A stretch of DNA of 57,787 bases, the filler included, from Bipalium vagum (lineage: Eukaryota): the NCBI GenBank assembly GCA_037834085.1. It is 3 parts of 3 records of this genome, joined end to end, with 100 filler letters (N's around TTAATTAATTAA, not from the genome) between each part and the next. Parts side by side here need not be neighbours in the genome. Positions count along the whole stretch, not along the records: positions 1 to 15,745 come from JBBMKC010148527.1; 2 more parts are not named here. The stretch is one strand, 5' to 3'. Each line of letters opens with the position of its first letter. Positions within the stretch are counted from its first letter, which is position 1. Positions 1-57,787 of the stretch are shown here, piece by piece. A program made the position numbers and the translations under genes. The notes under the pieces are model-generated. The model was not told where the DNA came from, ran no database searches, and was given only the letters and a program-made list of their open reading frames with translations.

Positions 1-281
1 GTAGACAGGTTTCCACAACTTCAATAAAATTAAAATCAAAGTCGATGGCAAAACAGCAAAACATTGAAGACTTCAAAAGAAGTGACCAATGGTGCAATCG
101 CTTTATGCATAGATATTTGGCTTCGTATAAGAGCACTTACCTCAATTAGACATGGGTTGCCCATAAACTGGCAGGAAAAAGTTGAGGTTTTTAATCTTTT
201 TATTATTGACAAAATTGTTGGCAAAGAAAAAAATCAGATCGGAAACATGGACGTTCACTTAGTTTTGACATGCCTAGCAAT
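1..281 (+). mobile_element. pogo/Tigger-family transposase remnant (CENP-B-type HTH and start of DDE domain)
   Basis: Frameshifted translation reads 'IKLKSKSMAKQQNIEDFKRSDQWCNRFMHRY..IRALTSIRHGLPINWQEKV...QIGNMD(E)V-LSFDMPSN'. This matches the pogo F-K-x-S-x-x-W-x-x-R-F motif and the IGNMDExP motif. Confidence 0.75.
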
Positions 282-989
282 ATTTGTATTTTATTTTTCA
301 TTTTTTCCCTTTATTCTTTCACTTTATATATATAATATAATATATAATTTATATTATATAATTTCAGAAAACAAACCATGGAGTATCACCAGCCCGACAT
401 GAAGCCCAACAGAATTTCCATTCCCACATTCATGGTTCAGGAGGAAGAAAAGATAGATTATTTGCTAAAGAAAGTAGACCTAAATAAGCATATAACTTTA
501 GAGAAGAAAATTCAGTAATAGGAGAGAAAGGAGTAGAAATATTGAGAAATTGGTTTCGACAGAATTCCGGAGCTATGAAATGGTTCCCGGAAGTACAGGT
601 CATCCCAAACAGATTGAAAGGCCGAGGAACAGATAATCGGCAAATGATCTGCATTGAGAAAAGAATCCCGGCATTAGATTTAGTCTACCTCAATAGACGA
701 GGGCAGACAATCGATTTCTTGAGCACTGGAAAAGTACTGATAGTGAAAAAAGGCAAGAAATAAGAGCCGAAGAAGCGCAGTCATCGATTAACCTAAAAGG
801 AGAAGCGGATGTGGAGATCTATTTAATCCCAATCCGGCCTACCATCATTGAAATAATCAATCGAAAGAGAGAAGAATGGAACCCAGCCAGAAAAAACAAG
901 CCAGAATGGGACATTACCCCACCAGAAGCATGGATAAAGAAGCAACCATATGCCGATAGCAAATGGTTAGCATAACTTGATGAAGATCA

Positions 990-1475
990 AATAGTAATAT
1001 TGGACGTCAGATTAGGTGTACCAATGTTTATGAGTAGAATGATCCCATTAGGAGCAGCCTTGTCAGATAGAAGAGGAAATTTTTATTTTTGTTCCATAAT
1101 AACTCCTCGTGCCTATAGAGCAGATTATCGGGCAGTTGACCATGGGATAACTCAAAAAATAGCAGGTCAAATGAACGAAATTACAGCAAAGTTGGAGTTA
1201 AGCAAACTACTGGAGAGGAAAATAGTGATAGAGCATGAAGTCAAGAAGGCTCTGGAGGCAATTAGGATTGATAGAAGTTGGATAAGAGGGTATTTGAATC
1301 TTGCAACCTTACTCATACTGAAGAAGGACAAGTTAATAGCATTAAGAATAGATGGAACTGAATCATACATATGTTGGTGCAATATTATACAAACAAAAGA
1401 ATGACAGATAGAAGAGGATGTTTGGCACTAACCAGGAACGCATCTTTCATGCAAGGATATGGGCAAGTGTAGCTA
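990..1475 (+). pseudogene. degenerate DEDDh 3'-5' exonuclease domain (RNase T / REXO4 / ISG20-like)
   Basis: Translation 'IVILDV...AALSDRRGNFYFCSIITPRAYRADYRAVDHGITQKIAGQMNEITAKLELSKLLERKIVIEHEVKKALEAIRI...WH*PGT..SFM..Y' follows the REX4/ISG20 pattern (VALDCE..VSIVN..G..LYD.YVKP...VTDYRT.VSGI....L.GRILVGH....DL..L...H....DA...M.LY). Several catalytic residues are lost, and there are stops and frameshifts. Confidence 0.65.
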
Positions 1476-2455
1476 ATAGATGCATAGAAGAATTATAAAT
1501 AGAAAGAAAGAAGGAAATGACACAGAAGACAGAAGAAAAGAAGCCAGAATTGGAAAAAATTAGAGTGAGTAAAAATTAAGCAATAAAAATCATCGGGGAA
1601 CATCCAATAGGGAAGCTAGTAACGAGACCGACAACCAGCAGAATGACGGAAGAACCTAATCGGGAAGTACCGGAATTATCAGACGAAGAACTCCAGTTGC
1701 AAGAAGAAGTAATAAATCTGGATACAACAAGCAATGAGGACGATTCCGAAGATAATAGTGAATAGGAATAAAAAGGAGAAGAATTATCAAGAAAATTCAA
1801 AGAATTCAGGTTTAAATCACCCCCAGTGGATCTAGATGTCAGCAGGGAAGAATTTGAAGTAATGATACCGAGGGAAGAACACGAAAGGAGACAGCAAGAA
1901 AAAGAGAAAAAGAAAGAAACCGAAGTAAAAGTGGTGGTAACAGACTTTAAACACAAGGTAGTAATAAACAAGTCACCATAGAACACAAGGGGAAGAAAAG
2001 AAGATAAGCTGGAAGATGAGGAAGTCGTAGTGTTAACCGAGAACATAGACCTATCAGTGAAAACTACAGAAGAAGAGGAAGAAAGTGAGGAATCAGGAAA
2101 CTCCAGTAGAGAGAAGGAACAAAGAACGGGATTGCGGTTAACATCATCATTAGCCGATATCCATGAAATGAGTAAAACTAATGGATGGTTTTGGAAGGAA
2201 ATAGTGTTGGAGTCAAAGAAGACAGGGCAGGAACTAGTTTTAATTAATGATAGGAAGAGGAATTCGACAATGAACCAATGAATAACGGGAAAGATGTAAT
2301 GTAACCGGGCTAGAGCCACGAAGAAGAAGAGTGGATAAGAAATAACAATTACTTGTATCTGCAAACAATTTTTTTTTATTTTAATAAAGTTTTTGCATTT
2401 GGTTGATTAATATTATCAAATTCAAAGGATCGAATTTTTTTAAATAGGGAGTGTT

Positions 2456-3231
2456 TGTTAGGTTTACCCAAGACACCCCGGGGGAAATATAACCAAGGTT
2501 CATCATAAAAAGGGTATAGATGTTAATAATAATATTAATATTAATAATTAAATTTAATTAAAACTTGAAAATAAATTTAAAATTCTCAGATATTTTTATT
2601 TTGAAAATACTTAGGACATAAAACAACCTTCCAAAAGTAATTTTTATTTTTAAAGAAGTCCTCAGAGAACGTACGAAATAAATTAAAGATTTTTTTTAAA
2701 GACAAAGATATTTGATCGAGAAAACCAAGATTTTGGCCGTTAATATTCAAGAATATTCAGATTTTTATTGGACTATGCTTAAAATTCCCCACCAGAGGGT
2801 TACCGGTAAGCAACCGTTAGGGCTCAGACGATAACTCGGGAGTTTTGACAGAAAATAAATTGTAAGAACTTTCTATTTTCTTTTAACTTAATTTTTTTTG
2901 TAAAAGTAATTATTCATTTAGTATACAAGTAATATTTTGTTTTAATTGAACTTTAATATTTTGTTTTAATTAAAATTTGATTATAATTGATTAGACATTA
3001 CGTTTAATTCATTCTTTATATTTATTGTTATTGGGTTGTATTGTGTTTTGATAAGTGGAAGGTTTGTGAAACATTTCAGACATTAATTGTGATCCCAGAC
3101 TTGATTATCTTTCTGTATTTTTTTGATTGTGTGATATAAATAAAATTGTTGCTTTACTGATTGTTATTATTTGCACCACCTAAGAGTTGGAGCCAGGTTT
3201 AAATTTAATACACTAAATAGTGAACACAACA
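2456..3231 (+). repeat. LTR (3' LTR, about 776 bp)
   Basis: Starts TGTTAGGTTTACCCAAGACACC and ends CACAACA (TGTT/AACA terminal inverted repeat). Preceded by a PPT. Colinear with 46790-47638. Confidence 0.75.
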
Positions 3232-3515
3232 ATTAATTTTTTTTCTATTAATCTATTCTGTTAATCTAAAAATTGATCTGAAAATCAATCATGCATAAAC
3301 AATTTTCATTAGACAATATATAAAAATTTAAGAGACGTTTATCTTATTTAGTTTTAGATTGTTTATTTCATTGATTATCTCATACACGGAAAACCAAATA
3401 TTAAAAAATTTAGCTATTCAATAGAAAATAATCAAGGGAAGTAATGAACAAATCAATCAATACACATTGGGGCCTTCTTTATTAGATAAATAATTCTAAG
3501 TATAATCTAATTATT

Positions 3516-3552
3516 TGTTGGGTTTACCAAGACACCCCCACGGGGAAAAATA
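3516..3552 (+). repeat. truncated 5' end of the same LTR family
   Basis: TGTTGGGTTTACCAAGACACCCCCACGGGGAAA matches the first ~35 nt of the LTRs at 2456 and 46790. Confidence 0.7.
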
Positions 3553-4154
3553 AATAATAAAAACTATAAATAATGTATAAATAATATATTATAAATAATA
3601 ATAATATTATTATGATTATTATTAATAAATTATCAAATTAAATAATGGAGAGAATACTCTTTTCTTTCGTTTCAATAATTTGAAAGAATTTGTCTTATTT
3701 TTCGTGCAAGAAATATATTTTTATTTATTTATTAATTTAAATTATTATGTGTATGAGGAAATATTTTATTTTTTGGTAAATTTATAATATTTTAAAATTT
3801 ATTATTAATTTTAATATTATTTTTATTATGTTTATTTTTTTATTATAAAGAATAAAAGACCAGAATAAGAACTTTTTTAAAATAAGTAAGTAAAAAATTT
3901 TATTGAATATTTAAAAATTAATACCAAATTTTAAATCGTATATAAAAATCTAATTTGCAAATTCTTTATACATATAATTTAATATATATTTATAATATAA
4001 AATTTATTAATTTTATAAATAAATAATATTATAGAGTAATGAAATGAAATAATTGTGATTTGATAAATAAAAAATTGTTTGAATATTCACTTTTGTAATT
4101 GAAGAAAGAAATATTGATTCATTTAAATATATTGATTATCATATTTATCATTAT

Positions 4155-4530
4155 TGTGAGGATTATTAATAATATTAAAACATCAATTCAATATTATTTG
4201 TTGTTTAAATAATACGGTTGTAGGCATATACGTTGTTTTGAATGCATTTTGAAAGCGTGTTTATTTTTATGATTCCATACATCAAAAATTAAGTTGTCAT
4301 AGCTGACGTGGCGACCACTCCAGGACACCAACCAGCGAACGAGGTCTCAAAAGTGAAAATGAAAAGTAAAGGAATAGAAAATTGAAGTATGAGACTTGAG
4401 GCGGTTAAGGGGTTTGATGTGAACTTTAAAAAGAGGGGGATGTGAGATAAATTTAAAATTAGTCGGGGGATGTATCTCAGCGGTCCATGCGCATGTGAAG
4501 GCTCCCGAATTTGAATCCCGGTATCTCCGA
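4155..4530 (+). mobile_element. TRIM-like non-autonomous LTR element remnant (PBS, short internal region, PPT, TG)
   Basis: An 18-nt PBS TGGCGACCACTCCAGGAC at 4309-4326 has reverse complement GTCCTGGAGTGGTCG-CCA, a tRNA-Arg-like 3' end. PPT AAAAAGAGGGGGA at 4428-4440 is followed immediately by TGTGAG. A second TGTGAG at 4155 may be the 5' LTR start, but LTR-LTR similarity is weak. Confidence 0.5.
4466..4529 (+). pseudogene. tRNA-Ala-derived sequence (pseudo-tRNA or SINE head)
   Basis: GGGGATGTATCTCAGCGGT...GCATGTGAAGG..CCCGAATTTGAATCCCGGTATCTCC. The acceptor stem GGGGATG/TATCTCC includes the G3:U70 Ala identity pair. A and B boxes are degenerate and the D/anticodon region is partly deleted. 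Confidence 0.65.
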
Positions 4531-5249
4531 TTAATTTTCAAACTAACAATTATCATTACTTAATAATATTTTTAATATAAAAAGAGGTTCCAGAAATGAG
4601 TTTGGATGACTTTTTTAAATAAAGAACTCGCCCCTAATTTAACGATTATTAAACTTCTACAATTTAAAGTTCTTAAAAATTATTAAAATTGTTATAACTT
4701 ACAGTTTTAATGGTTATTAAATATTAATAGGAAAAATTTTAATGTATAAATTGTAAATAAAAATGGATCACATATTTGAGATTTTTTTATTAATTAAATA
4801 ATATAAATAATAACAAAAAAAGATGAGATCATTTTTTGAACATTTTGTTTGAATAATCTAAATTACAAACTTATATTATTTGCACTTTTCATATTGGTTG
4901 AAATGATATCACAAAAATATAACTATTAATTTTTATTATTATTTTATATTATTAATATTTCATCTTTTATATTTTTATTTTTTATATTATTTAATATTTA
5001 AATAAAATAAAACGTAATGGAATAAAGAGTAAATATTAAAGGAATATTTTTCAATTAATTCTATTAATTTCGTTCCTTCAAAATAATTCATTTTCCTTGA
5101 AATGTAAAATTTTTTTTAAAATTTCTTTTTTTTAACATTTTTTTCTTTATATTTCATACAAAATATATTGATGTAAATATTTGAATATTTTTCATTTTAC
5201 ATTATATATAAAAAGATTTTAAGAAAATGAGCTGGAAAAAAATAAATAA

Positions 5250-5610
5250 TGCTTTACAAATGAACATAGAGTTCCTATGAGTTTTTCTCTCTTTATACAT
5301 TTTGCCCATTCACGCCAGATTAGATAAACAAAATAATACTTATATGGAAATCTCCTACCGTTTTTGTCATTATTATAGTTCCTGGCTTATATTTGAAAAT
5401 AATGGAATAATCTTTTGAAATTTTTACATGTATCATTATTTATATTTAATGAACAGATTTGTAGAGAGGAGTGTATGTTATAAATATAAATATATAAATT
5501 CTGTTCTAAATAATTATTAATTCGGATTACATTATGTATAAATTTTTATTTTATTGATTTATCGCTCGGAACAATTTTACCATAAGCGTCCATGAGCATT
5601 CCATGAGCTT
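5250..5610 (-). mobile_element. Merlin/IS1595(ISXO2)-like transposase remnant
   Basis: Minus-strand fragments 'GKIVPSDKS', 'KPGTIIMT' and 'SGVNGQNV' resemble the Merlin motifs GKIVQIDES, IxPGTxIxTD and GxHTQxIE. Confidence 0.4.
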
Positions 5611-7926
5611 CAGGTACTGTCTTTTTTCAAATGGAATGAGAAAATGAGCACTTCGCGAAAATGTGTTCAAATTTTTACATTTCGAATTGAGTTAAACAAA
5701 ATGTTATAGTTACAATTCTAAAATATTTATTACCAAAACATTATTAAAATGTTTCTAAGGTAAAAAATATCTAAATCTGAAGATTTATGACTTAATGAAT
5801 ATTCAATAATTAATTGACATAAAAATGGATCGAATTAATTAATACATCTTATACTTTTATTTTTGTCTTTTTCTGAACTCAATTCTGACTTTAATATTAA
5901 ATAAATGGTAAAATTATTTATATTTCAACAATTTTCTTCTATATAAGGAATATATAAAAATATATAATATAATTTAAGGATACCTGAAAATTGTTAGATT
6001 TTATTAAGAATACTTGTCAATTCGTTTGGAAGAAATATATAAAATAATAAAAGCTGTAAAATATAATCAGATTTTTAATAATTTATTTCTTTATTTTTTA
6101 TATAAAATAAAATAATTTTATTCCAAATAGAAAAAATAGTTCCATTATTTTAATTATTGGAATGGAATTATTTTATATTTAAAAATTGTTTTATTATTTT
6201 ATTGATAATATTTTCTATTTTCCTAATTATAAATCCCAGGCACCGTTCTAAGATAATCGAAAAACAATAAAATTACTCCGTATTTTTTTATTTTGAGATA
6301 ATTAATTATTTTTGAACAAAGTCAAAATTCAAGAAATTGTTTTCATTTGAGTAAGTCAAGTTTTATCATTAACAAATACATTAATCGATATAATAAATAT
6401 TTAAAAAACGATAGACTCATTCTCACATCCTAATCAATGACTGGCACTTCCATTTATGGTTGCCATAGGAACATATTTAATTAATGGTCTTGGGCTTGTT
6501 TTTCACTTAAATGTTAAAATTCTCAACCAATTGCCTATGAGCTTCTAAATTTAGCTTTCATTGAGCATGTAATAACAAGCGAATTTCCTTATTGGGTTCA
6601 ATGATAAATAATATTGCCAAGTTCTTTTTAAAAAAGTACACATTCTAAAGAACGACATTATAAAACGTGTTGATTACGTTAAATAGTTGGAATTACTCAG
6701 AATTTTTTACTGTTTCTCTGAGTTGTCAAAGTTAACGTATTTTACAATAAAATATTCTCATCCTTGTCTGTGTAACAATTTTTTGGTTATTTAATTGAAA
6801 CAAAACCAGAGTAAAGGAGAATATTATTTAAAAATGCAACATTAAAGGAGGTACGAAGTTCAGAATCCAATAACCTTTATGAACTTAAATTAGATCTTTA
6901 GGACTTTTCACTTTTGTAATTAAAATTATGAGACCTGAATATTAAGCCAGTATATATTGATCTACAGTGTTATTATTAATTATTGATAATATGTAACTCT
7001 TAATTAATTAAAATTCATAATTTAATTACTAATTTTTTAACAAAATAATATTATTAATATTATAAAAAAATTATTAAAATAAAACTTTAAAATTAAAAAA
7101 TGCCCTTTATTGAAGTGCATATAAATTTAAAAATTGTAAATGGAATTTTTTGTTTAAATTAATTAAAACTTGGATCAATTTTCAAACGACATCTTTGCAT
7201 GATATTCCGATTAGACGTTTGATTATAATAAAAATTGTATTACTGAATATTTGAAACGTCCTTCACAAACGATAATAATATTCACGTATTTACAAATGAC
7301 GAAATAAATATTCCGAGGAAACGAAACCATTCTCCCAAAATCATTCGTCCTCGTTTCCCTGAAAAATGATGTCAAAATAAATTAATTAAAAAAATGTGAC
7401 TTCACGATTTCATAATCGCTCTAATTGATCCATAGACAACTCCATTTTATTTTATCATTAATGGCGGCAATTTAACATAAAATTTTTTTTTCATTACTAC
7501 ATTTTATTATATTTTTGAAAGGTGAACGAGTTACAAGTACAGCTCATTAATGTTCACAACTTATGTAGAAGATGGGTGGATTGTTTTAGTTAAATGAAAA
7601 AAGTCTTTAAAGAAAAGAATTTTGTTTTTATTTACTTTTTTATCGATTTTTAATTTTTATTAATTAAAACAAATTAATTAACTAAGTCAAATTCATTACA
7701 AGTGTGTATTATAAAGATGATCTTATCATATTATTGTTCTTTGAATGACTCATGTTCTTTTTCATTGGTTGTCGTAATGTTAGTGATTACTAGGTTATCA
7801 TTGATTTCGTTATCAGTTTAAAATTAATGAGCAACAGAACACAAAAGCTTATCCCACACCAATGGTTACCCTAATGTCTGGCATGTAACCAAAACATTGA
7901 TTATTCAAAACAAATGTGGTACATAT

Positions 7927-8800
7927 ACAGAATGTTTCAAAGTCACTATCTATTTCAAAATAAATAATACACATAATTAGATGTCCTCATGGCGACTGTC
8001 AGGTTATCTACATTGCTGGAAACGATTTTTAACTTCACGAAACACGTTTTCCATCATTCTCTATCTGCTAAGTTCTATCCGTAATTAGATTTTTAAGTTC
8101 ATCTATATTTTTAATTCTCTAACCATTGTACACCTTGGACAATGTGAATTCAAAGCCTTAAAATCTAAGGGTCTTATTTCTGGAGAGAGTGCAGTCTATA
8201 TTTGTCGATCAATTATATCACGGACAATTCAACGATTAAGGATTGTACAAATGACAGGGTGATCAATCCTACTGAAACAAAATTAGTCAAGAATGTCATC
8301 TGCAATTAGTAGTGTTTCCTCAAATTTTTGAAGCATCTATATCATCTGGAAAGAAATAAGGTCCATACACTTTCCGTTTTGACATCCCCAGTTAAAAATT
8401 TACTTTCAGTGAATCTCTAATATATTCAAGAAATTCAATTGGCTTTTTCAATTCCCCAAATCCAACAATTGTGACAATTAAATTTGCCTCTTTAATTTGA
8501 TCTATCAGGTCTGCTCACATGTGCACTCTAAGAATATTCATCTTCTTGTAAATGAGGAAAAACTTTAAAATGATAGGTTTTGATTTCAAAATAGTTCACA
8601 GAATTCTACAGACTGGTACAAATGAAATATCTAACAAATTTCTCGCCTGACGAACCGAAAAAGTTCTTGCTCAAAGTTATCTTATCATTTGACTTCTTTC
8701 ATCAGATTTCCTTGGACATCCACCTCTGACATCATCATGAACAGATCCAGTTTCCTATTCTCAGCGAGCATTTAATTTTACAAAATGATTCTGATCAAAT
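7927..8800 (-). mobile_element. Tc1/mariner-superfamily transposase remnant
   Basis: Minus-strand broken motifs include an FQQDG-like segment and 'LSPEIRPLD', matching SPDLTPLD. A CAG(A/G)..TGTTTCAAA-type terminal repeat lies at about 7928. Confidence 0.6.
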
Positions 8801-8829
8801 TTGTGATCTCATTTCTAAGCTTAAAATTA

Positions 8830-10450
8830 AATCTAGTTCCCCGTCAAATGTTTCATTCTTTGATGAAGTCTTTGATATTTCTGATAGGCGTCATTCATCT
8901 GAAAGATGATCTGATTTCTTGCTTTTTTTTGGTAAAATCAATATGCTGAGCTTATCCAAGTCCAATGAGAAACTGGGTCATTTTCTGCGAATGGATAACT
9001 ATCTAATTAAGTCAGTTTTGATCATTTTTCATCTGAACTATATCTTCTAGAAAAATTAACTTGCCGGAAATTTTTAGAACACCGATTACGCAATGGATTA
9101 TATTTGTAATATGGGATTAATTTTCTCGATTAAGTCATTAGATAATCTTAAATCTCTTTCGTTGAACGGTTTTGTATCACTGGGTAAAGAAATTGTGTGC
9201 AAATTTTAAAAAAAATCAACACTTTATTTATGAATCTCATTTCTATCATCTTAATTTGTAATTTTTGACTTTCTTTTCATCTATTTTCTTCTTTACTACC
9301 ATTAACATTTCTATTGGTTTTTGGATTGTCTTTGGCTTTGATCTATTTGTTTGCCAGTCATTGGCTCATTACTCAGCCTTATCTGTTGGATCTTTATTAC
9401 GATTTTTTTCCAATTTATTTCTTATTTGTTTGCGTTTCACTCCTTTTACTCTTAATGTTACTACCAATACTCGTTTTCCGTGTTCAATTTCCATAAATGG
9501 ATCTAAAACAAGAACAATCAATAACAATATTTACCTTCTTGATTTATTACATGGGGTTTTGAAAAGGTTTTCATGCTATTTTTTGTATTTTTAATATACT
9601 TTAAAAAAAATTACTCAAATCAACGGGGATTTTCTAAGGACGTCTTTGGATCATTTAATTATACTAATATTGAATAAGATGTAAGTTTGGATGTGTTTAT
9701 AATTAATTACCTTTGGATATTGCGTCTTATTTCCCTTTATGTTATTGGTAATGCATTTTTTAGTTTAGTTTAAATCATTCTATTTAATGTTACAATATAT
9801 GGTACATCAAAATAAATTCTCTTCGTAAATTTGATTAGTTGCTGATATGTTGACAACATCTTTAAGTTATTTGTCTTCTGCTTTTATTTTTTTAAACAGC
9901 CCAGGCTAAGTTATGGATATCCTGGCATTGACAACATGGCTTATGTCCTATAGAGATCAAATATAAGGAATCATAATCTATAGGGACATTTTCTGTGTGT
10001 CAATCAGAAATCAACCTAGTTCCCTGGTCAATCCTCGGTCCAGACCAACATGGGGATATCATCAGGTTCCCGAGACTAATTATTTATCACAATGGTATTC
10101 AACTACATGGTAACTCATATGGATAATTAGTAATTCTCCTGGAAAAGACCTAGTTCCTTGATCATCATCAGTCGGCTTTGGTTCACCATTATCCAGTCAC
10201 TGATCTCTAATCCATTGTATGATGGGATTCATGGATGGATCAGACGCAGGTCTATCCGTGTCGCATCTCGTTTTGAAGATGCAACTGCTTTGATTGAGGG
10301 TTCAGGTATCTTTGAGGCCTGGTTTCAGAAGTGATGAAAGTCCCTCGTCCTCATTCATTTGTAAAATGAGAATAATGGATGGTAAATTCACAAGCCTTCT
10401 TTTTCTTTCCAACTGTATTGGTTAAGACTTTCTTGAATTGGTTTTTTAAG
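8830..10450 (-). mobile_element. degenerate Gypsy pol-like fragments
   Basis: Minus-strand fragment 'HTISLPSDTKPFNERDLRLSNDLIEKI' resembles the protease-RT linker, and 'DPSMNPIIQWI' resembles the pre-integrase region. There are many stops, and these are probably two different elements. Confidence 0.35.
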
Positions 10451-12769
10451 AGATAAAAACAATGTACCCTCACAAGCAAACGAATACGTTCACAGCATTC
10501 CAATTAAAATAAAGGCAGTCAATTAATAATTACATCATTCATAAAAAAGTCCATCCTTTAAGAAAACAGGCCATGTGTTGTATGAAATAATAATTAATTA
10601 TAAGTTCCATTACATTGTGTGCACTATAAGTGATGCAAAGCACACCTATTATCGCAGTATTTGAACACATTACTGGTAGATAAAAAGAGAAAGCATATCA
10701 ATTATGCACCCAAACCATGTAATTACACACAGCAGTCTAACTAACAATTTTAAATCTTTTAATGGAAAAAACAACCAGCAACTTAATAATCACCAATCAT
10801 TTCATTTTTCTGAATTATATAACATTATTTAGTATAATCTGAGGATTATCTTTAAGACTTTACGGTATTATATTTCCTGATATTAATTACGCAAAGTAAT
10901 TTTAAACTTTCTTTCTTTAAACGTTAAAAAACATTTTATTAAACAATAAAAATTTTTAATAAAATCCCGATGAGTTATTACTTTTAATTCTTTTATTCTG
11001 CAGAATGTTGGAAACCTCATTATGTTAACTCTCTACATAAATTCGTGAAGATTCATTTTTCAAATGTCTTTCTTCAGTGATAGTGAATCAAAACTTCACC
11101 AAAGATTAACTTTTCTTTCATAGGTTGCCTGATATAAGTCCCTTGATCGTTATCCTAATTCTATTTGTCTTATTTGGTCAGGCATTCCAAACCATAATAG
11201 TTTTAATTAATTAATGGTATAAGATCAATAAATATTTCAATTTCTAGTGACGGTTAAGTTCCTCTCACCTTCATTACATTACCACTGTTCAAGATATTTT
11301 CTAGAGAATCCAAATTATTTGGGAGGATAATGTCAGATTGATGAAAGCTCATTTGAGCAGAAGGCAAAATATCTCCGAGGATGGGTAATGGTTGACCAAA
11401 CCTGAGTATGTAGTATTGCTGATACTGGATCTAATCCACCGAAAATATATAAGATGATTGTTGTCAGCATCAACTCTACTGCATATATTAATACGAGTAT
11501 GCGAAAACGGTACTATTATTGTTAGTGATCAAGAGAGGGCTTATAATAATGTTTAAAAGTGTGATTATAACAATTTAATTTTAACCATAGTTTAAATTTT
11601 GTGGATTCCTCACACAAAGGCTAACTCTCAAGCAACAGAATCCTATTGGGCCAAGTCAAAGTACTGAAAAAAGATTAAGAAAGGTGTATAATGTGATAAT
11701 CTAGATGGATCTGGAAGGACATTATCCTTAATGATAATTAGGAAATTTTGATTGGTTTGTTAAAAATATATGGTTTTTATTTATATCTTTGTTGTTCTTA
11801 TTTATATTTTAAAAATATAAAAAGGAAAATATTCAAAAATGAGGTGGAGAAAAGGTATATGATTAAATAACACCGAAAAATATATTTTCCAAAAAATATA
11901 ATCAATATTATTTTAAAATGTGACTTGTTTTAAGCATTTAAAATATAATTAAAAAGAATTCCGCGAAAAAAGACAAGTATCAGATTTTTCTAGCAATAGC
12001 CAAAACAACATTTTCTCCCGTTTTTGGTGAATTTAATTTACTTAATATTATTTTTATTAAATATAAATATATGTGGAATATTTCTCCCTTTTCCGTCACG
12101 GATTATTTTCCCTTTTCCAGGCTGACTTTTTTTTTACGACCTGGGTTTCAGCAGTGGAGTAAAATAAATCTCAACCGGGAAGTGTCAAGCGGTGTTAGAG
12201 GATATCAACAAATTTCCCTGTGATAATATCACTGTACGGTTTGACTGGTATTTTCCGAGGAAAACATGTTAAATAAATAAAATATTGACAGAGAATTATT
12301 GATTTTACAGTGATTTTATAACTGATTCCGTATTGCTCATTTCTTCTAGGATCTCCTCAGTTTCTTGAGGGAGTTTGATCGACCCTGGTGATTATTAGAA
12401 TGATAAAGAGGGAGAAATTAAATTGAGGTTAATTTCATATATGTTTGTATTATCCGATAGAGATTTGCGTCCTCCCCTTGTTGAAAGACTAATCTAAAAG
12501 GAGATTACCTAACTAAATTGATTTCATGATTTAATTTAATTTGGGAGATGATTACATGTGAAACAATTATTAATTGTGTTACAAATATCCGTGGTACGAA
12601 GTCCATTCAGAAATGTCTTAAACTAAGTAAGAAACATTTAAACTTGAAAAGGAAACTCTTGTTTTACGGGTTGTACTTTTGCAATTAATTTGAAAAATTA
12701 AAAAAGAAACCGTATGTTCATAATTACATTTGGTACATTTTTTTTAGATCTTAAGAATGTCAAATTGTA

Positions 12770-13130
12770 AGAGATACACGATAACTGGTTATATCAGGAA
12801 ACGAATAGTTGGAAATTACAATGATGGGAGAACACTGAAGGACTTGGTAAGTACATTCTCTTTACTTAAAGGAACCATTAGTGGTAATGTATCTGTGTAT
12901 AAAAAAAGGACTCATTGAAGGTTAAAGAAGAGAAGGCTGAAGAATTTGCAAGCAACTTTAGAAATAAAAGAATTTATTCTTGATGAAGTCGACAATAAAA
13001 AAGATATTAGTCTGAAAATTTTTAAAAAAAAACTGGACAATGGAAAAATTCAAGGTTAGTTTATCAAAGATTGTAATTGTCTGAATGGCTTCCATTATTC
13101 TTTTAAAAATAATTATGGTAATTACACTGT
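12770..13130 (+). mobile_element. Tc1/IS630-like transposase N-terminal HTH remnant
   Basis: 'RYTITGYIRKRIVGNYNDGRTLKDLVSTFSLLKGTISGNVSVYK...IKEFILDEVDNKKDISLK' has the paired-like HTH layout. Confidence 0.5.
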
Positions 13131-14499
13131 CTGGTACCAGAATTACTAAGAATTATAAAATTTCCTGTATCACTTTGTTATTCAAGTTTAAAAGTTTCTT
13201 ATTATGTTTACAACATTTGTTAATGAACTTAAAACCCTGTGAATGGATGAGTATGAAAATGTAACAAAAAAGAAATGTCTGGTGATGGAAATACTTTGAC
13301 TTCAATTTAAAATGAATGAATGGAACTCCTAAATGACAAAACAATAATTGAAACTATATTACAGAATAATATAATCCTAAGAACATTGATGACACTGACA
13401 AACCTGGAGAAACTGAATCAGAATTGGTGATCATTAGTAAAAGAGATGGCTAGTTACAAACGATTCAATCGTTTTATAGAGCAATGCTGAACAAAAATCG
13501 AAATACTTTAATCAATTGAACACCAGGTACAACTCATTATTTTCAACAATACGTCGGAGGCAAGAGAAATAACTCCGGATACTTGGTTTAAGACCCGGAA
13601 GAAAACTATTTTTTACATTTTCTGTCGTTATCGCCTAGCTTAATTAAAAAATTATTTTTATTTTTATTACCACGAATTATGATAAAAATCAATTTTCTCG
13701 ATAATATCAAGACCCGGTTAAAATCATAATTTTCTCTGTAACGGACATCGTCATACCAATTCAGATGTTTTAATTTGCAAATATTTTAACAATTTTTTAT
13801 ATTTAATTTTTCGAAAAATTATATTTTTATTTTTTATAAATATAAATAATATTATTAAACATTCATAAGCCATTATTCAAAATAAATACATCATAAAATC
13901 AAAATTTGCTTTTTAAGGAGTGGCTCATAATACATAGCTTTCTCCTTAACGGAAAATTTATATTATTACGGAGTTTTAAACAGTAAAGTTCTGTCTCATA
14001 AGTTCACAGCTGCAAGCCTAACATTTTTGATCTAATCAATATAAAATTCTTTGATCCATTTTGATGACTCATATTGTAAGAGAAATGAGTACCAGTTATT
14101 GTATTTTGTGATCCAGTACAGTTTTCTCCTTATGGATATTAATTAAATGGGAATTTTTACATTATTATTTTTCGAGTTTCATTTTTATTTTTAATGGTAA
14201 ATAATATTTTTTAATAAAAAATAAAATATAGAACACAGTCATTCTAACGCAATAATAAAAATTATTGTTATTATTATTATTAGGAAAATCCATAAGTTTC
14301 CGTTGCTAACATATTCATGACATTTTAAATATTATTATAACATATACGCAGTATTTGGAAACATTTGTTTAAGTTTGTTATTATTGATTATATTGATATG
14401 CATGACCACAAAATTTATTTAAATTAGCCGATATATCCCAAGAAATATTTATGGAAATTGATAAAATGAATATATGTTGTCCCTTTTCAATCAATACAA

Positions 14500-14810
14500 A
14501 ACATCTACCGAAGTAACGTGATTAATTCGCAAAAATTATGGGGAGAGAACAATAGTCGTCAGCTGACAATGGTTCAGACACTACAAGTGAAGATATTGAT
14601 TTAAAGGAACTATTGGTTCGGCCACAATAAATGAATTCGGAAGAATTTGAAGAGTATGAAAAAATATTCGATTATAGAGCTGGTGAGAAGACGATTTGGA
14701 GGATGCATCACATGGATTTAATTCTGAAAGACGGCAAATGATCAAGGGCAAGTCTTTTTTGTAAAGAGAAATGACCATAGACGAAAAGTGAATATGTTTT
14801 TATGATTCCA
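14500..14810 (+). mobile_element. mariner transposase remnant
   Basis: Broken frames give 'QWFRH..EDIDLK...G.P' and 'TIDEKW', the mariner T.DEKW first catalytic motif. Confidence 0.55.
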
Positions 14811-14907
14811 ATAATAAACTATCAAAATATAATTATGAACTACACGAAATTAAAATATTATTTTTGCGATTTTAAGTTAATAAATAAATAAATATAAAAA
14901 TTTTAAC

Positions 14908-15036
14908 CACAAGAATGGGTTCCTGGTACAAAGAACGTCTGTGCCGGACAGGTACACTCGCTTGCGCCAGGATGACAGATGCTGTTATAGACATCGGTGC
15001 AGTCCTGATCCATACTGCATTTCAGATCCGTTAAAA
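14908..15036 (-). CDS. isolated internal exon encoding a 6-Cys EGF/EB-like module
   Basis: Acceptor tttttttccattcag and donor G|gttaaa bound a 129-nt phase 1-1 exon that is open. It encodes (V)LTDLKCSMDQDCTDVYNSICHPGASECTCPAQTFFVPGTHSC and forms a GC-richer island in AT-rich DNA. The rest of the gene was not identified. Confidence 0.7.
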
Positions 15037-15454
15037 CTGAATGGAAAAAAAACTTCATAAAAAAAGAAAACATAAATAGCAAAAAACAAAGAACCTTGAA
15101 GTATCATTTTAACATTGTGTTGCTCTCATCAAGAAATGTAATTAAAAGCCCATCAACAGAAAAAAAATGTAAAGTTCAATGTCCTGTTCCATCAAGAAGA
15201 AAAATTGTAATGGAAAATTTGAAAAAAACATTTCCTTCCTTTTACTTTTTAGATTAAATCTTTGTAATAATTATTCACAAAAGAATATTTTCAAATGATT
15301 TTTTTGTTTAAATTCATCAAATATTATACAAAAAAATAAAAATGAAATAAAATAAATATATAATAATATTGATTTAAATATTACGATATAACTGCATAAT
15401 CAAATTACTTGTCTACTTTATTCTTAATTGATCAATATAACACGAATATTATTA

Positions 15455-15745
15455 TTATTATAAATAATAATAAAAAAATTAATAAGAATATTAATAAAAA
15501 TATTAATAAAAAAATTAATAAGAATATTAATAAAAATATTAAAAAAAAATTAATAAGAATATTAATAAANNNNNNNNNNNNNNNNNNNNNNNNNNNNNNN
15601 NNNNNNNNNNNNNNNNNNNNNNNNNNNNNNNNNNNNNNNNNNNNNNNNNNNNNNNNNNNNNNNNNNNNNNNNNNNNNNNNNNNNNNNNNNNNNNNNNNNN
15701 NNNNNTTAATAAAAATATTAATAAAAATATTAATAAAAATATTAA
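15455..15745. repeat. 12-mer minisatellite (AATAAAAATATT)n spanning an N gap
   Basis: Tandem AATAA(A/G)AATATT units are visible on both sides of the gap. Confidence 0.85.
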
Positions 15746-15845
15746 NNNNNNNNNNNNNNNNNNNNNNNNNNNNNNNNNNNNNNNNNNNNTTAATTAATTA
15801 ANNNNNNNNNNNNNNNNNNNNNNNNNNNNNNNNNNNNNNNNNNNN
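15746..15845. other. artificial 100-nt contig spacer (44N-TTAATTAATTAA-44N)
   Basis: A six-frame-stop linker is flanked by equal N runs, identical in structure to 33663-33762. Confidence 0.9.
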
Positions 15846-17564
15846 CAGTAGGCTCAGTTTGCTTTTAATTTTTGTTTTTGAAAACTAATTTAATGGTAAT
15901 CCCAATAGGCTCAGTTTGCTTTCAATTTTAATCCCAAGTAATGATCAAAAATTTTTTGGCCATTTTATTTAAAATTTCTTGTTTATTTATATTAATATTT
16001 TTCTTTTAATTATAATTATAGTAATTATTTTTTACTATTTTTATTTTAATTCAATTATTTATTACCATTTTTAACATTATTTTAAAAATTTTTCCCAAAT
16101 TATTTATTTTTAGTAACTTGATGTTACTACTAAATTCTTTATGGTAAACCTAATAATATTATTATATTTTTTAAATTATTAATTTATTATTATTTAATTT
16201 ATTTAATTATTTTAATCATTCATATTTTAAATACTTTTTCGGTCAGAATTGTTAACATTAAAACAATTTCTTACAACAAATATATTTTACACAAAAATAA
16301 ATAAAGTTACATGCACTTTTATGAAATCACAAAGTTGGAAAATGTTGTTGATAATCACAAACAAAGGTATAAAGTGTTGTGTGGTAATCACAAAGGTATA
16401 AGCACAAAAGGTTTATCGATAAGTTCACGAATTGGGTGCTGATTGTGTTTTTGGAGTCTTGTTTGGTCGTAGTCTCCACACATAAATAAATATTTTTAAA
16501 AAGTAAAAACTAAAATTATTCTTACTTTTTTTGTAATTAATAAATTTCATTTGGGGTTGTTCATTTAGAGTGAGATTTACACTTTATTTGAAGATTTTAC
16601 GAAATATAAATTAATTTAAATCACTGCAGATATATTATATTTAAATTGCGCATTGATAGACTTTTACTTTGCATATTTTTTCTTCTAAATTTCATCTCAA
16701 ATTTGTACTATTTTCTAATCTTCGAATTTATAACTTAAGGTAAATTTTTTGTCTTTGATTTATTTGTAAATTTCGTGTACAGTGTTTTGAGGTACACCAC
16801 TCTAAATAAAATTAACTAAAACATGTGATTTTATTTATTAATTTTCTAATTGTAAAAATATTATTATGATGAGGTTTTGAATAAATGTTTTCTAATTTGA
16901 ATATAAAAATTTATAAATGATACGCCTACATTCCATGATCCCCAAATGGGACTAGTCCTAAAATCTGAGTAAATCTTTTTTTAATTTTTGGAAACTTATT
17001 CAGTCTTAATAGGTCATATATCAAAACTATTTTACACTAAGTAAATCAAATTTTTGTCCTCTTGAATCTGGAATGAAATGGGTTAAAGAGAAACTGAAAC
17101 TAAAAAACTTAAAGATTCTTTTTTTAGAATATTTCCAATTACCCAACATATTTAAACTTCTAATAAAACAAACGTTAAATATTACTCTATTATTAAACAT
17201 TAAATGACTTATTTTTCAAAATAATTTTTTTTCTATGATTTCAAGATATTTATTTGTAATTTATCAAGATATATTATTTTGAAATTAACATTAAGTCATT
17301 ATACAAATTATTAATTAACTTAATAACTACATTAGAATATTTGTTATAATTTATTTTGGAAATATTATTTTTCAAATTTGTTATCACTTCAGTATTTTAA
17401 AAGTCCTGAAAAGCCATTTTAGTAAAAATTATATTTATCTCAATGTGTTTTTAATTTCAAATCAATTCAAAATAATACTATAAAAAAATCAAATAATGAT
17501 GGTAAGTTATTTTTAGGTTCTTTGTTTGAATAATTATTTTTTGCAAAAATTCAATTTTTGAGAA

Positions 17565-20500
17565 ATGTCAGATGAGATCTTAAATTTACAGTCTATTCAT
17601 CCATTTAAGACAAGCAAAACTAATATTTGCAATAATCAGAGGTATAACACAATTGATTCGCATTCGGGATTGCTTGCTTCTGCTGCAGAAAAGGGTATAC
17701 GTTGTGGTTAACATTTAAATTTTGTTTAATAATAATTAGGTATATACATTTATGATTTAAATCATTATGAAAAGTGCAGCGAAGAGTCAACTGCTAGAAA
17801 AGACAAATTAATTGACCAGAAATCAATTTTAAAAATATATGACTCTGAAGAATTTTCCTGGCTTGAATTTAACTGTGATGGTTCATTACTATTAATAACA
17901 AGTTCAGACGATGTTGGGGATGTGAAAGCCATAAAAATAATCGATGTTAATAAAACAGTACAAAAGGTAAATTATTTTTATTAGATTCAGTAATAAATTT
18001 TACAATAGCAACATGAAACTATTTTGTGTACTTTCCAACCAAATTCACCTTTTAAATTGAATGACTTGAAATGGCATCCAACTGAAAGCAAATTACTGTT
18101 AATAGTGTTAAATGACACAGTCAACTTGTGCTCAGTCAAAAGTGGTGAATTATTAATCATTAATTCAAAAACAAACAGTTTCTGTGGTAAATTTTGATAG
18201 ATATTTGATAGCATTAAATAAATATAATTAAGCATCATGGAGTCCAAAGGGTAAACAGTTTTCAGTAATAATGAAAAGTGGAACAAACGGAAATTTTATT
18301 ATCAATCAATATGACAACATGATGGTGGAGAAAAGATCTACAGAAATGATAAATGTTTCTAATGAATTCAAAGGTATTTGTTTGACTGGAATATATAACT
18401 TTATCTTTGATTATAAGAAATTTTTAAAGCTTTTTGTCAATTACACATTTTTTATTAAGTAACTTGTCTTGTATAATTTTTTATTACACTTCAATAATTA
18501 ATTTTAACAATATATATAATTAATGCTTGTTTCCGATAATAATTTTTCTTTTTATTCACCATTTCAACCAAATTTATTATATTTGATTTTTAGTGAATTT
18601 CGATCTGATTCCAATTGATATATATTGGTACTCCACCTACAATTATATTATTGGATTCCGTGGACAGACTCAAGATACCGAAAAATTTAAAATATATACC
18701 TGTAGTTTTGGAATTGTAATATTTATTATTTTTATATACATATGGTCAATAAATTCATTAAGAAATCAAATATTCAAGTGTTATCTAATGTTGCAAGTTC
18801 TAATGACTGTATTAATCCCAATCCCGGACCTCTTGCTCGCTTGTATTTTCTACATATCATGGATTGGAATTTGATTGTCCTAGCAAATAATAGCTGTGAG
18901 AGTGCTGTAATCTATGGATATGATAAGGATTCAAATGTATTAAATTGTTATATGTAATTATTTTATTTTCTAATTCAGTTGGAAATGCTCAGTACATATT
19001 GCTTGCCGATCGAGGGTAATGTTGTTGGGTTGTCTTGTGATTTCACTTCTGAAAAAACATTCATTTCTCCTGTGACTAAAAATTTATTGTCATACCCTAT
19101 GCTTCTTATTAATATGAGCAATGGAAATTTGTTCGGAATTTATTTAGTCCATATAACCAAGACATTAGAGAAAAAACACAAAATAAAAAGTTTATTAGAA
19201 ATTTTTATTTTAGTCACATTTTACTTTATTAATTCTAGTTCCAGAGAGTAAATTGATTTCAAATGAAACAGTTATAGGTAACGATTTTCATGTTGAAAAT
19301 TCTGATACTGGTCTATCCAATGTGTTACATAAAAATGATTTTGAAAAAACTAAACAAAGTGTCGAAGTTGTGGACAAGAGTCAGCAAAGTTTAAACAATA
19401 TTACGACAAAACAAGAAAAAACGGAAATTGTTATTTCTGCAAGACCAAATTTGTTTGGAACTACAAACAATACAAATTTGGCAAAAACTAATTTATTTGG
19501 ATCTCCAAATGAAAATCCAATGAATCCTTTAAAAACAAATATGTTCGCTTCAACCAATACAGTGACTTCTACAACAAACATATTTGGCTCTGCCAATGCA
19601 GTGAGTGATTTTAAGCCAAAGTTATTCGGAACACAGACAACTGAAAGTGATTCAAAACCAACTTTATTTGGAACACAGAAAACTGAAAGTGACTCTAAAC
19701 CAAATTTTTTTGGAACACAGACAACTGAAAGTGATTCAAAACCAACTTTATTTGGAACACAGAAAACTGAAAGTGACTCTAAACCAAATTTTTTTGGAAC
19801 ACAGACAACTGAAAGTGATTCAAAACCAAATTTATTTGGAACACAGACAACTGAAAGTAATCTGAGACCGAATCTTTTCGACTCCGTCAATACAGCGAGT
19901 GATTCTAAGTTTAACTTATTTGGATCATTGAATTCGCAGTGTAATGTTAAATCAAAACTATTTGATTCAATCAAGGTTGAAAATATTCAAAAATCAAACT
20001 TGTTTGCATTAAAAAATTCAGACATTGGTAATAAAATAAATCCTTCTGCATCCAAAACCATTGATAATAGATCTAACCAAAGTAGTTTATCAGAAGCAGA
20101 ACAGTTAGAAAACGTTTCTGGTGTAAGCTTATCAAAATCCGAGCAGTCTGAAAAAAACATTCAAATTACTTCAAGTCTGAAAACTAATGCAGAAAATTGC
20201 ATATTTAGTGCATCGAGCAAAAAATTTGAAACAAGTACAGTTATACCAAACACAAATAAAAATATATTTCCGAATAAAATTTCTGCTAACTGTAAAATGG
20301 AAGATCATAAAGCAAATAAACCTGTTATAAATAATTTTCAGAATCAGGGTTCTGGTGATAGTGAGAAAACAGGTAAGAATTTTCTTGTTATCCAGGTTTC
20401 TGAGACTTGATTAAAAAAATATGATTATTATCAAAATACTTATTATGTTTAGTCACAAGATAACCTTTGATTGATTTCATTAGATTTATTTATTTATTAT

Positions 20501-23500
20501 TTGGTTAACTATGATTAGATTTTAATTATTTTAATTATAATAATTATTCATGAAATCTGAAATTTCTTACAAATATAAAATTATTTGCATAACTTAAACT
20601 TTTGATGTTTATTAAGTAACGAATTAAAATTTTCATTTTTTAACTAATTATTTTGACATTGAAAGCTCGATATTTTTCCTTGAAATCGGATTTCTTTCGT
20701 TGAAATTTTTGGTCTGATTTAGAAGATTATGATTTGGTACTAATCAATCTGATTTCTCTTTTAGAAACGTCTGACAAATTATTTCAATTTTAGTTCCAAG
20801 TAGAGAATTTCAGTATTTTACTTATCAATATTTAATATTATTTTAAGAATTATAAGTTTTTAATTTTGGTGTAATTATGATATGATATTATATATGAAAA
20901 AACATATGATATTATATAAATACATTTTGAAAATATTATTTTCAGATAAGTTGGTCATGGATAAAAAGACCCAGAAAACCGTAGTCAATGAAGGTAAAGC
21001 ACAAGGAAACAAAAGCTCATTGAAAATAGAGATGATTGACAATGTTCTTGTGGTATAACTCATTATACAGGAATTATGGATATAAATATTTTTAGGATGC
21101 CGTCAAATATTTAGAAGAGAGATTTTCACAAATTAAAATCAATATTAATAATCATATTTTAAAGTCCCAACAGTTTTTCAACAGTGATTCAATGAAATAT
21201 GAAATACCTTTAATGTTCAGCGATACAGAAAAATGTAACATCAGTCTTAAAAAGATAGAAACGGTACATTTTGATTGACAGCTTTTTATATATTTTCTTT
21301 ATGGGTTTAGTCCAACAACAGTTTGAATTTGAAGTCAATATCCCTTCTCCAAGATATTGAAATATCACTGGAATTTACCTCTAGACTACAGTCAGCAATT
21401 TCAGAATCAAAGGTTAAAAACAAATCCATAAAACCAACTGCAAATCCGTTATTGAAGAAAACTGCACTGAACCTTGTGGATTTGAAAGAAAAAGTCAATT
21501 GTGGTTTGAAAGATTTGGAGGAGGCTTTGGATCAGATTGAAAAAGAAAGGTTAAATAGTTTTTTACTCATACAAAAGTAATACTGAATTACTTATTTTTA
21601 GAAATTACGAACCAATTGTTTTGAGAAATCAATATCAATTGGACGATGTCAGTCGAATTCTTAACGCTTATCGTAAATCCATGTGCATTGAAAAATCGAA
21701 AATCGATTTATTGAAGAAACATTTGAAAGAAGTCAGCAACCCAGAATTCGATGACGTATACAATTATACGAAATTGATAGATGCAAAATCACAGGTTAAA
21801 GATCAGAGAATGGAGCAACATTTATATTCCTTGATGTGTAAAAGACCAGTGACAAAATTGAAATTTTATTCAGAAGAATGTAATTCTTCTGGCGCGACTG
21901 CTAATGTGAACAAATCATTAAAATCACAATTACGGCACACAAATGCACCTAGAAAGTCAAGCGAACATGTTATCCATAATGAAGTGAAAAATACAATGCA
22001 ATCTCCCAGTTTTAAATTGGTCGATAAAAACATTTATAAGAGTCCTTTGAAAAATGAACAAACAAATCAGGATAAAAGTTCAATTCATTTCGAAGGGAAA
22101 CCTACACTATTTTTAAATAAGTCCACAGAAAAACAAGTATTTATCACTACTGCTCCAACATCACATCAGGGACCAGTGAAAACTATATCAAGTCTGTCGA
22201 GTAATATGCAAAAATTTACAACGGAAAACAACGACAAAAATTTGATGAGATCAACATTTCCCGTGAAGTCCGAGGTTTGTTCAACTTCGAAAATTGAAAA
22301 TTCTAATTTTTCAATTCCTAACGCGTCTATATGTTCTGTAAATAGCCTTCCTAGGACCACAAGTACGATAAGCGCTTCGCAATCATTACAATCTTCATTC
22401 AGTGTTACGGCAAAACCTGCAGAATTGGCAGAGAGATCAAATGATCAAAGGAATTGTCAGCAGGTAACCAATACATTAAAATCCGAAAAAGTTCTTGAAA
22501 CTAAAGAAAATAAAGTTATAGTCGTTACAAATTCTGTGATGTCTAGTGCTGCTCAAACAATAATAAAAATTTCAAGTTCAGAATCTCTAATCAATGTGTC
22601 ACCCGACTGCCAGACTGCTATCCAAAATACCAAAGGACTCAATGCATCAGTAAATTTGATTTCAACGAAAACTACAATTACAGAATCAAATCCATCTCAT
22701 AAATTTAGTGAAGGCTTATTTTCAAATTCTGCAATAAATAAAAAGCTTAACACGCCTGGTTCAGGATCAGTTGAAAGTAATTCCTTAGATCAAACGAATA
22801 ATGTGTTACTTGGGTCTTCAATAGACACCATCAATACATCACCATTGGGTACATCTTCAAAGACTATTACTGGTAATCTTTTTGGTGACAATAATGCAAC
22901 AAGTCAATCTGGAATGGGACTTTCTGCTTCAAAGCCGACACTTATAACGACAAGTATAGTACTTTCGACATCATCTTCACAAATAAGTGGACAATTTGCA
23001 AATTCTAAATCATTTTTCGGAACGTCAGCCGTAAAATCTTCATTTCAACAGCAACCAGGGATCTTTGGACAAACTGGTTCTAGTAAACCCAATAGTGGAT
23101 TATTTTCAAGTCCTGTAACTTCATCTCAAGGACTGTTTTCACCATCTATAATAAATATACAAAAAAGTGATGATGAACTTTGTTCCATTCAATCTACCAA
23201 TTCCGATAAAACAACAATTTCCACAGAATTATTGAACCAAAATCTACTATTATCTACTACTAGTGAGTCTGTGCAGGGATTGTTCACCAGCTGTACCATA
23301 TCGACTAGCTTGCCAATACAAAAATCTGAATTATTTGCTGCTACTAGTGAAAATCAGAGTGTCACTTCTATTTCAGAATCTGAAAATAAATCTAATACCA
23401 CCAATTTGTTTGCAGTATCATCTTCATCAACACAATCCCCAAGTCTATTCAGTACAAATAAACCAAACGGGGGATTGTTTGGTAGTATGACGAGTTCCAG

Positions 23501-25215
23501 CGGTTTATTTTCTTCTCCCAATCAAAATCAAAAGGGAGGAATATTTGGAAGTCCGGCAACACCGAGCTTGAATAGCACTTCGTTGTTTGGTTCATCAGGA
23601 GTCAGTGATGGGACAAATGCTAAGAATGTTTCAGAAGTAACCAATAAACCAACTGGTGGATTGTTTAGTAACAGTCCCGTAACCAATTCGACATTGTTCG
23701 GGTCATCCAATAATACCAACAAATCAGAGTCTGGATTATTTGGCGTTGCTTCAACGAACAAGCCTACATCAAACTTATTCGGAAATATCACGAAATCAGA
23801 TCAAAGTAGTAGACTATTAACAGATACCACCAAAGCACCGCAAAATTCAACAAATGAATTTATTTCAAATCCAGCGTTGAGTACTGGAACTGTTGGTCTT
23901 TTCTCGACATCGAAATCTGGAACTGGCGGTCTTTTCTCGACCTCGTCATCGAATTCTGGAACTGGTGGTCTTTTCTCGACCTCGACATCGAATTCTGGAA
24001 CTGGTGGTCTTTTCTCGACCTCGACATCGAATTCTGGAACTGGCGGTCTTTTCTCGACCTCGAAATCGAATTCTGGAACTGGCGGTCTTTTCTCGACGTC
24101 GACATCGAATTCAGGAACCGGAGGATTGTTTTCATCTAATCAGAGAAGCGCTGGACTATTTTCAAATACCACTTCGAGTCCAGGAGGTGGGCTTTTCTCT
24201 AATTCATGTCAAAATCAAGGCGTTACACCATCATTGTTTGGTGGAGGAGCAACAGCAAATAATTCACAATCAGGTGTTGGTTTAAACCAATCTAGTCAAT
24301 CCATCAATAGTGGATTATTTGGAAATACCACAGTATCGAGTCAGCCCTCGGGTTTTTTTGGTAAAAATGCCGTATCTCCAAAATCCGGAAATCTCTTTGA
24401 AAGTACAAATTTATTCGCTTCTCAACAAGAACAAACTAAAACAAATTCTACTTCGTCTGGTAAAACTTCTTATTTCATATAATTGACAATTATTATTATT
24501 TGTAACAGGTTTTTCTTTTGGGTAAGATTGAGGATAAATTTCTGATTCCATATTGATTTGGTTCAGCTCTTCATTTATCAGCGGATTAGGTGGAAGTCAG
24601 ACTTCAAATAATTCTTCAAATATATTTGCATCGGTAAGAACGAGCACAACTACAGGAAGTAATTATAATAACCTTTTGATTATTAATCAGTCAATTAATT
24701 AAGATTCAAGTAGTTTATTTGCAACCAATAATCAAACCAGTAGCCTGTTTTCATCTAACAACTCAAAGGTGAACAATGCTCAGCCATCGTCTCTATTTGG
24801 TTCTCGTCCATCTTTTGGTAGTACAGCACCCAGTCTGGGACAAAATAATAATGTTCAACAGGGAACGGGGTTATTTACCAGTTCGATTTTTGGAAATTCA
24901 AATGAGTATTGTTTTCTATTATTATTATTAATCAGATAATCTTTTTTTAACAATTAATTTATTAATCTTATATTTATTGATTTTGTATTACCATTATTAA
25001 TTATTAATATTCCTCATAACACTTAAGTAATCAAATGACATTTGGAGACATGGCAACGAACCGAGCTAATCAAGATTCTTTTGGAGTCAAATCAAATGAT
25101 AGTTTTCAAGCAGGAAATCTCTTTCAATCAACGTCGTCAAGTGATATCTTTTTAATCCTTGTTCATGGTTAATATTATTTTATCAGGTCCTTCCTTCACT
25201 CAACGACGAATGTAA
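17565..25215 (+). CDS. NUP214: nucleoporin Nup214/CAN (Nup159 orthologue), 17 coding exons, about 2040 aa
   Basis: Hand-spliced exons: 17565-17694, 17740-17966, 18009-18186, 18233-18373, 18594-18715, 18763-18936, 18979-19189, 19239-20372, 20946-21052, 21096-21263, 21311-21549, 21602-24459, 24509-24521, 24582-24658, 24704-24905, 25028-25140, 25187-25215. All introns are GT-AG with consistent phases (6123 nt in total). The protein has propeller motifs 'WLEFNCDGSLL', 'DLKWHP' and 'SWSPKGKQ', a coiled-coil middle, an FG/GLFS tail, 'FSFGGLGG' and the C-terminus 'PSFTQRRM*'. Confidence 0.88.
19613..19880 (+). repeat. coding tandem repeat, about 6 x 42 nt (KPxL/FFGTQT/KTESDS)
   Basis: Near-identical 14-aa units with an 84-nt higher-order dimer lie within Nup214 exon 8. 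Confidence 0.9.
23885..24135 (+). repeat. coding tandem repeat, about 6 x 39 nt (SGTGGLFSTSTSN)
   Basis: Near-identical units are visible in both DNA and protein within Nup214 exon 12. Confidence 0.9.
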
Positions 25216-26689
25216 CCGAGATATCAAAATATAGATATAAAACTTAATCAAGGAGATAATTAATTTTTGTTCATTATCTAAATATTTGATGTTTCGTTTA
25301 AGATATCAATTTTCTATACTAAATGTCAATATATTCTTATAAGATATTAATTTTTCATAAAAATTTAATAATAAATACGCTAAAATTTTATAAAGTACAA
25401 TTTAATCACAGAAACAATTTATAGGAAATGAAAGGGATATGCATTTTATTATATTTAACATTATTCTATACATTATGCAACATTAGATATATTAATAAAT
25501 GAAAGCTTTTAAATTTTTAAACAACTTTGATAATAAATATAAATAAGAGTACAAAAATAAACCATATATTAATATTATTATTTATTTTCATATCTTAATA
25601 AACGGCTATCAGTACAGTATTTTTAGATTGAATTTTATATTAATAATTCAATTTTAAACAAAATATATATGCTATAAACTTTCCCAATTTTCAAGAAAAT
25701 CATTTTTAGAAAACACTCAATTCAATTATGTAATTCCCAAGATTATATTTGGAAATTGCGTTAATTATTGCGTTACAATTAGGTTGAATAGGTTAAATTT
25801 TTATAATTAACAGTTCAAATAAAAAATAAATAATGGTTTATCTAAAAATTTAGCCTGAAAAAGTAGCTCTAAAAAGTCTCGCTTTAAAATAACAAAATCT
25901 CATCCACTTTTATAATTTTTCTGTAAATATGGCATAAGTTCAATATTAAAATTTTGATTTAATAGATATTGCTGAATTTTTAGATATATGTTTATTACTT
26001 GTAATGAAAGTTAAGATTACTGAAAAAAAATAAAATCTGGAAAATATTTATTATTAAAGTACAAACAAAAAAAGGGTTTACTGGGATGGATATTATTGGG
26101 TCACAATCAAAGGTTCCGCATTTTCTCCTTTCTTTTTGTCATCTTCGCATACGTATTCTGACACTGCAACACATCGTTACAACTACCATAATTATCAACG
26201 CTCCTCCGCGCATTCTTATTGTCATAATATGATTATTCGTTTGTTTAACTATCATTTAATCTATCATTTGATTTTTTCCGGTTTAATCCTTTTCTTTTGA
26301 TTCCTTTCCTTACATTCATCATAATAGTTCCTCTTTTCCTGTAATTGATTCCATTTTTTATTATATTGACTGTTATAATTTTGTCTTTCAACTGTATTCT
26401 TTGTATAACTTCAGTTTCTAAGCTACTACCTGATCAGCGTACTCCATTTCAACGCTGTAGTCATACGCATTTAACTACTCATGGTTATTGTATTACTTTC
26501 TGTTTTCTGTGTGCTCGATCTAATAGTAGTTACTCTTTTTATCATTGACAACTCCGTAGTTGTTTTAATCTTTCTACATGTTTTTGGTTTAATCTCCGAT
26601 TCCTCCTCATTCCCTTGTTCATCTGTTATTTCACCATATTATTCTTACTCATATCCTTTCAAGGAAGAGATTTAACTATTATTGAATTT

Positions 26690-27409
26690 CAATAATAGAC
26701 AATCTTAAAACATTCATAGCCAAACTGCAAAACTGGCGAGGTAAAATGGATATATGAAACATGGTAATGTTCAAAAAACTATCCAGTATAATAGAAGAAT
26801 TTAAATGCGAAACCAATGTCCATTAAAAAAAAGAGATCACAAAACACCTTTAATCTCTTGAAAATGAGCTTGTGTATTATTTCCCCGAGTTGACTACGGA
26901 AGAAGCTTTACTAGTACGATATCCATTTTCTGATTCGGTTGATATATCCAGTATTCCTGATGATTTGCAAAATGAATTCTTGGAATATAGGAACGATTCT
27001 GCGGCTCGCCACTTATATGACGAAAATCTGCTGACTCAGTTCTGGTGTTCTATGTATAACTCATATCAAAAAGTCACAATGATGTCTTTTAGAATTTTAC
27101 TTCAATTTGCTTCAATATGTGAGAGTGGATTTTCAACACTTCTGCAATTGAAAAGTAAAGCAAGAAACCGACTCAATGTTAATGCCGAAATGATGTTGGC
27201 ATTAACACAAATCAACCACGTATTTTAAAGCTCGTCAATGAGTTACAATATCAACAGTCTCATTAAGATTTGGTGATTGAATAAATGTTTTGTTATTAAT
27301 AATAAATTATTAGTAAAATTAATTGTTATTGAATTTCATATAGTGGGATCGCCAACATTTGTTTGGTTCAAAAATGGGGTAGCGATACCAAAAAGGTTGG
27401 GAAACCATG
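26690..27409 (+). mobile_element. hAT (Buster/Charlie, ZBED5-like) transposase C-terminal remnant with 3' TIR
   Basis: 'LTQFWCSMYNSYQKV...ILLQFASICESGFSTLLQLKSKARNRLNVNAEMMLAL' is the hAT dimerisation domain. The element ends AAAAAGGTTGGGAAACCATG, a Charlie-type terminus. Confidence 0.85.
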
Positions 27410-28109
27410 TTTTTGACTGAAATATCAAAATACATGTACATGTATTTCACACAAGCAAAATACAAATAAAAATTAAAATCATAAATCAAAATTTCTAAAT
27501 TCAAAAAATTATTCAAAGTTCGATTCAAGTGTTTATATGAATGATTCTTTGACCATTATGGTACCTGTCAAGCTGCATCTTTGCACGATCTCTACAATTG
27601 AATGAATTAAATTTTTTCATAATTAAATTTCAACACAGATCATCATATTGAATAAAAATATTAAAGGCAGAAAAGCATGTTCTTTTAAAATCCTGCAATT
27701 AAAAGAACAGAAGTTGTTCAGTGAAAATACTAAACTTAGACATGCATTTGAGAACGGATATTCAGTAATTGTGATTTTATTAAACTCAAGGAACTTGTAA
27801 AGAATCTTCCTTTTCAGTCAACTTACCAAAATCGGATTTATCGTCGAATAGAGGAATTTGCTATTTCAAAGAAAACTAAAAAGATTACAGGACAGATACC
27901 TACTACGAAACTAATGAATAATCAAGACAAAATTACTCGGAACGGAATTACTACTGGTTGAAACGATTAGATATTAGATTTAATCATCATAACATATGAG
28001 CAAGAAAAGGACTAAATCACCATACATAAAATTTTAATACCAGAATCAGTAAAAGTCTTTTTTTTATTTTATTTACAAAACAACAAAAATTATGTTTTTT
28101 TTCGACTTA

Positions 28110-28760
28110 TTTCTTGCGAGTACTCAAAGCGTCATAAACTCGATGTAATTGATCGGCAACAAGATGACTATCGAGAGCTTTTCCATCTAGAGAAGTTCCC
28201 AATGTACAGGTCCCTCATAATTCCACCAAACATACAACATCACTTTTTTTTCGAAGCAACTTGCTGAGCTGGCTGATCAGCCTGAAGTCAATGCTTTCCT
28301 TCACTGGAAATACAAAAGAAAACCAATTTTTCATCTGCTATAATTACTCTCTTTCAAAACCATAGTATCTGTGGTTATTGATTAATTTGTGAAATGATCG
28401 ACTCGAGGCAAGGCTTGAATATTTGTCAAGTCGTGAAGAACTCGAAATGGATACAAAGCCCGTGTTATCCAGATGGCTCACAATGGTGCTTTGGAAATGG
28501 CTAAGCACCTCTGACAGCTTACGAGTGCTGGTACTAGGCTGCTGCTCTACCAGATCATGAAATGTCTCATTCTTCACCACTAATAGCCGGCTTAGACTTT
28601 CTTGATTTTCAAGACTCATGTTTCCCAATTTGAAGAGACGAAACCTCCATTGGGGTTTGTTTTCCTTGACAAATTCTTACCTTCCACGTCGTATATTTTT
28701 CAGGTACCAGCTGCTGCTGTTAAGCCTTTTTTCAATTTTAAATAATTGAAAAATAATAAA
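28110..28760 (-). mobile_element. mariner transposase remnant
   Basis: Fragments 'DLVEQQPSTSTRKLSEVLSHFQSTIVSHL', 'IIADEK' and 'KKVMLYVWWNYEGPVHWELL'. Confidence 0.8.
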
Positions 28761-30345
28761 AAAAAGACCTGACAATTAATTTAAAACAAGGATGATAATA
28801 AATTTTGTTTTGCATAAATTTTAAGTAAATTGCATTCCATGTGTGTTAATTTTCAGAAACATTGTTGATGAGTACAATGTTTACTTTATCATCTACCAAA
28901 AAGCGCCATTTCAGAAACTAGCGGTTAACAGATAATGGTGATTAATGCGTAACGATGACAACCAAGATATTATGTAACTATTATTCTTCCCAAATTTTTT
29001 TAAAAGCAAAATAAAAAATAAACATAACAATTTCGAATGATTTTTGGAGACTTCAAAATCTTCCTCAACAGAAAGGACAAGTGGCTCAACAACCCAAAGG
29101 ACAAGAGACCCAAATCAGCAACATCAGCAGCGAAACAGTTGATTCAGTCAACAATCATCACTCTATGATAATAATAACAATCCTTTTAAAATTTGTTTGT
29201 GATCATATGACAACACTATACCTTTAACATTTGTTTGTTGTAATATATTCTTTGTTATGATCAATAATTTTTATAATATTCTCTTTACTATTCGTGCGCT
29301 CCCATTTAGTTGTTTTGCAATGGTAAAAAATTTTTGTAAATATATATAAAGAAATTTGTAAATCGTCCTTGATAGTAAAAAGATATGTAAATATGAATAA
29401 AATAATAAATAAATAATTAATAATATATAAATTAATATTTAAAAGTCTAAGAGTCGGATACTGGAACAGTTTATAATAAAACAACAACAAAATACTACTA
29501 TAAATAAAAGCTAGAAATTTTTACAATACAAAAAAGAAAGAAAAAATTTTAAATAGTAATAAATCAAACAAAGAAATTATTGGAAGAAACAACAGAGTTA
29601 CTATTTTAAGAAAAACAAGCAAAGTTAATAATATAATATATTATATATATAATTTTAATAATATAAAAGAAGAGAAAAATCATAAGAAGTTAGAAAAAAT
29701 TATATTTTAAGTTTAACAAATGCCAACAAGTTAATAACAAGTAGAATTTAAATTTAAATCAGCGATTATTAACAAAAATATAAAAATATTCTATGCAAAC
29801 AGTGATTTCTGCCAAAGTTAATGAAAAGGAAGAAGCTTGAACAACCTACACTCTATTTAAAACCAACGATATTTCTATAATCAAGTGGAACGGCTAAAAT
29901 CCACACTCTATAACGATATAGACAACGATAAATATTCTTTTTAAAATAGGCGTGTCTTGTTAGACAAGACACAGTTTGTTAATATTAACTAAGTAAATAC
30001 TCAGACCAGGATCTGAGGATTATATAATTTTTAAATCTCCATTCCTTATGCTTTTTTCTTTTTTTTTATTTCGCATCCTAAGTAAGGCGGTGTATAAATT
30101 GTTTTTTTTTTGCTGAGGACCTCTGAGCATAAGAACGAGAGGATTTTTCATAATAATAATAACCTTAAATAATAATCTAATATATCAATCAGGGACGATA
30201 TCATTGTATTGTAATTTAACACTTTATTTTAATAAAAATAAAAGTTTTAAAAATCAATTCGTTTTTTCAGTAATTTTAAAAAATAATATCGAACAACCAA
30301 TTAAGTAGCCTTCACCGTTAAGACCTAAATAACAATAAGCTCCAC

Positions 30346-30837
30346 CTATTTACATTCCTTTTTAGGATCTTAACAGATTTGTTAATTTTATTAATTTCAT
30401 TAGTACCGGTGGTAGCAGTTATATCAAACATTCTTGATTGATTGAAATAATCCGTTATTTTCTGGTAGGCTTTATTGATATCTGTTTATAATCAGAACTT
30501 TAAGTCATTTTTTGAAGAGATTATTAGTGATAAAACGAATAATATTTTAAAAAATTTTCTCAGACCTGCAAATTTCTTTTTTTTAATTTTAAAAATGTCA
30601 CTCATACTTTTTGAATATTTTAAAATAATCAAAATAAATAATAAAAAAAATTCCCCAGGTCTGATAAGCCTCCTCATAATATTCATTTTCAATCAAAGGT
30701 GGTATAGTATTTGGTTCTGAAGCAATACTTAACAAAATATTATTTTCATTGAAATGATAAAACTTAAACAAAAAAGTACGTAATTTTAAAAAAGTTTAGC
30801 GTTAACAGAAAAAGGTTGTTGATAGAAGTTTAGGCAT
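30346..30837 (-). CDS. possible small secreted-protein gene or pseudogene (needs one frameshift)
   Basis: Spliced reading gives MPKLLSTTF[fs]LLTLNFFKITIASEPNTIPPLIENEYYEEAYQTW...NINKAYQKITDYFNQSRMFDITATTDPKKECK* using GT-AG introns. It requires one extra base in a homopolymer near 30810. Confidence 0.2.
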
Positions 30838-31329
30838 AGAAAGATATAAATCGATGGCGGAAAGATAGAGTAAATAAATACTATTGAGTTGTTCAGTAAG
30901 TCAATGCATGTTTTTGTAGTAGTTTTAGTTTTTTTTGGTGTCAATACATAACATTATACATCAATTTACAATTCATTGTTTATTTACATTAAAAGCAAAA
31001 ATATGAGTACAGTTTGACCCTCATTGTTAGCAGCTATTTCAATAAAGTCACTCAGTTTCAAAAATTTTATTCTTTCAATACAAATAAAAATACTTAAACA
31101 AATTTCCTTAAATTAATTAATTTAAATAAAGTGTCTCTTTTATTATTTTTTAAAAAAGATATTTTAAAATTAAATAATATTTCAAAATTAACTAATACAT
31201 TAAAGTAATGAATATTCATATCGAATTTTAAAAAGGACACTTTATAAAAATTTAAAAATTCAAAAATATGTTTAAATACTCACACTCATTTTTAAACTTT
31301 TCCTGATCTTATAATGTTTCAAAAGTGAA

Positions 31330-31635
31330 AAACTTTGAACCTAAGGCCACGTATGAGTTTGATCACACACCAAAAATCTCTCGAGCCTCGTTGAGATGTT
31401 TTTCACATTCAGCGTACTAGTCCAGACCTTGCACTTTCTGATTTCTATTTGTTTCTCTCCCTGCAAAACTCATTGATTAGTAAAGCTTTTAAAAATGATG
31501 GTTTATCAAAGAGCACCTTGAGAGGTTCTTTGCAGAGAGAATTCTATCTAAGAGAAATGATGAAGCTACTACAGAGATGGCAGTAGGTGATTGATTAAAA
31601 TTGGGAATATATAATAGATTAATGTTGATTTTGTT
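31330..31635 (+). mobile_element. mariner transposase C-terminal remnant
   Basis: Broken frames give 'RPHMSLITHQK', 'HSAY.PDLALSDFYLFLSLQNSL' (YSPDLAPSD motif). Confidence 0.75.
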
Positions 31636-33662
31636 ATATTAAATAAAGGAGCCTAAACTGCTATAAAATGCACTGACTTATTGAAGAAACCCAATAAATC
31701 AAAAGATCATATTGTGTAACTTTCAGGATTACAGGTATATTATTCCACTTTGAAAATTTAACCATTAGATCTTTAAACTCAGGCCAAGAGCACTCTTCTG
31801 TTTATATTTTCGAAACACTAACACACACAGTAATCTGATCACTATTTTTGTACTTTGGTTGGTTTTCAATTACATCAAATATGAAACGATATATATAATG
31901 ACTTGTTCATTGCGACTATTAAACATAAATATTTCGATCAGTAAATTTCACAATACATTTTTATTTGTCTAAAGTGGCAATAATAATTACTATGGAACAA
32001 TTTTGTAATTTTTTAACTTTGTTCTTTTATACTTATTTTAATTTGTACAGAAAAATGTTATAAACAAAGAAATATATGGAGTTATTGTTGACGAAACATT
32101 TCGTTTTTGGAGAAAAACAAAGAAAATCCGCGGAAACATTTAATATCAGTAAAACTACTGCCAATAATTTACCAAAAAAATAAATCTGAATACTTATTGA
32201 GATTTTAAGATGTAAGGATACTAAACCGTATTGGAATAGGTAGAGGTAATTAATAATTTACTGGTGTATAAGGATGAGGAACATATTCCTGGACAAATTA
32301 TTCCAGAAATCTCTCTTAATCTGCTAGTGAATTAGACATTTTTTACTTTGAATACATCGTTTGGAAGCTAGAAAGTTTCAAAAAACATAATATATCCTCA
32401 AATATAATTTGCTGTATGAATTAAATCAATAGTGATAAATCGTAATAACTCTTAATAATTAAATAATCAAAATAAGCACAATAATCTTTATTTTACTCAA
32501 CAAAACACAATAGTCATAAACAAAAATGCAATACCCGCAAATCACAGTAAAACGATGTCTGAATAAAACTTAATATTACAAACAAGATCACTTTCAATGT
32601 CTTTGTATCATCGTTTATTTAATTTAATAATTGATTAATAATAATTAAATAAAAGGATCAAACTTTTAATTAAAAAAAATTAAAAATCAGATTATTACTT
32701 AGAAAGTTAAACGAGAAAATAAAACAAAATAAATGAACAACAGTCAAACGCGGATCTCCGGGTCGTCTATAAATTCCGAAATTCCGAGGGACCCAATGAA
32801 ATATCCTGTTGATATCATCATAGTAAACGAAAGAAACAATCTACTCACTAATAAATGTTGATTTCATAAAAATATTTTGACGATTAACTGTTTTACTTCG
32901 TCAGTCACTAAAAAAAATTCTACCTTATAAAAATTTAGAGGAAGTCCGTTTCCCAACATAACTAAAAATAAAATAATTTTCAGGTCCTAATTGCGAAATG
33001 ACGTCATCTTGAAAATTTTCAAATTTTAATATTTTTCATTATTATTTGAAAGTATGTTAAAATAATTTGTATAAACAAGTTGAAGTTGCCTAATAAAATA
33101 ACAATCAAATAAAAATATACATTCTCAAACGAAGTTACTGTGAAAAATATGGAATATAACACGAATACAATAAGCTTTATAGGAAACTACCGCTGGAACA
33201 ATCGAGTATATTTTTTGTTTTGTAAATTAGTTAAAAGACTGATTGGCAATTTTCTCATTGGAGAAGAATGTGAGCTAACCAAATTGTTTTGAAAGTTGGA
33301 TCCGTGCAAGCAATTTTCTGGGTTTCTTTTATTTCTTTAGAACTGCTGTTCCAAAATTTAATTCAGTACAGACAATACGATTAGTTTTTCATGTATGAAA
33401 TCAATTTCTCAAACCATTTATACTCAGAACCATTTCAATTAAATATAATTTATTGCATAACACAAATTATAAATTATAGGCTGCCAGATATGTTTCTTTA
33501 CTTTCTAAAATGGTATCTTTCCTAAAGTTCTATTTAAAGTTCGTTCAAATGAAAGATTACTAACAATATATCATATTCATCTTTCATAATACAGGGTGCG
33601 CATAAAGTCCTTGGACTTTGTAAACGATTATTTAAAGACGAAAATTCATCAAAAACAAAAAG

Positions 33663-33762
33663 NNNNNNNNNNNNNNNNNNNNNNNNNNNNNNNNNNNNNN
33701 NNNNNNTTAATTAATTAANNNNNNNNNNNNNNNNNNNNNNNNNNNNNNNNNNNNNNNNNNNN
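33663..33762. other. artificial 100-nt contig spacer (44N-TTAATTAATTAA-44N)
   Basis: Same linker structure as 15746-15845. Confidence 0.9.
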
Positions 33763-34299
33763 AGTGGCTGTCGATTAATTTAAAAAATTAAAACAAAAAA
33801 ATTTAATTAGATGCGAAATGCTACAATTTATAAAAACGGTGGGAACTTAGTTGCCAACCTAATATATTAAGTAATATCTATTTTTAATAAATTTTTAACT
33901 ATTTAATTTATTTTTATTTTATATTTTTTTATGTTTCAAATGAAATTTATCTTAATTGGACCAATTCTCAATTTTTAGAAGTCTTTTAATTTAATTTTAA
34001 TATTTAATAATTGTATTAATAATAAAACAATAAAAAATAAGGAAATTATTATTATTCATTATTTAATATAATAATAATAATAAAAATAACCCGAAAATTA
34101 ATATAAATGTTTTTAAAATCAAATAGAATGTCTATTAAGAAAAAAACTTTATAAAGTCAAATAAAGTACTATAGGGCTTTCAAAAATTATGGATACAAAT
34201 ATTGTATTCAACTCTCAACAATATGTGCAAGAAATTGTTGAGACAATATTTATTATGCATTTCTATTTTTGAAATGATTCTATGTTGAACAAGCTTACA

Positions 34300-34720
34300 A
34301 CTACCAAAATTACCTCTACTCACTAACAAAGGTAAGGAGTTCTGAAAACAGAATCCATTGCAATTAATGACCTGGTTTGATAAACAACGGGAAACTCATC
34401 TTAAAGTGAACTAAGTGAAATTTTGAGTAAGTGATACTGACATTCAACAGGACGGTGTGCTGTCTCACAAGGCTAATAAAACCCTACATTGAATCTCTAA
34501 AAGCATTCAGTGGATTACAGTGAATGCACCCAGGCGAATTCTGTAATATTTCTTTTAGTCCATTATAAAGTCAAAAGTCTGTGCAAATTTTATCCATCGA
34601 TTGAAACATTTAAAAGGATCTAATAAATCATGTACAGAAATTCACTTGGATACCATCAACAAGGCCATCGATGACCTCCCGAAGAGACTGAGGGTGTGTT
34701 TCATAAATAGGATTTAAAAA
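34300..34720 (+). mobile_element. Tc1/mariner-superfamily transposase remnant
   Basis: Fragments 'TFQQDGVLSHKANKTL' and 'LDTINKAIDDLPKRLRVC'. Confidence 0.65.
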
Positions 34721-35133
34721 TGTGAACTAATAAAAAAAATTAATTATAAAAATTATTATTATTATTTAAAATAATCAATTATATTGTAGTTATAAAAATA
34801 GTAAAATAGAATCAGACAGGCAAAAATATTTTTCATAATAATTAAAAAATGAAAATTAATCTAAATATAAATTTATATTCATTACCTATTTTTATAATTA
34901 TGATAAAAAATATCTTGTCTGAATTTGAAAAAACCTCCAGAAATAAATCACGATGTTACCGCTGAGAAATTATTTAACAATCACGGAAAGTCAAAATATT
35001 TGAACCAATTCATTACTGAAGGAAAGAAGACTCAGAAAACAAGAGGTAATATTAGAATTCAGTAAGGATATTTTTTGTCTTAAAACAAAATAATTGTAAT
35101 TCCTTTTTGTATTATTTTTATCTGTTACCATTG

Positions 35134-35898
35134 ATGTATCACGAACTGAGTAACATTATAATTTTATTAAAATTATGATATTAACTAAATTATAATAGCA
35201 ACAATTACCAGTTTTAGATATAACACTGAACAACTCACTGAATCGTAGTACACCTTCCTATAATCTTGCTGAACAGTACCGATTCGTTACTCATTTCATT
35301 AATGGTTTTAATTAATAAATTTACCTTGATTAAACAAATACTACAGGTACACTAATAATAAATAAATCAATTTTTGTGTTTTGTATTGTAAATGTTTCTA
35401 TATCTTTCATTGTTTTCTGAAAAATTGTCAGTCTATCGAACTAATTACAATATACCAATCATTATTCTTCAAGTTAACGAATACAACAAATATTCTATTA
35501 AAAAACTAAACAGTTGTGATCAACAGATGATTCATGAATTTCAAAAAGTTTATTACATATCAAAACTTTGTCGGGCCCCCATTTCGTTTAATAAGAGGGC
35601 ATGTCATTATCAGGTTTATGTATTTCTCTTAATTCACAATTTACTTTATATCTCGAACACACATGTCAAGGATCTCATTAATAGGCTCATTTTACTTCTA
35701 ATTTTAAGTTTTTGTAGTTTCTGCATGCTGTTGCAATAGATAGCAATAGTCGATAAAATAATGTGTCTTGCCAACACTGGATTACAATCTAAAACTTTAT
35801 TTTCTGCTCCTATAATTACTCTATTGGATGGAGGTCAAAGTATTTCTCAGCTGCCTGAACTCAATGCTTTTCAGTATATTCAAAAACTTTTTGCTTAA
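35134..35898 (+). CDS. candidate 4-exon gene, about 147 aa, unknown function
   Basis: Exons 35134-35149, 35218-35304, 35432-35613 and 35740-35898 join through GT-AG introns in consistent phase into MYHELNITLNNSLNRSTPSYNLAEQYRFVTHFINVYRTNYNIPIIILQ...ELNAFQYIQKLFA*. An alternative first exon ends at 35045. No family was recognised. Confidence 0.35.
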
Positions 35899-38179
35899 AA
35901 CTCAGTATGTGAAAATCTGTTTTTATCTTCCGACATTTTTAATGAAAATAATGGACAAAAAGAATATTGATAATGATATTGATATTATAATTGCACAAAC
36001 AATTTCATCTAATGGAGCAAAAATTAGAAAAAAAGTTGTTCTTATACTCACAAATATACGGTAATTTAAAATTAAGATCTTAAACTAAAATTTTAAAAGT
36101 AAAAGATTTAAATATATTAAAAGAATTTTTTAAAATATCTATTTAAAGTAGTCATTTTACTTTATAATACGGTTTGATATTATTTTCGAAAAAAATGACT
36201 TATAAATCAATTAATAAAAAATAAATCATTTTAGATTTTAGGTAAAAAATATGCATAAAAAATTAAAAATGATTTTTAAGAGTCACTTAAGTTTAATTCT
36301 CAAAATTGTTTATATAATTAATAACAAATTTGAATTAGTATAAAAGAATATGTTTCTTTTAATATGTCAATTCACATCATTATATGCGGTCAAAAGTTTA
36401 AGTTAATTTACTGAATTTCAGGTATTAATGATTTGTTTTACAATTTACTATTTAAAACGATACCTGATGTAACATTTCGTTTTTGTTAATTTATATTTAA
36501 TAAATACATGATTATAAAATGTGAGAGATTTTTCCTAAAAACTGTTTTAATTTTTTTTGATTGATTTTCATTTAATTACACTTTTTTATTATATTCCATT
36601 ACCGAAATTATTTCAATATTTCCAACTTTGATTTTATCCCTTTTAGTGTCACGAATTAATAAACAGTAAACAATCTTATACAATTTGAATTAATGTGGTT
36701 CCATAGGGTTTAACGATTTTGTAAATTCATAAATGTATTATGACATTATCTTTTTAATATATTATCAAATTATTCTTTAGGTAAATATAAAAACAAAAGG
36801 TTAAAAACAAAATTTTTCCATAGCTTAGAAAATTGTTTTTTATTCCGAAACATTGAATTTTATCAATATTTTATTTCATTAAACCCTAGTTTTGATAGCA
36901 GCGAGAAAGAACATGTGGTTTGCATATTTTATTGTTTATTATTAATATATTTAACATTTGAAATAATTTCTGTTCTAACTCAACAGAAATTATTTTAACA
37001 AAAACAGAGAACTAAATGTTACTTCAAAACACTTAATTCTTTTTGTGAAAATTTTAAAATAATTAATAACAAAAAATAATAAAAGCGATTTAAAAAATAT
37101 TGTCTGTCTCGCTTTTAGGATCACTTTAAACAATTAATTTTTTTAATTAAATGTCATTATAAATCACAAATTTATCAAAACTTTTAAAATATAAATCATT
37201 TTCCTGTACTCATAATTCAGCTTTTATGTGTAAATATAATTGGTCAAATTTCGAAATTATTTTACTAGAAAAAATAAATAAATAATTCACTTTAGGGCTG
37301 AAAATATATCGTTTAAAAATCAGAGAAATAATAATATCAGTTTTTAAAAGGAGTTAATTTTTTAATAGATCATGGAACCACTGTTATGATATTTTTCTCA
37401 AATAAATAAAAAATTTTCTTCTACCTTTAGTTAATAAATATTTGTTTAAATTATAAAATAAAATAATGTTAACTTTTAAAAATAGTTCAAAACATTTTTT
37501 TCTCCTACACTTTTTAAAATATTCATACCTCTTTAATTATTACAATTTTTATAATTTATTGCTCTTTACCATTCCTCCTCCAGACATAAAGATAATATCT
37601 CAACATAAATTTATGACCAGGTTTATGAAAACCATTTCAACTATATAAATATGTAATAATTCCAGAATTCGTATTCTTAACCATAATTAGATAAATTTAG
37701 GACTTTTTAATAGGAAAATAATTTCTGTTCTCCATTTTCCTCAAATTTTCATATAACTGGCTGAATCACTTTATACAAAACTCGTCATATTTGACATATT
37801 AAATTTACTCTTTATTTTTTAACTTCAATTCTGCAGCGCATGTATTGAGTGGAATTCAGTCATCGCTTCACTTTCACTATTTATATTATTTATTTATTTT
37901 CTGGAGGAAATATATTTGAGAAGTACATTTTATGTTATAATTAAATGGTTTATGATGATTGGAAACTTCTAGTGGTTAAAAATTGTAAAATTTATAAAAC
38001 CTTAATCGAGTTTTAAATTCTATTTTCTATTGTAATTTTGTAAAAGTTATTTAAATTTTATTTTGGTTTGGATTATTGGTTTTTGCACGTTTTGTTTGGT
38101 TCGTGTGGGGTTCTTCGGTTATTTATATTAAATTTTATTATGTTATACATTTTTCTCAAACTCGTTTACTGACAGTGCA

Positions 38180-38645
38180 GAAATATTACAGATAATTTTC
38201 TTTTGAATTTGACAGGTCTTCTAAACGAATGAGATTCACAATTTCGTAAGAAATGACATCCATGTCGCTCACTTGTGATCTTTTACTTGTCTCTGAGGCG
38301 TAATTTTTTTGCAGTGGTTGACAACAGTAGTATTTCTTGACTGCGTTGAATAAACCACTGAGTCTTGATAGCTCCATTGAACACCAAATTTTAATGAATA
38401 TATCCTTCCACGTATAAAATCTGATAAATCTGCACCCCTTTTCATGTTATTGCTACCATCCATTTTAAATAAATATTTTATTAGCACAAATTAGAAAATA
38501 TCTTTATTGCTATATATAATTTCATTGGTTGCCCTTCATTTCAGTTAAATAATTGAAACGAATAAAAATAATTTAACAAATGCAATAGTTATGAAAAATA
38601 CGGATTTTAAAGATGTGTACTTTTCATTGTCCACACATGTATTGT
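38180..38645 (-). mobile_element. Tc1-like transposon 5' remnant
   Basis: 'MKRGADLSDFIRGRIYSL...WSY' is a Tc1 HTH start, with a TIR-like end at about 38615-38645. Confidence 0.65.
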
Positions 38646-39079
38646 ATAACAGTTTATATTAAATTTATATATATAATTTATAAACTTATCTAATATTATA
38701 ATTTATAATAATATTTATTATTAGATAAAATAATTTTATTTTCTTAAAAAAATAGCAGAAAACATTAACGATCCACTGGTTTTTATCTCTCCCGTTTGAA
38801 TGTTAATATTTGGTTACCTTTCTTTGATTAATAATGATTCACAGATCTTTCATTCATCATTATTATCAAATTATGGGAAACTTTGATAATAATAAATGAC
38901 ACACTGTCTTCCCTATTTATAGATGACCACATCCATGACATTGGAATTTGTACACGATTTTAGCTTGCAATGGTTTTGGAGTCACTGTTTTGATTTTTTA
39001 AAAATTCTTCGTTTTTGCTATTAGAAATATTACTTTTAGATCTTCATTTATTGTCTGTAATATTTTACTTTTAAAAATC

Positions 39080-39295
39080 ATTATGAGCATTCTCAAAAAA
39101 GTAGAACAAGCAAAGTGTTGGATCATACTGTAGCTGCAAAGACAAGGAAATAAATATGCCAATGAAAATGAGTTTTCTGTAGTAATGATCAACTTTAATA
39201 ACGATGAAGGAAAAAAAATATGCGAATCATTAGTAATTAAAAAACTGAAACCAGAAATTAATTCAAAAAACGGAGAAAGCAGAAATCAATGGATG
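39080..39295 (+). mobile_element. Penelope-like element GIY-YIG endonuclease C-terminal remnant
   Basis: 'EHSQKSRTSKVLDH...NEFSVV...KKICESLVIKKLKPEINS' matches the R..EH / E...I....P.LN pattern of PLE endonucleases. Confidence 0.6.
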
Positions 39296-39450
39296 ATTAA
39301 TGTTTTCCTTAATTAATATTTTAAAAAAATTTTAAAATATTAAAAAATGATATTTTTAAAGTTTTTAGAATTAAAAAATTTTTTTTTACTTTTTTTACTT
39401 TTATCCAATAATAATGTAGATATATAATATATTATTATTATATAATATAA

Positions 39451-39800
39451 CAGGGTGTTTATTATGTATGTTAGCATACTTGCATTTTAAATATTTAAAC
39501 AAACGATAGAGATATAAAGTAGGTAATACTTTTTTATTTGAATAACATATTTAAAAACAAATACAATATTTAATTATATAATTTGAAGCCCGTTAATAGC
39601 TAGGCAATAGCTTAATAGAGACATCACACTTAGACTTGCTCGCTGACACATTCCAGTATGTACTTCATTACAACATGACATTTTAAAATTAACTAAATGG
39701 ATTATTAAACTTTTAATCCATATAAACAAATTGGTAATACATTTATTTTTAACTTGTAATTTAAGAATAAAGTATGTTAACATACATAATAAACACCATG
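39451..39800 (-). mobile_element. non-autonomous Tc1/mariner derivative (MITE-like) with ~30-bp TIRs
   Basis: CAGGGTGTTTATTATGTATGTTAGCATACTT at the left end pairs with AAGTATGTTAACATACATAATAAACACCATG at the right. The interior keeps the transposase C-terminus 'MCQRASLSVMSLLSYCLAING'. Confidence 0.75.
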
Positions 39801-40639
39801 TATATATCTGGACATTCTCCATCTCAAGATTACACAGAGGTTTGTTTATCGCATTATTAATAAACAGAACCAGACTTCTATTAATGAATAAACCTCACAC
39901 TGGTAAGCCATGTCTTTTAAGGACATTAGTAGTCATTAAGCCATTTAAGACTCGAGTTAACAGTAATCCAGCGGGAGAGAAAAGTTTCTGTAAAAGAGCA
40001 AATTAAAATAATCATTAAAAAGATGATAAGCGAGGAGCTATTACTTGACGCTTATCGACAAAAAGGCCACCATCTCAATCAAAGCCTGAAAAAAGTGATA
40101 CATTGAAAATCAAAGTGGCTTCTGCAGCATTTGGTGGACAAAATGTATCGTCAAAATTTATTCCCTGTCTAGCGATATTTCACAATTGAACAATATACAA
40201 ACAAACGGAATGTTAGACTGTATGCTCGCCACAGTAACGAAGTTTGGGAGAAGGTTTCTACGGTACAGAGAAGCTATAATCTGTCATCTGTCATAATTTG
40301 GTTATGTGTATCTTACTTGTGCTTCACTGCAGAAACCTATCAAAATTTGAGGATCGTCTTAAAGGACCGGTTATACTAAAACTAAATTCTGGATAAGAAA
40401 GACTTACTCATAGATTCAACAATGTTTAAAAATAATCATTACTTTTCAGAAGGATTCTGAATCACCTCATAAATCTTTGATTGATGTTCTTGAATCATAT
40501 GGAGTAAAAGATTAATCATTTTTAGAGGTTTGGAAAAGTTTATCCTACTTTAGTCACAATAGTTATTTAAAAATATATAAACATGGAATGTTCTGCTATT
40601 GAGCATTGTTTTTAATACTTGAGTGAAGATAACAGGTAA

Positions 40640-41568
40640 TCATTTTGAATAAACATATTTGAAAATTTATTGTCGTGCATAATTTTTTTTACTTCACTAA
40701 TTACCAAAGGTTACCAATTTTATTCTTTGAGTTTCACAAAATTATTTTGAAATCATATTTCAAAATATTTCGATCCCAGAATTTAAGCCTCCAAAATAGG
40801 AACCGCTCTGAACGACATTAAATTCGACGAAAATTTATTCAAGGTTATTGATCAATTTCTAAAAATGATTGAGGTGGACGATTAAGCTAAATAAAATATT
40901 TATGGCACCTGAAAAATAGAAACGTTTCTAGACTCAATGGATACAATACTATTTTCCGGAAAATAACCTAATGTAAAAATTCAATGCTTACCAATCTTCT
41001 TTCTCGGTTGAAGTTAGATTCGTTCTTGAATCGGATTGTTACCTCAGTAACTGCCAAAACAAAACCTTGGAATTATTTATACTTTGAAGTAATGAATCCC
41101 AATCAAATCATTAATAAAGTGGTTTATTGTAATCAACTTGATTTTTGAATCAGGCTCTGAAAGAAAAACGATCACTTTTGGTTAACAAAAGAAAATTCCT
41201 GTTTCATGAAGACTACGGATGTTGAAAAGGTTAAGTTAGAGAAACTGAGAATATTAGAATATGAAAAAAGGTTCATTCGCTGTATTCGCATATGCACATC
41301 TGACTACCACTAGTTCTGGAGTCTACGAAATTATTTACAAGGATTTTCTATGGATACCAGAAATGAGGTAAAAACGGAGTTGAATGAGTTACTTGAGTCG
41401 AAACCAAAGAAATTTTACAGAAAAGATATTAAAAATTTACCAGAAAGTTTGGAAAAGAGTGTACAAAACAAAGGAAAATATTTTATGAAATAGAATTTGT
41501 CGAAAAAATTGTTTATTTTAATTAAAAAGCATAAGGAAAACCCGCATGAATTATGGGATGACCTAATA
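40640..41568 (+). mobile_element. mariner remnant with 3' TIR
   Basis: The C-terminal fragment reads 'EVKTELNELLESKPKKFYRKDIKNLPESLEKSVQNKGKYF', and the end CGCATGAATTATGGGATGACCTAATA is a mariner-type TIR. Confidence 0.75.
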
Positions 41569-43196
41569 TGTTGGTTATCAATTCATACTTTTGTCTTTAT
41601 TATGGAATAAATGAAATGGTCTGATAATTTATTGTCAAAGTGTCTTATTAATGGAAAAACATAAATATTCCATATAAGGCTTATATAAGAACATATTCTG
41701 ATATTATTAAATAATAATTAAAAAATAAAAGATCTGATAATTACCAGTGCACGTCTTCTGCATATTTCAGGAAATAGAAAAAGATTTATTATTATTTTTA
41801 TTAATAAAATATAATATGAATATATTATTATTTTGTTTTTTGGTCTTTTAAAATATCGAAAATATATTAATGAAAAAGTAATTATAATTTTCATTAATTT
41901 TTCCCCATTAAACGGGTGTTGAGTTAAAAATCTATGTTTAAAACAATTTTTCAAAAAAATAATTCTTCAGAAATTCTGTTCTTTTCAATTTTTCCTTTAT
42001 TTTTAGTTTCTTTGTAATTGGATTTTCATTTCATCTATTTTAGTAGGCTTTAATCAATGTTAATATAATTAATCTTTTTATAAAATTTTATTATTTATTA
42101 TTTATTAAAAATGCTGCCTTTTTTAAAATTCAATTTTTTTTTCATATTACTGATTCTCGAAAGAAATATATTATTAAAAAAAGATAAAAGATGATAGAAT
42201 TAATTTTTTTAAAAAATTATGAAGTATTAAAATATAATAAATATATTCAATGAAGAAATAGCACAAAAGATAAGAAATATTTTTAAAAAAACTGTCATTT
42301 TTTGATCTTTTTATAATTTTTTTTAAATTCTTAATTTATAAAAATTTTCTCATTCAAATGAATTTGATTTCGTAAATCTGAATAACTAAATACATTTTGC
42401 GATCCAAGCATTCTTATATTTCCAGATCTCGTTTACTTTATTTTATTTATTTTCTCTATTTTCTTCCCCTATTTCTTAAATCAAGATTAATAAAAAGAAG
42501 ATTAATATTAAGATTAAAATTCATTGACAGCTAAAATACAGAATTTTATATCCTCCAGCCTGATTTGGCAAGTAAGAGCTGCATTCTACTCTTTTCACAA
42601 AACTCCAACGGATAATTCTTTCTTGCCGGACGTATTTTATATTGTGTAGTTTTTTTTTTAAAAATTATGAATATTTTCATTAGATAAATTTCAATAATAT
42701 ACTGGACGGTAAAAAATAAGTACATGTGATAATATTTTTATTATTAAAATATTTTAAGAAATTTCTTTTTGTTCTCATGAAAAAAGGTTGTTAAAGTTCC
42801 AAAAACTGGATAATTCTAAAGACATCCACTGAAACTGTTTATTCACAATCAAAGATTGTAATATTTTTATGTCTTAATTAAACCTAATTTAATGAATATT
42901 TTAAAGACTTCAGAAAAATACCGTAAAAATATTACAGAAGAAATTGATAAAAAACAGTTTTTGTTAAATAGAACAAATTTTTAATATTTTCACTTTTATT
43001 GTAGTAGACCTTATAATTAAATATAATAAAATTGTATTACTTTTATTTTAAATAAAATCTTAATATTTATATTTAATGTTATTATCTCAAAATATTTTTT
43101 ACTAAAAATCACGCTTTATAAAATTTGTATCTTTGATATAATCAGTTAAATTAATGTTTAAAACCATTATTACTAATATAATATAATATATTGTGA

Positions 43197-44245
43197 TATT
43201 AGATTATCTAAAGAGTTTTCGCCGATTTTATGAATAGGCGGCGAAAAACTTCTACAGATATTTGTATAAATATTTTATTTGTTTAAATATTTCAATTATT
43301 TAAATTTAATTGCCACAGCATTCAAATTGCTTAAAGAATAAATTATTAAATTAAAAAAAATTAAATTAAAAATTAAAAATTATTATTATAAAAATTTATT
43401 TATATTAAAGATAGGCATATTGATAGCTGTGAAATCGCAGTAGACCTCAGTATTCATCATCAAACCGTTTTTTAGCCATTTAAAGAAAGCTGATTTTTAA
43501 AAGAGACTGATGTTTGGATTCCGCATGATTTAACACCGAAAAATTTAATAGACAAAATTTCAATATGAAAAACATTGCTGAAAAGAAACTATCGAACCAT
43601 TTTTGAAACGTTTTATTAAGGGAGGGTCGAAAAGTAGATCAGATAGGAGAAAAAATTTAGAAAACAATCTTGGACAAAAAACTTGGTGAAATCCCACAAG
43701 CCGTGACCAAACCGGAATTGACGCCAAAGAAGGTCATGCTTTGTATCTGGTGGGATTACAATGGAATCATCTACCAAGAAATACTCCAACCAGTTCAAAA
43801 TGTTGACTTAATTTACTAGAATACAGCAGGTAATTGTAATAAAGCGGTCAGAATTTATCAATAGGAAAAGCTTTGTGTGTTCAACATGACAACGTAAGAC
43901 CACATGTGTCTTTGGTGACTCAGAAAAAGTTAAAGGATCTTGATTTGGAGTTTTGTTGCACATCTACATATAGTTCTGATATTGCACCATCAGATAATCA
44001 TTTGTTTCGTTCACTTCAGAACTTCCTTAATGGACTTCCTTGAATTCAAAAGTGGACAGCAAAAACCACTAATCAGTTTTTTAGCGAAAAATCAGAGAAG
44101 GTCTACAGTGAGGAATTCTGGCTTTACCAAAAAAATGGAAAGACATTGTAGTTCAAGATGGTGCATATGTAGTTTAATAAAGTTCTTATTATTTTTAAGA
44201 TTTTATATTGCTAAAATCGGCGGAAACGTTTTAGCAAACCAAATA
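43197..44245 (+). mobile_element. near full-length decayed mariner element with both TIRs
   Basis: TIRs are TATTAGATTATCTAAAGAGTTTTCGCCGATTT and AAATCGGCGGAAACGTTTAGCAAACCAAATA. Motifs include WIPHDL, KPELTPKKVMLCIWWD, QHDNVRPH and YSSDIAPSD. Confidence 0.85.
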
Positions 44246-44666
44246 TAATATAATAAATTTAATAATTTAGATTCAGATCCAAGTTCTAGGCATACATTTG
44301 TACAAAAGATTTTCTTTTTAAAGAATATAATACAATATCTTGAGATGAATTCGTGTTATTGAAGTTTTCTTTGTTTTTTAAAAGTTAATTGAAAAAATTT
44401 ACATCTCTCTTTAAACATTTAATCTCATTATTTTATATTTCTTGTTATGTGATCATAATATGTAAAATGATTTTAATTCGACCATACAATTAAAATAATT
44501 CATATTTTTTGCATTTTTTAAATATAACTGAGAAATATATATCTACAAGAAATGAGTTCGTTAATTATTAATTTGGGACCTTATCAAAGGCTCTGTCTAT
44601 TTTAATAATAACTGCTTTTTAATATCATTATTAATTAATACAATATTAAAAATATACTGCTGTAAG

Positions 44667-44787
44667 CATCGTTTTGGCTCAGTGATATTCCATTATCAAA
44701 TTACACTATCTGAATATATTCCAGATCGACAAGCTTTATCATTTTCTTTATTGAATCGCATCCAAATTACCCAGACAATCATATTAA
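44667..44787 (+). CDS. possible isolated exon (SEA-domain-like)
   Basis: An open AG...GT bounded segment encodes HRFGSVIFHYQITLSEYIPDRQALSFSLLNRIQITQTIIL. 'GSVI' resembles the SEA GSVVV site. Confidence 0.25.
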
Positions 44788-44850
44788 GTATCATGTAATA
44801 ATTGGCCTACTAGTTAGGCAAAATTCTCAGTAATAAAGAGATTATATATA

Positions 44851-45805
44851 CAGGGTGTCTCAAAAAGTGTTTCCGCTTTTTAAAAGTACGATTATTATTT
44901 GTCGTAAAGTACAGTAAAGGTTTGTCGTATTATAATTATCATAATAATAAATAGTATGAATAGTTTAGTGGGTCTTAAAATTAAATTTGTAATTTTATGA
45001 AATGGAAGGATTTTAAATTTATTAAAAATATCAAAATTGAAATAAAAGATATATTTGTTTTGTGAATGGTGCTTGGAAAATTACAAAGGTGAAGTACATT
45101 TTTCAAGATAATTTGTTCTGAGTGATGAGGTGAGTTTTAAATTTAATTTTTCCATCAATCACCATACCTAGTTATTTGGGCAGTTTAAGTCCACACATTA
45201 CCAACCAACTTAGCAGGAGAAACAGTGTGGGGCTGAGTAATTTAACCTTTTCTATTCAACACTACAGTAACAAGTGGAAATTATCTAAATGGCTTGCAAG
45301 AATTTTTTACAGAAGATTATGGAGATAAGGATTCTTATTTCCAGCAAGAAGGTGCACATTACCTTGAAATAATCTGCCGAACAGGTGGATTGAAAAAAAA
45401 GATTCACAGGAATTACCTCTTTGATCACCAGATCTAGTGGATTTTTTTTTCTCTGTAGACAAAGATTATATCACAATCCCAGCGACTATTGAGGAACTAA
45501 AAGTTTCCTTACAGCGAAAATGTATTAAATCTTCAAAAGAAATTAATACGAAAGTTTTCCTTGCAGTGGCTTCCAGATATCAATAAAGTTGAAACCAAGA
45601 CTATTTTCATTTTGAGCACATGTGTTATCAAATTATATACATTGATTTTATAGACTGTATCTCATAAACGTTACATAGTTTACATGTTGTTTTTCACATT
45701 TTGTAGATGGTATTTTATTAAAAGTACAAAAGGAATAATTGTATTGAATAAACAATGTAAACCATTTACTTTTAAAAGGTGGTGTCATTTTTGTGAGACT
45801 CCCTG
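44851..45805 (+). mobile_element. decayed Tc1/mariner-superfamily element with TIRs
   Basis: CAGGGTGTCTCAAAAA ... TTTTTGTGAGACTCCCTG termini with TA on the left flank. Internal motifs include 'LSDEVSF', 'YFQQEGAH' and 'SPDL'. Confidence 0.8.
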
Positions 45806-46789
45806 AATAATCATACAAAATTTCCTATACATTCATTTCATTCATTTACCCTGACAATAATGTTATTAAAGTTCTTAGTGGTATTCTGATTCTTTGTTTC
45901 ATCTTTACATTGTTTTAAATAACTGCCAAACTTTACGAAGGGTTAAAGATTGTTAAACAAATCTTAATAATACTTGGAATGATAATAGTATTGATATGTT
46001 ATTTGATATTTAATATCTTCTGAAATGAGCCACCAAAGAAAGTTGAGGAAATGAGAAGACTGCTGTTTTACGTATATGAGCAGACCAAGAGGTAGAAGTG
46101 AAATACAAAGATTATTTGTGAATAGTTATTATTCGTCATTTACTGTCCTGTCACTTGTTTTAATGAATAATTTTGTTTAATTCCTTGTCCTGTAAATTCA
46201 TTTCTGTTCTTCATTGATTATACATGTAATTGATTTTTAATGCAACATAACACAATACAGAATTCCCTTTAGCTTTTTCCAGGACCTTTATTTTTTATAA
46301 ATCTTATTACCTCTTTTTCATATTTTTGTAATAAATAATCATTAATGATTGTCAATTTTTAGAGTTCCTTTATTTAATTTTGGTGACAAAAATTATGAAA
46401 AAATTATAATATTAATGACTTAATTCATTGTGTTATGTATTTTGAATTTTTCTCTCTACACATCTTTTTTTTATAATATATTTCTTGCAAAACCTTTTTG
46501 ATATATGTTCCTTAAATATTATAATGTTGTCAACATTGAAAAAAATTTTAAAATGAGATTAAGTTTTAAAAAATTAAAGAAAATTCTTGATCATTATTTT
46601 GATTTTATTTATGTAATAGATTTAATAACTTTAATAATATTTTATTATCTTAAATTTGAGATCTGTATTTCTTATTTAAAGAACACTTTCATAGATCAAT
46701 TTTATTGTATCAAAAAATTTAAAATTTTGTTATGAAAAAATATTTTTTACAATTTTTTCTAAAATCTTTATGTATAAAATTTATAAAAA

Positions 46790-47638
46790 TGTCGGGTTTA
46801 CCCAAGACACCACCCCCCGGGAATATGTAACCAAGGAAAAACATGAAAAGGGATATATATGTTAAAAATAATAATCATAATAATAATATTCATAATTAAA
46901 GTTAATTAACAATTGAAAAACAATTAAAAATTCCCATATATTTTTATTTTGAAAATACTTAGAAAATAAAACAACCCTCCAAAAGTAATTTTTATTTTTA
47001 AAGAAGTCCAAAAGAGGTAAATTATAAATATTAATGGTCATCAGAAAATAATTTTTAGGGAATTTTAAGATTAATTTTGAGATTATTTCAAGAATAATCT
47101 CCAGTTGAAGATCAGTTCAGAAAACTATATAAGCAGAGGGATTCTAGCATAATTTCACCCTGGTAAAAATAGTTTTTATCAAAAGTTATTCGTAAAGATG
47201 ATATTTGTTTAAGAAGATTGTTATTCGCTGTTATAGAAAATATTCAAGTATATTCAGATTTTATATTGGACTATGCTTAAAATTCCCCATCAGCGGATTA
47301 TCGGTGAGCAACCGTTAGGGCTCAGACGATAACTCGGGTGTTTTAGCGGAAGATAAACCGTAAGAACTTTCTAATCTCTTTTATCTTTATTTTTTTCTAT
47401 TTGTTAAAGAATTATTAATATTGATTAATTTAGGGTACAAGTAATATTTTGTTTTAATTGAACTTTGATTATACAATAATTGATTTTTATTGGACATTAT
47501 TGTTGAGACATTATAGTTAATTAATTCATTCTTTATAATTATTGTTATTGGATTGTATTGTAACTGATTGTTATTATTTGCATCACCTAAGAGTTGGAGT
47601 CAGGTATAAATTTGATACATTAAAAAGTGAATAAAAAT
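46790..47638 (+). repeat. solo LTR of the family at 2456-3231
   Basis: Shares the 5' end, the block AACCGTTAGGGCTCAGACGATAACTCGGG and the 3' end with 2456-3231. The central segment differs and contains TATATAA. No PPT or PBS is adjacent. Confidence 0.75.
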
Positions 47639-48999
47639 AAGTTTTTATTATTTACTTTTTGATCATTTATTGTTATTATTATTTTTATTTATTATATAAT
47701 TCTCAATTCAAATTCCCATCACCCATTATGTTTGAGAGAAAATTGTCTATTCCCCAGCCTGATTCATAAGAAATAATTATAGTATTCCTTTTAAAATAAA
47801 TATAATTAATTAATTAATTGAATTTGTTTTTCTACATTAAATTAATGATCCGAAGTAATTCATTTCATTTTATTGATTTATAAAGTGAAGTTTTTTTATT
47901 GTAAATAAAATAAATTTTTATAATTAATTAAAATATTAAACTAATTTAGATTTTCACATCATTTATTATATTTTTCTTACATAATAAACAATAATTTATT
48001 TAAGAGAACTTTTCTCGTTTCATTGTAAATAAAAATAATCAAAAAACTGTTTTATTTTGTTTATTTATGTTGTACTTTATTTTTGAGTATTTATAGATTA
48101 TTATAAAGTAGATTTAATCCAATGATTTTTACATTTTACATTCTCTTATCTCGGAAAGTAAGAGGGCTTTTCACTCTTGCAGGTATTTATTTCGCTCTTT
48201 ATTTGTAAATATTTAATCAGTTCCTAGTGCCTTTTATCCTTCAGATATACAGAGTAAACATATTTCCTTTCATAATCAAAATGGATCATGAAAGGAAATG
48301 ATCTTAATTAAATAAAGGTTCATCCATCTTTATAAGCAAACAGAAAGGATGTGTGGAATATGGTTAGATTTAGAGCTTGTGTTATTCAGCAAATAGATTT
48401 GATTCATAAGCTTACTAGTTAAAAATAGATGTCGAAAAATTAGACGTGAAAAATTAGTATCAAATCGCATTTTGAACATGAGGGTCAACTTTATTTAAGA
48501 CTTACAAATTTTTATTCAAAATGTCCCGCAGAACATTTGCTTCTTGTTAGATTGAGTTAATGTAATGTCGTTAGTTTAAAAACGGAAAAACTTTTTTTTC
48601 AAGTTCTTGAGGCTACGAAATTGTTGAGGTAATGTTTAAACATCATCCAGATCTCTTAATCTATAGATATAATGAAAGATTGTAAACAAGAGGTCGGGGG
48701 GTAAAGAAAATAGGAGAATGCCAATTTGGATACGCGCACAATCATTGTGGTGTAGATTTTTACACGTATAATATTTACTTTTCGTGAAAAATGCTTTTTA
48801 TTTCTCTCGGACAATACTTGACTTAATTTTAAAATTTCTGATTCATTTCCTCAATTTGGTAGACTTAATTCTACTCGGTAATCATATAAATCTGCTTAAA
48901 GAGGCTGAAATGGAACTTACCTGTTTATCATTATCGGTATCGTTTTTTCGTCTAATTTCACTTTTTGCAAAGATCTTATTATTGACTTAGGACATGTGG

Positions 49000-49480
49000 T
49001 ACGTGTCCTAAGTACCCGAACTATGAAAGGATGCCGTTGTTCAAGGTAAACTTCTCCCACTGATGCATGAGTCTCATTCCTTGCATCAGTTATAATTCTT
49101 AGGCTCTGAAAGAAATTTCACCATTGCTTCCCTTAAATCCTCAGCCGATTCGATTTTCCTTTTTCAATTGTCGGAAAAGCCAAAAGTTACTTGGCTCAAG
49201 GTCAGTATAATATGGCGGACGTGGGACAACAGAAAGCTCAGCATTAATGGTGGCAGTGGGGAGAGAACACTTTTGTAGATTGGTGCATTGTCTTTAAAGA
49301 TCCTAGTGATAGGTCTATAGGAGTTTGTCGTACAGAGCGTGTCTCAGAGATCAGCTCACAGGAGAAAGCACTGTTTATCTTAAGGTTCTTGTCAATAAAA
49401 TTTACTTTTATGTGTCCACTACAAACATAGAAAATAGTAAGTATCAGCGTATCTGTTAGAAGTTGCTCAAAACTTGGACA
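49000..49480 (-). mobile_element. mariner remnant
   Basis: Minus-strand fragments 'KDNAP' and 'VPRPPYYTDLEPSNFWLFRQLK'. Confidence 0.65.
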
Positions 49481-52429
49481 TCATGTAAAATACAAATACA
49501 TCGTACAATCAATATTAAAAAAATCTAATATTCGTTTCCCAAAACTTTGGTTTTTTTAATTAAACTTATTAAACGGAAATATCATTTTAATTCTCTTAAA
49601 AAATTATTAATTATGCGATAATTTAAAATTCGTTTCCAAAAAATTTATGTCCGATATTGTCTACTATTACTTTTTAAATCTACTACAGTCGATGTCGAAC
49701 GATCACCTTTTGAAACCCTCTGAAACTGCTCAGTACAAATGTTTTGGCTGATTTAAAACCTTTCAAAGGTCTTTTGATTGGCAAATCAAAAACTGTTTGA
49801 CTTTAAGCTTTGGTATACTTAAAAATTATACTTATATATAATGTAATCATGAAAATTACTATCATTGGTAGATGAATTTTTTACCAGTTCTTTTTATTAA
49901 ATATTATTAGTTTATAAAGTAAAAGAATTTTTTCATAGTCAAATACTCCACATAGTGATAATATTATTTATGTTTTAATAATTTTTTTATTTATTTTAAA
50001 GTGAGAAAAAAGAATTTAATCGGTTTTCGTCAATATTGCATTGTTCTTTTTCATTTCGCTTAAATAATAATGTCTTCAATTAAAATTTGACATAAATGCT
50101 ACAGACCACACATTTCTTTAATTAAATTAATTTTTACTTTAATGTTTGTTTAATCTGTGTGACTGAGCAAATTTATTAACCTTTTTCAAAAGAGAATTGA
50201 CGATTTTCATTTTATTTTTTTATAATTTTATAAATATCGATCCCAGTAGAAAAAAACATAAAAATGAAAATATTCAAATCGTACTGAACTGTAAAATGTT
50301 ACATTCATTTCATTAAATAATTTTCTGATTTTTATTATTTTTGCTACAAAAGTCAATTGATTTTATTACACTTCGTGATAAAGTATAAGGGACTTGGTCA
50401 TGACTATAGTTTGTCATTAAAACAAGTTGTTTTAATTACTTATTGTTACTTCTGAATTTAAAATGAATTAATTAACCAATTTACCAATATACGCACAAAC
50501 GGTTTTATAAAATATTTTCAGAAGTTTCGAGTAAAGATCCGATCTATCTTGACGTTTTTTTAAAAATATTTTTGGGTTTTTGGTTAAATAATTTCATTAA
50601 AACAAAAACAATATTGTTTCACATTTTTGCGAAATTACCAGGTACGTTGACCTTTGGTACTTTCAGAGGATGAAAACATAGACTGTATTATAAAATTAAA
50701 ATTACCTAGTAACACCTTTCTATAACGTTCTGATTATAGTTACCACGTAAATTCAATTGCATGGGTTGTTGAAGAATAATAACATCAATGTTAGACAAAT
50801 TAAATAGATTGGGAATAATTCACAGGAAATGTCTGGGTATCGGAAAAATAATGAATATTGCAATAAACAATAATGGACGTTGTCTATTGGATTTTTATCC
50901 AAAATGATCATCTGAAAACAAAAGATTTTTTAGAAGATGGTTCAAGTTTATAATTTTATGATTAATGTTATGCTTAAATTATTTATAATTTTAATTAAAA
51001 AGGCACGTTAATTTTTGTTGTTTTAGTTTAGTAAATGATTATTATTATTTAGCATAAATCATCAAAAATTAAAAAATAATCTTTTATGTAAAATGAAGTT
51101 TTTTCAAGCTTAATATTTATTAAAAGCAAAGTCTTTTAGTTAATTTAGTTAATAAATTAGTTAATAATTTCACAATTTAATTATTTCCGATTACAAATAT
51201 AGATGTGATCAATAATCATTTGATCAGAACACGAATTCAAACACAAATCATAAAATGATGTTGAATTCAGTGATCCGATCAAGATTGGTCAACACAATAG
51301 TAATAATAATCGCTATAATAAACTAAGTTTGGACAACCTTAGAAAATATCATATTCAAGTCTAGATGTAAATATATTTTAATTTATGTTTAATTGTCAAC
51401 ACCACAAACATTAATGATGTCTCCAATACCAATTTGGCATGAGCACCTTAATAAATGAATAATTAATTATAAAATTAAAATAATACATAAACTGATGACT
51501 TTGATTGATTAACATAATTTTCTTAATGGTTTCCTATTTTTAAACACATCTTGTCTTTGTAATTTAAAGTTCTCTTGATTTTTTTATTTGTTTTAATATT
51601 CAATTAATTAATGTTATTTATTAATTTAATTTATTGATTAAATATATAAAATTTAACATTTTATTGTTCTTAGATATTTCAACAGATTTACAAAGATTTA
51701 TTATATAAATATTCGGCTTTGATGAAGCTTTGATATACAAATAAAAGTTACCTTAGTGAATGTATTAATTATTATCATTATCACTAGTAAACTTCAAAAG
51801 TTTACCGTCAAAAAGTGGTTTTATTTATTATATTGATTATGGTGAAATATTTGTAAAGATAAATGAAATTCTTTATCCAGAGTCGGTTGATAAAGAGGTT
51901 TGATATTTTGACACTGTCAAAACTGCCAGCAGAATTGTCTATTGAATATAGAAATATAAATTTAACATGGAAAAATTCCTTGATCAAAGCTTTAATGTAA
52001 TTTATGTTCAAATCAATTTTGTTTAAACCGCAAAATTTTTGAAAATTAAATATTAAAACATTATATATTTCATCATAATAATACATTTATATTCTTTATT
52101 TTTTTCCATCAGTTGATATATCGATATTTTTCAGAACTTTGTTTATTAGAGCGGCTTTTTTATTTGTTTAATTTACCAGTGACAATAATTGACGTCTTAC
52201 CTATGGTAAATAAAATTCTTTTGGAAAATATTATTTATTTCTGGAAAAAATATTTCTGGAGAAAGTTTTCCCCATTCCAATTTTTTATTAGTGTTAAAAT
52301 TTGTTTAAATTTGAGAAACGGGAATTATATTTAGAATTATCGGTCAAATCGCCACAAGCATGACCTTTTCCAAAATATGTAACTTTTTTCAATGCAGATA
52401 ACTTTTTTGAAAAACCATAACCTTTACTC

Positions 52430-52800
52430 AAACAATTAATTTATCGTTGAAACATTTTGTTCTTGCCCAATAGCTGGTTTTTGAATTTTTTACTTTTAAT
52501 AATTTTACTGATTATAAACTTCCAAAATTAGGCAATATCTTAAACCACTTACAGACCACATTATTTGATGTTTGGGTTTCTTCAGATATATCTTTAACGA
52601 TGGAGTCTTCACAAAAATAGAATAACACTTCTAAAAGCTTTAGTACAGACACTTCGGAATTTTATAGATTACATCTTTTCTTTATTGATGAAATTTTATA
52701 ACATGACTTTCATTTTAAAAATTTCCGTCAATCTTTGATTATTATGGATCAATTATAGGGAGCTGTTGTATTTTCCAAAGGATGCAATAGCCAATACATC
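52430..52800 (-). mobile_element. Merlin-like transposase N-terminal remnant
   Basis: 'SINSEVSVLKLLEVLFYFCEDSIVKDISEETQTSNNVVCKWFK' resembles the Merlin/ISXO2 HTH region. Confidence 0.4.
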
Positions 52801-53321
52801 TTTATTTTTATAATTTTCCTATATATCTTTAATCAGCTTAGTGACGAACTTAATTTCATAATTCATTGTACTCATAAATCCCACTTTAACTGTTAAATTC
52901 AAATAATATGTGAAACCCAAATTTATTAATTAAAACATTTATTTCAATCAATTAATTAATAATAATTACGTATTTTGAAAAAAAGTTGTGCATATTACCA
53001 TTTAAACTGATTTTAAATAAAATCAAATAATATATTTATTTATACTAATTTTATCGAAGTTATCCAATCTTTCATTTCTGTGACATGCAATAAGTCTATT
53101 TATAAATAATGATAAAATACTATCAGCTGAATATGTGTGCTGAAGATGAAATTATTCGCCATTGTCAGAAATTCATTGAAAATCTCAAATTGAACACAAT
53201 TATATGAAATTTGTTAATTTGACAAGTACTGGTTACGGGTTTATGAAAATGTAATTTCATCTGTTAAATTGTTTTGATTGGTTTTATAATATTTTTAAAA
53301 CTTTTTAAAAATAATAATAGG

Positions 53322-53455
53322 AAAGAGTGAACACATCAAAATCGGGACACATAAAAGTCTTTGTTTAAGAAAAACTTTTAGGTTTATCATTTTAAAAATT
53401 ATTCTTAATGATATAGCAGTTTGAAAGTGTCCCGATTTTGATATGTTCACCCTTT
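53322..53455. mobile_element. 134-bp MITE with ~29-bp TIRs (Tc1/mariner type)
   Basis: AAAGAGTGAACACATCAAAATCGGGACAC ... GTGTCCCGATTTTGATATGTTCACCCTTT, with 2 mismatches. Confidence 0.85.
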
Positions 53456-54149
53456 AATTAATTGTAAAGTTCTAACTAACAATACCAATGTTAATGAGCT
53501 TTTTATCACAGGTATTACACCTTTAACTTCTCTGTGATCCGAAAATATGTTTAGCTTGACATTATTTTTGTGTTTAAAAATTTTCTTAACTAATGGATTG
53601 GCCCAAGCATATCAAAATAAAACATACATTTCCTTTTTTTCAAAAAACTAATAGATATTTATCGATACAATTCATAAACCTATATGAATTCCATACGATA
53701 AGTTATTTGGATTCATTTGACAAAAAATTTATTTCAATATCGATACATTAAAATGATGGATTTATCAAATAATTGGTCTATATTTTATATATTCAACCAC
53801 ATTTAATGTAAAATATTAATAAAAAATTATATTATTATTTCCTGTAATTTTATATAATTTGTGTTTTCGTATTTATGCTTCACTTTACTTTAATAATCGA
53901 TATTGAAAAATATTTATAATTTTTTGTAATTATTATAATTTTATATTATGTGTATATTGATAGAAAGTATAAGGAATATATTATGAATTATTAAATCATT
54001 TGTTATTATCCGTTGATTTAACTTATTTTAAAAATTGATACATTTTTATAAATCTTAATGCAAATTTTAATGAAAATTTACCAATGTTGACTGACCTGAC
54101 CTATTTAACCGTCACTTTTCAATCATTAAGAGTACTCTGCTAATCCAGT

Positions 54150-54741
54150 AAGAAAAACAATGATAGCATTTCTGCAAAAGACACCGACATTGAGGTGTTA
54201 ATGAGTTGAGATGAGACTATGAAACGCCAATTTAATCTATCTTATCAAAAAGTTAGCCGATACCAAATTAGTGGTATAATGAAAAATCTGTAATAACTAC
54301 TGTTAAACATCCCCTTCATTGACGGTATTGGATGATATCAACGTCAATGGTCCTGTATTTTTGAACTTTGAATAACCCAGGATTACCATTAATGCAGTAA
54401 ATTAGTAATTAGTTAGGAGTTAGAAATTGCACCGTACTTTAATAGAGTTCTATGTTGTCATGTAAATTCTATGAAAGCTTTGGATCATGAGGAAAACCCC
54501 AAAGTACTGATACCTTTGCCTGAATCATCTCTGCATTTAAGTCTTATCAAAAATTGTTGAAAATTAATGAAAGCAAAGGTATCCATCATTAAAACCAATT
54601 TCACATGTGGATCTGCAATTATAAAATATTGCAGAATGTTTGAAAGAAATTACACCGTTTTACTGCAAAGAATTTATTAATTCGATGCCTCGTCGAATAG
54701 AGAATGTAATATCTGCTAGTAGACATCACACTAAGTATTAA
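54150..54741 (+). mobile_element. Tc1 transposase remnant
   Basis: The C-terminus 'NSMPRRIENVISASRHHTKY*' matches the Tc1 SMPRR...TKY ending. Confidence 0.75.
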
Positions 54742-57716
54742 CTCTTTATGTACCATGTGTTTTAAATTCGGTTTTTTAATATTTTAATAAAAGGGTTATA
54801 ACTTGTTTATTTTTCTGAATTAGTCCTTTGGAGATGGAGACCAAAACTTTTTCTATTTATAAATTCTTTTCATTTGTTAGCAATAATTTATCTTATATTG
54901 TTTTGTATATTGTGATACTCAGTATCATAAGATCTTTATCAACATCGAACGTAATTTATTATACCTTTATGTATTAATCTAAAACAAAATTCAAGCAAGA
55001 GAATTTCATTGATATCCAATGATAATCAATGTTCATCAGCTTTAGAAGCCTTTCATGAACAATTTTTTGTAAGATTTAAATTTGATTATTACAGAAACCG
55101 TCTGTAAACTCAATAAATCCTTCTTCTGGTTTTTTTCAGAAATTGCTTTAAGCGAAAGTCGGGTGGAATAATATATATATTTAAAAAAATAAATAAGAAT
55201 GCGTAATTAAAATTAAAACAAAGCTTAAAAATTAATTATAATAATTATCAAAAACTTAATCAAATAAACTTGGACAAAAATTAACTAACCTGATATAACA
55301 ATGATATTTAATTTAATAAATAATTAAAATATTTTTTTAATTTATATATTATATTATATTAAATTAAATCATCAGTACGAAATATCAAATCAAAAGTATT
55401 TTATTGATTTTATAAACAGAATTTGATCATTTTTTATCATCAAAAAATACTAAATTAATAAAAAATAACTTTTTAAAGGAAAAAATAATAACCATCATCA
55501 TTTAGACATATCAACTAAGAGAAAATAAAATCGTTTTATTATTATATTATATTTATTGAATTGGTTTCCTGCTACGATTTTTTCACCTCTTTTTTCAAAA
55601 AAAATAATAATAATTGTAAAATTTATTCCTGACACAAAGTATTTGAAAAATTTTCCGATACCGACTAAAATATTGAAACAACTCTCTGAACAATTTATTA
55701 ATTAATCCATATTTATTATTTTTTAAAACTTTAATTTTACTAAAATTTAATAAAATTCTTCCGTCCAAGCTTTTAATAGAGAAATGGCAGATGTTCACTG
55801 CACACTTTTCATCAAAATAGTTACCCCAAAATCGAAAAAATTTACATTTATTATTTATACAATTTGTTCCAGTAAAATTTCAATCGGCGATTTTTGAATT
55901 GGTATTTCCATAGAAATTCGAAAATATACGAATAAACAATTGGTCGATGAGTACCCGATCTTCGTGGATTTTATGGATATGCTAATGTTAATAACGGCCA
56001 AAACCTTGTGCATCCCTTCACTTTGCATGCACCATAGAAACTAAATAATAAACTTGAAATCTTCCTAAGATTTGATTCTTATGATATCCTTACATTTATC
56101 AATTAGATGAAATAATAATGATTTTTTTGGGTTCCTTGTCAATTCTGTTATTTTTACATTTTCTAAACTATATCTACTTTAAAAGCTTTTTATGGGCTTC
56201 AGTATCTTTCACAATTTTGTCAAGCTTGGTTCTAGGTTTTCTATTACTTCATCATTCACATAACACATTTTAGACTGTTTTTCCATCATTGTCCTGTCTC
56301 CTTATATTTTATTATTATTTTTACATGAAGCTGTAAAAATAATAAATTAAATCCGATTGTGTAATTTATTTATCAACCAAAAATATTTAAATACCTCTTC
56401 CAATGCAGAATAGAATATTAAAACAACCAATAACATTTAGTTTTTATCAATTAGTCCTGTGAAAAAATTTAAATTATAATAAAAATATTAAATAATAATA
56501 CTTTGTTTAAATACTCTGTTGTTCTTTTGGTTATTAAGAAATACATTTTAAACGAACATTTCTATGAATAATAGTTCCGTTACAAGTAATTATAATAACA
56601 GAAAATATTATCAAAATTATTATTATCAAAGTTATTATAATCATAATAAATAATTATAGAAATATATATTTCTTCAATTTAATCTTTATTTAAACTATTT
56701 TTATGAAATGTTGTTAGTGAAGATTTTCCTATATTATATTGAAAATATTTTATTCGTCTAATGTCTCTTTAACAATGAAATGTGAAAGTGAATTTATAGT
56801 TAAAATATTAAATAAATATTTTAGTTTCGATTTTTCTTGTTGAAAATCATTCTCCGTCAGATGTCGTTCAATGTACATAACCTACAAACCCTAATGAAGT
56901 TTCGTGGATCTGAAGCCATCACAAAACTACAGGAGTTTTATGGAGGAATAAATAAATTATTGGACCTTCTTGGAAGTAATCAACATAATGGTAGGTTATT
57001 TGTCAAGCACATGTGTAATATATAAACAGGAATTTATGGAAATAAAATTAAAATTTTTAGCTAAAAGCTGAACTTTGATAAATAAATAAATTTCCACGAA
57101 CGGTTAATGTACATTTTTTTAATGCTTGAAAAGAGATACGTTTGCTTCGGGTGATATTGGATATTAATTATATTGAAATATTATGTTGCACGTCATTATA
57201 ACGATTATTCCCATGAGAATGGACTGACCTCAGTTAATAGAAATATAATTAATTATGTATTATTTCTAAATTTATATATAATGAATGTTTTTATTAATTA
57301 CAACATTTTCCTAATTTGTAAATAAATCTTGTCGATCGATTTTTACATTATTTTTGTCATTTCTTATTTAGTTTAAATCAAACATAAAAAAAGTCCAATA
57401 TAAATGTTTTGAAAATGTGACTGTTAGCAAAATTGTGTTTTATTGAGCAGAAAAAAATTAGTTTACCTTTCAAATTTAATTAGATGGAACAAATATTAAA
57501 TACTAAAAATATATTCTATATTCATATTTTCTTTTTCATTAAATGCTTTCAAAATATAATTATTGGATTATTTTTTTAATCTAAAATTAATTACTTGTGT
57601 CGCTATTATGCATCTGCGGAATTGATTAATAAAACAAGTTAAATATAATCCGTTCTGATTTAACATTAATATTGTTTTCCAAAGATTTATTTCAGTTCAT
57701 GAAATAAAATAATAGA

Positions 57717-57718
<2 letters not shown>

Positions 57719-57787
<69 letters not shown>
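57719..57787. repeat. (AAT)n microsatellite to the window end
   Basis: Perfect AAT tandem array. Confidence 0.95.

What the first reader, a model, noticed from the sequence alone, without database searches (positions are those of the whole stretch)
379..3231. LTR retroelement carrying a REXO4/ISG20-like DEDDh exonuclease in the env/ORF3 position
Seen: an intronless purine-skewed ORF (about 430-1475, broken by stops and frameshifts) ends in a recognisable DEDDh exonuclease fold. A second acidic low-complexity ORF follows (about 1590-2280), then a Gypsy-type PPT and an LTR that has a solo copy elsewhere in the window. Known: bdelloid LTR elements and Terminons carry captured DEDDy exonucleases, and ISG20 is an antiviral RNase. 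Inference: this may be a retroelement family that captured a REXO4/ISG20-type RNA exonuclease plus an unknown N-terminal domain, for self-regulation, small-RNA evasion or RNA processing. I do not know of a described REXO4-type case.
Basis: partly seen in the sequence, partly recalled or inferred. Interest (0 to 1): 0.8.

Follow-up and report, generated by a model that had tools for sequence, protein, structure and literature searches.

The report
Retroelement carrying ISG20-like accessory nuclease gene
This is the decayed tail end of a multi-copy LTR retroelement whose last gene resembles the antiviral RNase ISG20; intact relatives carry that gene at the end of a row of accessory genes, likely made by splicing and likely used against host defences, while this copy's branch has likely lost the cutting activity.

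Summary
Window 378-2338 is a broken gene with an ISG20/ISG20L2/REXO4-type exonuclease domain (985-1329). A purine tract and an LTR (2456-3226) follow, and a solo LTR lies at 46790-47633. The gene is multi-copy in the one run that holds it.

Corrections: it is probably one gene (N-domain, exonuclease, acidic tail), not two. The LTR ends at 3226. Upstream lies a Tc5/pogo relic, not pol. This copy lacks two of five catalytic residues and groups with relatives that lack them too.

Four metagenome loci hold intact relatives under strong purifying selection (dN/dS about 0.03-0.04). There the exonuclease is the last of up to eight intronless ORFs (RING, TRAF, coiled-coil), most behind one acceptor-like motif. 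An LTR follows in two loci, and in one of them a PBS, a donor-like site and gag. The same motif occurs once in the window, just before this gene.

Best reading: an accessory RNA-end-binding gene, likely spliced and aimed at the host, active in one branch and a pseudo-nuclease in another. No pol was seen, and the host is unidentified. Ten paper searches found DEDDy cases in LTR elements and DEDDh in DNA transposons, but no ISG20-type LTR case.

The parts
1..282 (+). Tc5/pogo DNA-transposase relic abutting the element; not pol, not part of the retroelement
   Evidence: HTH_Tnp_Tc5 E=4.5e-6 on 3-146; end of the relic near 282 judged by eye from the translations
283..367 (+). T-rich spacer ending in an acceptor-like motif (359-367)
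   Evidence: Motif occurs once in 57.8 kb, and 16 times in L001-L004, 15 of them just before an ORF start; pattern defined after seeing these sites
378..2338 (+). One broken accessory gene, likely a single ORF: N-domain, exonuclease fold, acidic tail
   Evidence: No T-rich spacer between 361 and 2340; same layout in one ORF in P0004, P0005, P0007, P0009; stops listed
545..745 (+). Conserved part of the family-specific N-terminal domain (frame 2)
   Evidence: tblastn to P0006 E=3e-6, 39% over 56 aa; HMM without the window E=1.4e-5 on 566-667
985..1329 (+). ISG20/ISG20L2/REXO4-like exonuclease core (frame 1); ExoI Glu and ExoII acid absent
   Evidence: A possible ExoIII H...D at 1441-1458 lies outside the HMM match and is uncertain
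1500..2338 (+).
   Evidence: At the stop codons at 1979, 2279 and 2297 all laid contigs differ from the window at a base of the codon, so these stops look private to this copy
2442..2451 (+). Purine tract, 4 nt before the LTR (PPT-like)
   Evidence: Sequence
2456..3226 (+). 3' LTR, TG...CA
   Evidence: 95 contigs with diverse loose ends behind 3226
3516..3640 (+). Fragment of a third LTR start
   Evidence: Alignment A1; high summed depth at 3485-3618
46790..47633 (+). Solo LTR of the same family
   Evidence: 82% over 659 columns; blastn E down to 9e-80; AAAA on both flanks is uninformative as a target duplication

Best explanation
This is the decayed 3' end of a multi-copy LTR retroelement whose last gene has an ISG20/REXO4-type exonuclease fold; the gene is likely made from a spliced subgenomic RNA and likely acts on host RNA defences by binding RNA ends, and in this copy's branch it likely does so without cutting. 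Shown: the homology, the LTR and its copies, the multi-copy state, the missing catalytic residues in this copy and in four relatives, and, in intact relatives, the layout accessory array - exonuclease - LTR - PBS - gag with purifying selection. Inferred: (1) a donor-like site just behind the PBS splices to the acceptor-like motif before each ORF, as in complex retroviruses; (2) the window's family has the same gag-pol backbone; (3) the protein serves host interaction, not core replication, because its neighbours are RING and TRAF proteins and because one branch keeps long open frames after losing the active site; (4) intact members trim 3' ends of single-stranded RNA, such as small or antisense RNAs, and degenerate members bind or shield RNA ends, as recalled for Maelstrom, EXD1 and Exuperantia. 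Odds: element-borne ISG20-type gene 0.9; spliced expression 0.7; family-wide loss of catalysis in the window's branch 0.7; host-directed RNA role 0.45.
For: Homology: (family profile: ISG20L2 3e-15, ISG20 5e-12); models of two relatives match ISG20/ISG20L2 first (Z 20.8, rmsd 2.1 over 162 residues). Multi-copy: 5065 pieces laid on 1-4000, 3628 of them under 95% alike; at 1092 five contigs sum to depth 14666 while long contigs have 16-39. Context of relatives. Acceptor and donor motifs. Selection: dN/dS 0.026-0.041 in the exonuclease (4 of 6 pairs, 2 saturated) and 0.05-0.14 in the N-domain (6 of 6) among L001-L004; 13 of 23 differences between the window copy and laid contigs fall at third codon positions, P=0.019. 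Degenerate branch: window groups with P0005-P0008 at UFBoot 91; HMM of the degenerate set 74.5 bits against 47.8 for the intact set (4 and 3 sequences).
Against: No pol, RT or integrase in the window or in the four loci. The loci with known context are all of the intact branch and only about 24% identical to the window's exonuclease; no locus is held for P0004-P0008. The window LTR has no blastn similarity to those loci beyond the terminal TGTTAGG start. The family-wide state of the ExoI and ExoII codons was not established: 20 contigs differ from the window at one base of the ExoI Glu-position codon, but that table was cut, and both codons fell in the unlisted edge zone. The window copy may retain ExoIII H and D, unlike the other degenerate members. 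The tree is unrooted, has 10 sequences and no host outgroup. Tail homology is not significant. L001's LTR-PBS-gag join may be a collapsed assembly of two LTRs. No functional data of any kind.
Confidence: 0.6

Rival explanations
1. The gene is an active nuclease of the replication cycle: it trims the element's RNA, the tRNA primer or cDNA 3' ends, and the window copy lost its catalytic residues only by decay after insertion.
For: All five catalytic positions are kept in L001-L004 and P0004, with strong selection. Rodriguez et al. propose 3'-end processing for DEDDy ORF3s (PMC5408684, passages). The family-wide residues of the window's family were not shown.
Against: P0005 (1113 aa) and P0007 (511 aa) are long open ORFs lacking most catalytic residues, and the window groups with them (UFBoot 91). 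A replication enzyme should not tolerate that loss. Most LTR elements replicate without such a gene (recalled).
Confidence: 0.2
2. The window's family is a non-autonomous or otherwise different LTR-bounded repeat that carries accessory genes without its own gag-pol.
For: No pol in the window; upstream is a Tc5 relic. No pol in L001-L004. LTR depth far exceeds internal depth.
Against: L001 links the same gene type through its LTR to a PBS and a long intact gag. The loci are 3.9-8.2 kb contigs, too short to reach pol in a long element. Solo LTRs explain the depth excess.
Confidence: 0.13
3. A host REXO4/ISG20L2-like gene or processed pseudogene lies next to an LTR by chance.
For: The domain is of a cellular family. 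An acceptor before the ATG could also be a host exon boundary.
Against: Many diverged copies. Nearest proteins among 1.84 billion representatives are six unnamed ones with the same layout, not ordinary REXO4. The T-rich acceptor spacer is retained, which a processed pseudogene would lose. Relatives sit directly before an LTR in 2 of 4 loci; the other two end too soon or were not examined for it.
Confidence: 0.04
4. The ORF is a divergent env or env substitute in the ORF3 position.
For: Position last before the LTR and probable spliced expression match env.
Against: Sequence and fold are an exonuclease. No hydrophobic anchor is visible in the translations (judged by eye). In relatives it is one of many accessory ORFs.
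Confidence: 0.03

Closest known systems
DEDDy-type ORF3 of bdelloid Juno/Vesta LTR retrotransposons and Terminons (PMC5408684)
   Same: A captured DnaQ-fold 3'-5' exonuclease as accessory ORF before the 3' LTR. The paper reports DEDD changed to DEED; intact relatives here also have Glu at the ExoII acid position.
   Different: Here the domain is DEDDh/ISG20-type (ExoIII H-x4-D), fused to a family-specific N-domain and an acidic tail, last in a multi-ORF array, and has a catalytically degenerate branch.
Human ISG20 / ISG20L2 and REXO4 (cluster F.5 of PF00929 in PMC3985635)
   Same: Best sequence and fold matches.
   Different: 22-26% identity; intronless and element-borne; different N-domain; ExoII Asp replaced by Glu in intact members and lost in others.
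Burro / GYPSM1 giant gypsy-like elements of planarians (PMC6431247 section 7)
   Same: Retrotrans_gag with CCHC knuckles; accessory MATH/TRAF and RING-type domains; AT-rich host with very many copies.
   Different: No exonuclease is listed for Burro in that section. Burro puts most extras in one polyprotein, whereas L001-L004 have separate ORFs behind acceptor motifs. Host and pol are unknown here, so membership is untested.
KolobokD DNA transposons with a DEDDh exonuclease (PMC9587614)
   Same: A DEDDh accessory nuclease on a transposon.
   Different: DNA transposon; its nuclease resembles Exuperantia, TREX and ERI1 rather than ISG20/REXO4.
Complex retroviruses with spliced accessory genes (recalled)
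   Same: Donor-like site behind the PBS and several acceptors before short host-directed ORFs.
   Different: No env or pol seen; splicing not shown by RNA; apparently an invertebrate gypsy-type backbone.

Membership tests
ISG20/ISG20L2/REXO4-type DEDDh exonucleases | Sequence profile closest to ISG20/ISG20L2 among DEDD nucleases | tested here: met
   Window peptide: ISG20 E=3.2e-4. Family profile: ISG20L2 1e-20, ISG20 2.5e-14, SDN1 2.4e-7, PolC 2.6e-3
ISG20/ISG20L2/REXO4-type DEDDh exonucleases | DnaQ fold | tested here: met
   Tested on models of relatives L001 and P0004, not of the window copy: ISG20 Z 20.8, ISG20L2 Z 19.5
ISG20/ISG20L2/REXO4-type DEDDh exonucleases | Pfam RNase_T hit for the window peptide | tested here: not met
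   No family at E up to 10; hit in P0004 and P0009, 2 of 6 relatives
ISG20/ISG20L2/REXO4-type DEDDh exonucleases | Complete D-E-D-H-D catalytic set in the window copy | tested here: not met
   ExoI D present, ExoI E and ExoII acid absent, ExoIII H and D uncertain. Complete, with E for the third acid, in L001-L004 and P0004
ISG20/ISG20L2/REXO4-type DEDDh exonucleases | Catalytic state across the window's own family | tested here: inconclusive
   Tables cut or codons in the edge zone
ISG20/ISG20L2/REXO4-type DEDDh exonucleases | Nesting within host REXO4 or ISG20L2/AEN in a tree | not testable with these tools
   No search returned host sequences as usable proteins
Ty3/Gypsy LTR retroelements (Metaviridae) | LTR with TG...CA ends, present in several copies | tested here: met
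Ty3/Gypsy LTR retroelements (Metaviridae) | Purine tract before the 3' LTR | tested here: met
   Window 2442-2451; short and decayed. L001 and L004 have a C-run there instead
Ty3/Gypsy LTR retroelements (Metaviridae) | PBS and gag behind the LTR | tested here: inconclusive
   Met in relative L001: PBS-like 14-mer at 4621 (tRNA-Lys type, recalled), Retrotrans_gag 2.8e-6 and zf-CCHC 3e-5. Absent from the window, which holds only the 3' end
Ty3/Gypsy LTR retroelements (Metaviridae) | pol with PR-RT-RH-IN order and Gypsy-type RT | not testable with these tools
   No genome held; no pol in the window or loci; 4 viral-contig scans empty
Ty3/Gypsy LTR retroelements (Metaviridae) | Target-site duplication | tested here: inconclusive
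   Solo LTR has AAAA on both sides in an AT-rich setting
Bdelloid DEDDy ORF3 elements | DEDDy (RNase D-like) nuclease | tested here: not met
   ExoIII H-x4-D in intact members; RNase D Z 10.3 against ISG20 Z 20.8
Burro-like giant elements | MATH/TRAF accessory domain | tested here: inconclusive
   Present in L004 by Pfam and a similar ORF in L002; not in the window
Burro-like giant elements | About 5000-aa polyprotein with env between gag and pol; planarian host | not testable with these tools
   Contigs too short; host is coded as organism A

The most novel reading that the evidence does not exclude
An undescribed lineage of large invertebrate LTR retroelements is organised like complex retroviruses. 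One post-PBS donor feeds a row of acceptor-led accessory genes (RING ligases, TRAF, coiled coils) ending in a captured ISG20/REXO4-type RNase fused to a cupin-like domain. The gene split into an active branch and a pseudo-nuclease branch, and both serve to blunt host small-RNA or antiviral RNA defence: a restriction-factor fold turned into a counter-defence.
Probability: 0.35. Interest if true: 0.85.

Novelty: new variant of a known kind. Interest (0 to 1): 0.66.

Why it matters
Accessory nucleases in LTR elements were reported as DEDDy type in rotifers. An ISG20/REXO4-type capture would be an independent event, taking a fold that vertebrates use against viruses. The function of such accessory nucleases is an open question (PMC5408684). 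This family offers natural active and degenerate members to compare side by side, so the question becomes testable. The array of up to eight acceptor-led accessory ORFs suggests retrovirus-like regulatory complexity in an invertebrate element.

Tried and rejected
No genome is held for the window, so copies could not be walked to pol.

Word-based protein searches gave little: none for the window peptide among 484 candidates, 2 self-hits for alignment A2 among 8000 scored, 3 close relatives for P0009's exonuclease. Viral-contig scans with P0007, P0001, L001 gag and P0004 found nothing; the scan with A2 could not run.

No RNA holder listed. Run X1 holds only 0.18 of the stretch's words, so it is a relative or another individual; its summed depths are not copy numbers.

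Tail homology between the window and five relatives: no pair beat shuffles except P0009/P0013, and an HMM of two tails did not find the window tail.

N-domain: no Pfam hit, no usable Atlas hit, no PDB sequence hit. The structure lists were filled by the exonuclease. Cupin-fold viral proteins appear at E about 4e-5 to 2e-4 with 8-18% identity: a lead only, as the domain was not folded alone and both folding jobs are used.

(profile A3 against P0001) is circular, since A3 holds the window sequence; not used. Kuafuorterviruses were checked on a recalled lead and rejected (5-6 kb, no such ORFs). Five look-ups of earlier findings were empty. Grohme 2018 is not held. No complex was predicted.

Full report
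SETTING. The window is AT-rich (1-kb bins 14-38% GC) and eukaryotic: a multi-exon FG-nucleoporin gene at about 17.7-25.2 kb and relics of mariner, Tc5 and possibly hAT transposases. No genome is held. The host is unidentified; an invertebrate such as a planarian is my guess, not a result.

THE OBSERVATION. 378-2280 is 65% purine against 50% elsewhere and is broken by stops and frame changes. The stretch 700-1476, read with X at its stops, has no Pfam hit but matches human ISG20 at E=3.2e-4. An LTR starts at 2456 behind a purine tract at 2442-2451. A second copy lies at 46790-47633 (82% over 659 columns) and a third start at 3516. Upstream, 3-146 is a Tc5 DNA-binding domain, so the window holds only the element's 3' end.

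MULTI-COPY. One run holds part of the stretch (0.18 of the words). Laid on 1-4000 it gave 5065 pieces: 499 at 99% or more, 938 at 95-99, 2160 at 90-95, 1468 under 90. All 30 bins have cover, with very high summed depth over the LTR and parts of the gene. In the exonuclease, five contigs sum to depth 14666 at 1092, a mean of 2933, while long contigs have 16-39. The tool warns that depth is no copy number; I take it only as evidence of many copies. Of 23 listed differences in 985-1270, 13 fall at third codon positions, 7 at first and 3 at second (P=0.019), which suggests the frame was under selection in the family.

RELATIVES. A phmmer search of 1.84 billion representatives gave six hits at E up to 1e-3 (P0004-P0009, 27-32% identity), all without an informative name. 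The four complete ones share one layout in a single ORF: N-domain, exonuclease, low-complexity acidic or polar region, short C-terminal part. The window's 545-745 matches the N-domain of P0006 (E=3e-6). HMMs built without the window find only this locus: exonuclease 70.7 bits, N-domain E=1.4e-5. The family profile matches ISG20L2 and ISG20 best. Models of P0004 (pLDDT 54.5) and of L001 residues 1-351 (68.6) match the same two structures first (Z 20.8 and 19.5). The Atlas also points to RNase_T/REXO4 clusters, with feature scores under 0.9.

ONE GENE, NOT TWO. T-rich spacers flank the block (241-360 and 2341-2460), and none lies inside it except one 60-nt bin at T 0.38 within the exonuclease; L004 has such spacers between its ORFs. 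The acceptor-like motif occurs only at 359. At three stop codons of the tail (1979, 2279, 2297) all laid contigs differ from the window. Against this, tail homology to relatives is not significant, and the frame junction between exonuclease and tail was not resolved.

CATALYTIC STATE. L001-L004 and P0004 keep all five positions, with Glu in place of the ExoII Asp. P0005, P0007 and the partial P0006 and P0008 lack most of the positions they cover. The window has the first Asp, lacks the ExoI Glu and ExoII acid, and may keep ExoIII H and D, though that part lies beyond the HMM match. In a 10-sequence unrooted tree the window groups with the degenerate set (UFBoot 91), and the degenerate-set HMM scores it higher (74.5 against 47.8 bits). 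Whether young copies of the window's own family lack the residues was not established.

CONTEXT OF INTACT RELATIVES. A metagenome scan with P0010 gave 4 loci from 32 pattern matches. In all four the exonuclease is the last of a row of same-strand intronless ORFs. L004 has eight: two RING-H2, a coiled-coil-like ORF, a C3HC4 RING, a TRAF (RING, zf-TRAF, MATH), two coiled-coil-like ORFs, and the exonuclease. The motif before the ORFs occurs 16 times in the four loci, 15 of them just before a start codon, and once in the 57.8-kb window, before the ATG at 378 (the pattern was chosen after seeing these sites). In L001 the gene is followed by an LTR (3033-4614, ends forming an inverted repeat), a PBS-like 14-mer at 4621 (tRNA-Lys type, recalled), a donor-like site at 4651 and a gag ORF with Retrotrans_gag and zf-CCHC. 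This order probably reflects two LTRs collapsed in assembly; it still ties gene, LTR and gag to one element. L004 has an LTR at 6912-8082 followed by other DNA. L002 ends about 330 nt after the gene, and I did not examine the 1 kb after the gene in L003. dN/dS is 0.026-0.041 in the exonuclease (4 of 6 pairs, 2 saturated) and 0.05-0.14 in the N-domain. These loci belong to the intact branch, about 24% identical to the window, so their layout is carried over to the window's family by inference: shared N-domain, shared acceptor motif, last position before an LTR with the same first seven bases.

MECHANISM. Shown: fold, layout, selection, two branches. Inferred: a donor behind the PBS joins to each acceptor to give one mRNA per accessory ORF. 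The company of RING and TRAF genes points to host manipulation. Survival of long open frames without an active site points to a role that needs RNA-end binding more than cutting. I favour counter-defence against small-RNA or antiviral RNA pathways (0.45) over a replication role. SDN1, a small-RNA-degrading nuclease, is the third PDB match. Inactive DEDD proteins that keep RNA binding are cited in PMC5408684. None of this was tested.

PRIOR WORK. Seen: PMC5408684 passages (DEDDy ORF3 in bdelloids, DEED variant, no mention of ISG20); PMC6431247 passages and section 7 (Burro with MATH/TRAF, BIR, BCL2, env, no exonuclease listed); PMC9587614 passages (KolobokD DEDDh in DNA transposons); PMC6338049 part 1 of 4 (names a DnaQ-like exonuclease as a known accessory domain of LTR elements, citing Rodriguez 2017 among others); PMC5718144, PMC3985635 and PMC11410931 passages; PMC11673190 parts 1-2 of 3 (irrelevant). 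Ten searches listed no ISG20/REXO4-type case in LTR elements; I saw listings only for the other papers, and two searches were far larger than their listings (30 of 1198, 15 of 180). Grohme 2018 is not held, Repbase is not searchable, and I read no supplements, so an earlier annotation may exist.

VERDICT. A real feature and a new variant of a known kind: an accessory nuclease in an LTR element, but of a different nuclease family, in a multi-gene array, with a degenerate branch. The window copy itself is a decayed fragment. Interest 0.66.

Noticed in passing
L001 226-2843, L002 54-4652, L003 226-2854, L004 1-6727: Arrays of up to eight intronless accessory ORFs (RING-H2, C3HC4 RING, TRAF, coiled-coil-like, exonuclease), most starting directly behind the same acceptor-like motif. 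This may be more notable than the window copy itself.
   Followed up: partly
L001 3019-3032 and L004 6898-6911: The sequence just before the LTR is a run of C, not a purine tract, in both intact-branch elements. Plus-strand priming is unexplained.
   Followed up: no
L001 4615-4660: A 6-nt spacer separates the LTR end from the PBS-like 14-mer, and a donor-like site follows 16 nt after it.
   Followed up: partly
L001 1347-1850 (N-domain of the gene): Predicted all-beta domain with weak Foldseek matches to cupin-fold viral proteins; no Pfam family.
   Followed up: partly
window 17700-25200: Multi-exon FG-nucleoporin gene, Nup214-like by layout (recalled), with very long exons (398 and 975 codons) and 42-nt and 39-nt tandem repeats.
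   Followed up: no
window 3753-3886: High summed depth and joints from about 3815-3834 to the LTR start in run X1; possibly another repeat often next to this LTR, or low-complexity noise.
   Followed up: no
window 14906-15103 (-): Cysteine-rich exon-like frame resembling a small disulfide module; no Pfam hit.
   Followed up: partly
window 26854-27225, 43661-44040: DNA transposon relics: hAT-like (E=0.024) and mariner Transposase_1 (E=8e-12).
   Followed up: partly
window 15746-15846 and 33662-33762: Runs of N (assembly gaps) next to TTAA repeats, which produce false repeat calls.
   Followed up: no

Follow-up and report, generated by a model that had tools for sequence, protein, structure and literature searches.

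The closest described relatives of the element reported here are the Helenus elements, also called TRIMp3 (Kojima, PMC10886601). They are non-coding TRIMs of less than 1 kb that carry a tRNA-derived segment with A and B boxes in short LTRs with TG...CA ends. They also have a PPT and a PBS for the 3' end of a tRNA unrelated to the one in the LTR, and their LTRs far outnumber their interiors (PMC10886601). A Helenus interior has been found to match the leader of a helper while the LTRs of the two differ. Pol III transcription of Helenus is itself unvalidated, Cassandra being the only such TRIM for which it was shown, and by what means helpers are found by TRIMp3 elements is left open in Kojima's discussion (PMC10886601). 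Cassandra and Ajax are likewise TRIMs with a fragment of a Pol III gene in the LTR; they differ in that the fragment is 5S rRNA rather than tRNA and in their hosts, which are plants and nemerteans (PMC10886601).

Two other systems bear on the locus. The flatworm element ta-TRIM, from taeniid tapeworms, shares terminal LTR bases and the PBS with a candidate helper, lennie, and makes TSDs of 4 or 5 bp (PMC4558846). It differs from the element described here in its LTRs of about 198 bp, its 590-bp interior and its tRNA-Leu primer; the available part of that report mentions no tRNA in the LTRs and states that ta-TRIM was not found in Schmidtea mediterranea (PMC4558846). In plants, chimeric or complex elements with two parents are known, some with TSDs pointing to an origin during reverse transcription (PMC1950507; PMC13570524). 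The ones described there have three or more LTRs, whereas the locus described below has two unrelated LTRs around one interior. Because normal reverse transcription gives identical LTRs (PMC6894440), unlike LTRs need an explanation.

Here we describe such a locus in Bipalium vagum (GenBank assembly GCA_037834085.1). The window, that is, the whole stretch of DNA analysed, is 57,787 nucleotides long, and all features of the locus are given on the plus strand.

Results

Structure of the locus

The whole unit is 394 bp long and has ATTAT, the candidate TSD, at either side (4150-4154 and 4549-4553). It begins with a 154-bp LTR-like repeat of a second family, without a recognisable tRNA core, that occupies the place of the 5' LTR (LTR-A, 4155-4308). 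The PBS (4309-4326) follows without a spacer, and then come a non-coding, purine-rich interior of 101 nt (4327-4427) and a PPT of 13 purines (4428-4440). The PPT adjoins the 3' LTR, a 108-bp TG...CA repeat (LTR-B, 4441-4548), with TGTGAG starting at 4441. Within LTR-B lies a tRNA-Ala-derived core with remnants of an A box and a B box (4466-4529), and just past it a T4 run (4535-4538) that could serve as a leaky Pol III terminator. A T-run scan found this to be the sole run of four or more T in 4309-4560, the interior having none. Counted with PBS and PPT, the non-coding interior is 132 bp, and the copy as a whole is below the limit of about 1 kb for Helenus.

A preliminary description made from the sequence had placed the PBS, an interior of about 100 nt and the PPT abutting TGTGAG at these positions, and a check of the sequence found all of them there. 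The tRNA-Ala-derived segment that it saw 25 nt past the LTR start is also present from 4466, in decayed form and with a likeness judged by eye. The extent of 4155-4530 had to be revised: its motifs stand, but the tRNA-bearing unit runs on past 4530 to the CA at 4548, and 4155-4308 is an LTR-like repeat of another family. A search of the rest of the window for further copies of either LTR or of the interior gave short AT-rich matches only.

Primer binding site

The 18-nt PBS pairs with the 3' end of S. mediterranea tRNA-Arg(ACG)_1, CCA included, at 17 of 18 positions; it covers tRNA positions 59-76, and the mismatch is at 4319 (comparison by eye). The reference was taken from the S. mediterranea rows of Table S1 of PMC7962491 and is not the host's own gene. 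In that table the expected 7-mer occurs at 12 places in three rows: tRNA-Arg(ACG)_1 and two pseudogenes, in which the match is internal. The PBS is not matched by the S. mediterranea rows for Arg(TCG) and Arg(CCG). At 4319, most other copies also differ from this copy (68 contigs). The match to a host tRNA-Arg that had been expected was thus obtained with a planarian Arg(ACG) tRNA, at 17/18, and by eye against S. mediterranea rather than against the host. The first 10 bases of the PBS occur once in the window with one mismatch allowed, which is weak evidence alone (a match was found in 22 of 100 shuffles). We also considered the PBS as a minus-strand fragment of a tRNA-Arg pseudogene. This was rejected, as the match ends at 18 nt with CCA, adjoins LTR ends, and is followed in many contigs by a conserved leader.

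A dispersed family with a tRNA-bearing LTR

Contigs of one public sequencing run were aligned on 4050-4750 at 80% likeness, and 1,621 of 1,835,864 were placed. The assembly may itself derive from this run, which is therefore not independent evidence, and summed contig depth is not equal to true copy number. Depth was 17,000-132,000 over 4434-4553, with sharp edges; past these it fell to 66 and then to 20, compared with about 20 for the exact contig of the locus itself. These data suggest that LTR-B is present in thousands of copies in the genome, this being a depth ratio and not a true copy number. Unrelated DNA stood before 4441 in at least 50 contigs and after about 4541 in at least 87 (6 of 259 loose-end rows, among the matches listed). 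Given the depth profile and these unrelated flanks, the stretch 4441-4548 is not a bare tRNA but a dispersed repeat that opens with TG and closes with CA.

The PPT, at 4432, was covered by 39 contigs of other copies. Among the best 8 of 1,678 pieces, four ran from the PBS (4320) through the interior into LTR-B (4458-4485); pieces 5 to 8 crossed the interior with gaps. From the 39 contigs and the four spanning pieces we conclude that the PPT-LTR-tRNA junction is multi-copy. The earlier question whether multiple copies keep the junction of PPT, TGTGAG and tRNA can thus be answered with yes, for the contigs of one run rather than for the whole genome.

Joints of the end of LTR-B to the PBS were found twice among the best 15 of 20 (four contigs with a depth of 98.8, and two contigs with a depth of 29.8). 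The 3' part of LTR-B also led to the PBS in 8 rows among the best 12 of 19, and the best row keeps the LTR terminal bases in between. Therefore, the tRNA-bearing LTR also stands directly 5' of the PBS in other copies, and tandem arrays would yield the same joints. Depth was 21,779 at 4314-4337 compared with 250-520 at 4362-4409, and of the interior the first 35 nt or so are conserved between copies and the remainder is variable.

Pieced together from these junctions, the family appears to have the order LTR-PBS-interior-PPT-LTR, a length of about 350 bp and a tRNA sequence in its LTRs; a single contig with two tRNA-bearing LTRs was not seen among the aligned contigs of the run. The idea of a TRIM family with a tRNA-derived segment in its LTR is supported, with LTR-B adjoining the PPT and, elsewhere, the PBS. 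The alternative offered beside it, a TRIM interrupted by or adjacent to a tRNA or SINE, found no support, as the repeat has its edges at 4441 and 4548 and is tied to PBS and PPT. We rejected a tRNA-derived SINE (SINE2), which would show a 5' tRNA head, a body and a 3' tail of A or of a simple repeat, too: the core sits within the repeat, which starts with TG 25 nt before it, ends with CA 19 nt after it, and is linked to PBS and PPT.

The tRNA-Ala core

Compared by eye with Ala-type tRNAs in the S. mediterranea rows, the core agrees at 17 of the first 19 nt, in an identical 11-nt run (4491-4501) and at the end of the acceptor stem. ARAGORN called no tRNA at the core with default settings and called one only at a 70% threshold (4466-4529), and Rfam gave no tRNA match, no 5S match and nothing else relevant at the element. 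Because of these two results, the tRNA segment of LTR-B is best read as a decayed remnant. Identity with Cassandra was rejected, since Rfam shows no 5S match and the core is tRNA-like. A metagenome scan with the tRNA-core motif gave 0 matches.

The copy at this locus differs from most aligned contigs at the A box (4475) and the B box (4508-4509), and depth over the core dips at 4482-4505. Between its D loop and its anticodon arm, about 9 nt are also missing. The damaged boxes and the loss of about 9 nt indicate that this copy is likely dead. For the family, analogy with known elements makes it likely that the tRNA-like segment is used as a Pol III promoter.

LTR-A and the hybrid

The preliminary description had cautioned that no second tRNA-bearing LTR was seen upstream. 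This holds, and the place is taken by LTR-A. Contig depth climbs from 66 to 4,400-6,900 at its start (4155), where it begins with TGTGAG, and its terminal CA at 4308 was read by six contigs joining LTR-A to the PBS (125.6 of a depth of 168.9). One contig of 3,785 nt, which comes from another locus, matches 4152-4359 with 33 mismatches; the alignment takes in LTR-A, the PBS and a further 33 bases. LTR-A forms a repeat family of its own, and elsewhere too it adjoins this PBS. Its normal partner may be a different, longer interior; a joint from the PPT to LTR-A was not among the best 15 of 20 joints.

Neither an A box nor a B box was found in LTR-A, and its whole-length similarity to LTR-B was not significant, the score being reached by 622 of 1,000 shuffles and, with lenient scoring, by 81 of 500. 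The two LTRs have their first six bases (TGTGAG) in common, share ends of the CT(G/A)ACA type, and both adjoin the PBS without a spacer. A 204-nt contig of single-copy depth covers 4260-4463, and with it both junctions, without a mismatch, so the join is present in the reads as well as in the assembly. The locus is a hybrid with two unlike LTRs around one interior, and we hold this, jointly with the family structure described above, with high confidence.

Flanks

The 5-bp flank match falls exactly at both outer LTR edges, and an exact 4-bp duplication was not found there. In 400,000 random position pairs, the chance of a 5-bp match was 0.3-0.4% and that of any 4-, 5- or 6-bp match 1.4-1.6%. 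The flanks also have a 9-mer in common, no more than 12 nt from the edges, for which the chance is below 0.1%, a statistic picked after the site was seen. The insertion site is low-complexity and AT-rich, and the left copy of ATTAT lies inside a short ATTATC-type tract. Animal Helenus elements have TSDs of 4 bp (PMC10886601), compared with a 5-bp match in low-complexity DNA here. We conclude that the ATTAT pair is likely the TSD of the hybrid.

Discussion

Relation to Helenus

On the features that can be read from its DNA, the family is a TRIM of the Helenus (TRIMp3) type, a known kind described in 2024 (Kojima, PMC10886601). The earlier supposition that a tRNA promoter in a TRIM LTR would be new does not stand, as Helenus was already published from six animal phyla (PMC10886601). 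An LTR of 108 bp and an interior of 132 bp fall within the ranges among the rows listed in Table S1 of the survey. Helenus has two matching LTRs, whereas the copy here has two unlike ones; it derives from the family as a hybrid and does not count as a canonical member. Among the matches listed in the survey, Arg primers are Arg(TCT), in wasps only, and the primer here is Arg(ACG). The terms Platyhelminthes, Schmidtea and Dugesia and the start of this PBS gave no match in the whole supplement of PMC10886601. In the open literature searched, neither a flatworm Helenus nor an unlike-LTR hybrid of this form was found in print. What is new here is probably, relative to the 2024 survey, a Helenus-type TRIM in the host phylum and a primer missing from that survey.

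The interior, with its Arg(ACG) PBS and its PPT, ties the tRNA-Ala repeats of this genome to a complete TRIM of the Helenus type, and the abundant LTR-B copies matter for tRNA gene annotation. The copy itself adds two unrelated LTRs and a likely TSD to the Helenus picture.

Origin of the hybrid

We propose the following life cycle for the family, by analogy with animal Helenus. Pol III would start at the tRNA-like sequence within the 5' LTR, and the transcript would read through the first T4 run, take in PBS, interior and PPT, and end at the T4 run of the 3' LTR, giving an RNA of about 320-330 nt. A Gypsy-type helper would package this RNA, tRNA-Arg(ACG) would prime it, and integration would follow. 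In the case of the hybrid, an element with LTR-A would have been co-packaged, and its plus-strand strong-stop DNA would have used the PBS common to both to anneal with the minus strand of a TRIM cDNA. The product would be linear DNA that carries LTR-A at its left end and LTR-B at its right end. As both ends share terminal motifs, a single integration would have been possible, leaving the 5-bp duplication. With no repeated R region and with damaged boxes, the hybrid would be a dead end.

A family cycle of the Helenus type, combined with a hybrid formed by a plus-strand jump at the shared PBS, is in our judgement the best explanation overall and a probable one. The likeliest route to the hybrid is a plus-strand jump, at the shared PBS, from one co-packaged cDNA to another, and ectopic recombination is its main rival. 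The second strand transfer depends on PBS homology (PMC6894440); a review describes this transfer as intramolecular in the retroviruses studied (PMC12789967), which counts against a jump. LTR-A is plausible as the LTR of a helper, because ta-TRIM and its candidate helper likewise share terminal LTR bases and the PBS. The more specific proposal, that LTR-A is the LTR of an autonomous Gypsy helper or of a tRNA-less sister TRIM and that the locus records an intermolecular plus-strand jump inside a virus-like particle, is offered tentatively.

The hybrid may also have arisen after integration, if a separate LTR-A element and a tRNA-bearing TRIM on the same strand recombined in their shared PBS and leader, the intervening DNA was lost, and the flanks match by chance. 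Ectopic recombination is the usual origin of complex plant elements, which then are without a TSD (PMC1950507), and chimeric TRIMs carrying LTRs of other families are known in sugar beet (PMC13570524). The roughly 50 nt of shared homology (piece 1 of the aligned contigs) support this route, and so do the AT-rich flanks and the 4-bp rather than 5-bp TSDs of animal Helenus (PMC10886601). However, it predicts unrelated flanks, and the match found at both edges is rare by chance whether counted for 5 bp or for any length of 4-6 bp, as is the shared 9-mer, that statistic having been chosen post hoc. On balance we consider this route possible but doubtful. A single integration, whether by a strand jump or with later conversion, has somewhat better than an even chance against ectopic recombination, because a prior of about ten to one for the ectopic route was weighed against a likelihood ratio of about 15-20 from the flank match, by our own estimate.

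A normal insertion could instead have had one LTR overwritten later from the other family, through gene conversion or cDNA recombination by way of the PBS, the leader and the terminal bases, with the TSD kept. Such an event accounts for the TSD without an intermolecular strand jump, and the termini do share TGTGAG and CT(G/A)ACA-type ends. At the outer end, however, it would have to resolve within a homology of only about 6 bases, and we regard it as improbable.

Still less probable is a remote kinship of the two LTRs, in which LTR-A would be an eroded sister family of LTR-B with a decayed tRNA core, so that two subfamilies of one lineage were joined. The last 40 nt of LTR-A and LTR-B do score above shuffles (reached by 2 of 500, and by 7 of 1,984 random window pieces), and the lenient alignment is co-linear. 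But 40 nt was one of five end lengths tried, the whole-length scores given above are not significant, LTR-A is without the boxes, and several of the end positions that match here are different in other LTR-A copies. A chance tRNA pseudogene or SINE head beside a deleted LTR element, or an assembly artefact, could be argued from the GGGGATGT motif that the tRNA start and the PPT-LTR junction have in common, but is very improbable given that the repeat edges at 4441 and 4548 are not tRNA ends, that the repeat is joined to PPT and PBS in many contigs, and that the exact single-copy contig spans both junctions.

If the plus-strand jump at the PBS is true, the locus would be a genomic fossil of a Helenus RNA co-packaged with its helper and would offer a route to the identity of TRIMp3 helpers. 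It would also mean that unrelated LTR elements can be joined through only an 18-nt PBS. Hybrids with their joint at the PBS would indicate the helper and would make co-packaging testable from genome data alone.

Neighbouring sequences

The window is AT-rich, with a GC content of 20-37%. About 50 bp downstream of the element a third repeat starts (4602-4750 and beyond), with a summed depth of 230-880. Another LTR-like family, of about 800 bp and starting with TGT(T/C)(A/G)GG, has copies at 2456-3245 and 46790-47650 that are 80-85% alike, as well as a 5' fragment from 3516. Alignment against the sequence upstream of the PBS showed this family to be unrelated. The copy at 2456-3245 is preceded by a purine-rich tract, and just upstream of that copy lies a purine-rich, stop-riddled, ORF-like region (360-2340), whose frames gave no Pfam match and which may be a large retroelement's decayed 3' interior.

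A gene for an FG-repeat nucleoporin spans 18009-24936, with Pfam Nucleoporin_FG in three ORFs and a weak WD40 match upstream. Protein searches with part of one exon gave no homologues, and from its architecture we take the gene to be Nup214-like. An ORF at 26854-27225, with no Pfam match at E 0.01, resembles by eye the C-terminus of a hAT transposase. At 15746-15845 and 33663-33762 the same stretch, 44 N on either side of TTAATTAATTAA, occurs identically twice; it is an assembly linker and not genomic DNA. Short elements at 38758-39307, 39445-39807 and 12599-13230 have inverted ends that are 74-86% alike and are possibly MITEs.
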